The position numbers and the translations under genes are program-made. From positions 1,552 to 65,551 of IMG/VR virus record IMGVR_UViG_3300033148_003473: DNA of 64,000 nucleotides; one strand, written 5' to 3'. Numbering within the stretch: the stretch's first letter is position 1; the number at the start of each line of letters is the position of its first letter. The notes beneath the pieces are model-generated. The model made no database searches, was not told the DNA's origin, and saw only the letters and a program-made list of their open reading frames with translations. Source of the DNA: a virus. Lineage: Duplodnaviria; Caudoviricetes. This document shows, piece after piece, positions 1 through 64,000 of the stretch.

Positions 1-23
1 GAAATACCTGTCGGGGCGCGCCT

Positions 24-392
24 CTAGTTTTTTGCCAGCGTTTCCACGTCCTCGTCGCTAATACCGCTGAGCCGCTGGGCGACATTGAACACGCGCTGCA
101 GTGCCCGGGCCGACTTCTTGCCGAGCGCTTCCACGTCGGCCTTTGAGAACAGCGGCTTGCCGTTCTCGTCCACCACACTCCTGGCTACGAGCTTCGCCCG
201 CAGGTTCTGCGCGTTTATCTTCACGTCACGCCCCTGGCCCTCGGTGATACTGGCCTCGAAGCTGTCGCGTTCGGTGCCGGTCATGCCACGCACATACACT
301 GCGCCCCCCCACTCGGGCACAGATACCAGCTCCTGCTGGATGTCGCTGGCTCCCAGTATGTCCTGCCTGCTCAGTAGTTTTGGTTCAGTCAT
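24..392 (-). CDS. tail assembly chaperone (gpG-like)
   Basis: VPEWGGAVYVRGMTGTERDSFE motif typical of siphovirus TACs; ATG at 392; ends in slippery GCA AAA AAC TAG. Confidence 0.85.
   Translation of the reverse strand: MTEPKLLSRQDILGASDIQQELVSVPEWGGAVYVRGMTGTERDSFEASITEGQGRDVKINAQNLRAKLVARSVVDENGKPLFSKADVEALGKKSARALQRVFNVAQRLSGISDEDVETLAKN
27..33 (-). other. -1 ribosomal frameshift slippery site A AAA AAC
   Basis: X XXY YYZ heptamer directly before the TAC stop; -1 frame stays open (LEARPDRYF) to the window edge. Confidence 0.75.
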
Positions 393-408
393 GCTCAGTT
401 CACCCCAT

Positions 409-1035
409 TCAGGTGTTGAAGGTATAGAGTCGGTCGTCAGTGTCAGGTGTGCTCTCGAAGGAAAGCGTGTCCTCCACGGAGCCGTCAATCACGCTCGCTA
501 TCTCGTCTGCGTTGGCCATAATCCACGTCCGTAGCGTGTAGCTTGATGTGGACGCGGCATAGAATTCCAATAACAGTGGATTGGGCTCGCTGGTAGAGCT
601 CACCACGTCGTAGAAGTAACGGTCGGTATCGTACCACTTGCCGAGCGTGCCGTTGACGCTTTCGAGCGTGCGGATACGCGGTATCGCGTCCACGCCGAAG
701 TAGGGCACGTCGAACAGGTTGGTCACGAGGTTGATATTGACTTCCTTGGCCTTGGCCAGTGTCGAGAGTGTGCGATACTCGCCGGAGGCCTTAAGAGTAC
801 GCGAGGCTGAGGAGGAGAACGTTATCTCGCCCTTCAGCCGGTTAGTGGTATAGCCTGAAACTGTACCGCCCGAGCTGGTGGTAATGGTAATGTTGGCGGT
901 CGGGTCCCATGGTTCGTTCTGGAGGCTACTTGACAGGGTGTAGGTCAGGTTGTCAGAGGTTATCATGGTCTCGCTGGAGAATGCTACCGAGGCGCCCGTG
1001 ACCTTCACGAGTGCCCCTTTACCGGCTAATGCCAC
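409..1035 (-). CDS. tail tube protein paralog with an inserted domain
   Basis: Shares AGKGALVKV and FDVPYFGVDAIPRI with the adjacent tube gene (PGKQAVVQV, IDVTEFGVDNIQRI); position in tail module. Confidence 0.65.
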   Translation of the reverse strand: MALAGKGALVKVTGASVAFSSETMITSDNLTYTLSSSLQNEPWDPTANITITTSSGGTVSGYTTNRLKGEITFSSSASRTLKASGEYRTLSTLAKAKEVNINLVTNLFDVPYFGVDAIPRIRTLESVNGTLGKWYDTDRYFYDVVSSTSEPNPLLLEFYAASTSSYTLRTWIMANADEIASVIDGSVEDTLSFESTPDTDDRLYTFNT

Positions 1036-1050
1036 GGGCTGTCCCTCCTT

Positions 1051-1458
1051 TTAGGCGCTGGAGATACCGGAGCTGGAGGCGTTCTGGAACTCGTAGCTTA
1101 CAGCCACGCGGTCCGGTGGTGACGTGTCAATGTTGATGGTGCTGCACAGGCAGCGGGCCTTGAACCCGGCAGAGCCGGTTGATAGCGGGTAGAACTTGAT
1201 ATAGACCATGCTGCCGTTTTCCTTGGCGGTCTTTATCTTGTTCTGGCCCGCGCCCGTGGTGTAGGAGCCGCTGATGGTGAACGATACGTCCTTCAGGCCC
1301 TCGATTCGCTGGATGTTGTCCACGCCGAACTCCGTCACGTCAATCAGGTTCGTGCCGTCGTTCATGGTGATGGAGTCCATGCCGCCGATATTGGTGCCGC
1401 TGGAACCGTCGGTTGAGGTTGAGACCTGTACTACTGCTTGCTTGCCTGGGTCGGCCAC
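1051..1458 (-). CDS. major tail tube protein
   Basis: IDVTEFG...IEGLKDVSFTISG tube motif; follows tail terminator. Confidence 0.75.
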   Translation of the reverse strand: MADPGKQAVVQVSTSTDGSSGTNIGGMDSITMNDGTNLIDVTEFGVDNIQRIEGLKDVSFTISGSYTTGAGQNKIKTAKENGSMVYIKFYPLSTGSAGFKARCLCSTINIDTSPPDRVAVSYEFQNASSSGISSA

Positions 1459-1564
1459 TAACTGGTCCCTCCTTGTGGTAGACAGATAATCAAACCCGGC
1501 AGGCGGTGGGGTGGGGCCGCTTTTCGGTCACCCGGCGTCCCGGGGCCTAGCCGGGCCATAACTT

Positions 1565-1981
1565 TTACGTGGAAAGTTCCTTCCAGACCTCGTAGTTACA
1601 GCCGATAATCGCACGGTCATTGTCGTCTCTACCCAGTGAAAATGGGCTCTGCTGGGCGTCAATCTTGAGGTAGCGTGTACCGGTTGCAGAAGTGCTGGGA
1701 GTAAGTGTTTGGTTGCTGACGTTATCTAAGAGTCGGTAAATAGTCTCGGCGTTGTCGCGGGCCGTGTCATAGGACTTGGAGCGACACAGCACCTGAATAC
1801 GCGGGGCCTCCCATTCAGGTGTGGTGGAGCCGAACGTGTGTTGGGGTGGTCTGCCGCCGTACTCGCGTACCAGAGTAGCCGTGTCGGGTACGTCGTGCCA
1901 GAACCCGCGAAACAGGTTCGTGCCGCGCACAAAGCCCGTGGACTGGGTGCGGATATACTCGACTATCTCCTGTAAGAGCAT
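1565..1981 (-). CDS. tail terminator / minor capsid-3-like protein
   Basis: GTNLFRG...YGGRPP...PRIQVLCR...AQQSPFSLGRDDNDR; synteny. Confidence 0.75.
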   Translation of the reverse strand: MLLQEIVEYIRTQSTGFVRGTNLFRGFWHDVPDTATLVREYGGRPPQHTFGSTTPEWEAPRIQVLCRSKSYDTARDNAETIYRLLDNVSNQTLTPSTSATGTRYLKIDAQQSPFSLGRDDNDRAIIGCNYEVWKELST

Positions 1982-2523
1982 TAGCCCAGCCCCTCCATGA
2001 GCTGCCTGACCTTCGCGGCCAGCCGCTCGTCAATGTGCTCAAACCACTTGAGTGCCGGGCGTTCGAGGTACTTCTGGCCCTCGATACCGGGGTGTTTCAC
2101 GCGACGGCCAAGTATCACGTAGGCGCCATCCCTCGACAACTTGGGTAGCTCGCGGGCGTTGTAGGGATTGACGGGGCCGTCCCAGTCGCCGACCGGCACC
2201 GCCAGCACCTTCTTTTTCCTGGGTGTGATAATGTACGGATCGGTGCCCTCGTGGACGTACAATGCGTAGGGTGCAGCGGCACCGCCAAAGCCCAGTTCCA
2301 CGTCAATGAACGTGCCGCGTATTTCGGGCTGTTTCACGCGGCCCGAGCTCTTGAGTGCACCCGTATCCACTGGGAAGTCGGGGTCGGCCTTCACGCTCGT
2401 CATGAGCGCCTCGCCCTCCTCGTAGACTGCCTGGGAAACCAGCCGGGGGGCGTGCTGGGCCGCCTCCGCAAACTGGGCCAATACCTCGTTAAGGCCCTCC
2501 ACCTTGTAGTCCAGTACCTTCAT
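1981..2523 (-). CDS. HK97 gp10-like neck/tail completion protein
   Basis: PVDTGALKSS, YALYVHEGT, KYLERP motifs. Confidence 0.8.
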   Translation of the reverse strand: MKVLDYKVEGLNEVLAQFAEAAQHAPRLVSQAVYEEGEALMTSVKADPDFPVDTGALKSSGRVKQPEIRGTFIDVELGFGGAAAPYALYVHEGTDPYIITPRKKKVLAVPVGDWDGPVNPYNARELPKLSRDGAYVILGRRVKHPGIEGQKYLERPALKWFEHIDERLAAKVRQLMEGLG

Positions 2524-2861
2524 GTAATCGCCCGCTTCGAGGTGCCGTAGTACGCCTTGTAATGGTGGGTGCCGGTCTCGTCGGGGAACTTATCGAGCCG
2601 CAGGGCATGAGTGTACGTCGAACCGTTGACCACCAGCTTCATGTTCGGCGACAAATCACCGGTGCAGTTTATCCAGATAACCGTCTGGGCCACCTGTTCG
2701 GTGCCGTTTTCGTCGTACACGAGCGTCTGGCGGTTAACCTCCCGGGCGTGGTAGTCCGTGCCTGAGGTGGACCAAGTAATATTGCCGGTCTCAGTCAGGC
2801 CAGAGGTGGAGTAGACCGTGGCGGTATGAATTAATAATTCATTGAACGCCGCTTCTGCCAA
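2520..2861 (-). CDS. head closure (stopper) protein
   Basis: 113 aa beta-rich protein between adaptor and gp10-like gene. Confidence 0.6.
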   Translation of the reverse strand: MAEAAFNELLIHTATVYSTSGLTETGNITWSTSGTDYHAREVNRQTLVYDENGTEQVAQTVIWINCTGDLSPNMKLVVNGSTYTHALRLDKFPDETGTHHYKAYYGTSKRAIT

Positions 2862-2877
2862 GGGGTGTCACCGCCTC

Positions 2878-3300
2878 TCAGGTGGATGTGGTGTAGCTGC
2901 CGTGCTGGTGTAAATCACGCCGGAACGCCGGTACCACGCGGTTGGTGTCGGCCTCGTAGCTGTCCTTGTCGCTTACAGAGATTCCGCCTGCATAGGGTGT
3001 GAACGCCGAGATAGCGCCCTTGCGTCGGAGTGCCCTTGCTAGTGAGAGATATTCCGCCGACTGGTTACGGTAGGAGATTTTGAGGTCCCCGACCTGCTTG
3101 TTGGCGTAGCTCGAATACTTGCTGGCGAGTGTCTCGCAGGCCACAGCTGCGGCGTAGTAGACGTTGGGGTTGTCACTGACAAGCCAGTCCAGTTCCTCGT
3201 CCTCGAACTCGTAACTGCCAGAGGAGTTGTCGCGAATTAACAGTCGGACCTGGCTCGTGGTATCGCTTGAGAGGCCGGTGGAGTTGTAGGTAAACGTCAC
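2878..3300 (-). CDS. head-tail adaptor
   Basis: VRLLIRD...FEDEEL...YYAAAVACETLASKY...VGDLKISY; GTG start overlaps upstream stop. Confidence 0.75.
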   Translation of the reverse strand: MTFTYNSTGLSSDTTSQVRLLIRDNSSGSYEFEDEELDWLVSDNPNVYYAAAVACETLASKYSSYANKQVGDLKISYRNQSAEYLSLARALRRKGAISAFTPYAGGISVSDKDSYEADTNRVVPAFRRDLHQHGSYTTST

Positions 3301-3671
3301 TCTGCCACCCCCACCCACACGTCCACGTTGGGTAGCGCAGTGGAACCCGTGGACAGCGTAAGTGTGTCGAGTACGGAGCGCACATGGCTGACGGGTTTAC
3401 CGGTGACGAACTTCAACCCGCCGTAGCCCTCGCTGGTCAAGTCCCAGGTCGAGCCCGAGATATCGCCGTAGTTCGTGCCATTGAGCGAGCCCTGTAGGTA
3501 TACCTTGAGCGCCGACACCCGGGCCGTGGAGTAGGTGGCCTGAATGCTAAACGAGCCGTAGGTGCCCCCGAGGTTGTAGCCCGTCGAGGTACCCGTGGAG
3601 GTGGAGTCGGTCATGAACTGGGTCGGGACCGGCAGGCCACGCTTTCGGGTTACCTGCTGGATATTGGTCAA
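3297..3671 (-). CDS. Ser/Thr-rich hypothetical virion protein
   Basis: LQGSLNGTNY motif; 7 ST dipeptides in 124 aa; in head module. Confidence 0.55.
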   Translation of the reverse strand: MTNIQQVTRKRGLPVPTQFMTDSTSTGTSTGYNLGGTYGSFSIQATYSTARVSALKVYLQGSLNGTNYGDISGSTWDLTSEGYGGLKFVTGKPVSHVRSVLDTLTLSTGSTALPNVDVWVGVAE

Positions 3672-3737
3672 GTTGTATCACCCCTTTTCGGGGAAAAGTG
3701 GGACGGGGAGTACCCCACGCTCCCCGTGGGTTCAGGG

Positions 3738-4343
3738 TTACGTGGTGGCAAAGGCCACCGAACCGACGTTGCCGATGATTTGCCAGCGCACCGTTGACTG
3801 CGCCACCAACGTGATTACCTCGTTGGCGGCGTCGAGTGTGGCCTTACGATTCGTGCCATTACCAAAGTAGACCGAGCTGGCCGGAATTACATAGACTGGC
3901 TTGCCCGTTGAAGCGTTCGAAGCCGCAATCACCTTCCACTGGCCAGCACTGGGAACGGGTAGCGTCGCCACCACGCCAGCCGAGGAACCGGTGGTGGTTA
4001 TTACCGACATACCATAGGCGTTGAGCGTGGTGTTGGAGGAGCTGGCGAGTATTTCCACCGGCTCGGTTACGATACCACTGAACGCGGCGGAGCCCGCCAC
4101 GGTCAGTGCCCCGCCGACCGTCACGCCGCCACTGGTCTCGGCGCTCTTGGCCGAGACCTTGCCGTCAGAGTTGATATTGGCCTGCAGTGCCGTGGCGGAG
4201 TCGTAGACGTTAAACGCATACGCCCCAGCCGCGTCACCGAGCTTCAGGTCAAAACCCGAGGAGCCGTCGAAGGTGATATTGGCAGAGCGCACGTCGAGAC
4301 CGTAGGGGGCCAGCAGGCAACGGTGAATCTTTTCATAGCCCAA
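3738..4343 (-). CDS. putative head fibre/decoration protein
   Basis: A/G/S/T-rich, TLPVPSAGQ...TLDAANEVITLV..WQII C-terminal fibre-like motif. Confidence 0.5.
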   Translation of the reverse strand: MGYEKIHRCLLAPYGLDVRSANITFDGSSGFDLKLGDAAGAYAFNVYDSATALQANINSDGKVSAKSAETSGGVTVGGALTVAGSAAFSGIVTEPVEILASSSNTTLNAYGMSVITTTGSSAGVVATLPVPSAGQWKVIAASNASTGKPVYVIPASSVYFGNGTNRKATLDAANEVITLVAQSTVRWQIIGNVGSVAFATT

Positions 4344-4344
4344 G

Positions 4345-4746
4345 TCAGTTCACCTCGTTTCTGTGCTTGAATTCCTGCCAGATTGGGCATTTACCGAGGT
4401 GTCCACCGAGTGCCTGTGGAGTGTCGAACTTGCGCCCGCACATACAGTAGTACACCTCGGGGGGTTGCTTTTCGACTTTACCCAGCTCGACCAGGGCCTC
4501 CAGGTTGCGCCGGGGGACCTGGCGGGGGCTGAGCCGGGTACCGGGTGTGATTTGTTTACCGTTTACAGTCAGTGATTCCGTGGCCACGTACCTCGGGTAA
4601 CGGTGCTGGCGGGGTACGATATGCCCGTGGGCTATCATGGTCTGGATTGGGCGCTCGTCCACGATACAGCCGGGCACCGGGGCACCGGGTGTAAAGGCGT
4701 GGCCACCCCAGTTGAACCCACGCCGCACCACGTATCTGTGTGTCAT
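4345..4746 (-). CDS. hypothetical protein with C-terminal zinc finger
   Basis: CMCGRKFDTPQALGGHLGKC; directly downstream of capsid gene. Confidence 0.6.
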   Translation of the reverse strand: MTHRYVVRRGFNWGGHAFTPGAPVPGCIVDERPIQTMIAHGHIVPRQHRYPRYVATESLTVNGKQITPGTRLSPRQVPRRNLEALVELGKVEKQPPEVYYCMCGRKFDTPQALGGHLGKCPIWQEFKHRNEVN

Positions 4747-4818
4747 GGCAAAACCTCCTTAACGGGCATAAAAATACCCCGGCCCGGGGTTCTGCCCTGG
4801 TTACTATGTGTGGTCAGT

Positions 4819-5781
4819 CTAGCTCACTACGCTGGTGAAGTAGGCGGCGAGGTCAGCACCGACTACCTTCACATCAAAGGCCAGTTCGGCCTCGTAGCGT
4901 TCGGCCTTCAGTTCGTCCATGCGGAAGCTGTCAACACCGATACCGTAGGCGTTGGCGCCTGCGTAACCCGTCCAGATGAAGTTGTAGAGTGCTGACGGGG
5001 TACGTAGTCCCGGGTTCGGGGCCACGTGTCCGAGCCAGGCATTCTTGCCCCAGAAGAACGAGTAAGAACCAGTGGCGCCCTCCTCGGCGGTGTTGCGTGT
5101 CGCGAACGGGATAACAAAGCGGTCCACGTCGAACACGGCGGCTATGAGGTCGGGGGTGACTATACCGCGCTGGGTATACTTGATGCGGTCAAGAATGTCG
5201 GGGTGGTCGGCCAGCTTGGCGAAGACCTCGGGACCCACCACCATGAGGTTAGGTTTGCGCCCGGTGACCTCGCGGATATTGAAGGCCTGCGTGCGCACGT
5301 CCTCAATCGGCGTACTTGTTGCGTCGTCCCACTTCGTGCTGACACTGATATCGGCACCCGTGGTCGAGCCGGTCCAGGTCGAGGCCTGGAACACCGTGGA
5401 GGCCACCTGGGACTCGCGGGCAATCAGCATCTGCTCGGTGACGAAGTTTACAGCGTCGGTCGTGGCATCGAGCGGGTTGTCGGTATTGGCCGCCGTCTGG
5501 TCGTCGAGGTCCTTGTGTACCGCCCAGACCTCGCACTCGTAGGTGGCCCACTCAATACCGTAGCCCGAGCCAGCGGACTCGGTACCGGGTGCCCGACGGC
5601 GGGCGCTGTTCTGCATCCAGTAGGACTTGGTGTAGGTCGGGTACTTGTCGGACTGCTTCTGGACTGGTACACGGGGGGCTATGGAGTCAGCGGCGAAGTT
5701 ATCGGCCTGCTGGATATAGGCTATCGACAGGTTGGTCAGCGGCTGGTCAACATGGACTTCAGTGCGTTTGGGCTGTGCCAT
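4819..5781 (-). CDS. major capsid protein
   Basis: HVDQPLTNLSIAY, PRVPVQKQSDKY, TGRKPNLMVVG, HPDILDRIKYT, WGKNAWL. Confidence 0.9.
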   Translation of the reverse strand: MAQPKRTEVHVDQPLTNLSIAYIQQADNFAADSIAPRVPVQKQSDKYPTYTKSYWMQNSARRRAPGTESAGSGYGIEWATYECEVWAVHKDLDDQTAANTDNPLDATTDAVNFVTEQMLIARESQVASTVFQASTWTGSTTGADISVSTKWDDATSTPIEDVRTQAFNIREVTGRKPNLMVVGPEVFAKLADHPDILDRIKYTQRGIVTPDLIAAVFDVDRFVIPFATRNTAEEGATGSYSFFWGKNAWLGHVAPNPGLRTPSALYNFIWTGYAGANAYGIGVDSFRMDELKAERYEAELAFDVKVVGADLAAYFTSVVS

Positions 5782-5804
5782 TTAGGCTAGTTCACTCCTT
5801 TCGA

Positions 5805-6194
5805 TTAGCCGACATCAAGGGCCTTAATCAGGCCGGTAAGAATGCGTCCAGTGGAGCCCGTGGAGGTTGGACCGTCAATACACCAGCCGTTGCGGAACTC
5901 GGTGGAGGTCGCCACGGTGAACACGCCGTCAGTGGTGCAGGTGATTTCCGAACCCTGCACGACCGACCCGTCGGTGTAAATCTTGCTGACACCGGTGACG
6001 ACAATCTCGCCAACCTCGCCCTGGCCGGGCTCGTTCTGCAGGACGCCCAGAATCGGCTGTTCCTCGTCAGAGGCCAGTGCGAAGTAACCGCGTGTCGAGG
6101 CGGAGACCACCACGCCGTAGTACTGCTTGCCGGTCATGGTGGACCCAGCACGCAGTGTGCCAATCTTGAAACCAGACTGTTCGTAGGCGCTCAT
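5805..6194 (-). CDS. capsid decoration/cement protein (DUF2190-like)
   Basis: ILGVLQNEPGQGE...GVSKI; upstream of MCP. Confidence 0.7.
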   Translation of the reverse strand: MSAYEQSGFKIGTLRAGSTMTGKQYYGVVVSASTRGYFALASDEEQPILGVLQNEPGQGEVGEIVVTGVSKIYTDGSVVQGSEITCTTDGVFTVATSTEFRNGWCIDGPTSTGSTGRILTGLIKALDVG

Positions 6195-6199
6195 TCAAT

Positions 6200-7201
6200 T
6201 CACCTCGCGTTCGTGCGGAGCTCGTTGTAGAGCTCGGGGTTTTCGCGCAGGACCACGGCATAGGCCTGCTCGTAGGTCAGGTCGGAGTGTTCCTTCTGGT
6301 GGGCCTTGGCCAGCTGCTCCAGCTTGCCCTCGGGGCTGTCCGCGTCGGGTTCACCGGCCTTACCCAGCGCCTCGAAGGCCCTGCTCTGCTCGGCGAACTC
6401 CTGCGCGGATTTCAGCAGCTGCTCCAGGTACGTAAAGTCCTCCTCGGAAAGCGTTTCAGCCGCCCGCTTGAGCACCGGCCCAAGCTCGTCGGCCTTGGCA
6501 ATCGCGGCGTACTTCGACTTGGCCACGTCCACGAACTTGCTGATTTTGGCGTCGTCCTCGAGCTTCTGAATTCGCTCGTCGCGCTTCTGGAGCTCCTCGT
6601 CGCGCTTTTCGAGTTCCTCACGCAGGGCGTCAAGGTCGGCCTTGGACACGGTCTCCTCAGGGGTTTTGGTCTGTACGGGGTCGGCCACTTCGTTAACCTC
6701 CTTCTTGTCAACCGGCGCGGGGGTGGGTGGATCCTCGTTTACCCAGTCTCCGTTGAGCCAGTCGCGCAGTTTTTGCAGCAGTGTCTTCTCCTGGTCATTC
6801 ACAACAGTCTCACTCCTTTTCTCGCTGACCTCGACCCCGGCTGTTCGGGCAGCGGCCACGAGCTTGCGCCGTGCTTTCGCTCGCTGTTCCTCGGTGAGGT
6901 CGGCCTGTGGCAGGCGGGCCAGCGCGTTACGTAGGTGGGGTATATCTATCTCGCCGGAAGCGTCCTTGTAGGGGAGCTTGCGAAGCTTGCGTGGCGTGGT
7001 CTTGCCGTTCTCGTCCTTCTCACCACCCGGCAGGATAATCGCAAATGAACTATCGGGGAGGTCATTTACGAAGGCGGTGGTCCATTCGGCCTTATCAACA
7101 TTGGTGTCGCGCTTGAACAGCATGATTTTGGCCAGCGGGTTGGCGGGTTGGTCAACCAGTGAGGCCTCCTCGACCTCAAGGTCAACCAGTTCAGTGGTCA
7201 T
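6200..7201 (-). CDS. capsid scaffold protein with N-terminal protease-type SLVDxPAN segment
   Basis: N-term EASLVDQPANPLA; NDLPDSSFA/HLRNALARLPQ domain; coiled coil; C-term YEQAY..NPELY. Confidence 0.7.
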   Translation of the reverse strand: MTTELVDLEVEEASLVDQPANPLAKIMLFKRDTNVDKAEWTTAFVNDLPDSSFAIILPGGEKDENGKTTPRKLRKLPYKDASGEIDIPHLRNALARLPQADLTEEQRAKARRKLVAAARTAGVEVSEKRSETVVNDQEKTLLQKLRDWLNGDWVNEDPPTPAPVDKKEVNEVADPVQTKTPEETVSKADLDALREELEKRDEELQKRDERIQKLEDDAKISKFVDVAKSKYAAIAKADELGPVLKRAAETLSEEDFTYLEQLLKSAQEFAEQSRAFEALGKAGEPDADSPEGKLEQLAKAHQKEHSDLTYEQAYAVVLRENPELYNELRTNAR

Positions 7202-7776
7202 GTTTCAATGGCTACCTCCTTTCGCCGACCAGAACCGCCGATGGAAAACGCGGTGTACTCGCCGGACTTGACTTTCTGCCATACCTCGATGTCGGCTATG
7301 TGATAACCCACCCACCAGCCAACGGGTACGGTGTTCGGCGGTATGCCCAGCGCCTGCTGTTTCTCGACGGTGAACACCATCGATTCGACTAGCCGCCCAA
7401 CACCACGCTTTTTGTGCATTTCTGCGCCCTCGCGGAAGTAGAGCACGTGGTTGTAGGCGGCCCGTTCGAGCTCGGCGGGGGAGATAATGTCTTCCTGCTT
7501 GTCAACGACCCTGTTCCCAGCCGCGTCCTCGCTGACACTGAGCCAGCCGAACACGAGCTGCTGGTCGTCGTCGCGCTTGATAATGCCGACCTCACGGCTC
7601 CAGGCCTGTTTCTTCACAGCTGCGTTGGCCTGCCGGATAGCTGAGGCCTCGCAGTCCGACCCGCCCTCCTGTTGGCACCGGGCTAAAGCGGCGTTAGCCA
7701 CGGCCACCCACTGGCGTTTCTGCTCGTCGCTGAGGCCCTGGTTGTGCTCATCCACGTCGTCAACCGCCCATGGCAT
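7198..7776 (-). CDS. XkdF-like prohead serine protease with N-terminal ChaB-like domain
   Basis: QLVFGWLS, DKQEDII, EMH, LVESMV, GWWVGY, VWQKVKSGEYTAFSIGG; N-term MPW...KRQWVAVANA...AIRQANAAVK. Confidence 0.8.
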   Translation of the reverse strand: MPWAVDDVDEHNQGLSDEQKRQWVAVANAALARCQQEGGSDCEASAIRQANAAVKKQAWSREVGIIKRDDDQQLVFGWLSVSEDAAGNRVVDKQEDIISPAELERAAYNHVLYFREGAEMHKKRGVGRLVESMVFTVEKQQALGIPPNTVPVGWWVGYHIADIEVWQKVKSGEYTAFSIGGSGRRKEVAIET

Positions 7777-7878
7777 TTAGACACCTCCTCAAACACAAAA
7801 GCGGCCCCCGGCACGGTTTCCCGTACTGAGGGCCGCTAGTGGGCGCTGTGAATATGTGGTTGTCGGGTTATCTATATA

Positions 7879-8238
7879 TTAGCAGTAATTTTCCCAAGCG
7901 TGCTTCACGTTGTCGGCTACCTGCTCTGCAAAATCCCTGACTGGTTCATAAGTCTCCTCAAAGATGTCCGGCTTGCAGGGATAGAACTCGCCCTGCACAC
8001 CTTGGATAATCCAGTCGCCCGGACAGACGATGTGTCCGCCCTCCAGGGTGTCGACCCACCCGTGGTCGTGCATCGGCTCACCGCACTTCTCACAAAGACG
8101 GTCGCCGTCATCGCCAGGCCGTCGGTAGTATCGGACGAGCTCACCCTCGGTATCCTTGTCCCCGTCGAGTGGATGGTCACCGTTCTTGAACCACTGGTGT
8201 GCCTCAACCACGACTGGCTTCTTGCGGAACTTAGCCAC
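7879..8238 (-). CDS. conserved phage protein (PGDWII / YPCKPDIF family)
   Basis: KFRKKPVVVEA...TLEG...PGDWIIQGVQGEFYPCKPDIFEETY. Confidence 0.8.
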   Translation of the reverse strand: MAKFRKKPVVVEAHQWFKNGDHPLDGDKDTEGELVRYYRRPGDDGDRLCEKCGEPMHDHGWVDTLEGGHIVCPGDWIIQGVQGEFYPCKPDIFEETYEPVRDFAEQVADNVKHAWENYC

Positions 8239-8257
8239 TCACGCCACCCCCCCCCTT

Positions 8258-8467
8258 TCACATTAACCCCGTACTACCCCACGCCAGCACTAGCGGTACA
8301 AACTGGCGCGTCTCTCGAATCTCGTGCATGTATTCACATTCACCCGTTGACGAATACACCCAGCGTCGCTTACATTTCGTGCAGTAGAGCTCCAGGCCCT
8401 TGACGGGCTTTACCACCCGGGCCAGGAGCCGATTACATGCGCAGCGTACCTCGATTTCATCAGGCAT
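8258..8467 (-). CDS. Mu Com-like zinc finger protein
   Basis: EVRCACNRLLA...LYCTKCKR. Confidence 0.65.
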   Translation of the reverse strand: MPDEIEVRCACNRLLARVVKPVKGLELYCTKCKRRWVYSSTGECEYMHEIRETRQFVPLVLAWGSTGLM

Positions 8468-9398
8468 TGAAAATCAACCCCACTGTGCAACGGCATGACG
8501 GATGGAGCGTCGGGAACATGACCTCGCCGAACTGGTCTGAATGAAACGGTTCAGTCAATCCCACCTCCTGGCCGTCCATGGCCGCACAGTAGATACAGCG
8601 CCTGTCGTCGGGTGTGGTAATCCAGACTCGGCGGGTCCGGGTCGGGTCGAGTATACCCCTGTTGGCGAGGTCCTCCCAGCTCGCCTGCAAACCGGCGTTG
8701 GCGGCGTTCAGTGTTTCTGTACGGGCCACATTTCGCGCCCGATAGGTAAGTAGTCGTTCACGGTAGCCCGAGGCCATACGGTCCACGTAAAGCGGGTTAA
8801 AGCCCTCTTCCAGGAGCCCCTGCCGGTAGCTGTCAACGGCCAAGGCGTGCTGTTCGGTGAGCCCCACAACCTCGCGGATACGCCGTGCCTGTTCGTAGGG
8901 GTGGCCCCCCTGGTCAATGGCCCGGCTGACGATACGACGTACAGCCTGTCTTGTCTCGTCAGTGACCCGTGTAATAAGTCTTGCGCCCTGCTGTTCGGCG
9001 TAGCGTACAGCGTAGGGATTGTCGATATTGAACGATAACCCTACCCCTAATTGCCGGGTGGTACGTATGGCTGCCGTCAGTGACGTATCACGGATAACCT
9101 CGCGTAGTGTGCCCATGATAGCGCCCAATTCAGCTGTCAGTACCCCACTGGCTACAGCTTCAACTACCTGCTGTATGGCCTGCTCTTTCGTCACTGCCCC
9201 GGCGAGTATGGCGCGTACCTGTTCTACGTTTACGTCCTGATTGAGCTGGCGCAAGGCCCGTAGCACGTCCTCCTCGACCCGGGCCACACGGCTATCAGCG
9301 GCTCGATGCACGTACAACCATTCAGTATCGTCTATGGGTACGTCGGTGGGCTCGAAACGGTCCTGTTTGTGTACTGGTGCGCGGAAGACGAAGCGCAT
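8460..9398 (-). CDS. minor head protein (MuF / SPP1 gp7 family)
   Basis: RARNVARTET, WITTPDDRRCIYC, PTLHPSCRC. Confidence 0.9.
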   Translation of the reverse strand: MRFVFRAPVHKQDRFEPTDVPIDDTEWLYVHRAADSRVARVEEDVLRALRQLNQDVNVEQVRAILAGAVTKEQAIQQVVEAVASGVLTAELGAIMGTLREVIRDTSLTAAIRTTRQLGVGLSFNIDNPYAVRYAEQQGARLITRVTDETRQAVRRIVSRAIDQGGHPYEQARRIREVVGLTEQHALAVDSYRQGLLEEGFNPLYVDRMASGYRERLLTYRARNVARTETLNAANAGLQASWEDLANRGILDPTRTRRVWITTPDDRRCIYCAAMDGQEVGLTEPFHSDQFGEVMFPTLHPSCRCTVGLIFNA

Positions 9399-9402
9399 GG
9401 GG

Positions 9403-9651
9403 TCACTCCTTCAATATCGGTACACACCAAACGCTTGTCATACCGTCGGGTCTCGATACAGCACCGCAAACCTTCACCTGATAGTCGTAGTGGTGCTGTT
9501 CGTCAATGACCTGTACAACGTCGCCCTTTCGCAGCCACGGTTCGCGAAGCGTACAGAATTCACGGTAGCCCAGCCGCTCGTGCTTGCGACTAAGTAGTCG
9601 CCACCGCCACCAGCGGTAAAGCTCAACGATTCTGTCCCACAACCAGAGCAA
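9403..9651 (-). CDS. hypothetical protein
   Basis: ORF abutting neighbours. Confidence 0.5.
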   Translation of the reverse strand: MLWLWDRIVELYRWWRWRLLSRKHERLGYREFCTLREPWLRKGDVVQVIDEQHHYDYQVKVCGAVSRPDGMTSVWCVPILKE

Positions 9652-10764
9652 TCAGTTCACCCCCAATGCGTCCTTCAGCGTCTCAACCACACGGTCCACA
9701 TCGTTGGCGGTCATGGCCGGAAATAGAGGAAGTGTTAGGGCTCGTTCGTAGTAAGCATCGGCGTTCGGGAATGTCTGCCCGGGTCGCACGTACTTGTGAT
9801 AAAGACTCATTTGATGCAGTGGTTTGTAGTGGACCTGCACCCCTATGCCGTGTTTGTGCATGTAGTGGTAGACAGCTTGGCGGTCAGCGCTTTTGGGCAA
9901 CTGTACCGGATAGATATGGCACGCATGAAGCCTGTCTTCGGGCCACGGTGGGAGCTGTAGCCCGTCAACCCCTGCGAGGCACAGGTCGTACATAGTCCAC
10001 AGTTCGCGACGGGCATCGAGGTAGCGGTCGAGTCGCGCCAGCTGGCTTAATCCGAGTGCGGCCTGAATGTCTGACAGGCGGTAATTATAGCCGGTAGCGA
10101 TTAACAGTCGTTCCCAGTCCACGTAGGGCGCCTGACCGTGATTCCGTAGTGCCCGTATGCCATTGGCGGATTGTTCATCATTCGTTAGTATCGCTCCACC
10201 CTCAGCGGTCGTGATGTGTTTGGCGGGGTGGAAACTGAGGCAGGTGAAGTCAGGGTACTCGGTGTTACAAGCACCCAATGAGTGGCAGGCGTCGGAAATC
10301 AGGTACAGTTCCTGGCCAACCAGGTTAGCCTCGGTCACGTAAGCTCCCAGTGTTCGGCACTCCGCAGGTAATCCAGCAAAGTCCACGGCCATAACTACCC
10401 TTACGTCGTCGTTCATAAGGGTATCCACGCAGTCGAGGTCAATAGTCAGGTCCTCGCCCACGTCAGCCATCACCGGTGTAGCCCCACAATAGAGCACCGC
10501 ATTGGCGGTAGCTGCAAATGTGAGTGCAGGTACTATTACCTGGTCGCCCGGGCCCACCCCTGCGGCGAGTAGAGCTAAATGGAGCGCCGCCGTTCCCGAG
10601 TTGACCGCCACGGCATGATTCGCCCCCGTCACCTCGCATAGTGCCTGCTCGAACTCGGCCACCTTCGGTCCCTGTGTTAACCTATCGCCTTTCAACACCT
10701 CGACCACGGCGTCTATGTCGGTCTGTGTTATTTCGTGAGCTGCGTAAGGGAGGTAGTCCGTCAC
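9652..10764 (-). CDS. pseC: PseC-like UDP-4-keto-6-deoxy-HexNAc aminotransferase (DegT/DnrJ family)
   Basis: LTQGPKVAEFE, NSGTAALH, DACHSLG, SFHPAKHITTAEGG (PLP lysine), GYNYRLSDIQAALG, GVQVHY. Confidence 0.88.
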   Translation of the reverse strand: MTDYLPYAAHEITQTDIDAVVEVLKGDRLTQGPKVAEFEQALCEVTGANHAVAVNSGTAALHLALLAAGVGPGDQVIVPALTFAATANAVLYCGATPVMADVGEDLTIDLDCVDTLMNDDVRVVMAVDFAGLPAECRTLGAYVTEANLVGQELYLISDACHSLGACNTEYPDFTCLSFHPAKHITTAEGGAILTNDEQSANGIRALRNHGQAPYVDWERLLIATGYNYRLSDIQAALGLSQLARLDRYLDARRELWTMYDLCLAGVDGLQLPPWPEDRLHACHIYPVQLPKSADRQAVYHYMHKHGIGVQVHYKPLHQMSLYHKYVRPGQTFPNADAYYERALTLPLFPAMTANDVDRVVETLKDALGVN

Positions 10765-11756
10765 ACCGTCACCCCCACGGTGGTAAGCAAATCTCGCATG
10801 GTTTCAACGTCCAGCCACTCGGTGTTCGTGTCTGACCTGTAGCTCCAATTTTCGGGTACGCGCTTCCCGCTCGTGTCCTGTCTACCCCAGTAGGGACTCA
10901 CTGGCTGTATCAGGTAGTAATCGCCCATGTCGAGTGTGTGTGCGGCTTCCTCCTCAGTAATAAGCACCTCGTAGCTCCGTTCGTAGGCGCGGAGGCCCAC
11001 GATTTCGTGCTCAGCGTTGGGAGCGATTGCCTCGGCCAGGTCAGCAAGCTTCATGCTCTTGAGCTGCGGTACGAATATCTCGCCACCAGTCATGTCGCCA
11101 AGCCGGTCAATGACGAACCGTACAGCATCAGGCAGCGTTATCCAGAAGCGCGTCATGCTGGGGTCGGTGATTTGAATGGAGCCCGCTTCGCGTTGCTTCG
11201 CCCAGATTTCCACCACGGAACCGCGTGAACCGAGCACGTTGCCATAACGGACAACCGACAGGTGAGCGCCCGAGTGGGTCGCGTAGCCGTTGAAGTAGAC
11301 CCACATGGACTCACCAACAGCTTTAGTTTCGCCGTATAGCGTAACGGGGACTGTAGCCTTGTCCGAGCTTAGGAGTATCGCCCGTGGGACGTGGTTCGCT
11401 ATCGCCGCGTCGGCCACGTTGGTGGTGCCGTTAATGTTGGTCTTGGCAGCCTCGTCGGGGCTGTACTCACAGACCTCGATACGCTTTAGTGCTGCGGCAT
11501 GAACGATAACGTCCACACCGGTGGCCGCTCTTATGACCCGTTCGCGGTCGCGCACGTCGCCTATGAGCCAACGTAGCCTTGGATCGTCGCCGAACTCACA
11601 GCGCATGTCGTACTGCTTCTTCTCGTCACGGCTGAATATACGGATTGCATGTGGGCTGTGGTTCGCCAGAACTTCCCTGCAAAAAGCGTGACCGAAGGAC
11701 CCCGTACCCCCGGTCAGAAGAATGGTTGTGTTGTTGAGCGTCACCCCGGTAGTCAC
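10761..11756 (-). CDS. pseB: PseB-like UDP-GlcNAc 4,6-dehydratase (inverting)
   Basis: TGGTGSFG, SRDEKKQ, GDVRD, HAAALK, SSDKA, YGETK, RYGNVLGSRGSV, ITDPSMTRFWI. Confidence 0.9.
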   Translation of the reverse strand: MTTGVTLNNTTILLTGGTGSFGHAFCREVLANHSPHAIRIFSRDEKKQYDMRCEFGDDPRLRWLIGDVRDRERVIRAATGVDVIVHAAALKRIEVCEYSPDEAAKTNINGTTNVADAAIANHVPRAILLSSDKATVPVTLYGETKAVGESMWVYFNGYATHSGAHLSVVRYGNVLGSRGSVVEIWAKQREAGSIQITDPSMTRFWITLPDAVRFVIDRLGDMTGGEIFVPQLKSMKLADLAEAIAPNAEHEIVGLRAYERSYEVLITEEEAAHTLDMGDYYLIQPVSPYWGRQDTSGKRVPENWSYRSDTNTEWLDVETMRDLLTTVGVTV

Positions 11757-12001
11757 CCCTTCTCGTTCTGTTTCCACCCCAGTCCTGCCAAATCCAATTT
11801 CCCTCGCTGCGCCACCTCCTGAAACACGGGTAGCAGCTCGGTCATGTCGAGGTCCAGTGGTCTACCGTGAATTACGCCAAAAGCTAGAGCTGCCCTGTAG
11901 AGCGCGTCGCCCGGATTGTCCTCGCTGAGCACAGTTTCGCGAAACGTAACTGTGGCCGCCTCGAACTCCTCTGCAGCCTTGAGCACGTCGTGGTAGCTCA
12001 C
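11753..12001 (-). CDS. hypothetical protein
   Basis: ORF with start/stop overlaps on both sides. Confidence 0.55.
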   Translation of the reverse strand: MSYHDVLKAAEEFEAATVTFRETVLSEDNPGDALYRAALAFGVIHGRPLDLDMTELLPVFQEVAQRGKLDLAGLGWKQNEKG

Positions 12002-12528
12002 GCTTCCACCTCCACCTTGAGCTCCTGCCAGTCAGCACGATTAAACGAGAACCACAGCGACGGCCAGAACTCCCCCGCCCAGTATTTCCGCTTGGGCAAC
12101 ACCGTCGTGTAAGCGTTGTAGCGGTCCGCCATGCGTTGCCAGAAGTCGATAGCGGGGTTCGACGCATAGCACTCACCGTACACGGTCTCCAGCCCGAGAT
12201 AGTCGAACGCCTGTTCAAGGATTAGTTCGACCACCTGTGCTCCAAGCCCCTGCCCACGCAGGTCGGGCCGCACATTCAGCGCAATCTCGGCAGTGCGGTT
12301 TTCCCACTGGATACCGACGAGTGAAGCGTGCGCCACGAACTCTCCGGCTTCCAATACAGCCCACGAACGGCGGTTGGAGTTCCTGTCGCAGATAACACGC
12401 TCGTACCAGTCGCGTTGCATTTCTTCAGTGAGGTAGAACGGTGTTCGCCAGGGGGCTAAATTCTCGTTGCGCCACTGACGGATTTGCTCAGCATACTCGG
12501 CAGTGAGTGGGGCGAGCGTGAGTGTCAT
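11998..12528 (-). CDS. GNAT N-acetyltransferase (PseH-like)
   Basis: IRQWRN, RGQGLG acetyl-CoA motif, AFDYLGL, NPAIDFW; adjacent to pseB. Confidence 0.75.
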   Translation of the reverse strand: MTLTLAPLTAEYAEQIRQWRNENLAPWRTPFYLTEEMQRDWYERVICDRNSNRRSWAVLEAGEFVAHASLVGIQWENRTAEIALNVRPDLRGQGLGAQVVELILEQAFDYLGLETVYGECYASNPAIDFWQRMADRYNAYTTVLPKRKYWAGEFWPSLWFSFNRADWQELKVEVEA

Positions 12529-12728
12529 AATGTGGTCGCCTTGCCTATTGCCCATAGATACTCGTATATCTGCTTATGGAACCTCTCGCCCAGTTGTCTA
12601 TCGTCAGGCTTGCCTATCTTCTCCCATGTCTGGCGGGTCAAAATCAAATCAACGGTCTGCGTACTCCCGCTTGGCGATACCGATATGCTAATAGTATCGC
12701 TCACCCCAACAAGCACCCCTTTCAGCAT
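12525..12728 (-). CDS. hypothetical protein
   Basis: overlapping start/stop with neighbours. Confidence 0.5.
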   Translation of the reverse strand: MLKGVLVGVSDTISISVSPSGSTQTVDLILTRQTWEKIGKPDDRQLGERFHKQIYEYLWAIGKATTL

Positions 12729-13384
12729 ACCTCCCGCACCGTCTCGAACGCCTCAGCACATTCAACCCCGGCCACCGAACCCCAGTAACGGTGACGGGCG
12801 CAGATGGCCTCCATGCTTCGCGGGTGTGGGAAGTCGCGTAGTTCGCTCTCGTAGCAGCTAAGCGCCTCCAGTTTGGTCTGCTCATAATCGCCAATATCAA
12901 CGAAGTGGTTCGGTCTGAACGGTCTCAGGCCCCATTCCGTACTACTGGGTACCTCGTAGGCGTAAATCGCCTTCACGTTACTGCTGTGCGGCCTACAGGC
13001 TATCAGTGTGGCCTCGTGTACGCGGCGGTGGTCCTGGTTCAGGTCGGCGTAGGAGTGGGTGTAGACGGTGTGGGGGTTGAAGTTTTCGAGCATGAACTCA
13101 ACATGTTTAGCAATGTCCAGCAACGCAACTTGGTCAAGGCGCTGGTCAGGTTCATTGGCCTGTCTGTAGTCTGTGAAGCCCAGCACCCCTACTGCACGCT
13201 CAAGCGCGTTCATACGCTCTATTTGCGCGAATTCTCTACCTAACGCATTGCCCCCAAAGCGCGAAGCCACGCCCCTTGAAAGCGTCATAAGGTAGACCGT
13301 ATCACCCTCAGCCACATGCCTCGCGATAGTGCCACCCATGAAGCTCTCGTCATCGCAGTGTGCCGCTACGATGAGGATGTTCAT
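12722..13384 (-). CDS. PIG-L/LmbE family deacetylase
   Basis: AAHCDDE, DLNQDH, PNHFVDI, KLEALSCYESE, PHPRS, AEAF. Confidence 0.88.
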   Translation of the reverse strand: MNILIVAAHCDDESFMGGTIARHVAEGDTVYLMTLSRGVASRFGGNALGREFAQIERMNALERAVGVLGFTDYRQANEPDQRLDQVALLDIAKHVEFMLENFNPHTVYTHSYADLNQDHRRVHEATLIACRPHSSNVKAIYAYEVPSSTEWGLRPFRPNHFVDIGDYEQTKLEALSCYESELRDFPHPRSMEAICARHRYWGSVAGVECAEAFETVREVC

Positions 13385-13551
13385 GTCCAGTAGTCCATTT
13401 CCGTCAGCCGTCCAACAGTGTAACCAGCAACATACACAGCAAACACAAAGAACAACGCAAGCCAGAACTCAACAGTCATCCACGTATACCCCAACCAACC
13501 CAAACCCAGCCCCGTCAGGCCGCCAATAATGCTTGAGATTATAGTCCTCAC
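13381..13551 (-). CDS. small membrane protein (56 aa)
   Basis: translated by hand: MRTIISSIIGGLTGLGLGWLGYTWMTVEFWLALFFVFAVYVAGYTVGRLTEMDYWT. Confidence 0.55.
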   Translation of the reverse strand: MRTIISSIIGGLTGLGLGWLGYTWMTVEFWLALFFVFAVYVAGYTVGRLTEMDYWT

Positions 13552-13631
13552 CCCAGCTCACCCCTTCTCGAAATGCTCCCACCCATGAAGCTCTCATCGT
13601 CTGGGTGTGCTGCTATGACGAGGACGTTCAT
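13548..13631 (-). pseudogene. chimeric remnant: 5' end of a second PIG-L gene joined to 3' end of a second PseI gene
   Basis: MNVLVIAAHPDDESFMG then, in another frame, WEHFEKG-stop, identical in amino acids to the PseI C-terminus at 14122-14145. Confidence 0.7.
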
Positions 13632-14116
13632 GGCTTGCGATCTTTAAGATCTTCGTAGACCATGGGCTCTACATCGGCACGCCAACCTAGTGCTGCACGC
13701 AGGTCTATCCACATGCCCTCAGGAATCTTGATGGAATATTTGTTATTCCACACATCATAAGCGCCAAGCTTGGGTATATCTATATCCACTACTTTGCCGT
13801 CAAATATGCCAACTTGATAGTCGTCTCGGCGAATGCGGTCCAGTTTATTATTTTCACAATCCCCTCGAAGGCCTATCCTGATTTCATTGACCTTCGCCCT
13901 AGCGAGATAAATCGGGGCTTCTTTGAGCCATTCATCAAGCTCGATGCCCACTTTCGATGTTCCTGATGCTGCTTCAGTTTGGCGCGCCTCGGCCTTTTCT
14001 AGTCGCGCTTGCGCCTTGCGGTAACTCGCCTCCATGCGATTGCTCATAAGCCACCCCGCAATGCATGAGACCATTAACGTAGTTCCTATGCCCCACAGAA
14101 AACTGGGCCAATCCAT
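13628..14116 (-). CDS. membrane-anchored hypothetical protein (lower GC)
   Basis: N-terminal TM helix followed by coiled coil. Confidence 0.6.
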   Translation of the reverse strand: MDWPSFLWGIGTTLMVSCIAGWLMSNRMEASYRKAQARLEKAEARQTEAASGTSKVGIELDEWLKEAPIYLARAKVNEIRIGLRGDCENNKLDRIRRDDYQVGIFDGKVVDIDIPKLGAYDVWNNKYSIKIPEGMWIDLRAALGWRADVEPMVYEDLKDRKP

Positions 14117-14121
14117 TCAAT

Positions 14122-15084
14122 TCACCCCTTTTCAAAATGCTCCCAGAGAATCGCCTCGTCAGGCGCGTAGTTTCGTGGTGCCTGCCTACCGTAAAGTGCG
14201 TGCATGTCGCGGGGCTCGATTCCGCCGTGCCCCGTCCGCTTACAGCCAAGGTTGGCCCCAGTTAATCTCTCACCCACAGTAATGCGCTTGCTCGCAACCA
14301 CGTACCGTCTTGCCACGCGCAGTAATTCTTGCTCCTCCGCAAGCGGCCATTTCTTGCCGTCGCCGAGCAGGCGTTCGGTCTCGCGAATGTCGGCAACCAA
14401 TTGCCTTAATTCGTCGGGCTCACAGGCAAAGTGGTGGTCGGGGCCCTCCATGGTCTTATCCAGTGTGAAGTGCTTTTCAATAACGGTTGCACCCAAGCCA
14501 ACCGCTATCATGCAGGCAAGGTTCCCGAGCGTGTGGTCGGAGTAGCCTATCCGAAAGTTCGGGAAGGCCCGTTGAAGCGTCGTGATTGCCCGCAGATTCG
14601 CGTTCTGGGCCGGATACGCCATGACACAGTGCAGGAGCGTCACGTCGCAGTTGCGTAGGCGTTTGACGCTTGTGCGTATCTCGTCGAGCGTACACCCGCC
14701 TGTGGAGAGAAATACCGGCCAGCCTGTCTCGTTGATAGCGTCAATCAGCGGCAGGTTGGTCAGGTTCGAGCTCGAGACCTTGAGTTGCGGCGGATTGAGG
14801 TCCAGTACGTCGTCGAGTAGAGGAACGCTCACTACCGTCGCAAAGGCGTCGAGGCCCAAGGCATTGGCGTGGGCGTAAAGCATTTCATAGTCCTCATGGT
14901 CGAGTTCACCACGACGGAAGGTGGCGTAATACTCTGAGTCGGGTGTACAGATTCCACTAGCTACCACGTACTGGAACTTCACTGCGTCGGCTCCGGCCTC
15001 ATGTGCAGCGTCAATCAGCTCAGTTGCAAGGCCCGTGTCGCCCTGGTGGTTTAGGCCGATTTCGGCGACAATGTAGGTGGTCAT
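14122..15084 (-). CDS. nonulosonic acid synthase (NeuB/PseI family) with C-terminal SAF domain
   Basis: IVAEIGLNHQGD, DAVKFQ, LLHCVMAYP, GYSDHTLG, IEKHFTLD..GPDH. Confidence 0.92.
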   Translation of the reverse strand: MTTYIVAEIGLNHQGDTGLATELIDAAHEAGADAVKFQYVVASGICTPDSEYYATFRRGELDHEDYEMLYAHANALGLDAFATVVSVPLLDDVLDLNPPQLKVSSSNLTNLPLIDAINETGWPVFLSTGGCTLDEIRTSVKRLRNCDVTLLHCVMAYPAQNANLRAITTLQRAFPNFRIGYSDHTLGNLACMIAVGLGATVIEKHFTLDKTMEGPDHHFACEPDELRQLVADIRETERLLGDGKKWPLAEEQELLRVARRYVVASKRITVGERLTGANLGCKRTGHGGIEPRDMHALYGRQAPRNYAPDEAILWEHFEKG

Positions 15085-15323
15085 GGTCTTTTACTCTGCA
15101 CGTAGTCGGTTATGTCCTGCCACCAAACAAGGTTGTACCGTATAGGCCCCATTTTGAAAGTGAGTTCTCTGGCTCGCTCGCTTTCAACGGCTTCCTGTTG
15201 CATTTTCCGAAGCCAATCTAGCGGGTGTATGTTGATTGTGGCCGTGCGCGTTTCCGCGCCTCCTGCGTATGGATTGTACTGCTCATAGCGCACAAAGTAA
15301 TGCCGCTCAGCCACCCAGTTCAC
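15081..15323 (-). CDS. hypothetical protein
   Basis: overlapping start/stop with neighbours. Confidence 0.55.
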   Translation of the reverse strand: MNWVAERHYFVRYEQYNPYAGGAETRTATINIHPLDWLRKMQQEAVESERARELTFKMGPIRYNLVWWQDITDYVQSKRP

Positions 15324-16048
15324 CCCTTTCCAATCTCTTTCGCCGGATCCCCCACCACCGTCACCCCTGCCGGTACGTCCCGTGTCACCACTGCCCCAGC
15401 CCCCACGGTTGCACGTTCACCTACCCGTACATGGTTTAGCACCACTGCATTGGCGTACACAGTCGCATTATCTTCGAGCACACATGAGCCACAGAGTACC
15501 ACACCCGGGGCAATGAAGCAGTTCCTACCCACCTGCACGTTGTGGCCCACTGTGACTCGGTTGCCGATTTTGGTGCCGTCGCCGATACGGGTATCCATGA
15601 GGTTGCCGCGCATGACCACGGTGTAGGGGCCAAGGTCCACGTCCTCGCCAATGACTACCCCGCCAAGGTGATAGACTTCGACGTATTCGGGACCGTCCTG
15701 TGCGTAAGATAGCCCTGTTGCCCCCAATACGGCCTCGCGAGCAATATTTGCACTACGAGCCACGTTGAGCGTTGGTGGTGGTGGACCGCTTGGGAAGAGT
15801 TTGTGTAGCAGTAGCGCAAAGGTCAGCCGTGGGTTACTGCTCGGGATTATGGCCCGATAATCGTGTGGTTCGCCCATATCGCAGACCACGATACCGCGTT
15901 CGGGGATATTACCCGTCTCGACGAAGCAGAGCGTGAACGTATCGGAATCCTCAGGGGTACTCACACCGAGCACAGGGTGACGGTCAAAACCGTGGTAGTT
16001 GTCGGTCAAGTCGCGCAGGTCCATGGGGTTCTGTGCAGGTATCACCAT
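15320..16048 (-). CDS. hexapeptide-repeat (LpxD/NeuD-like) acyltransferase
   Basis: NPRLTFA, HLGGVVIGEDVDLG, TKIGNRVTVGHNV, VGAGAVVTRDVP..VVGDPAK. Confidence 0.85.
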   Translation of the reverse strand: MVIPAQNPMDLRDLTDNYHGFDRHPVLGVSTPEDSDTFTLCFVETGNIPERGIVVCDMGEPHDYRAIIPSSNPRLTFALLLHKLFPSGPPPPTLNVARSANIAREAVLGATGLSYAQDGPEYVEVYHLGGVVIGEDVDLGPYTVVMRGNLMDTRIGDGTKIGNRVTVGHNVQVGRNCFIAPGVVLCGSCVLEDNATVYANAVVLNHVRVGERATVGAGAVVTRDVPAGVTVVGDPAKEIGKG

Positions 16049-16608
16049 GCACCGTCCACCCGGGCGAAGCGTATTGTGCCCACATGTTCCTCGTTGTCGT
16101 AGATGCTGGACTCGGTAAACTTGGGACTGCCACAGCGCCCCTCGTAGCAGAGGTGACATTCACTGCCGTCAAGGGGACGGTGTAAGAACAGGTTGGTCAG
16201 TGCCCACTTACTCGGGCCATAGGTCGCGATATGCAGGTGCTTATTCGCGGCCACCACCGTCTCTATCGGGTTACACTGCCCGCGCCCGGTTATCGCCCAC
16301 CAATCACCCCAATCGTGCTCAACCCGTACCTCGCCCTCGCGGCAGGGATTCCTGCCCCGTATCTCGCCTGGACGTACCACGAGCCAACCCTTACGTTTCT
16401 TGCCGTCAGTCTCAATATCGAACTTCACGTTCCAGAACGGCGGTTCGTCCTCGTCTACAATCAATGTAAGTGGGCCGCGAGCCCAGTGCCGAAACTCCAT
16501 ATAGAGCGAGTCGAAATCGCCAAAGAGCTGTACTACCGCGTCGTACATGTCAGTGCCGTGGAGATAGTCTCTTTGGCCCTTGTAGCGGAGGCGGAGGGGG
16601 ATTCTCAT
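16042..16608 (-). CDS. hypothetical protein, possibly hotdog-fold
   Basis: YKGQRDYLHGTDMYD motif; fold assignment is a guess. Confidence 0.45.
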   Translation of the reverse strand: MRIPLRLRYKGQRDYLHGTDMYDAVVQLFGDFDSLYMEFRHWARGPLTLIVDEDEPPFWNVKFDIETDGKKRKGWLVVRPGEIRGRNPCREGEVRVEHDWGDWWAITGRGQCNPIETVVAANKHLHIATYGPSKWALTNLFLHRPLDGSECHLCYEGRCGSPKFTESSIYDNEEHVGTIRFARVDGAW

Positions 16609-16790
16609 GGTTTCCCCTCCTCTTCAATCTGTTCTCTTGCAAACGCAATCAGGCACTTCCAACTACATACCTCAAACCGCAAGACGTCTCCAAACTCCAC
16701 CACGTCGTCCCTACGCTCCACACACAGCCGTACATGATACGGGTGGTCGAAATACTTGCCGCAATGGTCACAACGGAAAGCCTCACTCAC
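16605..16790 (-). CDS. small zinc-binding protein
   Basis: CDHC...CSWKC. Confidence 0.55.
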   Translation of the reverse strand: MSEAFRCDHCGKYFDHPYHVRLCVERRDDVVEFGDVLRFEVCSWKCLIAFAREQIEEEGKP

Positions 16791-17002
16791 CCCAACAACA
16801 CCCCATCAGCGCCGCCCCAGTCCCGTCGCAGGTCGGCGTCAGTTATCTGTCCTACCCACCCTGTGCCATTACAGCGCAGACATGCTACGACCTCATTGGT
16901 TTCTATGTGGCGCAGTTGCCCTGCGCCGCAACATGCCGGACAGAGATATGCTGTCGCCGTTGTTGGGCTCACAATGTACGGCGCATAATCTTCGCGTTTC
17001 AC
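16787..17002 (-). CDS. small DnaJ-type zinc finger protein
   Basis: CPACCGAG...CLRCNGTG. Confidence 0.55.
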   Translation of the reverse strand: MKREDYAPYIVSPTTATAYLCPACCGAGQLRHIETNEVVACLRCNGTGWVGQITDADLRRDWGGADGVLLG

Positions 17003-17017
17003 CCCAACTTCACCCCT

Positions 17018-17746
17018 TTACATATTGGTCGGTCCCGCGTGTTGTCGTATCAATCGGTTGCGCTGTAGCACCAGCGGGTTCCGGTCCAGATAGCCCACAA
17101 TCTCTTCTGCCGTGGCCCAGTACCCCAACTCGGCCACGAGCTTGCGTACAACTTCGAGGTCTTCGGGTTCGTCCACACACAGCCGATAGTCGGGCCTACA
17201 CAGTGCCTGTGGCGCCCACACGTTGCGAACATTGAAATCAATAGCGTGCTGGTAAAGGTAGCGCGTTGGATGCTCGCGACAATCCTGCGTCAGGCTTGGT
17301 ACGCTATCGAGTGCGCGGAGCGTCGAGTAGGCGATAACCTCCGTGTCGAAGCCTCTTGGGTAGGTGCGCGGGTAGGCGTTCGTGGCGAGCGTTACACCCT
17401 CGTCGAAGGCCCGTACTACCCGGTCCACTGTCTCAGGGTCAATGAGCGGGCAGTCGCCCGTGATACGCACCACCGTGTCTGCTTCGAGTTCGTTGGCCGC
17501 ATGCACGTACTCACCCAGTACGTTGCGGTCTACTCCTGTCGCGAAGCAGGGATAGCCCCAGAGCCTTACCAGCGTGGCGAGTTCGGTGTCTTCCTTCGGC
17601 ACGGTGACGGCTATCTCGTCGAGCGTGGTGCAGTGCTGGAGGCGTTCAAGTAGAAGATGTAGGAGGTAGAAGTCGCCGATTGTTGCGAGTACCTTACGCG
17701 GAAAGCGCTCGCTGCCGAGGCGAGCCTGGACTACGGCGACGTTCAT
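17018..17746 (-). CDS. CMP-nonulosonate synthetase / SpsF-like cytidylyltransferase
   Basis: QARLGSERFPRKVL, VVRITGDCPLIDP, TYPRGFDTEV, REHPT, RLCVDEPEDL. Confidence 0.88.
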   Translation of the reverse strand: MNVAVVQARLGSERFPRKVLATIGDFYLLHLLLERLQHCTTLDEIAVTVPKEDTELATLVRLWGYPCFATGVDRNVLGEYVHAANELEADTVVRITGDCPLIDPETVDRVVRAFDEGVTLATNAYPRTYPRGFDTEVIAYSTLRALDSVPSLTQDCREHPTRYLYQHAIDFNVRNVWAPQALCRPDYRLCVDEPEDLEVVRKLVAELGYWATAEEIVGYLDRNPLVLQRNRLIRQHAGPTNM

Positions 17747-17937
17747 AGTTTGCGCCGCAACTTCCGGCAATCATGTTCAAGCAGCAACGCCACGATAGCC
17801 AGGGATCCTAGCATGATTCTGGACGCCCACTCGGGCTGAAGCCCTAGCAGGACCGCCACAGCGACACCGAGAGCGGCACAAACAAGCGTGATGATAGTGA
17901 CCTTCACCATCGTGTGTAGTCGGTCGAATTGTTTCAT
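17743..17937 (-). CDS. small two-TM membrane protein
   Basis: two hydrophobic stretches. Confidence 0.55.
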   Translation of the reverse strand: MKQFDRLHTMVKVTIITLVCAALGVAVAVLLGLQPEWASRIMLGSLAIVALLLEHDCRKLRRKL

Positions 17938-17952
17938 CACCCCACCCACCCC

Positions 17953-19026
17953 TTAGCGTGAACTCTCACTGATAATCCCTGCCTGCAGCTCGTAGGACTT
18001 CGGCAATCGCCCCGTGCTGGGTGTCACCCCAACCTCCTCGGGTTCAGGTGAATCCACGTCGTGCAGCAGGTCCCAGTTTTCGAGCCCCACCGTCCACGCC
18101 CGTTCGATATATTCCATGTTGCCGAGTGCGCCCATGTACTGGTGTAGCTCAAACTGCTTTTGCTGCAGTTGGGCCTTGGTTTGCTGCACCTTTTGCTGTT
18201 CGGACTGCATACCAGGAGCGAGTACCTGCCACAATGGTACGGATTTGTCGCCGATTTGCACCACGGGATTCTGGTCCTGCGGGAACTGTCTGGCTATCCA
18301 CTGGAAGGTCTGGACCGAACCAACTGCTCTTTGCATGGCAGTCGAGGTTTCGTTGAGCTGGCCCTTGGCACCCTGCAGCTTTTCGGTGAGTTCCTTGAGG
18401 CGACCCTTGATTTTGACCTTGAAGGCATTGTCGGACTGGTAGCCGTAGAGGAAGGGGGTCTTTAAGAGGTCGGCGCCCTGTGGCACGTACAGTGAATACT
18501 GCGGGCCGTTATAGATTCCAGCCTTAGCCCAATCACGGGCCATGAGCTCCTTGCCCTTTTGGAGACCAAGCCAGAACTCGCAGGAGGGCCTTTGCTGAGC
18601 ATGTTCGATGGTGTGTGCCATATCCACGCCGTAGACAGCGATATGGTGGAAGTCCATGCGGAGGGCAAGGGCTATCATGTACGAGATTGAGTTGGTGAAG
18701 TAGTCGCCCGCATAGCCGATATACTGCACGAGTTCTTTCAGTGGATACTCGACCGAGGCGGGTACGTCGTCCTCGGTGTCCCACATGTAGATAGGCATTT
18801 GCTGGGCCTTTATCCAGTCCACGTGGTTCTCGTCCCGTCTGGCTGTACGCCAGTCGCGGTGGAGTTGGAACCAGCGGTAGCGCTCAATATCGGTGATAGG
18901 AATTATCTTGTAGAGCTCGTTGAGCCCCCAAATCTCGTAGTCGTCAGAGTGAAACGGTGCCTCGGTCCAGGTGGGTGCAAAGCCCACAATAGCAACCTTG
19001 TCCCGTATGCGTTCCAGCGCCTGCAT
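17953..19026 (-). CDS. putative Maf/sialyltransferase-fold glycosyltransferase with C-terminal coiled coil
   Basis: KVAIVGFAPT, IWGLN, TNSISYMIALALRMDFHHIAVYGVDM resemble the GT29/GT42/Maf pattern. Confidence 0.55.
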   Translation of the reverse strand: MQALERIRDKVAIVGFAPTWTEAPFHSDDYEIWGLNELYKIIPITDIERYRWFQLHRDWRTARRDENHVDWIKAQQMPIYMWDTEDDVPASVEYPLKELVQYIGYAGDYFTNSISYMIALALRMDFHHIAVYGVDMAHTIEHAQQRPSCEFWLGLQKGKELMARDWAKAGIYNGPQYSLYVPQGADLLKTPFLYGYQSDNAFKVKIKGRLKELTEKLQGAKGQLNETSTAMQRAVGSVQTFQWIARQFPQDQNPVVQIGDKSVPLWQVLAPGMQSEQQKVQQTKAQLQQKQFELHQYMGALGNMEYIERAWTVGLENWDLLHDVDSPEPEEVGVTPSTGRLPKSYELQAGIISESSR

Positions 19027-19053
19027 TGGTCCACCCCTTTGATGTGTTTGGTG

Positions 19054-19236
19054 TTACTGCTCCAGTGGCTCAATCGTGACCAGGAACGCCTGTCCCTGAT
19101 ATAAGAGTAGCCTCGCCACCTGCGCTACCTCACTCGCCGGTATCTCCAAATCAAGCCGCGAGGAACTGTCCTGACCGTGTAAGCGTATCGCGCTCAGTGT
19201 GTTGGCCAGTGAGGCCACGAACTGAATCTTTTCCAC
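19054..19236 (-). CDS. hypothetical protein
   Basis: ORF with RBS. Confidence 0.5.
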   Translation of the reverse strand: MEKIQFVASLANTLSAIRLHGQDSSSRLDLEIPASEVAQVARLLLYQGQAFLVTIEPLEQ

Positions 19237-19252
19237 AAGTACACCCCTTTCG

Positions 19253-20554
19253 CTACTCCGCAAGGTCCCGCTGAAGTTCCATGTCTATATAGGGCAGGTC
19301 GAGCTTTTCGGCCACGTGCCTTTCGACTCGCCCGTCAGGGCTCGGCGTGAAAATAAAGCCTGCCTGCGAAGCCTGCAGCAGGGCCTTGGTCCACTGTTCC
19401 ATGTCCTCCTTCTCGATATCGCCGTGTACGAGTTGGGGCATGGTGTCCATGTCGAAGCCGTTCAGCCGCCACAGCCTCGGAATAGCGTGGCGGTTGAATA
19501 CGCTCGTTATCTCGTCGAGGTAGGCACCAAGAGCAATCGCAAAGACGTTGGTTTTGCTACTGGACAACGCGAAGCTGCCCACTTTCTCGTGACCTATTAG
19601 CAGGAAGTCGGCCAGTACCGTCATGGCGAGACGCTGGTCGTAATATTCGATAATGCTTTTCACGTCGAACTGCCGCTGGCCGCCGGTGGAGAGCAGTTTG
19701 ATTGTGACCAGCGGGTCGCCGTTGTCGTCGCGGGGGGCCGGAAGCACAACACCTTCCTGCTCGTCGCGGCGAATATTGGTGACTATCTCCTTGAACTCGT
19801 CCTCGAACGCTTTCAGAATCTCGGGGTCACCCTCGATTATCGGATAGCCCGCCAAATCGCGTTCCACGCCGATACCAAGTATGTTCTCAAGGTTCTGCTT
19901 GAAGTACCAGGGACGGAAGGCATTACGCAGCACTGCCATACCCTCGGGGTTACCCTTGTGTGAACCGGCACGGAAGAGCAATAGCTTGTGGTAGGGGATA
20001 TACGCTGTCTCGTAGCTGTTGGGCAGGCGCTGGGCGAGCCCCTGCAGCTCGCCAGAGTCGTCGAAGTCCCAGGTGCTAATGGTATCCTGGGCGCGGATCG
20101 GAATCTTGGCCCAGCCAATCTTACCGTCGTCGTACTGACTCGGCTGCGGGCCACTCCCGGGCCTTGAAGCGTTGTAGCCTGGTGGCACCTCGCCCTGCCT
20201 CCGCTTATAGACCAGTTCATGGACCGAGAAACCGTAGGGGATAAACGTCAGTATTTCCGTCAGCGTGTTTTGCCACGAGTCGGACATGTCGCCCAGGCAC
20301 GATTCCAGAAAGTCTGCCCCTTCCTGCGCCTCGGGAGTATCGTCAGCTGGCTCGGCGTTCCACGGCACCTGGCGGCACATGAGGTCCACCAGCCGGAATA
20401 CCGCCCCCAGCACCGGGTCGTTGTAGAGCATTTCCCTGTAGGTACGGTAGCGGCGGGCATACTGGAGGTCACGCAAAAACTCCTCCTGCACCTTGCCGCC
20501 CCACTGGGCGAGACCGCGCTTGCCGTAGATTTTGAGGTCGAGCTTTTCAGCCAT
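19253..20554 (-). CDS. portal protein (DUF935 / Mu gp29-like)
   Basis: YGFSVHELVYK, GNPEG..LRNAFRPWYFK, GVERDLAGYP, GSFALS, IPRLWRLN; follows TerL. Confidence 0.9.
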   Translation of the reverse strand: MAEKLDLKIYGKRGLAQWGGKVQEEFLRDLQYARRYRTYREMLYNDPVLGAVFRLVDLMCRQVPWNAEPADDTPEAQEGADFLESCLGDMSDSWQNTLTEILTFIPYGFSVHELVYKRRQGEVPPGYNASRPGSGPQPSQYDDGKIGWAKIPIRAQDTISTWDFDDSGELQGLAQRLPNSYETAYIPYHKLLLFRAGSHKGNPEGMAVLRNAFRPWYFKQNLENILGIGVERDLAGYPIIEGDPEILKAFEDEFKEIVTNIRRDEQEGVVLPAPRDDNGDPLVTIKLLSTGGQRQFDVKSIIEYYDQRLAMTVLADFLLIGHEKVGSFALSSSKTNVFAIALGAYLDEITSVFNRHAIPRLWRLNGFDMDTMPQLVHGDIEKEDMEQWTKALLQASQAGFIFTPSPDGRVERHVAEKLDLPYIDMELQRDLAE

Positions 20555-20561
20555 GTCTTAC

Positions 20562-21947
20562 CTACCGTCCCTTCCAGCGTGACGGACGCTTGAGCAGTGC
20601 GTTGAGCGAGAAATCTATCTTGCCGATATTGCGTCGCCGTCCCAGCATGAGCTCGGTTAGCGCCCACACCAGTGCGTCCAGCCTGTCAGGCGAGGGGTCG
20701 CCCGGTTCCCACGAGCACAGCTGGTCCTCCAGGTCACCGAACGTGCCGACGTGGTGTACCAGACCCTGTTCATAGAGCGCCGCTATCGGTTCGGCGCGAA
20801 TTGCTTTACCACGCGAGGCCCGGACCTGCTTGTAGGCGGCCTTCGGGTCCACGGTGTGAATCGTGTGCTCTATCATGTCGCCGCCGTTGTTGACCTCACC
20901 GATAATGCGGTCTGCCTCATACTGCTCGTAGGCGTTGACGGCGCGTTTGGCCCACGCGTCGGGCTTGGCACGAACGGTCCGGTCGTCAAGTACAAAGCCG
21001 TGTAGTTCGCGCTCACCACGCGCCTTGGAATAGCCGACACCGGCCACGACAATACCGGTCTCACTGGAGGTATCGCTGACACTGACGGCGGGGTCAATCG
21101 CCACCACGATACGTTCAAGTATTGGTGCCTCGGTGAGGCGTAGCTTGTCGAGTGTGGCCCGTTTCCAGAGTGCACCGGGGGCATCATCCAGTATCTCGCC
21201 GGTGAGCTCCTGTCTACCGAGCCGGGTACCCTCGTACTTGCGGATAATTTCTGCGAAGAATGGTGGCGCAAGGTTTGCCCTGTTCTCATAGGTGGTGCCC
21301 CGGGTGATACGCACATCCTCGGGGTTTTCGGAGCGTGCGACAAGCTCCTTGATAATCGGGATTGGCTTGGGTGTGGTGGTCACTATGACCCGGGGGTCGT
21401 CACCGAGCCGGAGTCCGAACATGAGCATGTCCCAGGTTTCCTGCGGGTATTTCCAGGCGGCCAGTTCGTCACACCATGCAGAGTCGTGCTGGGGTCCGCG
21501 CAGCTGATTGGCCTTGTGTGAGGAGTAAATAGTGGCCACGGCACCGTTCTTCCAGGTAAGCCTGCGCTTGGAGGGCTCGTAGAGCGGCCTATCCCATGGC
21601 GGGCAGACATTCAAAAGCCCACTCTCGCCCTCAATCATGACGTCCCGGGCATCGGCGGGCGTGTCGGCCACAAGTGCAATGCGACGGGCCTTGCCGGATT
21701 CAACCCGCTGTCGAACCCATTCTGCCCCCGCTCTAGTTTTCCCGTATCCTCTCCCGGTAAGTAACAGCCAGATTCGCCACTGGCCATCCGGTGGTAGCTG
21801 CTTGGGCCGCGCCCAGAAATCCCAGTTGTACATGAGCCCCTCGGACCCATGCGGGTCGGAGGCAGCGAGGTCATCCAGTATCAGCTTCTGTTTCTGTTCG
21901 CTCAGCGAGGCGACGTATGCGGCCAGCGAGCTCTTCCCGGTCGGCAA
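20562..21947 (-). CDS. terL: terminase large subunit
   Basis: Walker A GRGYGKT, LRGPQH..WCDELAAW, TTTPKP, VVAIDPA, SPDRLDALVWA; TTG start after GAGGTG. Confidence 0.95.
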   Translation of the reverse strand: MPTGKSSLAAYVASLSEQKQKLILDDLAASDPHGSEGLMYNWDFWARPKQLPPDGQWRIWLLLTGRGYGKTRAGAEWVRQRVESGKARRIALVADTPADARDVMIEGESGLLNVCPPWDRPLYEPSKRRLTWKNGAVATIYSSHKANQLRGPQHDSAWCDELAAWKYPQETWDMLMFGLRLGDDPRVIVTTTPKPIPIIKELVARSENPEDVRITRGTTYENRANLAPPFFAEIIRKYEGTRLGRQELTGEILDDAPGALWKRATLDKLRLTEAPILERIVVAIDPAVSVSDTSSETGIVVAGVGYSKARGERELHGFVLDDRTVRAKPDAWAKRAVNAYEQYEADRIIGEVNNGGDMIEHTIHTVDPKAAYKQVRASRGKAIRAEPIAALYEQGLVHHVGTFGDLEDQLCSWEPGDPSPDRLDALVWALTELMLGRRRNIGKIDFSLNALLKRPSRWKGR

Positions 21948-22338
21948 GCGTGTCCACCTCTTTGCGTTCCGTTGGTTCACCGGAGAGTAGCTGGGCCTTG
22001 TCGATAAGCGTGCCAATGGCTGTGGTCATGTGGTGAATGGCGGCCTTGTCCAGCCGCTCCCTTGAGTCCACCTCGTCGAGCATGGTACGGATTTTCTGCC
22101 AGGCAATCTCCACGAACTCTGCCTTGCGCTCTACCAACTCGTCGCTGGCCCGCTGCCAGGCGCGCTCGTTAATGGCCTGCCTGCGAGCCTCCCAGTTATC
22201 CTGCCTCGCCCAGTTCTGGAGCGTTGGTATGGACGGTTCGCGTTCGCGGCTTATCTCGGCCAAAGATTTGCCCATGCAGTAGTAGGTGAAGCAAGTTAGT
22301 CGCTCCTTATCGCTATAGGCGTATCCGGGGCCAGCCAT
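21871..22338 (-). CDS. terS: terminase small subunit (HTH)
   Basis: N-terminal HTH (SLAEIS...TLQNWARQDNW); directly upstream of TerL. Confidence 0.7.
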   Translation of the reverse strand: MAGPGYAYSDKERLTCFTYYCMGKSLAEISREREPSIPTLQNWARQDNWEARRQAINERAWQRASDELVERKAEFVEIAWQKIRTMLDEVDSRERLDKAAIHHMTTAIGTLIDKAQLLSGEPTERKEVDTLADREELAGRIRRLAERTETEADTG

Positions 22339-22353
22339 GGAGTCTCACCTTCT

Positions 22354-22710
22354 TTAGTCGCTAATCACGTAAACCATAATCTCTCGCCTCCCCCACTCCA
22401 GCGCCTCCGAAACCTCCTGCATGTAGATGTCGATGTGGCCCTCGGTGATAGCTCCTCCCCTGTCCTCGCATATGAACGTGTTGCGGAAGGCTGGAATGTA
22501 GACCCGTGTGCCGAACTCCCAATCTGGTGGACAGGCGAGGGTCCTGCCCTCCACGACGTGTTTGCCTGAAGCTGTTATGCCGTAGGCGGGGTGGCTGGGG
22601 GCCTTCTGGCATGACTCGTACTGCTCTGTGTAGGCGGTGGCTTCGACCTGTACCCAGTGGCCGGGGAGGAGTAGCAGGCCAATGAGGAGAAGTCTTATGA
22701 GGCCGATCAT
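22354..22710 (-). CDS. secreted 3D-domain (lytic transglycosylase-like) protein
   Basis: signal peptide; EATAYT, ITASG, FGTRVYIP, EDRGGAI, HIDIYM, WGRR. Confidence 0.85.
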   Translation of the reverse strand: MIGLIRLLLIGLLLLPGHWVQVEATAYTEQYESCQKAPSHPAYGITASGKHVVEGRTLACPPDWEFGTRVYIPAFRNTFICEDRGGAITEGHIDIYMQEVSEALEWGRREIMVYVISD

Positions 22711-22881
22711 TTAGCGTTCCCGTATCTGTTGGAGGCGGTGCTGGATGCGCGCGTGGTTCTTATTCAAGCCTCGTTGTCGCTGACATCGCGGACACATGCA
22801 CCGCCACTCAATCGGCTCATCCGAGGAATAATGTGTTTTGCACACTGGGCACTGCCGCCCATACACCCAATGGCCACTCAT
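22711..22881 (-). CDS. small zinc-ribbon protein
   Basis: translated by hand: CPVC...CMCPRC. Confidence 0.45.
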   Translation of the reverse strand: MSGHWVYGRQCPVCKTHYSSDEPIEWRCMCPRCQRQRGLNKNHARIQHRLQQIRER

Positions 22882-22885
22882 GTTC

Positions 22886-23083
22886 TCACCTCTCCCCTGC
22901 GAAATCGCTCAAGTCGGTGTCCCACACTGTAATGGTGATGGTTTTCTTGCCCGTGCAGGCCTTGCAAACATAGCCGTCCTTGGGTGGTATCTCGACAAGC
23001 TCAACCTCAACGTCGTATTCAGCGATGAGGCAGTCTGCGAGTTCGTGTTCTATGCCCTGCCTTAATTGCTCTTGCCAATCCAT
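22886..23083 (-). CDS. hypothetical protein
   Basis: ATG after GAGGTG RBS. Confidence 0.55.
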   Translation of the reverse strand: MDWQEQLRQGIEHELADCLIAEYDVEVELVEIPPKDGYVCKACTGKKTITITVWDTDLSDFAGER

Positions 23084-23095
23084 GCTCTCACCTCT

Positions 23096-23288
23096 CCCGT
23101 GATAGTATTGCAGGCCCGGCTTGCCATGGAGCCTCCTGACTCCCACCGGCTCCCTCCGGCGCACAGCCCAGACACCATTGGCTGTGCCCCTCTACACCCC
23201 GCTCCGGAGCGGGTGTCTCGCTCAGCCTGCGTGTGATAGTGTCGGGGCGCACAGCTGAGCAACGTTCTCCAGCCATGCACCCCACGGG
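23096..23288 (-). ncRNA. candidate structured RNA (~193 nt)
   Basis: closing CCCGTG/CACGGG; internal stems GCTCAGC/GCTGAGC, GCACAGCC/GGCTGTGC, CCCGCTC/GAGCGGG; complementary loops GACACTAT/ATGGTGTC. Confidence 0.6.
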
Positions 23289-23292
23289 TTAT

Positions 23293-23691
23293 CTAGTACT
23301 CGCCATTTGTCTTACTCGGGCCATCTACCTGATTCACGGTGACGGTCCAATCAGGTGGGGTCCAATAACCATACGGCAGCTGGTTTATTTCCTCGCGGAT
23401 AATGCGGCGAATATCGTCAGCGTCGAGCGGTTGCTTGCGCTCAATTATGGTGGGCTTCCCGTCGCCAGTTTCCCTGCTGTCTGGCTCATCTATCTCGGTC
23501 ACTCGCAATGCACGAATCCATCCAGTGGGCACCATCAATATGCGACTCTCATCCATGATGAATAAGCTATGCTTGGTGGCGAGTTTGCCCAGTTGGTCTC
23601 TAACCTGCTTTTGTATCTCCTTGATTGGTGCGTTGAACGTCTCGCTAATCAGCTCCATATCCGGCCCAAAGTACACAGTCACTCGTACCAC
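23293..23691 (-). CDS. hypothetical protein
   Basis: GTG after GAGGAG. Confidence 0.55.
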   Translation of the reverse strand: MVRVTVYFGPDMELISETFNAPIKEIQKQVRDQLGKLATKHSLFIMDESRILMVPTGWIRALRVTEIDEPDSRETGDGKPTIIERKQPLDADDIRRIIREEINQLPYGYWTPPDWTVTVNQVDGPSKTNGEY

Positions 23692-23739
23692 TGTTGGCTC
23701 ACTCCTCAGTAAAAGGTAAAGGTAGAAGTGGGTTGGTGT

Positions 23740-23933
23740 TGGTGGACACACAGGGAGCTAACCCCGATTACAGGCCGCGCCTCACGGGACGGGCATAGGT
23801 CGTTCGCGGCTAGCTCCACGCCTCGCAGTATATCGGGAGCATTATCGCCGCGACTGGGGAGCGGGGCCATAATGACTGTTGAGCGCCCCTACGACTCCTA
23901 ACCCCCACGGCTTTCCCGGCTCCCTGTGTGTCC
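23740..23933 (-). ncRNA. candidate structured RNA (~194 nt) ending in ACCA
   Basis: perfect 16-bp inverted repeat 23743-23758 / 23919-23934; several internal stems. Confidence 0.6.
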
Positions 23934-23975
23934 AGTTGGGCTACATCCAGCCATGGATACCTCGTTGTCATAGTT

Positions 23976-24200
23976 GGCCCGCTCCGCCGCCCCTACGTAA
24001 GAAGCCCACATATGAACGCAGGCCTTCGAGTTGGCAGAGCGGGAATGATTGTCTCCGAGTCCCACGGGCCCACATTCCCTCCAGCCCGTCATTCGCCCTG
24101 TCGTTGCTCCACCGCTCGGAGAATGAGTGTGGCCCCACCCGACTGCCGCAGCTGGTTGGCCAATTGCCTGAGGGTTTTCTGCCGTCATGATAGTGGGGCC
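23976..24200 (-). ncRNA. three tandem ~70-nt stem-closed RNA domains
   Basis: closing stems 24131-24138/24193-24200, 24052-24059/24115-24122, 23978-23988/24033-24043. Confidence 0.5.
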
Positions 24201-24204
24201 GAGT

Positions 24205-24996
24205 CTAAATTGGTAACGCTATTTGCACAGCAGCAAGCCGTCGCCGGATAATATCACAATATTCTGCGCTTATCTCGAACCCAACTGCGTTACGTCCGTG
24301 CTGAAGTGCCACTTTCAGTGTTGTCCCACTTCCCGCAAAAGGGTCGAGCACAGTGTCGCCCTCATTGCTCCATGAAAGAATATGGTCGCGAGCTAGGGCT
24401 TCGGGGAATATGGCGGGGTGCTCAAATGCAAATCGGTCTTTAGTGGAGTGCATGTAGCCAACGTTATACGTCCATACATTTGCTCGATTTCGGTCCTCTT
24501 TGCCCGTATCGTACTGCATGGGTACCGTCGTTCCATCAGATTGCCTGTTCCGGCTATTCTTGTTAGGGTTACGGTTTGCAATTTTTGTGGGAACCCTAGT
24601 GATATGCGCCGCCTTGGGTTTACCCCTAGACAATACAAACATATACTCGAACACCTGGTTGTAGCGATTCACCTCGGAAAACGGGAAGGCGTTCTTCCGG
24701 TATATCATTGTGTCGTGTAGCAAGAAGCCTGCCTCCATGAAGCCTAATGCTTGCCGAAAACTGGAGCCTGTTTCGCTCCCGTTTATCACTGCATCTCCCA
24801 CTATCCACACCACGACCCCGCCGTCCTTCGTCACTCGGTACAGCTCACTGCTCACCCCGTCGAAGTCGAACGAGAAGCCATGATAGTCTCTCAGATTGTC
24901 ATATGGTGGGCTGGTCACGGTCAGGTCTATCGACTCTGTGGGTACTTTTGCCATGCCCTCCACGCAGTCTTGATTGTAAAGCTGAACGTAAGGCAT
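24205..24996 (-). CDS. N4/N6 DNA methyltransferase (beta class)
   Basis: TSPPY, HPAIFP, VLDPFAGSGTT. Confidence 0.92.
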   Translation of the reverse strand: MPYVQLYNQDCVEGMAKVPTESIDLTVTSPPYDNLRDYHGFSFDFDGVSSELYRVTKDGGVVVWIVGDAVINGSETGSSFRQALGFMEAGFLLHDTMIYRKNAFPFSEVNRYNQVFEYMFVLSRGKPKAAHITRVPTKIANRNPNKNSRNRQSDGTTVPMQYDTGKEDRNRANVWTYNVGYMHSTKDRFAFEHPAIFPEALARDHILSWSNEGDTVLDPFAGSGTTLKVALQHGRNAVGFEISAEYCDIIRRRLAAVQIALPI

Positions 24997-25010
24997 GGGT
25001 ACCTCCTGCT

Positions 25011-25192
25011 GGGTGCTCGCCCTCCCCTTCCGATTCATTGAGCTAAGGTGGCAAACGTTAATCGCCCTCCCCCGCCCCACGCTACACCGCCGAGGCGGAG
25101 TAGAGGGTATGCTCTATGCGGGGCAGACGGTTCATCGGGCGGGGTTGCTCTAGTCTTTTTGCTACCCTGTCGTAGCGAACGGGGCATCACCC
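25011..25192 (-). ncRNA. candidate rod-like structured RNA (~182 nt)
   Basis: closing GGGTG/CACCC; nested CGCCC/GGGCG, CTGCCCCGC/GTGGGGCGG and a CCGCC-TC-GGCGG apex. Confidence 0.45.
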
Positions 25193-25195
25193 CCC

Positions 25196-26209
25196 TTAAC
25201 GCCGCTCGCTCTCCAGCCACTTCGCCGCGTCCTCGATTTCCATGAAGGGAACCATCTTCTTTTGGTCAGGGTAGAGAATCACGGTCGGTACTGCGGGTAT
25301 GGCCGAGTAGCCGCCCAGTCGCTGGCCGTAGTCCTCTCTCACCTTGTAGGCGCCGCAGCGAATGAAGATGGGTTGCTTGTTGGCCTTGGTGGTATGGTGT
25401 ACGTCGGGGTAGTGTTTATGGCCGACGGCTACGATGTCGGGGTTGCCCAAATCGCGGAAAAGGTTGCGCTGAGTGTTGGTCGAGTTGAGCTTGGATTCGC
25501 CCCAGTACTTATGCCTCGTGGCGATGGTATAGGTGATATTACCGACGCGGAGCCTCACCAGTCCACCGTGCCAGAGGTTTACCGCGTCAACCTCCTTGGC
25601 GATGGTCGCCACGAACGATTCGTGGCCCTGCTGTACATCCCAGTGGTCGTGGCAGCCCTCTAGTATCCAGAGCGTGTTGTGGCCAATCTTTCGGGCATAG
25701 CGCATGGCTACCAGGTCCTGCGTGCCAGGCTTGAACTGTGCCTCGTGCTGGCCACCCCTTGGGCCGGAGCTTATGTAGTTGTCCTTCATGTCGCCCAGTA
25801 CCGCGTTCTTGAACCCGTCAACGGTGGCCATTAGCCCGGTGTGGTAGTCAAGAGCCCCGTAATCTGTCCCAATGTGGCCCGTGTGCCAGTCGCCGGTCAG
25901 GTTCAGCCCGATGGGTAGGTCGGTGTCTATTATGATGGTGGCTGTCGTTTGCCGGGTGTCGAGCCGGTCGTATTCTGACTGTGCCTCCCGCATGACGGCC
26001 AGGAAGCGGTCAACGTCCTCGTCGGTAGGTGGCTCACGCTTGTCTTCGAAGGTCACGTCACCCTTCTTGCGGGCGCGGAAAACCCGTTTCCGTAATGCCT
26101 CGCCGGTCGGACAGTTTGCGTCGGGGTACTCCTCGTTTATCTGCTGGTTAACCTCGTCCCACTGTAAGCCACTGTCGAACAACTCGCGGGCACGGTCGAG
26201 GTAGTTCAC
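25196..26209 (-). CDS. calcineurin-like metallophosphoesterase with N-terminal HTH
   Basis: GDWH, LGD, GCHD, H, GHKH motifs. Confidence 0.85.
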   Translation of the reverse strand: MNYLDRARELFDSGLQWDEVNQQINEEYPDANCPTGEALRKRVFRARKKGDVTFEDKREPPTDEDVDRFLAVMREAQSEYDRLDTRQTTATIIIDTDLPIGLNLTGDWHTGHIGTDYGALDYHTGLMATVDGFKNAVLGDMKDNYISSGPRGGQHEAQFKPGTQDLVAMRYARKIGHNTLWILEGCHDHWDVQQGHESFVATIAKEVDAVNLWHGGLVRLRVGNITYTIATRHKYWGESKLNSTNTQRNLFRDLGNPDIVAVGHKHYPDVHHTTKANKQPIFIRCGAYKVREDYGQRLGGYSAIPAVPTVILYPDQKKMVPFMEIEDAAKWLESERR

Positions 26210-26303
26210 GATTCGCCCCCTTCGGTGAAGATAGTTGGGCCGGGTCCGGGGAGGTGGCAGACCCGACCCCTGCATGGGAGAGCTGCGAGAGGCAGCTGGG
26301 TGC

Positions 26304-26332
26304 AAAAGAAAAACGCCCCCGAAGTGGAGGCG
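26304..26332 (-). terminator. intrinsic terminator just after the late promoter
   Basis: CGCCTCC-ACTTC-GGGGGCG followed by TTTTTCTTTT. Confidence 0.75.
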
Positions 26333-26363
26333 GTTGGTTTTGGGTACAAGTATCAACAACTAC

Positions 26364-26392
26364 ACTATACTAATCCGCCCGGTCAATGTCAA
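26364..26392 (-). promoter_or_regulatory. sigma-A promoter (probable late promoter)
   Basis: TTGACA-17 nt-TATAGT facing the packaging/structural operon. Confidence 0.8.
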
Positions 26393-26775
26393 GCATACGG
26401 CTGGGGGCTGTATACCTGTGAGCTCAGCTCGTCCCTGATTATCTCCCAACAGCTCTCTAAATTGTTGATTACCTCCCTCTTTCGCAACCGCAACACCCTC
26501 CAGCCAATCCTCCACAGCAGCTTGTCCCTATAGTTGTCGCGTTGGCGACCATTCTTGGTTCGGTGCTCCTTACCGTCAACCTCAATGTTGAGCTTAACGG
26601 GCAGGACAGCAATGTCCATGTAGAATGTTTTGCGACGTGGTTTTATCGGGTGCTCAAGCCTGACGGCTTCCGTATCAAATGCACCGTGTTCAAGTATTCT
26701 GTCATAAACCAGTCGGTTTACCTTGGGGATTACTCTTCGCTTGTGTATGGGGAGACCCGTACCCTCTAGTGTCAC
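26389..26775 (-). CDS. DUF559/Vsr-like endonuclease
   Basis: DIAV...NIEVDGKEH...RD..RDKLL..GWRVLRL; start uncertain. Confidence 0.75.
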   Translation of the reverse strand: MTLEGTGLPIHKRRVIPKVNRLVYDRILEHGAFDTEAVRLEHPIKPRRKTFYMDIAVLPVKLNIEVDGKEHRTKNGRQRDNYRDKLLWRIGWRVLRLRKREVINNLESCWEIIRDELSSQVYSPQPYA

Positions 26776-26819
26776 TCTGGCTAGCCCTATGCCACAGCAC
26801 CTCCTTAATTTCATTATAC

Positions 26820-26833
26820 CAAACATATGTTCG
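26820..26833. promoter_or_regulatory. LexA box adjacent to extended -10 promoter
   Basis: CGAACATATGTTTG (minus strand) running into TGGTATAAT. Confidence 0.7.
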
Positions 26834-26835
26834 TT

Positions 26836-27123
26836 TTACCACCTGACTGCCGCCTGATACCAGGGAATCCAGCTCGTTTGCTTCTTACGCTTGCGTCCTG
26901 AGTTGGAATTCCCCTTGCGTTCACCGCGTCTCGTGTCCTCGTAGAAGCACGCTCGAATGTCACTGGTCCTGAGCTTGTCCGACTCCAGCGGTGGCCAAAA
27001 CTCCGACCCGCAACGCGGGCATTTCCAGAAGCCCATATCCTCGTACACCATTACCTCGCCGCAGTTGGGACAGTGGAGTATCTCCGTCTCCTGGTCGATC
27101 CGTTGTGCGGTCTGTGTGCTCAC
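26836..27123 (-). CDS. zinc-ribbon protein with basic C-terminal tail
   Basis: CPNC...CPRC; GRKRKK. Confidence 0.65.
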   Translation of the reverse strand: MSTQTAQRIDQETEILHCPNCGEVMVYEDMGFWKCPRCGSEFWPPLESDKLRTSDIRACFYEDTRRGERKGNSNSGRKRKKQTSWIPWYQAAVRW

Positions 27124-27153
27124 CGGCTGACCCCCTCCTAGTCTAGTCGCGTG

Positions 27154-27516
27154 TCAGTCTGTTCGCGTCTGATACAAAAACCGCGGCTCGCCCAGTTCGC
27201 GGTTGCGGTGGTTCAGATACGGGAATACCATGGCAGGCTCAATCACCGTGTATTTGACCGGCCACCTGCGCTTCGCCCATTCGGGGAGGAAGCGTTCCTT
27301 CACCGCCTCCCACCATGTTGCGGGATACTGTATTGGTTTCGCCTTCTGCCCCAGCACGAACCCGCGAACATCCGCCACCATCAGCTCACCCTCGGACTCA
27401 GCATAGACCTCTATGCTGGCTTCCCTGATACAAGCCAACACGTCATTGCTAAACGCTCGGCGCAGGCCCCACTTGATACGCTCCATCGTTAGTTCCTGCA
27501 CGCCGTCCACACTCAT
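27154..27516 (-). CDS. hypothetical protein
   Basis: YPATWWEAVKERFLPEWAKRRWPVKY phage-type motif. Confidence 0.6.
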   Translation of the reverse strand: MSVDGVQELTMERIKWGLRRAFSNDVLACIREASIEVYAESEGELMVADVRGFVLGQKAKPIQYPATWWEAVKERFLPEWAKRRWPVKYTVIEPAMVFPYLNHRNRELGEPRFLYQTRTD

Positions 27517-27770
27517 CCCTCCTCCCGTGTCAGTCTGTCGAGGAGTTCCAACTGCTTCTCCACGGCATACGCCTCTTTGGCCACTGAGCTGCTAGCCACT
27601 GTGCCATAGCGTGCGAGCGTGTCAATGCAGGCCGTGCGTTGTTGGTTGAGGCGTTGGCGTTCGGCATTGATGCGGCCACGCAGTATCGCTAGCAAATGTG
27701 GCGCAGCAAATCTCGGTTGGCCTTCATTGCGCCAGATATCTGCGCGTAAGCGGTGCTCAGCCTCATTCAT
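27513..27770 (-). CDS. hypothetical protein
   Basis: operonic ORF. Confidence 0.5.
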   Translation of the reverse strand: MNEAEHRLRADIWRNEGQPRFAAPHLLAILRGRINAERQRLNQQRTACIDTLARYGTVASSSVAKEAYAVEKQLELLDRLTREEG

Positions 27771-28194
27771 CGCCTCTCATCTCCCATACTCAACACGACT
27801 TGGGGACACTGCCTTGCGCTGGAATCGCAGTTGCCCGTATTGGTAGTCACTCACTGTCGTTTGCCTCCCACTCAATTGCCAACTCGGCGGGTGCTTTGGT
27901 CAGCCAAGCACTCATCAAACACTCACGCTTCGGTGGGTTATCGACTCGGATTGTCACGTAAGCGGTGTACTCATGTTCGGGTGCCCACGGCACCGTTTCT
28001 AGCCACTGCACGTTGGAGATTTTGCCCCGATAGGTCTCACTCACTGTCGCTCGCCTCCTAACTGTCGCAATTGTTCCTCCAGCCAATCATACAATTCGCG
28101 CAGATACAGCTTTTCAGTGAGCAACTCCCATAGGCTTAGCCATGCTTCTCGAAACTCCCAGAGGTCGTGAAGCCAACTGCCCTCGGGATATGGA

Positions 28195-28419
28195 TTACTC
28201 ATTAGCGCTTGCCTTCCGGTAAGCTATGGTGTCAATGTGCCTCTCTATCTGCGCCATGAAGGGTAGGAAGCGCATGAGCCACTCTGCCTTGTCGGCCCTA
28301 CGTCGCAGGCGGCGGAGCATGCACTCGTCATACAAATGCTTGGCGAGCTCAGGTCTTATATCCAATTGCCCGCTGAGACGCATAAACTCGGTGCGGTCAT
28401 TCGTCTCACAGGTCTGCAC
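28195..28419 (-). CDS. hypothetical protein
   Basis: starts within a junction repeat. Confidence 0.55.
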   Translation of the reverse strand: MQTCETNDRTEFMRLSGQLDIRPELAKHLYDECMLRRLRRRADKAEWLMRFLPFMAQIERHIDTIAYRKASANE

Positions 28420-28554
28420 CTAGCCCACCTCCCTGCGCCGCATTTCCCCAATAATCACTACCGTGCAGCCGAGCAAGAATAGAGATAGGTCGTCGAGAAC
28501 GTACCCGATAAGGATACCTATCGTTCCTAGCAGCTGTGTCACCCATGCCTGCAC
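28420..28554 (-). CDS. small membrane protein (44 aa)
   Basis: exactly fills the interval between two junction repeats. Confidence 0.6.
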   Translation of the reverse strand: MQAWVTQLLGTIGILIGYVLDDLSLFLLGCTVVIIGEMRRREVG

Positions 28555-28737
28555 CTAGCCCACCTCCATGAGCTTTTCGATAAACTTCAGCAGGCACTCC
28601 AGTGAACAAAAATGCTGTTCACCCACGCAACGGCCCCATTCCGCCGCGTCAATATCCTCTAGTCGATACCAGTTCAAAACGGGAAACCGTTCTGTCTTGC
28701 CACACTGGTCACCTTCGAGCATGTCGTATTGAGCCAC
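28555..28737 (-). CDS. small Cys-containing hypothetical protein
   Basis: HFCSLECL; bounded by repeats. Confidence 0.6.
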   Translation of the reverse strand: MAQYDMLEGDQCGKTERFPVLNWYRLEDIDAAEWGRCVGEQHFCSLECLLKFIEKLMEVG

Positions 28738-28950
28738 CTAGCCCACCTCCTCAATAAATCGCCGTATGTTCTCCAACCCCACATACCACCGCCCGTCAGC
28801 CACGTACAGAGCTGGCAGTTGGCGAATCCCATAGTCGCGATAGATGCCTTCCAGTGTATGCGCACTCGCCACAACTACGTCAGCGAGGCGACCCACTATC
28901 TCTCGCGCCTTGCGGGAATGTTCACTGCCGTCGAGCACAAACAATACCAC
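28738..28950 (-). CDS. glutaredoxin/thioredoxin-like small protein lacking CxxC
   Basis: YGIRQLPAL...YVGLENI. Confidence 0.5.
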   Translation of the reverse strand: MVLFVLDGSEHSRKAREIVGRLADVVVASAHTLEGIYRDYGIRQLPALYVADGRWYVGLENIRRFIEEVG

Positions 28951-29178
28951 CTAGCCCACCTCCTCAGCATGCTTTACTAGTTCCTCCATGCGCCCGGGCT
29001 CGGCATAATACCAGCCCGTCGCATGCCAGTCGTACACGAACTGAGCAAGTGTGTCTGTGTCACCCGTGTTGACCGCATTCATGGCGGCGGCGAGCAGGCC
29101 ACGGGCCATGTTGCGCAGCTGGTCCTCGGGCAGTACCTCAACCAGCCGCTTGAGCTGCTCCGTATCCAGTAAGTCCAT
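28951..29178 (-). CDS. hypothetical protein
   Basis: bounded by junction motifs. Confidence 0.55.
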   Translation of the reverse strand: MDLLDTEQLKRLVEVLPEDQLRNMARGLLAAAMNAVNTGDTDTLAQFVYDWHATGWYYAEPGRMEELVKHAEEVG

Positions 29179-29574
29179 TTACTCCACCTCCTCTACAGCC
29201 AGTAGGGAAGCGATAGCCACAGCACGGGGTGCCCGTTCGTGTATCACGCCGTCGATGAGTTCCGCCACCGGCTCCCAGTACCCGTCATGTGGGTCGAGTG
29301 CGATTGCTGTCACTTCAGCTTCCCCGCTGGGTAGCCACTCGACGTTGAGCCTAATGTCGCGATTGTGAACGCGCTCTATCACGTCCAGCATGGCGTTGCC
29401 GTCGGTGAGCGGGTTCCAGCCATGAATAACGCTCCGAGGGTTCGCAGGGTCGTGCCAGCCCTCCTCGCCTTGCGCGTTTTGCCAGTTCTTGGTTTGTATC
29501 CAGCCCATAACCTTCGTTGCCACGAGTTCAATCAGCTGTTCATCTGTCAGTTGCTCCAGCTCAGCGTTGGTCAT
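29179..29574 (-). CDS. phage ABA-sandwich-like protein
   Basis: LVATKVMGW...WNPLTDGNAMLDV...APRAVAIASL. Confidence 0.65.
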   Translation of the reverse strand: MTNAELEQLTDEQLIELVATKVMGWIQTKNWQNAQGEEGWHDPANPRSVIHGWNPLTDGNAMLDVIERVHNRDIRLNVEWLPSGEAEVTAIALDPHDGYWEPVAELIDGVIHERAPRAVAIASLLAVEEVE

Positions 29575-29771
29575 GGTTGCGCCTCCTCCCAGAATGGCAG
29601 CTTCCATTGGTCATCCTCGCGCTTCACGTCGTAGCTGATAATGTGCTGTACGCCCTGCTCACCACAGCTCGGGCAGAAGTTCGGCCACTCGTTGGGATTA
29701 GCCACATTGAGCAGATAGAAAAACTCGCCACAGTCAACACACACGTATTGGTGAATGGATTGCAGCTTCAT
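29571..29771 (-). CDS. zinc-ribbon protein
   Basis: CVDC...FCPSCG. Confidence 0.55.
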   Translation of the reverse strand: MKLQSIHQYVCVDCGEFFYLLNVANPNEWPNFCPSCGEQGVQHIISYDVKREDDQWKLPFWEEAQP

Positions 29772-29960
29772 TCAAACCACCTCCCCCAGCAGTCTTGTTC
29801 CACAGGTGCAGACATACGTGCCGTATGCGTCGCGAATCATGTCTTCGATGCCTTGCGTCTTCCCGCAATGTGGGCACGTAATCGTTGCGTAACCCGCCAT
29901 TACGAGCCGTTCCAGTTCCGCATCCCGCCTTCGTGGTTTTTCGCTGACAGGAAAATACAT
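29772..29960 (-). CDS. zinc-ribbon protein
   Basis: CPHC...CTCG. Confidence 0.5.
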   Translation of the reverse strand: MYFPVSEKPRRRDAELERLVMAGYATITCPHCGKTQGIEDMIRDAYGTYVCTCGTRLLGEVV

Positions 29961-30122
29961 TCACCCCACCTCCTCGAATTCGTCCCAGTCCTCCAATACC
30001 GTCTCCTCCTCGTCGTGTACCTGCTGGTCGAGTTCGTAGCACGAATGGCACAGGTACGCTCCACACTGCTCGCAATAGTACAGGTAGTCGACTCTGCCGC
30101 AGTCGTCACAGGGGCCGAACAT
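29961..30122 (-). CDS. B-box-like zinc finger small protein
   Basis: translated by hand: CDDC..YYCEQCGAYLCHSC; ends EEVG. Confidence 0.5.
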   Translation of the reverse strand: MFGPCDDCGRVDYLYYCEQCGAYLCHSCYELDQQVHDEEETVLEDWDEFEEVG

Positions 30123-30499
30123 TACCCCACCTCCTCCAGTGGTATAATCTCAACCTCAACGCGCGGGTTGTCGGGGTCCACACGGAACTCGTGTTCAATG
30201 CCTGCGATTTGCTTCCAGCCGTCGTTTTGTAGTATGCCAGCCTTCACCAGTCCGTCGAGCACGAACTTGGCCCCGGCCTCAATGTTGTCAGGGTCTTTGC
30301 GTCGGTTCGGACAGTACCAGGTGATGCGCAACAGGGCGCGTTGCACGGGTTTGGACCTCAGGCGCCGGAGTTCCTTGGCGAGCCATGCGACCCGCTCAGT
30401 CTCCGCCCGTTTCAACGAGGAGTAGGAGCCCCAGTGCGCCTTGCTCTCGGCGATGATGGTGTTCAGGTCCGGCAGTTCGCCCGGGATGGTGAATCTCAT
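30122..30499 (-). CDS. rusA: RusA-like Holliday junction resolvase
   Basis: RRKDPDNI, KFVLDGLV, NDG, NPRVEVEI. Confidence 0.85.
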   Translation of the reverse strand: MRFTIPGELPDLNTIIAESKAHWGSYSSLKRAETERVAWLAKELRRLRSKPVQRALLRITWYCPNRRKDPDNIEAGAKFVLDGLVKAGILQNDGWKQIAGIEHEFRVDPDNPRVEVEIIPLEEVG

Positions 30500-30716
30500 G
30501 GGAACAGCCACCCGTAGGCTATGCTTGTGAGCGCCGCAGTAAAGAGCAACAGCAGCACCCAATTAAACACCGTACTCGCCTTCTCGCTAGCCCTGTTTAG
30601 CCACGGTGACCTACGCTTCAGGTAGTGCGAACCAATGCTTAGCAATGCTACCACTACCAAACCCAACAGAAACCCGCCTACCCCCACTACGAAAGACACC
30701 AGCAGTCTGTACGCTG

Positions 30717-31145
30717 TCACGACATCTCCACCTCCGCCAGAATCGCAGCCAGACAGATTGCCTCGGGTGCTGTGTCTCGCTTGGCTCCCTCAGACATGAT
30801 AAACTCCACAAAGCCTCGGCCCATTGCGTTTCCGAGTGTTTGGTAGAAGGGTGCAGAACACCAGCCGGGTTTCGTCATGCGGGGAAAAACAATGAGGTTG
30901 TGTTTTTCGGCAACCGCCCATGCCGCAGCCATGTCGGTGGTGTAGTGTTTGATGTAGCCGAAGACGCCTTCTCCGTGTGGCCGTGGCCCTGCACTATTGG
31001 CGCCTCCGCAGTCACAGCGATACCTGGTGCCACTGACCCACCTCTCGGCGAACACATTACACCCAAGAACGGCCTCCGCCACCCAGGCGTCCCGTTCCCT
31101 CGGTGTCATGCTCTCCCACCTTTGCAGTACCTCGTCACGGGTCAC
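30717..31145 (-). CDS. phage ABA-sandwich-like protein
   Basis: DAWVAEAVLG...YTTDMAAAWAV...TAPEAICLAA. Confidence 0.65.
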   Translation of the reverse strand: MTRDEVLQRWESMTPRERDAWVAEAVLGCNVFAERWVSGTRYRCDCGGANSAGPRPHGEGVFGYIKHYTTDMAAAWAVAEKHNLIVFPRMTKPGWCSAPFYQTLGNAMGRGFVEFIMSEGAKRDTAPEAICLAAILAEVEMS

Positions 31146-31338
31146 TCGGTATCAGCCTCCTCATACAATTTCGCCGCGTACCCCACACCTGAAACTGCTG
31201 GGCCGCAAGCTGCAATGAGTGTCACTGTTGCGATGAACGGATGGATTAGCACTTGTTCCAACGCGTACCAGCTCACGATGCTCCCTAGCGCGAAACCAAT
31301 GTACGCCCAGCACAACGCTGTGATGGCGAGTAATGCCC

Positions 31339-31662
31339 TCACTCCACCTCAGCCTCCACCAGCTCAAACCGTACCACCCATACCAACCTATCGCCATCCC
31401 AGAAGCCGTAGATGTCCTCGAAGGCCCGCCTGTACGCATCCACGGACTCGTACCCCTCGGCCCGGGCATCGTCGTCATTGAGCGCACCGAGTGGTTCCCG
31501 ACGGACCCCGAGGATCCGTACCCGCGCAAACGGCTCCGAGACGTAGTTCAGCTTACACTGGTGCACAGAACCCACATTCCATCGTTTGGCGCCTGTCCTG
31601 CGGGTCTCGGTTTTCGTGCCGTTGAGAATGGGTTCCACGTGCTCGGGTTTGAACAGTATCAC
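31339..31662 (-). CDS. ASCH domain protein
   Basis: ILNGTKTETRR, DARAEGY, VWVVRF. Confidence 0.85.
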   Translation of the reverse strand: MILFKPEHVEPILNGTKTETRRTGAKRWNVGSVHQCKLNYVSEPFARVRILGVRREPLGALNDDDARAEGYESVDAYRRAFEDIYGFWDGDRLVWVVRFELVEAEVE

Positions 31663-31817
31663 TCCCGCTCCCTCCTCTCCAGGTACTCCCGAATCGCCTC
31701 CGTCGCCACGCGGTAGAGCGGCCTACCGTCCTCGCGGGCTAGCTCTTTCAGTTGCTCAGCCTCGTCGCGTAGTACGCCCAGTGCTGTTACGTTCTGCTGA
31801 TACTCGGTGCGCGTCAC
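31659..31817 (-). CDS. ribbon-helix-helix protein
   Basis: LKELAREDGRPLYRVATEAIREYL; AAGGAGG RBS. Confidence 0.6.
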   Translation of the reverse strand: MTRTEYQQNVTALGVLRDEAEQLKELAREDGRPLYRVATEAIREYLERRERE

Positions 31818-32173
31818 AAGCTCTCCTCCTTGCATTGCGTTTTGCAATCTCCTCTGATTGCGGGTTGCAGGCCCCGCCCTCCAGGCCACAGCCCGGGCAT
31901 ATCCAGCAGCGGCCTTCGAGGATTAGTCGTGTATTGCAGTTGGGGCAGTACATGGGGATTCTCACGCTCTCTCCTCCTTCGTTGATGCTCATCGGTATAT
32001 CGCTACGACCATCCACAACACAGCACTCACCCCAAGCACCACGTCAGCTATGCTAATGGTCGCCTTCTCAACGTCGCCCTTCTGCCAATGCCGCCACATG
32101 CGCCATGTCGTCATACCCACCTCGGAGAGCGTCAGTAGAATCAGCACCCAGCCATAAATTGCGAAGAAGTTGG

Positions 32174-34333
32174 TCATGAACCCACCTCCCATACGCGGTT
32201 AAACAGTGGGCAGTCGTCCTCGATGCGCCGTCGTGACATATCTGTGTACTCGGGGTTTAGCTCGATGCCGATGAACGCCCTCCCCTTCCGTGTTGCTACA
32301 AGGCCCGTTGTGCCTGCGCCAGCGAAGGGGTCGAGTACGATGCTCTTGCCACTGCCGTCGTTGCCTTCGCAGGTGCAGGTGGGTTGCCAGCTGGTGGTCT
32401 CTCGTGTTGTCTGCCAGCCGCGTTCAGGTGGAGCTGCCTTGCCCATGCGTTGGTGTGCGAGGCTCTTCGTGCGCCCCGCGTCGTCGCGTTCGCTCAACTC
32501 TGTGCGCTCTACTACCCGCGCCCACGGTGCCCCACAATGCGGGCAAGCTTTCGGGCTTGCTCCGGCGAGGATGCAGGGTTCAATGAGCTTGTCGGGAAAA
32601 ACTGCGAAGTGACTTCCGGGGAATGGCTGCGTCGCCACGGTCCAGACATCCCGCTTGTTGCGGCCCTTGGCGCGCTGCGTACTAACATGGACGCTACTAC
32701 CGTCGCCATGTGAGGAATTGGACACCCCTCGAGGTTGATTCGTGTATCTCGATGAACGGAAATCTGTACGGTCCATTGAGGTCTGCCACGGCTCCCGTAT
32801 CGCGTCAGCGTCGTAATAGTACCGTTGACTCTTGGCCAGCAGGAAGATGAACTCATGCGCCCGCGTGGGCCTGTCTGTTACGCTTTCCGGGAGCGGGTTC
32901 GGTTTGGAGTTATGGGTGAGTACGCCGCTTGCCAGCGCGAACAAATGTGGCCCGTCGGCTACCCCGATATCCCAAAACTTGCGAGCACGGCTCCTGCCGA
33001 TAGCAACAATTTCTGTGTCGGGCTTCGCATTAAAGTGGTTACTCGGGTCAAACCGAATTTCCCCACGGAACGCTGGGTAGGTCTTATCGCCAATGTTGGC
33101 CGTTGAGAGATTTATCCGCAGTTGGATTCCGAGCCGAGCAGCAATCGTTCGCAAGTCTTCAGCCCACGCATAGTTCCTGGTGAAGCCCAGCCGCCAGCGG
33201 TTGTTGTGCGGTTCATGGTGGCCGTCGCCTTCGAGATAACCCTGCAGGAGTGCCCGCAGGAACCCGTTGCTTCTTTGCCATGCGGCGGTCGTCAGGTGTT
33301 TGGTCTTTGCCGAGGACCCGCTCACATAGGTGTCGATGATGCCTTCGAGCACCTTACCCGTGAGGTTGATGCTCATGGCCTTGCCGCCCGTGTGGTACGT
33401 ATTGCAGGTGCCATGATAGGCCCGGGCAATTTTCGCCAGCCGCTCGGCGCGTCGCGTTTCCTTGACATGCGCGGCTACTTGAAGCTTGCTCCGAGATTTA
33501 CTACCCTCAGCGATATACATGCCGACGAACCAACCAATGTCAGTATCGTCCAACCCCCCTGGGGACTCTGGTTGGTCGGCTTTGGGTATGATTGTGGACT
33601 GTATCACGTCACCCGCCTGTAGTTCGTCGGCTCTGAGCAAACCCCGCTGTGTCGGCCACCTGTGGGCCGGCGTGCAGCCAATGCGTTCGCCGCTGCGTAG
33701 CGTAATGGCAATAGGATTATCGGGCCTCGGCGTCTCCGACCAGCCCAATACCTGCGTCCACTTTTCGCCGTTCCAGAGCTGTACGGTTGAGGGGTCAAGG
33801 CGAACCATGTCCTTGATCGTCATGGGCATAACGCCTTTTTGCGTCTTGGCATAGACCTTCGTGCCGCCCGAAAGGCACCAAACTATGTCCGAGCGCAACC
33901 ACCAGCCATCGGCACGGAGGGCGAAGGCCACGGCCCACGGGATGCCCACAAGGTCTTTAGGTTTGAGCGCGTCAACCCGTGTCGGCCGGCCGTTCGCCTG
34001 TACCTCCACTACCTTACCCAGCTCAGACGTTACCCCGGCCGGCCCCTTGCCGCTCCCGTTGTAGGAGTCGCCGAGGTTGCACCAACAGGTTCCATCCGGC
34101 CGAAGCACCCGCCGCACCTCGCGGAATATCTCGACCAGCTTCTGCACGTACTCCTCGGGCGTGGGTTCAAGGCCGAGTTGCCCGTCTACCCCATAATCGC
34201 GAAGCGACCAGTAAGGGGGTGAGGTCACACACGTCTGCACACAGCCGTCAGGCATGTCGCGTAGCACGTTGAGAGCGTCACCCGTCTCCACATGCCATGT
34301 GCGCCTGCCCTCCAGTACGTCGGTGATGCTCAC
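32174..34333 (-). CDS. N4/N6 DNA methyltransferase containing an intein
   Basis: TSPPYW, KPKDLVGIPW, HFAVFP, VLDPFAGAGTT. Confidence 0.92.
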   Translation of the reverse strand: MSITDVLEGRRTWHVETGDALNVLRDMPDGCVQTCVTSPPYWSLRDYGVDGQLGLEPTPEEYVQKLVEIFREVRRVLRPDGTCWCNLGDSYNGSGKGPAGVTSELGKVVEVQANGRPTRVDALKPKDLVGIPWAVAFALRADGWWLRSDIVWCLSGGTKVYAKTQKGVMPMTIKDMVRLDPSTVQLWNGEKWTQVLGWSETPRPDNPIAITLRSGERIGCTPAHRWPTQRGLLRADELQAGDVIQSTIIPKADQPESPGGLDDTDIGWFVGMYIAEGSKSRSKLQVAAHVKETRRAERLAKIARAYHGTCNTYHTGGKAMSINLTGKVLEGIIDTYVSGSSAKTKHLTTAAWQRSNGFLRALLQGYLEGDGHHEPHNNRWRLGFTRNYAWAEDLRTIAARLGIQLRINLSTANIGDKTYPAFRGEIRFDPSNHFNAKPDTEIVAIGRSRARKFWDIGVADGPHLFALASGVLTHNSKPNPLPESVTDRPTRAHEFIFLLAKSQRYYYDADAIREPWQTSMDRTDFRSSRYTNQPRGVSNSSHGDGSSVHVSTQRAKGRNKRDVWTVATQPFPGSHFAVFPDKLIEPCILAGASPKACPHCGAPWARVVERTELSERDDAGRTKSLAHQRMGKAAPPERGWQTTRETTSWQPTCTCEGNDGSGKSIVLDPFAGAGTTGLVATRKGRAFIGIELNPEYTDMSRRRIEDDCPLFNRVWEVGS
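32909..33877 (-). mobile_element. intein with LAGLIDADG homing endonuclease (323 aa)
   Basis: W|CLSGGT...TPAHRWP...GWFVGMYIAEG...GYLEGDG...VLTHN|S. Confidence 0.92.
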
Positions 34334-35544
34334 ACTGCCACCCCGCTCTCCACGGCCATGATTCTCCGCCCTATCCATTCAATGACGGGCACCGTGACGG
34401 CGTTGCCCATTGCTCTGTAGCGGGGGCTGTCGGGGGTGTCCTCTCCGTCGATGGCTGTGAAGTCATCCGGAAAGCCCTGCAGCCGCTCACACTCCCGTGG
34501 CGTGAGCCGACGAACGCCCACACATGGTTGACGTTGCCCACCCTGCGCAGTGTTAAGCGTCGGGCATATTCCGTCGCTGTTCATACGGTGAACACCGTCA
34601 GGGCTTCGCGGTTCCCACAAGAGAGACGGCACCTGGTTCGTCCCGCTCGGTGCCCCACGCAGTGTCGGGCTCTGCTCCTCGCGGTAGCCGAGACTCCCGG
34701 CCTTTGCGGATTGGCCAGCAGAAAAGGCGGCCACCAACTGTCCGTCGGCGGCCTCCTCTGCGTTCGGCCCCTTGTATGCACGCTCCTTGAGTGTTCCTAT
34801 TGCTTCGGCTACAAAGGTTTCTGTTTCGCTGTCCATTCGAGTGCCCGTCGTAACGCATTTGGCAAGGCCCTGCCTCGCTTTCTCGCGCGGCGCAGGATTC
34901 CCCGGCAGGCTCTCGGGCTCAAATAGTACCTTGGCGGGATAGGCCCGGTTTCGAGAGTGTCCGACAATGAACACACGGCAGCGTCTTTGGGCCACTCCGA
35001 AGTATTGAGAGTCAAATATCCGATAGGCCCACCAGTAGCCGAGCTCTCCCAGCGTAGCTGTGACGGTCTCAAGGTCGCTTGTCTCTTCCACGTCCCACTG
35101 ACCCTCCACACTATCTGCCCATTTGCGAGCCTCTTCTTCCGAACCGAAATCGCGGGTTGGTATCTCGAACGGCGGCGGTTCAATGGGTGTCCAAGATGAA
35201 AGTAACCCAGGGACGTTCTCGATGAGAACCCAACGGGGAGCGAGTTCACCAACGATGCGAGCGAACTCGTGGAATAGTCCGGATCGCTCTCCAGCCAGTC
35301 CAGCACGGTTTCCAGCCACCGAGAGGTCCTGGCAGGGGAAACCTCCAGAGATAAGGTCAACTGATGCGAGTTCTGCTTTGCCAACATCTCTCACGTCCTT
35401 GAAGTGTTGTACCTCAGGCCAATGTGTCGTGAGCACCCTCTGGTTGAATCTGTCTATCTCGACCTGCCAGACAGGTTCCATGCCCGCACGTTCCAGGCCG
35501 AGGTCAAAGCCTCCAACACCGGCAAACAGCGACCCAAACCTCAC
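34330..35544 (-). CDS. C5 cytosine DNA methyltransferase
   Basis: SLFAGVGG, GGFPCQDLS, ENVPG, QRRCRVFIVG, RRLTPRECERLQGFPD, YRAMGNAV. Confidence 0.93.
   Translation of the reverse strand: MRFGSLFAGVGGFDLGLERAGMEPVWQVEIDRFNQRVLTTHWPEVQHFKDVRDVGKAELASVDLISGGFPCQDLSVAGNRAGLAGERSGLFHEFARIVGELAPRWVLIENVPGLLSSWTPIEPPPFEIPTRDFGSEEEARKWADSVEGQWDVEETSDLETVTATLGELGYWWAYRIFDSQYFGVAQRRCRVFIVGHSRNRAYPAKVLFEPESLPGNPAPREKARQGLAKCVTTGTRMDSETETFVAEAIGTLKERAYKGPNAEEAADGQLVAAFSAGQSAKAGSLGYREEQSPTLRGAPSGTNQVPSLLWEPRSPDGVHRMNSDGICPTLNTAQGGQRQPCVGVRRLTPRECERLQGFPDDFTAIDGEDTPDSPRYRAMGNAVTVPVIEWIGRRIMAVESGVAV
34809..35387 (-). CDS. overprinted alternative-frame methyltransferase beta-like subunit
   Basis: SLSDTLE..PPRYYLSPRACRGILRRA..RG..LP..L..ALE as in M.EcoHK31I-type beta peptides. 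Confidence 0.65.
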   Translation of the reverse strand: MLAKQNSHQLTLSLEVSPARTSRWLETVLDWLESDPDYSTSSLASLVNSLPVGFSSRTSLGYFHLGHPLNRRRSRYQPAISVRKKRLANGQIVWRVSGTWKRQATLRPSQLRWESSATGGPIGYLTLNTSEWPKDAAVCSLSDTLETGPIPPRYYLSPRACRGILRRARKRGRALPNALRRALEWTAKQKPL

Positions 35545-46215: not shown

Positions 46216-46434
46216 TTACTCAGTCGGTGTGGTATCATCAAGCAGGGCGCCAAACATCTCCTCGATGGTGCTGTCGAGCTTCCTGGCAATCAGGAGGGCG
46301 TCAACAACTGACACACCACGGACGACACCACGCTCAATCTTGTTGTAGTTGGTGCGGTGGCAGTTGAGGTAATCCGCCATGTCCTGTTGTGTCAGGTGCT
46401 TGGCCTTGCGGGCGTCGCGTAGGCGGTGTAGCAT
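46216..46434 (-). CDS. Cro-like XRE repressor
   Basis: LRDARKAKHLTQQDMA..YNKIERG. Confidence 0.85.
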   Translation of the reverse strand: MLHRLRDARKAKHLTQQDMADYLNCHRTNYNKIERGVVRGVSVVDALLIARKLDSTIEEMFGALLDDTTPTE

Positions 46435-46457
46435 TGGTTCACGTCACCTCCCGTGGT

Positions 46458-46583
46458 GTGAGATGGTTTCACCTGCTAACTCCAGTGTAGTGAAACCAAT
46501 TCACCTTGTCAAGCGTAAAATTGATATAGTGTTAATCTTTTTCACATATTAGTCGATATCGTGGAGGGGAGAATACCGTTCAC
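46458..46583. promoter_or_regulatory. immunity region: leftward promoter and GTGAA-N5-TTCAC operators
   Basis: TTGACA(46512)-17-TACACT on minus strand; operators at 46458 and 46490, weaker ones at 46531 and 46569. Confidence 0.7.
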
Positions 46584-46620
46584 GTTATAATGGAGGAAAC
46601 CTCGCATATGCCTTAGGAAG

Positions 46621-47118
46621 GTGAGTTCATTGCCCAGTTTTGCTGAGCGGCTGAAGAAACTCAGAAAAGAACGCGATATACGCCAGCGGGACCTTGCGGA
46701 AGTGGCCCGTGTGTCGCGGTCTGCCGTAGCTTACTGGGAATCGGGTAAGTCTGCCCCCAACACCCACACGCTGGCACGACTAGCTGACTATTTTGGTGTG
46801 AGCACAGACTATCTCATGGGCCGCACTGATAATCCTAAACCAAAGCCCGCGCCTTTTGACCCCACCAATGAGGATTGGCTCTTGCGTCCCAATTGCCCCA
46901 GTTACCTCAAACTACTGTACGAGGAACCCGACCTCCGCCCCCTGCTCGACGACTCGGAACTCCGCGCCATGCTGGTTGACCCCGAATTCCTCTCTGCTTC
47001 GGTCGAGATACGCCGCTCCGGCGAGGTGGACTACTGGAAAATCTTCAAGCGCATTGTGCGATATTTAGCTTTTGAGCTGTCGCAGGCCCGCCAATCGACG
47101 GATAACGATAGAAAGTAG
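46621..47118 (+). CDS. CI-like XRE repressor (no S24 peptidase domain)
   Basis: RLKKLRKE..QRDLA..VAYWESG..LADYFGVSTDYLMGRTD. Confidence 0.9.
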   Translation: MSSLPSFAERLKKLRKERDIRQRDLAEVARVSRSAVAYWESGKSAPNTHTLARLADYFGVSTDYLMGRTDNPKPKPAPFDPTNEDWLLRPNCPSYLKLLYEEPDLRPLLDDSELRAMLVDPEFLSASVEIRRSGEVDYWKIFKRIVRYLAFELSQARQSTDNDRK

Positions 47119-47192
47119 TTTAGTGCCAAAGGAACTCCATCCCTCGCGTCGAACCCTCTGAGTAAACCAGGCCCAAAAAATTTACCCGCTAT

Positions 47193-47206
47193 CGAACATA
47201 TGTTCG
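47193..47206. promoter_or_regulatory. perfect LexA box
   Basis: CGAACATATGTTCG upstream of ORF 47220 and the integrase. Confidence 0.8.
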
Positions 47207-47340
47207 CCCCTGAAAGGAGTTGTCCACCGTGCTCGTATTACGGCGTTGCGGCAAATGGGTTATAATCGTGGACAGGCAGGCTGAGGAGTGCGAACGGGTT
47301 ACAATGGCGGAGCTAATCGCACGAGGGGAGGCGGTAAAGC

Positions 47341-48498
47341 GTGGCAGTAACGCAGCTGGAGAACGGCACGTGGCGGGCCGGATGGGTTGTTGGAGTGGGC
47401 AGGGACGGGAAGAGGCTCTGGAAGTATCATCAGAAACCCGAATGGACCGGCGCAGGCGGTAAGAAGCAGGCCCAGCTCTACGCGGCGGCCCGCGAGCAGG
47501 AGGTCATGCTGGGTATGTACGCTGACCCCGACGGCATGACCGTGGGCGAGTATCTACGGCAGTGGCTGGACACCTACGGGGAATCGAACCTTGAACAGAC
47601 CACGCTGTCTGGTTATCGAGCTTACTGCGAAAACCACATTATACCCGAGCTCGGGTTCTTGCGGCTGGACAAGCTCCAACCCATGCACCTCCAGCAGTAC
47701 ATTACGAAGAAGTTGAGCTCGGGCCGGAAGGACGGAAAGCCCGGGGGATTGTCACCCACCACCGTCAGGCAACAGTTAGCAATTCTACACAAGGCACTCA
47801 ACATAGCTGTTCGCTGGCAGCTCGTAGCCCGTAACGTCGCCGACGTCGTGGACAAGCCCAGAAAGGCCGACCACGAGCACTCAATCTGGACCAGTGAACA
47901 GGCACTGCAGTTCCTGGAAGCGTGCGAGGGACACCGGCTGTATGCGCTGTACTGGTTGGCGATTACCACGGGCATGCGGCAGGGAGAACTTAAGGGGCTT
48001 CGCTGGCAGGACGTGAAGTGGCAGGCACACCATCTCGACCTTCGCCAGCAGATAACTGAGGACGCGAAGGGGAACCAGATAGTCACCACTCCGAAACAAC
48101 ATTCACAGCGGAAGGTTGCCGTGACCGAGCAGGACCTGTGGGTACTCAAGAAACACAGGGCCCTCATAGCCGAGGAGCGTTTACAGGCCGGATCCGCCTG
48201 GAGCGACGAGTGGGGCGACCTCGTGTTTCCATCGAGCGTCGGCACACCCCTCTACCGCAGAAACATCCGTCGCCATATGAAGCAGGTTATCCGCAAAGCC
48301 GGAGTCCCCGACATCACCTTCCACGAGCTGAGACATACCTCCGCAACGCTCTTACTGGAGCAGGGCATACACCCCGTAATAGTCTCCGAGCGACTGGGCC
48401 ATTCGGACGTATCCATCACCATGAACATCTACCAGCACGCCTTACCGCACATGCAGAAGGAGGCTGCCGAGAGGCTGGGTAAGGCGCTGGCAAAATAA
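47341..48498 (+). CDS. int: tyrosine integrase
   Basis: TTGMRQGEL.GLRW, FHELRHT, ERLGHS..ITMNIYQH. Confidence 0.95.
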   Translation: MAVTQLENGTWRAGWVVGVGRDGKRLWKYHQKPEWTGAGGKKQAQLYAAAREQEVMLGMYADPDGMTVGEYLRQWLDTYGESNLEQTTLSGYRAYCENHIIPELGFLRLDKLQPMHLQQYITKKLSSGRKDGKPGGLSPTTVRQQLAILHKALNIAVRWQLVARNVADVVDKPRKADHEHSIWTSEQALQFLEACEGHRLYALYWLAITTGMRQGELKGLRWQDVKWQAHHLDLRQQITEDAKGNQIVTTPKQHSQRKVAVTEQDLWVLKKHRALIAEERLQAGSAWSDEWGDLVFPSSVGTPLYRRNIRRHMKQVIRKAGVPDITFHELRHTSATLLLEQGIHPVIVSERLGHSDVSITMNIYQHALPHMQKEAAERLGKALAK

Positions 48499-48501
48499 AA
48501 C

Positions 48502-48775
48502 TGCGTACATTTTGCGTACTTTCCGAGTTTAGCAAGCGGATAGCTTAGAAAGGTGAAACCCCCGAAAGCCAGTAGATTCGGGGGTTTCGCGGTTGTAGGC
48601 CCTCAGGGATTCGAACCCTGGACACCCGGATTAAGAGTCCAGACCCGTACACCGCAGTAGTCCGCAGTAGTTGCGCTCAACACCGCATTCTGCCTGCCCT
48701 CCAGCGATTTGGAAACCGCACCCAACAGCACGAACCAGCAGTAGTACGCAGTAAAAATGCGTACTTTTTGCGTAC
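48502..48775. other. attP: core is the 3' half of tRNA-Lys(CTT) at 48596-48640, flanked by TGCGTAC arm repeats
   Basis: minus strand GGACTCTTAATCC...GGTTCGAATCC...; TGCGTAC at 48502, 48513, 48758, 48769. Confidence 0.85.
48555..48588. terminator. hairpin after integrase
   Basis: GAAACCCCCGAA / TTCGGGGGTTTC. Confidence 0.65.
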
Positions 48776-48779
48776 ATGC

Positions 48780-48968
48780 CTACTCCTCAACCCTCACCTC
48801 AATCTGCTTCGCCCGCTTGAGCTGGCTCTCCAGCTTGCTCGCCGCCCTTTTACTGGGCATATCAACGAACAGCTCCCCCGCAACCTCCTGTCGCCAACCC
48901 TCGTATTCCTCCCATGCCAACCTTACCGCAACCGTGATGCGATTGAACTTCATGTTCTCCTCGGCCAT
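48780..48968 (-). CDS. hypothetical protein
   Basis: GGAGGT RBS. Confidence 0.5.
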   Translation of the reverse strand: MAEENMKFNRITVAVRLAWEEYEGWRQEVAGELFVDMPSKRAASKLESQLKRAKQIEVRVEE

Positions 48969-49256
48969 GCTCTGCACCTCCCGTTTTCCTATCCCTATGC
49001 ACTGTTCGCTCAATTGTTGCATACTCTGTTCGTGCAGAGCGTACAGATAGAACACCAAACGAACAGATATGGTCTGTACGCTCTGATAGAATAGAGAGCA
49101 CCGCGAACGAAGGGAGCGGTGCGAACGGAGGCGGACGAGCCATGCTGGGGTATATCGGGGTCCTGCTCATTGGGTACGCAGTGTACCATATCTGGCTGGA
49201 ACTGACATTCTGGAGCCGCCACAGGAGGTTTGAAATGACCATGTTACGCATGGAGC

Positions 49257-50168
49257 GTGAGTACAGTGGACGACGACGTTAGGCGCGTGGGCGAGACACT
49301 GGGTAGAGAAGCAGTGCTGGGGGCTAAACGGTTAGCAGACGCGGTGCTCAACGGGCCGGTGAAGGTCACAGGTCTACCTCAGCCCGGTGACAACCTCGGG
49401 ACTGGTGGCCCACCGGCCAGGGGGAGTGGTTCGTTCACGACCTCCGCAGGCAGTTTCCCCGGCGGGAGTGGACCGAATCTCCAGGTGGTGCCGCCGTGGT
49501 GGATACCGTCGAGGATTCACACGCAACGCGAATGGACGCTCTGGGACATGGGGCAGCAGGCGATAGCACTCGCGCTCGCGGTGCTGATTGTGCCGGAGAC
49601 GCGGGAGTGGGTCATCTCAACCGTGACGACCATGGCGCACGAGGAGCCGTTACGGTTCGCTCAACTAGTCGCCCCGTGGGTAGCTATCGTGGGGTTGGCT
49701 CTGGGTGTCAGGGTGGGCATATTCGAACGACGCAGTAAAGCCGAGCAGGAGTTTTCCGCAGTCTGCGAGGCGCTCAACTGGGAGGTCAGGGTTATCCGCA
49801 GGCAGGAGCTCGACGGTGACGGGGTGAGATTAACGTGTGCAATCCCACACCACCTCTCGGTGGACAGTTTTACGCAACAGCGGCAGGTATTTCAAATGCA
49901 CACCAACCGCCATGTAAGCCTGAAACGCAGCAAGAACCATCTGGTCGTGGAGCTGTGGCCGGTGCAGGAGGAGGTAATCAGATATGCCGAAATTGGCAGT
50001 CCCCTTGGGGAGGGCGCAGGGCCGGTGGGTATACGCAGATTTGCCCAGCTGGCCGCATTTGCTCGTTGGTGGGGAGACTGGTGGAGGAAAGTCCCGGTGG
50101 ATAGCGCAGATGATAATGTACCTCGCCGAGAACCACCCTCCGCAAACGGTCGAGTTCACGCTGATTGA
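49257..50168 (+). CDS. membrane protein, probably the N-terminal partner of FtsK
   Basis: two TM segments; last ~60 codons overlap the FtsK ORF. Confidence 0.55.
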   Translation: MSTVDDDVRRVGETLGREAVLGAKRLADAVLNGPVKVTGLPQPGDNLGTGGPPARGSGSFTTSAGSFPGGSGPNLQVVPPWWIPSRIHTQREWTLWDMGQQAIALALAVLIVPETREWVISTVTTMAHEEPLRFAQLVAPWVAIVGLALGVRVGIFERRSKAEQEFSAVCEALNWEVRVIRRQELDGDGVRLTCAIPHHLSVDSFTQQRQVFQMHTNRHVSLKRSKNHLVVELWPVQEEVIRYAEIGSPLGEGAGPVGIRRFAQLAAFARWWGDWWRKVPVDSADDNVPRREPPSANGRVHAD

Positions 50169-50919
50169 CTTCAAGGAAGTCGAGTACATGGACTTCTGGC
50201 AATTACCGCATATTGAGAGCTACGCAGTTAATCTCCAGGAGGCCCGAGATACATTGTACGCACTGATAAACGAACTTAATCGCCGCAAACAGCTGTTCCG
50301 CAGGGCCGGGGTAAACCGCATAGAGCGTTATAATAGTCAAACCCCAAAGGACAACCGTTTACCGTATCGAATAGTGATAATCGACGAGTATGCCGACCTC
50401 AAGCGGGAGCGGGTTAAACGCTCGGAACTCAGCCTATCGGACATGGTTATGTTGCTGGCACAGAAAGCCAGGTTTGTCGGGTTGCACCTCATATTGTGCG
50501 TGCAAAGACCAAGCACGCAGATAATCTCAGGTGACATCAAGGCCAACATTCCCGCCAGGCTCGCATTCCGCATGTTTTCAGAGACGGACTCACGGGTCAT
50601 CCTCGACGCACCCGATGCGGCATATCTCGAATATGAAGGTGAGGCCATTTACAAATGGCGCTCAGAATTAGTCAGGTTGAAAGGCGCATATCTCGACGAG
50701 GAGGAGGCGGAGCAGCGGTGTGCGATAGTCGCGACCAGGTACCGTTCTCACACCGCGCCCGGGCCCGGGGAAAGGCGAGGGACCGCAAAATCCTCGAGCT
50801 CGTTGAACGCTTCCACTTCGTCGATTCCGCAAGCGTGGCGAGGCTTTTCATGCGCTTTAAAACGGGCCCGCGAGTGGCTCAACGACGCCTCAAGGCCCTC
50901 CACGACGCAGGACTTTTAA
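49984..50919 (+). CDS. FtsK/SpoIIIE-family ATPase
   Basis: PHLLVGGETGGGKS, IDFK, IIDEYADL, ARFVGLHLILCVQRP, DSRVILD. Confidence 0.9.
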   Translation: MPKLAVPLGRAQGRWVYADLPSWPHLLVGGETGGGKSRWIAQMIMYLAENHPPQTVEFTLIDFKEVEYMDFWQLPHIESYAVNLQEARDTLYALINELNRRKQLFRRAGVNRIERYNSQTPKDNRLPYRIVIIDEYADLKRERVKRSELSLSDMVMLLAQKARFVGLHLILCVQRPSTQIISGDIKANIPARLAFRMFSETDSRVILDAPDAAYLEYEGEAIYKWRSELVRLKGAYLDEEEAEQRCAIVATRYRSHTAPGPGERRGTAKSSSSLNASTSSIPQAWRGFSCALKRAREWLNDASRPSTTQDF

Positions 50920-51365
50920 AACGTAATCGCGAGCACTTCAGCGACGCCTACGTGTACTACCTCGGCAAGTGGTCACGCAACTACCTGCACTGGCTGGAGC
51001 TGCTCGACGCATATATATGCACATGGGAAATGTATGGAGTGCAGCTTGAATCATTCGCGCTCGAACAGGAGCTGACGATTGACTCCATCGGCGGCGGTGA
51101 AACGCTCAGGCCCGACGCAGTAGCGACGATAGATAGTAAGACCCTGCTCATCGAGATTGAGCGGGTGCCGCGCTGGAGCGACTACGCAAAATACGCCTGG
51201 GCGTGGCGCATGGGACAGCTGCCCGGCCTCGTGGTGCTGTTTCTGCCAAGCCGACGCAGGCTGGAGAATCGTGACCGCGTGCCATTGGTGCAGGGAGTGT
51301 TGAGTGGCAAAAAACAGGCCCTCCGGCTCGCGGTGGAGGCTTATGAGGATCTGTTCCGCAGGTGA
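50718..51365 (+). CDS. Replic_Relax (replication-relaxation) family protein
   Basis: RDRKILELVERF..AQRRLKAL; LRPDA..LIEIE; follows FtsK. Confidence 0.75.
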   Translation: MCDSRDQVPFSHRARARGKARDRKILELVERFHFVDSASVARLFMRFKTGPRVAQRRLKALHDAGLLKRNREHFSDAYVYYLGKWSRNYLHWLELLDAYICTWEMYGVQLESFALEQELTIDSIGGGETLRPDAVATIDSKTLLIEIERVPRWSDYAKYAWAWRMGQLPGLVVLFLPSRRRLENRDRVPLVQGVLSGKKQALRLAVEAYEDLFRR

Positions 51366-51396
51366 GGCGTTCCGCAGAAATGCTTTCCGCGAATAC

Positions 51397-51424
51397 AAAA
51401 GGCCCCCTCCGCAGTGGAGGGGGC
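51397..51424 (-). terminator. intrinsic terminator after tRNA
   Basis: GCCCCCTCC/GGAGGGGGC followed by CTTTTG. Confidence 0.65.
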
Positions 51425-51432
51425 TGGGGTTG

Positions 51433-51521
51433 CGGAGGGGGTGGGGTTCGAACCCACGGAGGGCGTGAATCCTCAACGATTTAGCAAGCCGATGCCTTCA
51501 GCCAGATTCGGCCACCCATCC
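51433..51521 (-). tRNA. tRNA-Ser(GCT), degenerate
   Basis: TGGCCGA D-arm, TTGCTAA loop, long variable arm, GGTTCGAACCC; mismatches in acceptor and anticodon stems. Confidence 0.65.
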
Positions 51522-51560
51522 CCAGTGCTCAATGGGCGGGCTTTGCGTGGTATGCGTGGA

Positions 51561-51588
51561 ACAGCGTATATCCCCTACCACAAGCTAT
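51561..51588 (-). repeat. 28-bp exact inverted copy of portal gene positions 19981-20008
   Basis: ATAGCTTGTGGTAGGGGATATACGCTGT. Confidence 0.95.
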
Positions 51589-51615
51589 ACCGTTCACGGC
51601 ACGTCATTTGGGCAC

Positions 51616-51645
51616 AAAAAAAGACCCCCTCCCGTAGGAGGGGGT
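51616..51645 (-). terminator. intrinsic terminator
   Basis: ACCCCCTCC-TACG-GGAGGGGGT followed by CTTTTTTT. Confidence 0.8.
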
Positions 51646-51660
51646 TATGGTCTGTGGCGA

Positions 51661-51930
51661 CTATTCATAAAGCGCGGCCAGATCCTCACGGATCTGCGCG
51701 ACGCGCTCGTCGTCAACCGGGCGACTCCGATAAAACCGGGCACTGCGGTATGTAACCCACAGTACGCCGTCGCGGTAGTCAATCTGTGTCTCCTCGTCAC
51801 CGTCCACCGTGTCGAACACGACGGCGGTTGACGGCAGTTCATCGCGGTCGTAGTCGCTGAGCGGCCAGCAGGCGACTTCACGGTATCCGTCTGCTGTCCT
51901 GGTTTCGGAACCTTGAAAGAAGACAAACAT
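51661..51930 (-). CDS. small acidic hypothetical protein
   Basis: AAAGGGAG RBS; 89 aa. Confidence 0.6.
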   Translation of the reverse strand: MFVFFQGSETRTADGYREVACWPLSDYDRDELPSTAVVFDTVDGDEETQIDYRDGVLWVTYRSARFYRSRPVDDERVAQIREDLAALYE

Positions 51931-52024
51931 TGTTGCGCTCCCTTTCACCGGCCCCTGCTCGTCAGGGGTGCGGGCCGGTTGGATTTTGCACCCGACCGGG
52001 CCGCTAGTTGGCCCGGTTTCGCGG

Positions 52025-52897
52025 TTAGTTCTCGATTGTGTCGCGGAGTGGCCAGTCATCGCCAACTCGCCGAACTGCGAGGGTCATCGTTGCCCAGTCT
52101 TCATCGAGTCCCCGAAGGGCCTCGATGCCCTCCTGTGCCTCCTCGACGCTATCAAACTCGTTCGCGTCACTCGCCCCCAGTCCGTCAGTCGTCCACTCTG
52201 AGCCGGGCGAGGCAGTCAGTGGGGTGACGATTTCGTACATTTCGTCCTCCTCCTCGTCGCAGTCGAGGTCGTAGTACACACCCCGACGGTCGAGCTCCTC
52301 GGTGATTTCGCGCACGACCTCTGTGGCAATCTCGAATGCCTCGCCGTATGCCCTCCATCCCCTGTCTGGCTGGTGCGTGGGGTCCTGCCAGTCAGAGTCA
52401 CCGGGGCGAAAATCCGTGGCCTCGTCGATGGCCTCGCGCAGCGCGTCGGCGTCGGCCTCGCGCACGCGGACCTGCCACGCCGCGCTACCCGGGTGTGCGT
52501 CGAGCATATCGCACACGTCGCAGCTGCAGTACTCACCCGGCACCCAGGTGAGCCCGGTCGGCAGCTGGGCCACCAGGTCGGCGAGGTTGTCGAACATTTC
52601 CCGGCTGTGTGCGGGCAGGTCGCCCTTGGCAACCGTCAGCTGATAGCCTTCGGCCTGTCGGCTGGCGCCATAGGTGTAGTTGTCATAGCGAGCTTCGCAG
52701 TAGTCGTGCCTGCGAAGCAGGTTCTCGATAATCCTCGTCATTCTTGTGCCCTCCTCTGGGGTGTTGAAATAAACCTGGTCTACAGCTTCGCGTACCAGGT
52801 CGCTCATGCTGGTACGCTTCCGTATTGCGAGGATTTTCAGTTCCTCAAGTTGCTGACGCTCGAAATAGACCGTTGCTCTCTCCATGTCGTCTGTCAT
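52025..52897 (-). CDS. RHH/CopG domain fused to acidic hypothetical domains
   Basis: RATVYF..QLEELKILAIRKRTSMSDLVREAVD; internal RBS+ATG at 52741 and 52240. Confidence 0.7.
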   Translation of the reverse strand: MTDDMERATVYFERQQLEELKILAIRKRTSMSDLVREAVDQVYFNTPEEGTRMTRIIENLLRRHDYCEARYDNYTYGASRQAEGYQLTVAKGDLPAHSREMFDNLADLVAQLPTGLTWVPGEYCSCDVCDMLDAHPGSAAWQVRVREADADALREAIDEATDFRPGDSDWQDPTHQPDRGWRAYGEAFEIATEVVREITEELDRRGVYYDLDCDEEEDEMYEIVTPLTASPGSEWTTDGLGASDANEFDSVEEAQEGIEALRGLDEDWATMTLAVRRVGDDWPLRDTIEN

Positions 52898-52972
52898 TTT
52901 GCTACCTCCTCATGTTGGATTTGAAACCATCGTAGGGAGTCACAACCTAAGCTGTGGCCCCCGTCGTTGACT

Positions 52973-53164
52973 TCAATTTCCGTTACGTAGAATACTTGCC
53001 ACATTGTCCATGATTCCAGCCTTCCAGCCCCTGAAGTAGGCCTGCCAGCTGGTTGGCAAATAAGCGTCGGGCAGCTCGGGTGGGTCTGGTTCGGGACTGC
53101 GCTGGTACGGTTTGCCCTCCTGCGCGTCCTTATAGCCACACAATAACCAGTCGTTGTTAGTCAT
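52973..53164 (-). CDS. small hypothetical protein (ribosome-modulation-factor-like pattern)
   Basis: GYKDAQEGK...AYFRGWKAG; AAGGAGGTG RBS. Confidence 0.5.
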   Translation of the reverse strand: MTNNDWLLCGYKDAQEGKPYQRSPEPDPPELPDAYLPTSWQAYFRGWKAGIMDNVASILRNGN

Positions 53165-53438
53165 ATCACACCTCCTTTACGGTGTTTGGAAAAGTAGCAG
53201 GAGATACTGCGACGGGCATGGTATTCGGTCCGGCCCAGTACGGCCCTTAGCACCCATGCAGTTGCCGTCTAACACGGATAGGGCAGGCGGTCCGGGCGAT
53301 GTCCTGTCCCTATCCGTGCGTTCTCTCCCAATGTTTGAATCCTGTGTGGTGGGTCGGACCCGGAAGTCCGGCCCGGTGTTGCATCAAATCGCGGTTTGGA
53401 TTTGAAAGCTCCACAGGAAACCGGGGCAGACAATGCAA

Positions 53439-53639
53439 CTAGCGAACCAGCAGCTTCAGGCCAGCGTGCACCGCGCACGACATGCCCAAACCGGCATTCG
53501 CTTTACCGCATATCAGCCAGGGGCAACCGCACGATGTGTAGTAGCCCGTGACCTCCTGCGGTCCCTGCCAGGTATGAAGCAGGATTGTGGCACCCTTCGG
53601 GTAATCACCACGCATGTACTGTGCAACCGTGATAGTCAA
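53439..53639 (-). CDS. small hypothetical protein
   Basis: first ORF after the strong promoter. Confidence 0.45.
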   Translation of the reverse strand: MTITVAQYMRGDYPKGATILLHTWQGPQEVTGYYTSCGCPWLICGKANAGLGMSCAVHAGLKLLVR

Positions 53640-53876
53640 TCAGACTAAGCCCCCTTCGTTGGGATTGACCCCGGCCTCCTGTGGAGGCTTCAAACCTCCT
53701 GCCCGGTAAACCCCAGGCCTCTCAACCGGCTTTCATTCGTCTCCCTGCGCTTTGCGTGCCCCGCTCGCGCTCGCCCTCTCGGGGTCCTGGCGGTCGTGGC
53801 AGAGTCTGCTCCACGTGTGTCCCTTACTTGCCGGTCTCTATTCGGTTTTCAAGGTGCCGTTTCTCTTACTATCTAC

Positions 53877-53905
53877 ATTATAACGCCATGGCGTTATGGT
53901 GTCAA
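53877..53905 (-). promoter_or_regulatory. consensus sigma-A promoter with 18-bp palindromic operator
   Basis: TTGACA-17-TATAAT; ATAACGCCATGGCGTTAT at 53880-53897; boxA-like CACCTTGAAAAC downstream. Confidence 0.85.
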
Positions 53906-54423
53906 GTCGTTATAGCAAAAAAGTTGAGAAATTTTCGAAAAAGTTTTGGCTATACTGGCGGATCGGGGAGATAGCGTGGCCAGGAGCACACCAGGAGGAG
54001 GGGCAATTCAGGACACGGAACACGGAGGGAGCACCGACAGGAGGCTGGGTAGTGACACGTCGAGCGAGACAGTCTGTAGCATGACAGACATGGTGGGACA
54101 AGTTCGGTGGGACAAGCTAGCTTAGTGGTCACTGGAGGGGTTACGGTTGAGGGGACAGGCTCATGGTAGGCGGGGGAGTAGAGGGAGGGCAGACTGAGCT
54201 GTGGGAGGGGTAGAGGGAGGTAGATCGGGGCGGGGACGTTATTAGCTCAACTCATGTCGCTGATACGAGAAAAAATGAGTGTGACCTGTTGCTAACACCT
54301 GGTCACCTACTCATAACACCTGCTCACAATACCGCTATCACCCAAAAGCGGTACTCTATTCGAGCAAAACAGAGCCCGGGCAGAAAACCCGGGCCAGGAC
54401 AGCATAAACGGTACTGTATTGTG

Positions 54424-54993
54424 TTAATCACCAGCGGCCAGCCGGAAGCCCCTCAGCGCGTCCTCCAGCTCCTCGTCAACGACGTGTGTGTAAATCATGG
54501 TCGTGGACAGGTCAGAGTGGCCCAGGGCTTTCTGGACAAGCCGTATGTTCTTGGTCTCCCGATACAGGTCTGTCGCGAACGTGTGGCGAAGCATGTGTGG
54601 GTGAACGTCTTTCGTTATCCCGGCCTTACGAGCCAGGCGTTTCACCATGGCCCTTAGGTACCTGGCACTGAGCTGGCCTCCCTGCAGCGTCACGAACAGG
54701 TGTTCTCCCGACGGTCTTACCTCCCGCCACCCACGAAGCTTCTCCAGTGTGGCCTCGTTGAGCCACAGTACCCGGTCTTTCGCGCCCTTCCCCTCTCTCA
54801 CGAACAGCTTCCCACTGGTCCAGCCGATATGCTCCGGTTTGAGGTTCAACAGCTCACTGGCCCGTAATCCCACGTCGAACATGACTCTCAGCATGCAGTG
54901 ATTGCGTAACCCCGTTGGGCACCCCTGGTTGGGCTGAGCCAACAACCTCTTCTGCTCCCTCTCCGTCAGCACCTCTGGCAAGCGTCTACCCAT
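54424..54993 (-). CDS. short tyrosine recombinase (catalytic domain only)
   Basis: GLRASEL, GKGAKDR, HPHMLRHTFAT, LGHSDLSTTMIYTH. Confidence 0.92.
   Translation of the reverse strand: MGRRLPEVLTEREQKRLLAQPNQGCPTGLRNHCMLRVMFDVGLRASELLNLKPEHIGWTSGKLFVREGKGAKDRVLWLNEATLEKLRGWREVRPSGEHLFVTLQGGQLSARYLRAMVKRLARKAGITKDVHPHMLRHTFATDLYRETKNIRLVQKALGHSDLSTTMIYTHVVDEELEDALRGFRLAAGD

Positions 54994-64000: not shown

Follow-up and report, generated by a model that had tools for sequence, protein, structure and literature searches.

The DNA analysed here (the window) is a stretch of 64,000 nucleotides belonging to a complete phage genome of 65.5 kb, and since a tyrosine integrase is encoded at 47341-48498, the phage is considered temperate. 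The interval 17953-19026 is occupied by a single ATG-to-stop open reading frame (ORF) of 357 amino acids on the minus strand, and the plus-strand frame over the same interval is stop-rich throughout. At and around this target ORF lie the following features:

20562-22016: large terminase, the neighbour beyond the portal gene
19253..20554, minus strand: Mu-type portal protein (PF06074, E 1.7e-40; phrog_113, E 6.6e-86), upstream of the target
19054..19263, minus strand: small ORF of 69 aa without family match, between portal and target and overlapping the portal stop
17953..19026, minus strand: target ORF (P0001; 357 aa), which may encode a CMP-nonulosonate transferase belonging to a new phage family
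18442..19026, minus strand: N-terminal catalytic-type domain of the target, residues 1 to ~195, with a predicted sialyltransferase (GT42/Maf/MptE-like) Rossmann-type fold
18064..18429, minus strand: C-terminal Gln-rich helical hairpin of the target, residues 200-321, coiled-coil-like
17956..18048, minus strand: C-terminal tail of the target, residues 327-357, pLDDT < 50, probably disordered
17743..17949, minus strand: small ORF of 68 aa without family match, directly after the target
17018..17770, minus strand: CMP-sugar cytidylyltransferase (PF02348 CTP_transf_3, E 1.4e-17), which would make the activated donor
15320..16159, minus strand: hexapeptide-repeat sugar N-acetyltransferase, NeuD/PglB/VioB-like (PF00132; TIGR03570, E 1.5e-28)
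14122..15084, minus strand: NeuB-family nonulosonate synthase with SAF domain (PF03102, E 3e-65)
12722..13384, minus strand: PIG-L family deacetylase (PF02585, E 9e-23)
11998..12555, minus strand: GNAT acetyltransferase, weakly PseH-like (PF13302, PF00583; TIGR03585 at 41.9 bits, under the cut-off)
10761..11777, minus strand: PseB-like UDP-GlcNAc 4,6-dehydratase (PF02719, E 1.2e-82; TIGR03589 at 393.8 bits, cut-off 407.75)
9652..10764, minus strand: PseC-like aminotransferase (PF01041, E 7.5e-103; TIGR03588 at 378.5 bits, cut-off 423.5)
8460..9398, minus strand: MuF-like head morphogenesis protein (PF04233, E 4.5e-10)
4819..5781, minus strand: major capsid protein (PF03864, E 4.9e-9), which could serve as an acceptor

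The target is tightly packed between the portal and sugar genes on one strand, and together with the sugar cluster it is inserted between the portal gene and the MuF gene. The initial annotation had placed it on the portal side at the head of a sugar cluster, a setting that is borne out by the Pfam-annotated neighbours. The motifs quoted there (KVAIVGFAPT, IWGLN, TNSISYMIALALRM and HIAVYGVDM) are all found unchanged in the 357-aa translation, as is the Gln-rich helical stretch SEQQKVQQTKAQLQQKQFELHQ, which comes after HIAVYGVDM. A role of the target as the head protein of the MuF position was considered and rejected, as a separate MuF gene is present at 8460-9398. Three small ORFs of 69, 68 and 80 aa, along with two larger ones of 188 and 162 aa, were considered as conserved partners and likewise discarded, as tblastn found none of them beside homologues of the target.

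The NeuB of the window scores 291 bits with TIGR03569 and 213 bits with PseI, both under their cut-offs. A search of the phage genome for a UDP-releasing enzyme of the PseG or NeuC/LegG type found none, and no GT2- or GT4-type gene is present in the complete genome. This genome holds one copy of the target's family, and the target is the sole glycosyltransferase-like gene recognised in it. The proposal that this gene would complete the system is borne out in part only, as the UDP-releasing step was not found.

With the target sequence itself, zero family matches were obtained in Pfam (to E 10), PHROGs and NCBIfam, its scores lying below the gathering scores of both PF06002 (CST-I) and PF01973 (MptE-like), and the PDB sequences returned no match except a chance SMC coiled-coil. 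Among 50 relatives, weak Pfam matches were led by these same two families, namely CST-I in 11 (best E 0.0023, sub-threshold) and MptE-like in nine (best E 0.025). When a profile of the family was aligned with 18 CST-I family proteins using hhalign, a probability of 95.9% (E 6.5e-9) was reached over 125 columns, covering the G-x-G-P-S/N motif and the T-S...YM..A..GY.EI...G-x-D...Y motifs, and in a profile search of PDB sequences CstII ranked first, at the quoted motifs (E 0.04). Judged by these comparisons, the motif likeness of the target to sialyltransferases exceeds chance.

The donor-site positions of CstII, which comprise the N-terminal G-N-G-P-S, Asn31, T131-S132, G-I-D154 and Tyr162, are aligned by hhalign to G15..P18-T19, N36, T111/S113 and G133-V-D135 of the target. 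CstII Tyr156 lies opposite Ala137, and Tyr142, which is near-invariant in the family and aligned to CstII Tyr162, is a His in the target. The catalytic base of GT42 is His188 of CstII (PMC4202792), and the lid that carries it (His202 in Cst-I) corresponds to a ~23-residue stretch for which the phage family has no equivalent in a relaxed hhalign alignment of near-zero confidence at that point. Fourteen positions are family-invariant and all present in the target, namely G15, N36, H56, P95, Y109, N112, S115, A121, G133, E141, P147, E150, G154 and Y194. Some homologues carry inteins inserted directly after the conserved GVDMAxDxEY motif, which identifies this motif as a key conserved site. An intein within a putative glycosyltransferase-like active-site motif is unusual in itself.

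The initial annotation had assumed a pattern common to Maf, CstII and GT29. Such a pattern is recovered for CstII, but the match to 24 Maf proteins reached a probability of just 5.4% over 21 columns round G-x-D (the Maf alignment being shallow and from one order, Campylobacterales), and the likeness to GT29 is seen at the fold level only. As it reaches no Pfam threshold and the catalytic-His segment of GT42 is missing from the alignment, the target cannot be counted as an ordinary GT42, Maf or GT29 protein.

As had been suggested along with that pattern, a predicted structure was compared with solved ones, CstII and Maf among them, and a sialyltransferase-type (GT-A-variant) fold was obtained. 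The N-terminal ~190 residues were modelled alone, since a VIA search with the whole model was swamped by coiled-coil look-alikes, and AlphaFold2 returned this domain at pLDDT 93.7 and pTM 0.90. Foldseek assigned 15 PDB chains to the domain model at E <= 0.001, and all matches listed were CstII or Cst-I (best E 3.6e-6, TM 0.49-0.52, rmsd 7-8 A), with the Pasteurella sialyltransferase 9c08 next and GT29 sialyltransferases at E 0.013-0.08; the full model matched the MptE 6-hydroxymethylpterin diphosphokinase (HPPK) at E 1.3e-2. A VIA scan of 48,161 chains, which is independent of Foldseek, yielded just four chains at Z >= 8, namely Cst-I (10.5; 162 residues aligned, rmsd 3.7 A), Maf 5MU5 (9.5; 160 residues, 3.4 A, Maf residues 261-499), the MptE kinase 8sd5 (9.2) and SteA (8.6). 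Four GT29 sialyltransferases followed at Z 6.2-7.6 and thiamine pyrophosphokinases at Z 5-5.8, rank 50 being at 4.3. The models therefore support a sialyltransferase (GT42/Maf/MptE-like) fold for the N-terminal domain; since the Z scores differ little between Cst-I, Maf and the MptE pyrophosphokinase, the fold by itself is no proof of a transferase.

The remainder of the protein is predicted to form two long helices (residues 200-247 and 265-321, pLDDT 74-88), and the whole-model VIA matches to this helical part are coiled-coil hairpins at Z ~10-12. In the family alignment, a motif of the type G-A-x5-Y/F-x3-W occurs twice in the hairpin, once past each long helix.

The target has 1,329 relatives, and the cluster representatives at 50% identity number at least 5,364. 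The family is almost entirely viral, unannotated and without a Pfam model, and an Atlas look-up returned unnamed viral clusters only, the nearest cluster with a family being MptE-like (13% of members, score 0.82), to be taken as no more than a lead. A search for fusions exceeding 625 aa came back empty, which is weak evidence, and the N-terminal extensions of ten relatives contained no Pfam domain, bar one sub-threshold PhyH. Some phages carry tandem arrays of paralogues, and two copies of the family reside in Acidobacteriota chromosomes. In a limited literature collection, neither a phage-encoded nonulosonate transferase nor a GT42-like phage family was described.

A co-occurrence with NeuB had been raised as a further check, and it was found in most of the homologue-bearing viral records tested. 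Among 24 long records, which were the longest among the 80 best matches rather than a random draw, NeuB was present in 18 and a CMP-sugar synthetase (CTP_transf_3) in 19, and each of the two in 7/7 records of >= 90% completeness. When the homologues were clustered at 50% identity, NeuB occurred in nine of 13 clusters, the other four holding incomplete records alone. Among phages in general NeuB is very rare: as a baseline, the window NeuB matches 3 of 50,697 GenBank phage records. The complete genome of the Microcystis phage Mvi-Yong1342-1 encodes a distant homologue (26% identity) without NeuB. In the reverse direction, the family was present in four of 45 NeuB-bearing viral records, so that it cannot be the sole route by which phages use nonulosonates. 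The family has 438 loci in IMG/VR. Of 80 IMG/VR loci examined, 29 have the homologue on the strand of the capsid gene and 0.7-2.7 kb downstream of it, and this placement recurs with three capsid-gene families, including the Mu-gpT-type and the HK97-type. In relatives, Ig-like and lectin-like ORFs are encoded in the interval from the capsid gene to the homologue.

From our point of view, it is probable, if by no means certain, that the target is a glycosyltransferase using CMP-nonulosonates, from a new family essentially confined to phages, the acceptor most likely being a virion protein. The late (head) operon of the phage would express a Pse-type pathway, in which the PseB-like dehydratase, the PseC-like aminotransferase, N-acyltransferases, the NeuB-family synthase and the CMP-sugar synthetase would yield a CMP-activated 5,7-diamino nonulosonate. 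The target enzyme would then move the nonulosonate from the CMP donor, presumably by an inverting mechanism as in GT42, onto an acceptor during particle assembly. The likeliest acceptor would be the hydroxyl of a Ser or Thr residue on a virion protein. As a first guess, this protein could belong to the head. Residues 128-157 of the major capsid protein are 47% Ser+Thr over 30 residues; a Ser/Thr-richness scan of the structural proteins did not discriminate an acceptor, since many virion proteins of this phage are Ser/Thr-rich. The helical hairpin might act in oligomerisation or acceptor choice. The initial annotation had arrived at a similar interpretation, which is supported in part, by the sialyltransferase fold, the CstII donor-site motifs, the linkage to NeuB and CMP-synthetase and the single glycosyltransferase-like gene; a protein acceptor, the tail tube as the target and a docking of the coiled coil onto assembling particles are its conjectural parts.

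The closest known enzymes are CstII and Cst-I of Campylobacter jejuni (GT42, PF06002), which share with the target the fold, homologous donor-site motifs (an N-terminal G-x-x-P-S/T plus Asn, and T-S...YM..A..G..EI..G-x-D...Y) and CMP-activated nonulosonates, which they use and to which the target is linked genomically. The identity, however, is ~14-17%, a C-terminal coiled-coil hairpin stands in the target where CstII has its own C-terminal region, and unlike CstII and Cst-I the target is phage-borne and encoded in a head operon. Its acceptor is probably not lipooligosaccharide, and its donor is probably of the Pse/Leg type rather than Neu5Ac.

Maf (PF01973, MptE-like) resembles the target in the fold of its central domain, and both are encoded near Pse/Leg genes. 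Paralogue arrays are also common to the two, with seven Maf matches in one Campylobacterales genome. Maf is described to attach the nonulosonate to Ser/Thr residues on a structural protein that self-assembles (10.1101/2020.06.03.131540; PMC11339370), its acceptor being set by helical accessory parts, either GlfM, a partner protein forming a four-helix bundle, or a TPR domain (10.1101/2023.12.03.569772); the latter work reconstituted Maf in laboratory E. coli making a CMP-Pse donor. However, Maf proteins comprise ~620-680 aa (24 Campylobacterales frames: 470-663 aa) in a three-domain architecture, in which large domains flank the central one on both sides, whereas the target has 357 aa, lacks a Maf-type N-terminal domain and begins its catalytic-type domain at about residue 10. 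Flagellin, the acceptor of Maf, is also no obvious acceptor for the target.

A third parallel is the glycosylation of mycobacteriophage virions, in which, reportedly, capsid and tail tube proteins are modified and the glycosyltransferase genes likewise lie among structural genes. The mycobacteriophage enzymes are ordinary GT-A/GT-B proteins that act on host nucleotide hexoses; neither a nonulosonate pathway nor a sialyltransferase-fold enzyme is known to be involved, in contrast to the target.

It could also be imagined that the target is a CMP-nonulosonate transferase whose acceptor is the host surface, such as lipopolysaccharide, capsule, S-layer, flagellin or pilin, and which, in the infected or lysogenic cell, masks the receptor or excludes superinfecting phages. 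Lipooligosaccharide is what CstII and Cst-I, its nearest relatives of solved structure, sialylate (PMC4202792), and the phage is temperate. Moreover, 41 of the 45 NeuB-bearing phages do without the target's family, from which it follows that phage nonulosonate genes have family-independent uses. However, the target and the sugar cluster reside inside the late head operon, from portal to MuF, where promoter- and terminator-like sites are no commoner than in shuffled sequences, and with three families of capsid genes, the homologue comes after the capsid gene. On inspection, the AlphaFold2 model also gave no sign of a membrane segment or signal. We hence regard a host-surface acceptor as unlikely, although it deserves to be kept in mind.

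Still less probable, in our estimation, is that the target is another enzyme of MptE-like fold, for instance a pyrophosphokinase or other nucleotide-using enzyme, or a non-catalytic CMP-sugar-binding or assembly factor. The broad fold is indeed common to the MptE-like 6-hydroxymethylpterin diphosphokinase, SteA and thiamine pyrophosphokinases, the first two scoring near the sialyltransferases in VIA, the catalytic His of GT42 finds no aligned counterpart, and the target stays under every Pfam threshold. However, the Foldseek matches listed for the domain at E <= 0.001 are GT42 sialyltransferases only, and the profile-profile match goes to CST-I. The linkage of the target to NeuB and CMP-sugar synthetase, by which it differs from the MptE-like enzymes and thiamine pyrophosphokinases, would be left unexplained by a pterin or thiamine kinase, and a link to folate or thiamine genes was not noticed. 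The 14 invariant positions, some of them polar (N36, H56, N112, S115, E141, E150), would also argue for catalysis. That the target adds the nonulosonate to phage DNA as a base hypermodification, rather than to a protein or host glycan, is hardly credible: the phage invests in DNA modification with three DNA methylase genes, and phage glycosyltransferases that hypermodify DNA reportedly exist, but the gene lies in the head operon by portal or capsid genes and away from replication genes, a hydroxymethyl-pyrimidine pathway was not noticed in a non-systematic look, and we know of no nonulosonate-DNA adduct.

Returning to a nonulosonate transferase that acts on virion proteins, one could speculate that the family as a whole (at least 5,364 clusters) represents dedicated nonulosonate transferases, so that many environmental tailed phages would coat their capsids or other virion proteins with pseudaminic/legionaminic-type (Pse/Leg) 'bacterial sialic acids' from phage-encoded pathways during assembly, the His lid of GT42 being replaced by another catalytic arrangement. 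This would amount to a widespread type of virion glycosylation not described before. We put this generalisation forward tentatively and would rate its chances at somewhat less than even.

Few transferases for bacterial sialic-acid-like sugars are known, and these, namely Maf, FlmG and a handful more, are poorly understood. Knowledge on cognate nonulosonate transferases is likewise called scarce in PMC5420450. If our reading is correct, a function would be provided for thousands of unannotated phage proteins, and phage NeuB clusters, which are usually termed 'auxiliary metabolic genes', would gain a purpose related either to the virion or to the cell under infection. The compact (~240 aa) candidate nonulosonate transferases could further be of use for glyco-engineering. 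Pse/Leg-type sugars on phage particles would become testable, with a bearing on particle stability, adsorption and the recognition by hosts, grazers and the immune system.

The candidate transferase is a single 357-aa ORF at 17953-19026 on the minus strand of the window, an interval whose plus strand carries stops throughout. All strings quoted in the initial annotation are found in its translation, followed by the Gln-rich helical region. The virus record (65,551 bp, the window being its bases 1552-65551) has direct terminal repeats and a completeness rating of 100%, and its relevant genes are arranged as follows.

Minus-strand gene order from its head, followed by two plus-strand genes
small terminase, minus strand, weak match
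large terminase, minus strand
19253-20554, minus strand, Mu-type portal
69-aa ORF, minus strand
17953-19026, minus strand, candidate transferase, 357 aa
68-aa ORF, minus strand
CMP-sugar cytidylyltransferase, minus strand
unassigned stretch, minus strand
hexapeptide N-acetyltransferase, minus strand
NeuB-family synthase, minus strand
162-aa ORF, minus strand, function unassigned
PIG-L deacetylase, minus strand
GNAT, minus strand
PseB-like dehydratase, minus strand, 393.8 bits against a cut-off of 407.75
PseC-like aminotransferase, minus strand, 378.5 bits against a cut-off of 423.5
MuF head protein, minus strand
XkdF-type protease, minus strand
scaffold-like ORF, minus strand
major capsid protein, minus strand
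47341-48498, plus strand, tyrosine integrase
49984-50919, plus strand, FtsK/SpoIIIE-family protein

From the minus-strand order we conclude that a cluster for a pseudaminic-type (Pse-type) nonulosonate (NulO), with the candidate gene at its head, is inserted in the operon for head morphogenesis, where it separates the portal gene from MuF. Neighbouring genes in this operon abut or overlap, and neither promoter-like sites (4 against 6.7 ± 2.1 in shuffles) nor terminator-like sites (6 against 10.0 ± 3.4) were in excess. The tyrosine integrase and the FtsK-like gene make it likely that the phage is temperate, despite the direct terminal repeats of the record; there are also three genes for DNA methylases. 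One 734-aa N6/N4 DNA methylase (32174-34378, minus strand; PF01555 in three stretches) appears to be split by an intein, LAGLIDADG_3 scoring 22.9 bits, barely above its cut-off, and Intein_splicing 21.7 bits, under its cut-off.

Searches of Pfam (up to E 10), PHROG, NCBIfam and the PDB sequences left the protein without a match. It nevertheless has 1,329 relatives at E ≤ 0.001 in a 90%-clustered collection; the best 120 of them show no Pfam domain, and none is informatively named. A 50-member profile, run against clusters built at 50% identity, retrieved the representatives of 5,364, and 2,123 of these scored E ≤ 1e-30. The family is almost wholly viral: viruses account for 88-100% of the Atlas clusters closest to it and IMG/VR holds at least 438 loci, while one genome from each of 185,579 prokaryotic species gave only 21 loci, every one in MAGs and two inside Acidobacteriota chromosomes. 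GenBank phages yielded one distant match (26% identity). A typical member has 230-300 aa and consists of the N-terminal domain and a single long helix with a G-A-x5-Y-x3-W motif at its end; a second helix repeating this motif occurs in our protein and a minority of members. All 14 invariant columns of the 50-sequence alignment are kept in our protein, in which the near-invariant Tyr142 of the family is His. One phage record (G055) carries four tandem paralogues at 27765-30176 of its contig (locus L112), one match containing TGA, and two further records (G034, G029) have two copies each; the tandem paralogues resemble those of maf in Campylobacterales, where genome G105 gave 7 MptE-like matches.

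The fold of the protein points to the GT42 sialyltransferases CstII and Cst-I. In the full-length AF2 model (pLDDT 79.4), an alpha/beta domain (residues ~10-190) is followed by long helices at 200-247 and 265-321 and a disordered tail; Foldseek returned six PDB matches at E ≤ 0.001, all of them CstII/Cst-I, and a VIA search gave mostly coiled-coil look-alikes, with Cst-I (Z 10.0) and Maf (Z 9.2) still present. The N-terminal domain alone (residues 1-200), modelled from 148 sequences (pLDDT 93.7, pTM 0.90), matched 15 chains in Foldseek at E ≤ 0.001, CstII or Cst-I throughout among the matches listed (best E 3.6e-6; TM 0.49-0.52); next came 9c08, a sialyltransferase of Pasteurella multocida (4.7e-3), and then Rossmann proteins that are unrelated and of low probability. 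In a VIA scan of 48,161 representatives, only four chains reached Z ≥ 8, namely Cst-I (Z 10.5; 162 residues, 3.7 Å), Maf 5MU5 (Z 9.5; 160 residues, 3.4 Å), the MptE pyrophosphokinase 8SD5 (Z 9.2) and SteA (Z 8.6), followed by four GT29 sialyltransferases (7.6-6.2) and thiamine pyrophosphokinases (5.8-5.0), rank 50 standing at 4.3. BFVD placed uncharacterised Caudovirales proteins on top and, at lower ranks, a giant-virus DUF115 protein, a GT29 protein and phage 'MptE-like' proteins.

At the sequence level, the top PDB match of the family profile was CstII (E 0.04), and the alignment covered the two motif blocks of the initial annotation. When 50 members were scanned singly, the commonest weak Pfam matches were CST-I (11/50, best E 0.0023) and MptE-like (9/50, best 0.025). 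With hhalign, the 148-sequence profile matched 18 CST-I family proteins from Campylobacterales genomes at 95.9% probability (E 6.5e-9) over 125 columns, from the N-terminal G-x-x-P-S/T...N block to T-S...YM..A..GY.EI..G-x-D...Y, and 24 Maf proteins at 5.4% over 21 columns. Together with the fold matches, the CST-I profile match argues that the domain is a distant GT42 homologue in the wider sialyltransferase/Maf/MptE-like fold group. One defining feature of GT42 was not recovered: its catalytic base, His188 in CstII and His202 in Cst-I, sits in the lid region (PMC4202792). When the alignment was extended under relaxed settings, at low confidence, this His came to lie in a stretch of ~23 residues without counterpart in the phage family; H56, E141 and E150 are candidate substitutes.

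Inteins of ~300 aa lie directly after GVDMAxDxEY in some homologues (P0035, P0097 and P0033; alignment columns about 365-673), with Cys first and His-Asn last, followed by Ser/Thr; the site corresponds to residue 142/143 of our protein, about nt 18598-18603 of the window. Among the 50 members, LAGLIDADG_3 matched in three and Intein_splicing in two, and about a dozen of the best 150 cluster representatives (480-633 aa) are long enough for an intein. Such an insertion, unusual for a glycosyltransferase-like protein, marks the motif as strongly conserved and probably catalytic.

Within ±10 kb of homologues, tblastn found NeuB at no more than 8 of 80 loci, although many of the loci are short. In the whole records of the 24 longest contigs among these 80 best loci (23-88 kb; picked by length), NeuB (PF03102) was present in 18 and CTP_transf_3 in 19, each in 7/7 of the records at least 90% complete; the six NeuB-less records are all fragments (completeness 31-68%). 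The 24 records are not independent and form 13 homologue clusters at 50% identity, nine with NeuB and four without it, the latter represented exclusively by incomplete records. As a baseline, the NeuB of the window matches 3 of 50,697 GenBank 'phage' records by tblastn, one of which bears the label of a Moritella contig. These counts indicate that, in relatives at ~33-46% identity, a phage with a family member can be expected to have a NulO pathway too. The converse fails, the family being present in 4/45 NeuB-bearing IMG/VR records and in 1/10 of those at least 90% complete.

Distant branches may differ in this linkage: no NeuB was found in the complete genome of Microcystis phage Mvi-Yong1342-1, whose family member lies before the small terminase gene. 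This only cultured-phage relative (PP496355.1, 6914-7717; 26% identity) is annotated as a 'type 11 methyltransferase', a label that may have spread from fusions such as those of an Atlas cluster in which viral proteins of 442 aa join the same fold to Methyltransf_11/23/25 domains. Relatives of ~85 kb have a homologue of the PIG-L deacetylase (37-46% identity) directly upstream of the large terminase gene (L033 37-477, L039 167-853, L046 86-769); their paired adjacent NeuB genes (e.g. G010 29983-31709) suggest two NulO pathways.

The phage pathway would yield a CMP-activated Pse-type 5,7-diamino nonulosonate, which the protein would bind at a GT42-like site (G15/P18/T19, N36, T111/S113, D135 and residue 142) and move onto an acceptor hydroxyl, probably with inversion as in GT42. 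The helical hairpin, earlier imagined to dock on assembling particles, may serve oligomerisation or acceptor choice by analogy with Maf, whose specificity for flagellin depends on a TPR domain or on GlfM, a partner with a four-helix bundle (10.1101/2023.12.03.569772). The parts of this scheme established here are the fold, the GT42-type donor-site motifs, the NeuB/CMP-synthetase linkage and the late-operon position. No UDP-releasing enzyme of PseG type (TIGR03590) or NeuC/LegG type (Epimerase_2) was found in the phage genome; this step is either host-supplied or performed by an unassigned phage ORF, for which 16042-16608 and 13628-14116 are candidates. The cluster has a PIG-L deacetylase plus GNAT and hexapeptide acetyltransferases, and the sugar may be a non-standard N-acyl variant.

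A producer of a CMP-activated sugar requires a transferase, and since the complete genome holds a single family copy and a search of it gave no GT2-type or GT4-type glycosyltransferase, our protein is the only candidate found. In 29 of 80 IMG/VR loci, a capsid homologue lies 0.7-2.7 kb upstream on the same strand, longer loci running from portal, MuF, protease, scaffold and capsid through one or two ORFs to the family member and then head-tail and tail genes; placement right behind the capsid gene recurs with Mu-gpT-type (locus L002) and HK97-type (L076) capsid genes. Among the intervening ORFs are some with weak resemblance to Ig-like and ConA/lectin-like proteins, perhaps encoding decoration proteins, and at locus L006 the gene is flanked by NeuB and UDP-GlcNAc 2-epimerase. 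Because of the recurring head-module position, we favour a virion protein as acceptor, the head being a first guess. Many putative virion proteins (409-4343 and 58412-62105, minus strand) are rich in Ser/Thr (19-30% overall, up to 50% per 30 residues), as are capsid residues 128-157 (47%); these could be O-glycosylation acceptors, Ser/Thr richness being non-discriminating.

An acceptor on the host surface instead of the virion is the strongest competitor, plausible although clearly less likely, the nearest solved relatives modifying lipooligosaccharide and the phage being temperate. That the MptE-like fold has a role other than transfer is more doubtful still, given the CST-I profile match and the linkage to NulO genes, and decoration of DNA with NulO appears very improbable. 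The initial observation is confirmed and its interpretation partly supported: the transferase part of the proposal of a Maf/GT29/GT42-like enzyme acting on protein is well supported by fold, donor-site motifs and NulO linkage, a protein acceptor, the tail tube as target and docking through the coiled coil being conjectural.

Known analogues are Maf and the virion glycosylation reportedly described in mycobacteriophages by Freeman and co-workers in 2023. Among the full texts searched, none described a nonulosonate transferase encoded by a phage or a family of GT42-like phage proteins. Overall, we regard the family as a branch of the sialyltransferase fold that is new, specific to phages and very large; its catalytic segment differs, its genomic setting is new, and its acceptor class is probably new as well.

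What the first reader, a model, noticed from the sequence alone, without database searches (positions are those of the whole stretch)
51545..51605. 28-nt perfect antisense to the portal mRNA in a hairpin upstream of a tRNA
Seen: 51561-51588 is an exact inverted copy of portal coding sequence 19981-20008, far too long for chance in 64 kb. On the minus strand, the same strand as tRNA-Ser 40 nt downstream, it is complementary to portal mRNA. The flanks (CGTG-AACGG-TATA / TATA-CG-CTGTT-C-CACG) fold to expose GCUUGUGGUAGGGGA as a loop. Inference: a trans-acting guide or antisense RNA released by tRNA processing that silences the portal (superinfection or lysogeny control). Alternatives are a decoy for a host crRNA or an inversion substrate.
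Basis: partly seen in the sequence, partly recalled or inferred. Interest (0 to 1): 0.78.

Follow-up and report, generated by a model that had tools for sequence, protein, structure and literature searches.

The report
Portal-gene fragment copied beside a tRNA-like site
A complete temperate phage genome carries one exact 28-base inverted copy of its own portal gene beside a decayed tRNA-like sequence; the copy is real, but nothing available shows whether it makes a regulatory antisense RNA or is a recent copying accident.

Summary
The core observation holds. Window 51561-51588 is an exact inverted copy of 19981-20008, and these are the only two copies in the 65,551-bp phage genome. About 4e-8 such pairs are expected by chance. 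The source lies in the portal ORF (codons 183-192). A minus-strand transcript of the copy would be antisense to portal mRNA and would sit 39 nt upstream of a tRNA-Ser(GCU)-like sequence.

- The tRNA is degenerate and looks like an attP remnant of the nearby integrase module.
- The proposed loop-exposing hairpin is not favoured (-7.3 against -18.2 kcal/mol) and no fold beats shuffles.
- A strong terminator ends 27 nt upstream, leaving no room for a promoter, and none was detected.

The decisive test, co-variation in relatives, cannot be run. The nearest portal among 5.8 billion protein clusters is 61% identical, and no DNA relative or sequencing run was obtained.

In 23 distantly related prophage regions, no comparable inverted patch occurred.

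My odds:
- young non-functional templated duplication: about 0.40
- functional trans-antisense RNA, analogous to STnc6030: about 0.28
- inversion substrate, CRISPR-related element or artefact: the rest, each minor

The repeat is real and odd, and its function is unproven.

The parts
51561..51588 (-). 28-nt ectopic copy; read on the minus strand it is perfectly complementary to portal mRNA
   Evidence: exact, sharp boundaries, flanks unrelated
19981..20008 (-). source/target segment inside the portal ORF, codons T183-L192 (TAYIPYHKL/L), just before and overlapping the invariant IPxxKxLLFR block
   Evidence: codon usage and GC unremarkable (14th and 11th percentile within the gene)
19253..20554 (-). 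portal gene (433 aa)
   Evidence: Pfam Portal_Mu 1.7e-40; followed upstream by terminase large subunit 20562-22016
51433..51521 (-). degenerate tRNA-Ser(GCU)-like sequence, probable attP remnant; no 3' CCA (GCAA)
   Evidence: Rfam 37.9 bits; ARAGORN only with -ps; disruptive changes relative to phiKM1 tRNA-Ser mostly in the 5' half
51522..51560 (-). 39-nt spacer between the 28-mer and the tRNA-like 5' end
51616..51645 (-). intrinsic terminator (9-bp GC stem plus T7) ending the upstream minus-strand genes, 27 nt before the 28-mer
51395..51424 (-). second, near-identical terminator directly after the tRNA-like sequence; with the first it brackets a 222-bp module
   Evidence: this hairpin pattern occurs only twice in the window, 0 in shuffles
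46621..51365 (+). plus-strand lysogeny-type block: HTH repressor 46621-47118, tyrosine integrase 47341-48498, FtsK/SpoIIIE 49984-50919, Replic_Relax 50655-51365; it ends 68 nt from the tRNA-like 3' end
43051..43749 (-). ERF single-strand annealing recombinase (relevant to templated-patch and inversion scenarios)
   Evidence: Pfam ERF 5.6e-41
54424..55077 (-). short (217 aa) tyrosine recombinase 2.8 kb from the copy; considered as a possible invertase
   Evidence: Pfam Phage_integrase 1.8e-43

Best explanation
The 28-mer is a real, evolutionarily young, short templated duplication. A piece of the phage's own portal coding sequence was copied in inverted orientation into a dispensable non-coding gap. 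That gap lies between two terminator hairpins, in the arm of a decayed tRNA-Ser-like attP remnant.

Inferred mechanism: during replication or break repair in this hairpin-rich spacer, a 3' end annealed ectopically to the portal gene on another genome copy. The phage encodes an ERF annealase, and many genome copies coexist in an infected cell. The end copied about 28 nt and then returned to the original template.

What is shown: the copy, its sharp edges, its setting, the direction of copying (the portal copy is conserved coding sequence, so it is the original), and the lack of promoter or structure signals.

What is inferred: the copying mechanism and the lack of function. Any antisense RNA would arise only from read-through of the upstream terminator.
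For: - The identity is exact and 28 nt long, and it drops to 23-27% in the flanks. This fits one recent copying event rather than a decayed larger duplication or a protein-binding site.
- It sits in one of the few places where an insertion is tolerated: a 222-bp non-coding module bracketed by duplicated terminators.
- The adjacent tRNA is degenerate. Its disruptive changes are mainly in the 5' half and its 3' half and terminator are intact. It lies at the end of an integrase block. This is the pattern expected of an attP remnant, not a dedicated RNA gene.
- No promoter-like site was found in 51000-52200. The terminator's T-run ends 27 nt before the 28-mer.
- No fold is better than shuffles.
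- The target segment shows no nucleotide-level peculiarity.
- An ERF recombinase is present.
Against: - No such patch was seen in the controls: 23 distantly related prophage regions, 1.49 Mb.
- All 8 isolated exact repeats of 22 nt or more in those controls look like mobile-element ends. Seven are direct and att-like. The one inverted pair is 24 nt, 2 kb apart, and flanks a DUF4277 ORF.
- Random ectopic patches are therefore rare, and their mechanism in phages is poorly documented.
- A 28-bp inverted repeat in a genome with an annealase is a liability, because inversion would break the portal gene. Persistence therefore needs either youth or benefit.
- The orientation and strand are exactly what an antisense regulator needs.
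- With a single genome, age and selection cannot be measured.
Confidence: 0.4

Rival explanations
1. Functional trans-encoded antisense RNA. Transcripts that read through the upstream terminator, for example anti-terminated late transcription or a weak upstream promoter in the lysogen, carry the 28-mer in the 5' leader of the tRNA-like element. RNase P cuts at the tRNA-like 5' end and frees the leader. The leader forms a 28-bp duplex with portal mRNA, an RNase III-size substrate. This lowers portal synthesis in superinfecting kin, or tunes the phage's own portal level.
For: - Perfect 28-nt complementarity in the right orientation, on the strand of the tRNA-like gene and of both terminators.
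- The acceptor (6 of 7 pairs) and T arm are intact, so RNase P recognition is plausible.
- The target region of portal mRNA is predicted to be weakly structured: z = +1.57, and 190 of 200 shuffles fold at least as well.
- Precedent: prophage BTP1 expresses the antisense RNA STnc6030 against structural genes and thereby excludes superinfecting BTP1 (PMC7067206, passages read; review PMC12197685, passages).
- No neutral patches of this kind were seen in the controls.
Against: - No promoter-like site, and no room for one between the terminator and the 28-mer.
- A strong terminator lies immediately upstream.
- The MFE fold sequesters most of the 28-mer and no fold beats shuffles.
- The tRNA is degenerate.
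- The plus-strand lysogeny operon has no plus-strand terminator before this region. Lysogenic read-through would therefore make the sense strand here.
- The 9 codons are only partly conserved even in the 61% relative (TAYIPYHKL against EVLIPIEKA), so only near-identical phages would be hit.
- No Rfam family matches the leader at E<=5.
Confidence: 0.28
2. Recombination substrate. The two 28-bp copies are crossover sites for site-specific recombination (the 217-aa tyrosine recombinase 2.8 kb away) or homologous recombination (ERF or RecA). Recombination would invert the 31.6-kb segment, acting as an on/off switch of portal expression or as an unintended source of defective genomes.
For: - Inverted orientation and exact identity, with a length near the minimum usually quoted for efficient homologous recombination (recalled).
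- A short tyrosine recombinase and an ERF annealase are encoded.
- In the controls, isolated exact repeats are typically recombination-site or transposon ends.
Against: - Inversion would fuse portal codons 1-191 to a 55-residue Arg-rich read-through of ORF 51414..51755 and orphan the C-terminal 241 codons. No alternative portal would be produced.
- The 28-mer has little internal dyad symmetry (6 of 14 positions, by inspection).
- It shares nothing with the inverted repeats next to the small recombinase.
- No read data were available to look for junctions (one search listed none).
Confidence: 0.07
3. CRISPR-related element: a solitary spacer or mini-array borrowed to use host Cas proteins, or a decoy for a host crRNA.
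For: - The size (28 nt) and sharp edges resemble a spacer.
- Viruses are known to carry mini-CRISPR arrays against competitors (PMC6858448, search listing and start of abstract only).
Against: - The two flanks are not repeats of each other.
- No flanking duplication of a repeat-length target is present.
- No cas-like domain was found among the 44 ORFs I scanned.
- A perfect match to the phage's own essential gene would be self-targeting.
- The bases 5' of the protospacer (AGCA) and 3' of it (CTC) do not fit the common PAMs I recall (for the sequence; the PAMs are recalled).
Confidence: 0.03
4. Assembly or amplification artefact in the metagenome-derived record.
For: The record is a single metagenomic assembly seen on one contig. 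No reads could be laid on it (one search listed none).
Against: The 28-mer is embedded in unique sequence on both sides at both loci. A graph assembler needs reads spanning all four junctions to place it twice. A chimeric read would need two junctions 28 nt apart and would have to be the consensus. This is reasoning, not a test.
Confidence: 0.05

Closest known systems
STnc6030 antisense RNA of Salmonella prophage BTP1 (PMC7067206, passages read)
   Same: A temperate phage carries an RNA complementary to its own virion-gene mRNA. When expressed, it blocks infection by the same phage but not by a relative, through base pairing.
   Different: STnc6030 is cis-encoded (opposite its target), 786 nt long, has mapped transcription starts and is highly expressed. 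Here the copy is trans-encoded, 28 nt, 31.6 kb from its target, has no visible promoter, and its expression is unknown.
Immunity RNAs of phages P1/P7 (c4) and P4 (CI), matured by RNase P
   Same: Small trans-acting phage RNAs, cut out of longer transcripts by tRNA-processing enzymes, that pair with phage mRNA to control lytic functions.
   Different: Those RNAs use short, split complementarities to regulatory targets and have conserved structures. Rfam found no family over the leader at E<=5. Here there is one long perfect match to a structural gene and no significant structure.
tRNA spacer-derived regulators such as 3'ETS-leuZ (recalled; only review listings seen)
   Same: A by-product of pre-tRNA processing acts by base pairing.
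   Different: That case is a 3' spacer of a functional host tRNA operon and sponges sRNAs. Here it would be the 5' leader of a degenerate phage tRNA-like sequence, pairing with an mRNA.
Phage attP sites that overlap a tRNA gene copy, e.g. Komagataeibacter phage phiKM1 with an integrase next to tRNA-Ser
   Same: A tRNA-Ser(GCU)-type sequence lies at the end of an integrase module in a temperate phage genome. Mean column identity to the phiKM1 tRNA is 86%.
   Different: The phiKM1 copy is a regular annotated tRNA. The window's copy has three stem-breaking changes and carries the portal fragment in its upstream arm. No host tRNA matching its 3' 42 nt was found.
Virus-borne mini-CRISPR arrays (PMC6858448, listing and abstract start only)
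   Same: A short exact fragment of a virus gene stored in non-coding viral DNA.
   Different: There are no repeats, no cas context, and the match is to the phage's own genome.
Invertible segments with crossover sites inside coding sequence (Mu G, P1 C; recalled)
   Same: Inverted repeats of about 30 bp, one of them inside an ORF that reads through it.
   Different: Those switches offer an alternative in-frame C-terminus and have an adjacent invertase. Here inversion would only truncate the portal.

Membership tests
Functional tRNA gene | Cloverleaf with a 7-bp acceptor stem and a 5-bp anticodon stem, detected by standard tRNA finders | tested here: inconclusive
   Rfam tRNA 37.9 bits, above the gathering score of 29. 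ARAGORN at default finds none and finds it only with -ps. There is a U4.C69 mismatch, 3 of 5 anticodon-stem pairs, and no encoded CCA.
attP overlapping a tRNA gene | Integrase gene nearby, and a tRNA-derived sequence whose 3' part is kept while the 5' part is free to decay | tested here: met
   The tyrosine integrase 47341-48498 lies in the same plus-strand block, which ends 68 nt from the tRNA-like 3' end. Relative to phiKM1 tRNA-Ser, the stem-breaking changes are G4T, G27T and T31C in the 5' half and C43T. An intact terminator follows the 3' end.
attP overlapping a tRNA gene | An identity block with a host tRNA gene (attB) | tested here: not met
   The 3' 42 nt have 0 exact matches in genome contigs. 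In 40 genomes that carry related prophages, only T-arm/acceptor stretches of 27-44 nt match, in 9 of the 40. The host may simply be absent from the collections.
Base-pairing antisense/immunity RNA | Extended complementarity to a target mRNA in the antisense orientation | tested here: met
   28 of 28 nt against portal codons 183-192.
Base-pairing antisense/immunity RNA | Own promoter and terminator defining a transcript | tested here: not met
   A terminator is present downstream, after the tRNA-like part. There are 0 promoter-like sites in 51000-52200 and only 27 nt between the upstream T-run and the 28-mer.
Base-pairing antisense/immunity RNA | Expression and effect on the target | not testable with these tools
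   No sequencing run was listed. No relatives are available for co-variation.
Base-pairing antisense/immunity RNA | Stable structure presenting the pairing region | tested here: not met
z = -0.38 (61 nt), -0.12 (94 nt) and +0.98 (201 nt).
CRISPR array / mini-array | Spacer flanked by direct repeats | tested here: not met
   The flanks are not similar to each other.
CRISPR array / mini-array | cas genes in the element, or a repeat matching the host's array | tested here: inconclusive
   No cas domain in the 44 ORFs scanned with Pfam or PHROGs. Not all ORFs were scanned, and the host is unknown.
Site-specific DNA inversion switch | Inverted crossover sites plus a recombinase, giving two functional configurations | tested here: not met
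   Inverted sites are present, and a 217-aa tyrosine recombinase lies 2.8 kb away. The inverted configuration would truncate the portal after codon 191, adding 55 unrelated residues.

The most novel reading that the evidence does not exclude
A temperate phage stores a 28-nt perfect antisense 'memory' of its own portal gene in the 5' leader of a tRNA-like element at the prophage end. tRNA-processing enzymes release it, and it silences the portal mRNA of superinfecting near-identical phages or throttles the phage's own portal synthesis. This would be a trans-encoded, spacer-sized, protein-independent immunity RNA.
Probability: 0.27. Interest if true: 0.75.

Novelty: new variant of a known kind. 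Interest (0 to 1): 0.42.

Why it matters
If the copy is expressed and active, it would be a minimal sequence-specific exclusion or self-regulation device: one short antisense segment riding on tRNA processing. It would be distinct from the long cis-antisense RNA of BTP1 and from CRISPR. It would also suggest that short ectopic copies of virion genes in phage non-coding DNA deserve systematic screening.

If it is only a templated patch, it is a clean natural example of long-range short-patch copying in a phage genome. It would also be a latent 28-bp inversion hazard.

Either way, the case is cheap to settle once the phage or its reads are in hand.

Tried and rejected
RELATIVES FOR CO-VARIATION
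- The exact 28-mer and a codon-degenerate version had 0 hits in viral contigs.
- The portal protein found 1 relative at 40% in viral contigs and 1 at 40% in metagenome contigs.
- The portal alignment A1 found 165 relatives in genome contigs. The best 80 were kept, and all were <=49% identical by tblastn. The 40 of these re-scored were <=52%.
- In the phage isolate collection, 1673 records matched, all below 60%, with the best at 44.2%.
- The portal's 90% cluster has 1 member on 1 contig.
- In 5.8 billion protein clusters the best hit is 61%, on a 1,348-bp contig. The other 118 relatives listed are <=53% (the query itself is the 120th row). 5118 proteins reached E<=1e-50 among the 8000 candidates scored.
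- Lysogeny-module proteins in viral contigs: Replic_Relax 0 relatives, integrase 0, FtsK 5 loci at 31-34%.
- A 38-nt query over the 28-mer gave 3 chance-level hits (E = 6) in phages and none in plasmids.

HOST
- The tRNA 3' 42-mer had 0 hits in genome contigs.
- The leader plus tRNA, searched against 40 genomes carrying related prophages, matched 9 of 40, and only over T-arm/acceptor stretches.

READS
- The look-up of sequencing runs: none was listed and no RNA holder was listed.

OPERATOR IDEA
- The 12-mer ATACCGTTCACG abuts the 28-mer and recurs just upstream of the TATAAT of the repressor gene.
- This is compatible with chance: 7 exact 12-mers were found for the 400-nt query.
- With up to 2 mismatches there were 5 matches against 4.6 expected.
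- GTTCACG occurred 13 times against 9.9 expected.

ISLAND IDEA
- I considered that the plus-strand block is an element inserted in a phage tRNA. No att-like duplicate of the tRNA was found.

NEIGHBOURING ORFS
- ORF 51661-52065 and the small ORFs gave no family. The Atlas hits were below its 0.8-0.9 noise range.

CONTROLS: WHAT WAS LEFT OUT
- Of the 80 loci kept, I searched 40 genomes.
- I fetched regions for 24 of them.
- I analysed 23. The single piece fetched for G020 (L168) was not analysed.

TOOLS AND SOURCES NOT AVAILABLE
- Paper supplements were not consulted.
- In-print status was searched only. None of the listings or passages I saw describes a short trans-encoded antisense copy of a portal gene, but this is not an exhaustive search.

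Full report
WHAT IS THERE

The window is bases 1552-65551 of a 65,551-bp virus record with direct terminal repeats, so it is effectively a complete genome.

Window 51561-51588 on the plus strand reads as the exact reverse complement of 19981-20008. Three results agree:
- The repeat finder reports it as the only 100% pair among 21 inverted pairs. The rest are 73-90% complementary.
- A short-word BLAST of 51300-51700 against the window gives this 28-nt match at E = 3.5e-10, and nothing else longer than 12 nt.
- A search of the whole genome finds just these two places.

A 28-nt pair is expected about 4e-8 times by chance in 64 kb. Identity collapses at once outside the 28 nt, to 23% and 27% over 30 nt.

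WHICH COPY IS THE ORIGINAL

19981-20008 lies in ORF 19253..20554 on the minus strand. This ORF is a Mu-type portal protein (Pfam Portal_Mu 1.7e-40), directly downstream of a large terminase.

The 28 nt are codons T183-L192 (TAYIPYHKL plus the first base of L192). They overlap the start of the most conserved block of this portal family, IPxxKxLLFR, where P187, K190 and L192-R195 are invariant in a 5-sequence alignment.

The portal copy is therefore coding sequence under protein constraint, and the other copy is derived from it. Codon usage and GC of the segment are unremarkable, at the 14th and 11th percentile within the gene.

SETTING OF THE DERIVED COPY

Minus-strand genes occupy most of the genome:
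- Early genes: ERF recombinase, replication protein O, two DNA methylases.
- Terminase, portal and virion genes.
- A lysis cassette with an LLH holin and an Amidase_3 endolysin.

A plus-strand block at 46.6-51.4 kb carries an HTH repressor, a tyrosine integrase, an FtsK/SpoIIIE protein and a Replic_Relax protein.

The copy lies in the 300-bp gap between the end of this block (51365) and the last minus-strand ORF (51661 onward). On the minus strand the order is:
- an intrinsic terminator at 51645-51624, with its T7 run ending at 51616;
- 27 nt of spacer;
- the 28-mer (51588->51561);
- 39 nt of spacer;
- a tRNA-like sequence (51521->51433);
- a second terminator (51424-51402).

The scan found 5 terminator-like hits in 51000-52200, all on the minus strand, against 0.8 expected. 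The two hairpins are near-copies of each other. Their pattern occurs nowhere else in the window, with 2 matches against 0 in shuffles. The 222-bp module is therefore bracketed by a duplicated terminator.

THE tRNA

ARAGORN at default settings finds no tRNA in the window. Rfam scores the sequence at 37.9 bits against a gathering score of 29. ARAGORN calls tRNA-Ser(gct) only with lowered thresholds.

It has a U4.C69 mismatch, only three of five anticodon-stem pairs, and no encoded CCA. Aligned to the regular tRNA-Ser of Komagataeibacter phage phiKM1, which sits next to that phage's integrase, the stem-breaking differences are G4T, G27T and T31C in the 5' half, plus C43T. The T arm, variable arm and 3' acceptor strand are intact.

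A well-kept 3' half with its own terminator, a decaying 5' half and an integrase block alongside are what one expects of an attP derived from a tRNA gene. That is an inference. The matching host tRNA was not found: 0 exact hits for the 3' 42-mer, and only T-arm/acceptor matches in 9 of 40 genomes with related prophages.

TESTS OF THE ANTISENSE READING

The strand logic is right. A minus-strand transcript would pair perfectly with portal mRNA over 28 nt, and that part of the mRNA is predicted to be weakly structured (z = +1.57).

The rest is not supportive:
- No sigma-70-like promoter is found in 51000-52200 (0 against 0.4 expected). This phage does appear to use such promoters: TTGACA-17-TACACT stands before the cro-like gene, by inspection.
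- Only 27 nt separate the terminator's T-run from the 28-mer. That is too little for a -35/-10 promoter plus a start site upstream of the full antisense segment.
- Any RNA carrying the full 28-mer must therefore come from read-through of a strong terminator.
- Folds of 61, 94 and 201 nt do not beat shuffles, with z = -0.38, -0.12 and +0.98.
- The pairing between the two flanks is matched by 23% of random windows.
- Rfam sees nothing but the tRNA over the module at E<=5. The other listed hits sit on the terminators and score far below their thresholds.
- On the plus strand neither hairpin is followed by a T-run. Lysogenic transcription of the integrase block would therefore run through here and make the sense strand.

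COMPARATIVE EVIDENCE IS NOT OBTAINABLE

Portal relatives:
- Its 90% cluster holds one sequence on one contig.
- The nearest of 5.8 billion clusters is 61% identical and sits on a 1.3-kb contig. The other relatives listed are 53% or lower.
- Scans of viral, metagenome and genome contigs and of isolate phages gave nothing above 52%.
- In the 61% relative, the nine residues read EVLIPIEKA. The segment is therefore lineage-specific apart from I, P and K.

Other searches:
- The lysogeny-module proteins have no close relatives.
- The exact and codon-degenerate 28-mers are absent from viral contigs.
- No sequencing run was listed, so expression and inversion junctions could not be examined.

BASE RATE

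I fetched up to 80 kb around the portal gene of 23 distantly related prophages (47-52% portal identity). These 23 regions were taken from the 40 genomes searched. They total 1,488,696 bases. I listed all exact repeats of 18 nt or more at distances above 500 nt.

Of 58 pairs, 8 were at least 22 nt with both flanks under 50% identity:
- Seven were direct repeats, mostly at prophage-like or island-like spacings, so att-like.
- One was inverted: 24 nt, 2,036 nt apart, enclosing a 582-aa ORF with DUF4277. From recall, this domain is associated with IS transposases.

One 20-nt direct repeat touched a portal ORF (G013). No control showed a long-range inverted patch like the one here.

Such patches are therefore rare, below about 1 in 23 regions. 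Isolated exact repeats usually mark mobile-element ends. This weakens the 'mere accident' reading somewhat but does not establish function. The finding was itself selected from a very large scan.

WEIGHING

Both the neutral reading and the functional reading need the same rare copying event. They differ only in whether the copy is kept by selection.

They left the bare complementarity.

A precedent exists for antisense control of virion genes as superinfection exclusion. STnc6030 of prophage BTP1 is 786 nt, cis-encoded and highly expressed, and its effect is specific to BTP1 (PMC7067206, passages; review PMC12197685, passages). RNase-P-matured immunity RNAs are known from P1/P7 and P4 (recalled). 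The model is therefore biologically reasonable.

My odds:
- Young, non-functional templated duplication into the attP-arm spacer: 0.40.
- Functional trans-antisense RNA: 0.28.
- Inversion substrate: 0.07. Inversion would only truncate the portal.
- Artefact: 0.05.
- CRISPR-related: 0.03. There are no repeats and the match is to self.
- Something not considered: the remainder.

NOVELTY AND VERDICT

The repeat is real and statistically extraordinary, but it is a single instance in an orphan genome.

If functional, it would be a new variant of phage antisense immunity: trans-encoded, spacer-sized and tRNA-linked. If not, it is a tidy example of long-range short-patch copying.

Interest is 0.42. 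Read mapping and one strand-specific RNA experiment would settle the question.

Noticed in passing
window 53180-53700 (minus strand); wider gap 53180-54420: About 1.2 kb has no convincing ORF. The 521-nt stretch folds far better than shuffles on the minus strand: -232 against -196 +/- 7.6 kcal/mol, z = -4.69, 0 of 100 shuffles as good. The plus strand gives z = -2.77. A long-range closing helix pairs 53401-53426 with 53669-53694. No Rfam match at E<=1. This is a candidate large structured RNA between the lysis cassette / short recombinase and the RHH gene.
   Followed up: partly
window 51397-51424 and 51616-51645: Two near-identical terminator hairpins (CCCCCTCC-N4/5-GGAGGGGG plus a T-run on the minus strand) occur only here in the window. 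They bracket the 222-bp leader+tRNA module. Their stem also matches the tRNA-like 3' acceptor strand (11 of 11 nt).
   Followed up: partly
window 46573-46584 and 51587-51598: The 12-mer ATACCGTTCACG abuts the 28-mer and also lies directly upstream of a perfect TATAAT before the repressor gene. This is compatible with chance by the counts.
   Followed up: yes
window 32174-34378 (-): An N6/N4 DNA methylase is interrupted by an intein with a LAGLIDADG domain. A C-5 cytosine methylase follows at 34330-35544.
   Followed up: no
window 23978-24043 (-): Rfam DUF3800-VIII RNA motif, 56.5 bits against a gathering score of 40.2.
   Followed up: no
window 54424-55077 (-): A second, short (217 aa) tyrosine recombinase consisting essentially of the catalytic domain lies next to the non-coding stretch above. 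Its role (dimer resolution, inversion, remnant) is unknown.
   Followed up: partly
window 46430-46620: A divergent repressor / cro-like control region. It has a near-consensus minus-strand promoter (TTGACA-17-TACACT, by inspection) and an inverted repeat GTGAGATGGTTTCAC / GTGAAACCAATTCAC. These are likely operators.
   Followed up: no
G014, G017, G018, G025 control regions (L130-L144, L160-L163): Four related Lachnospiraceae-type prophage neighbourhoods share a 66-76-nt exact direct repeat about 7.7-8.8 kb apart. It looks like the att sites of a small integrated element.
   Followed up: no
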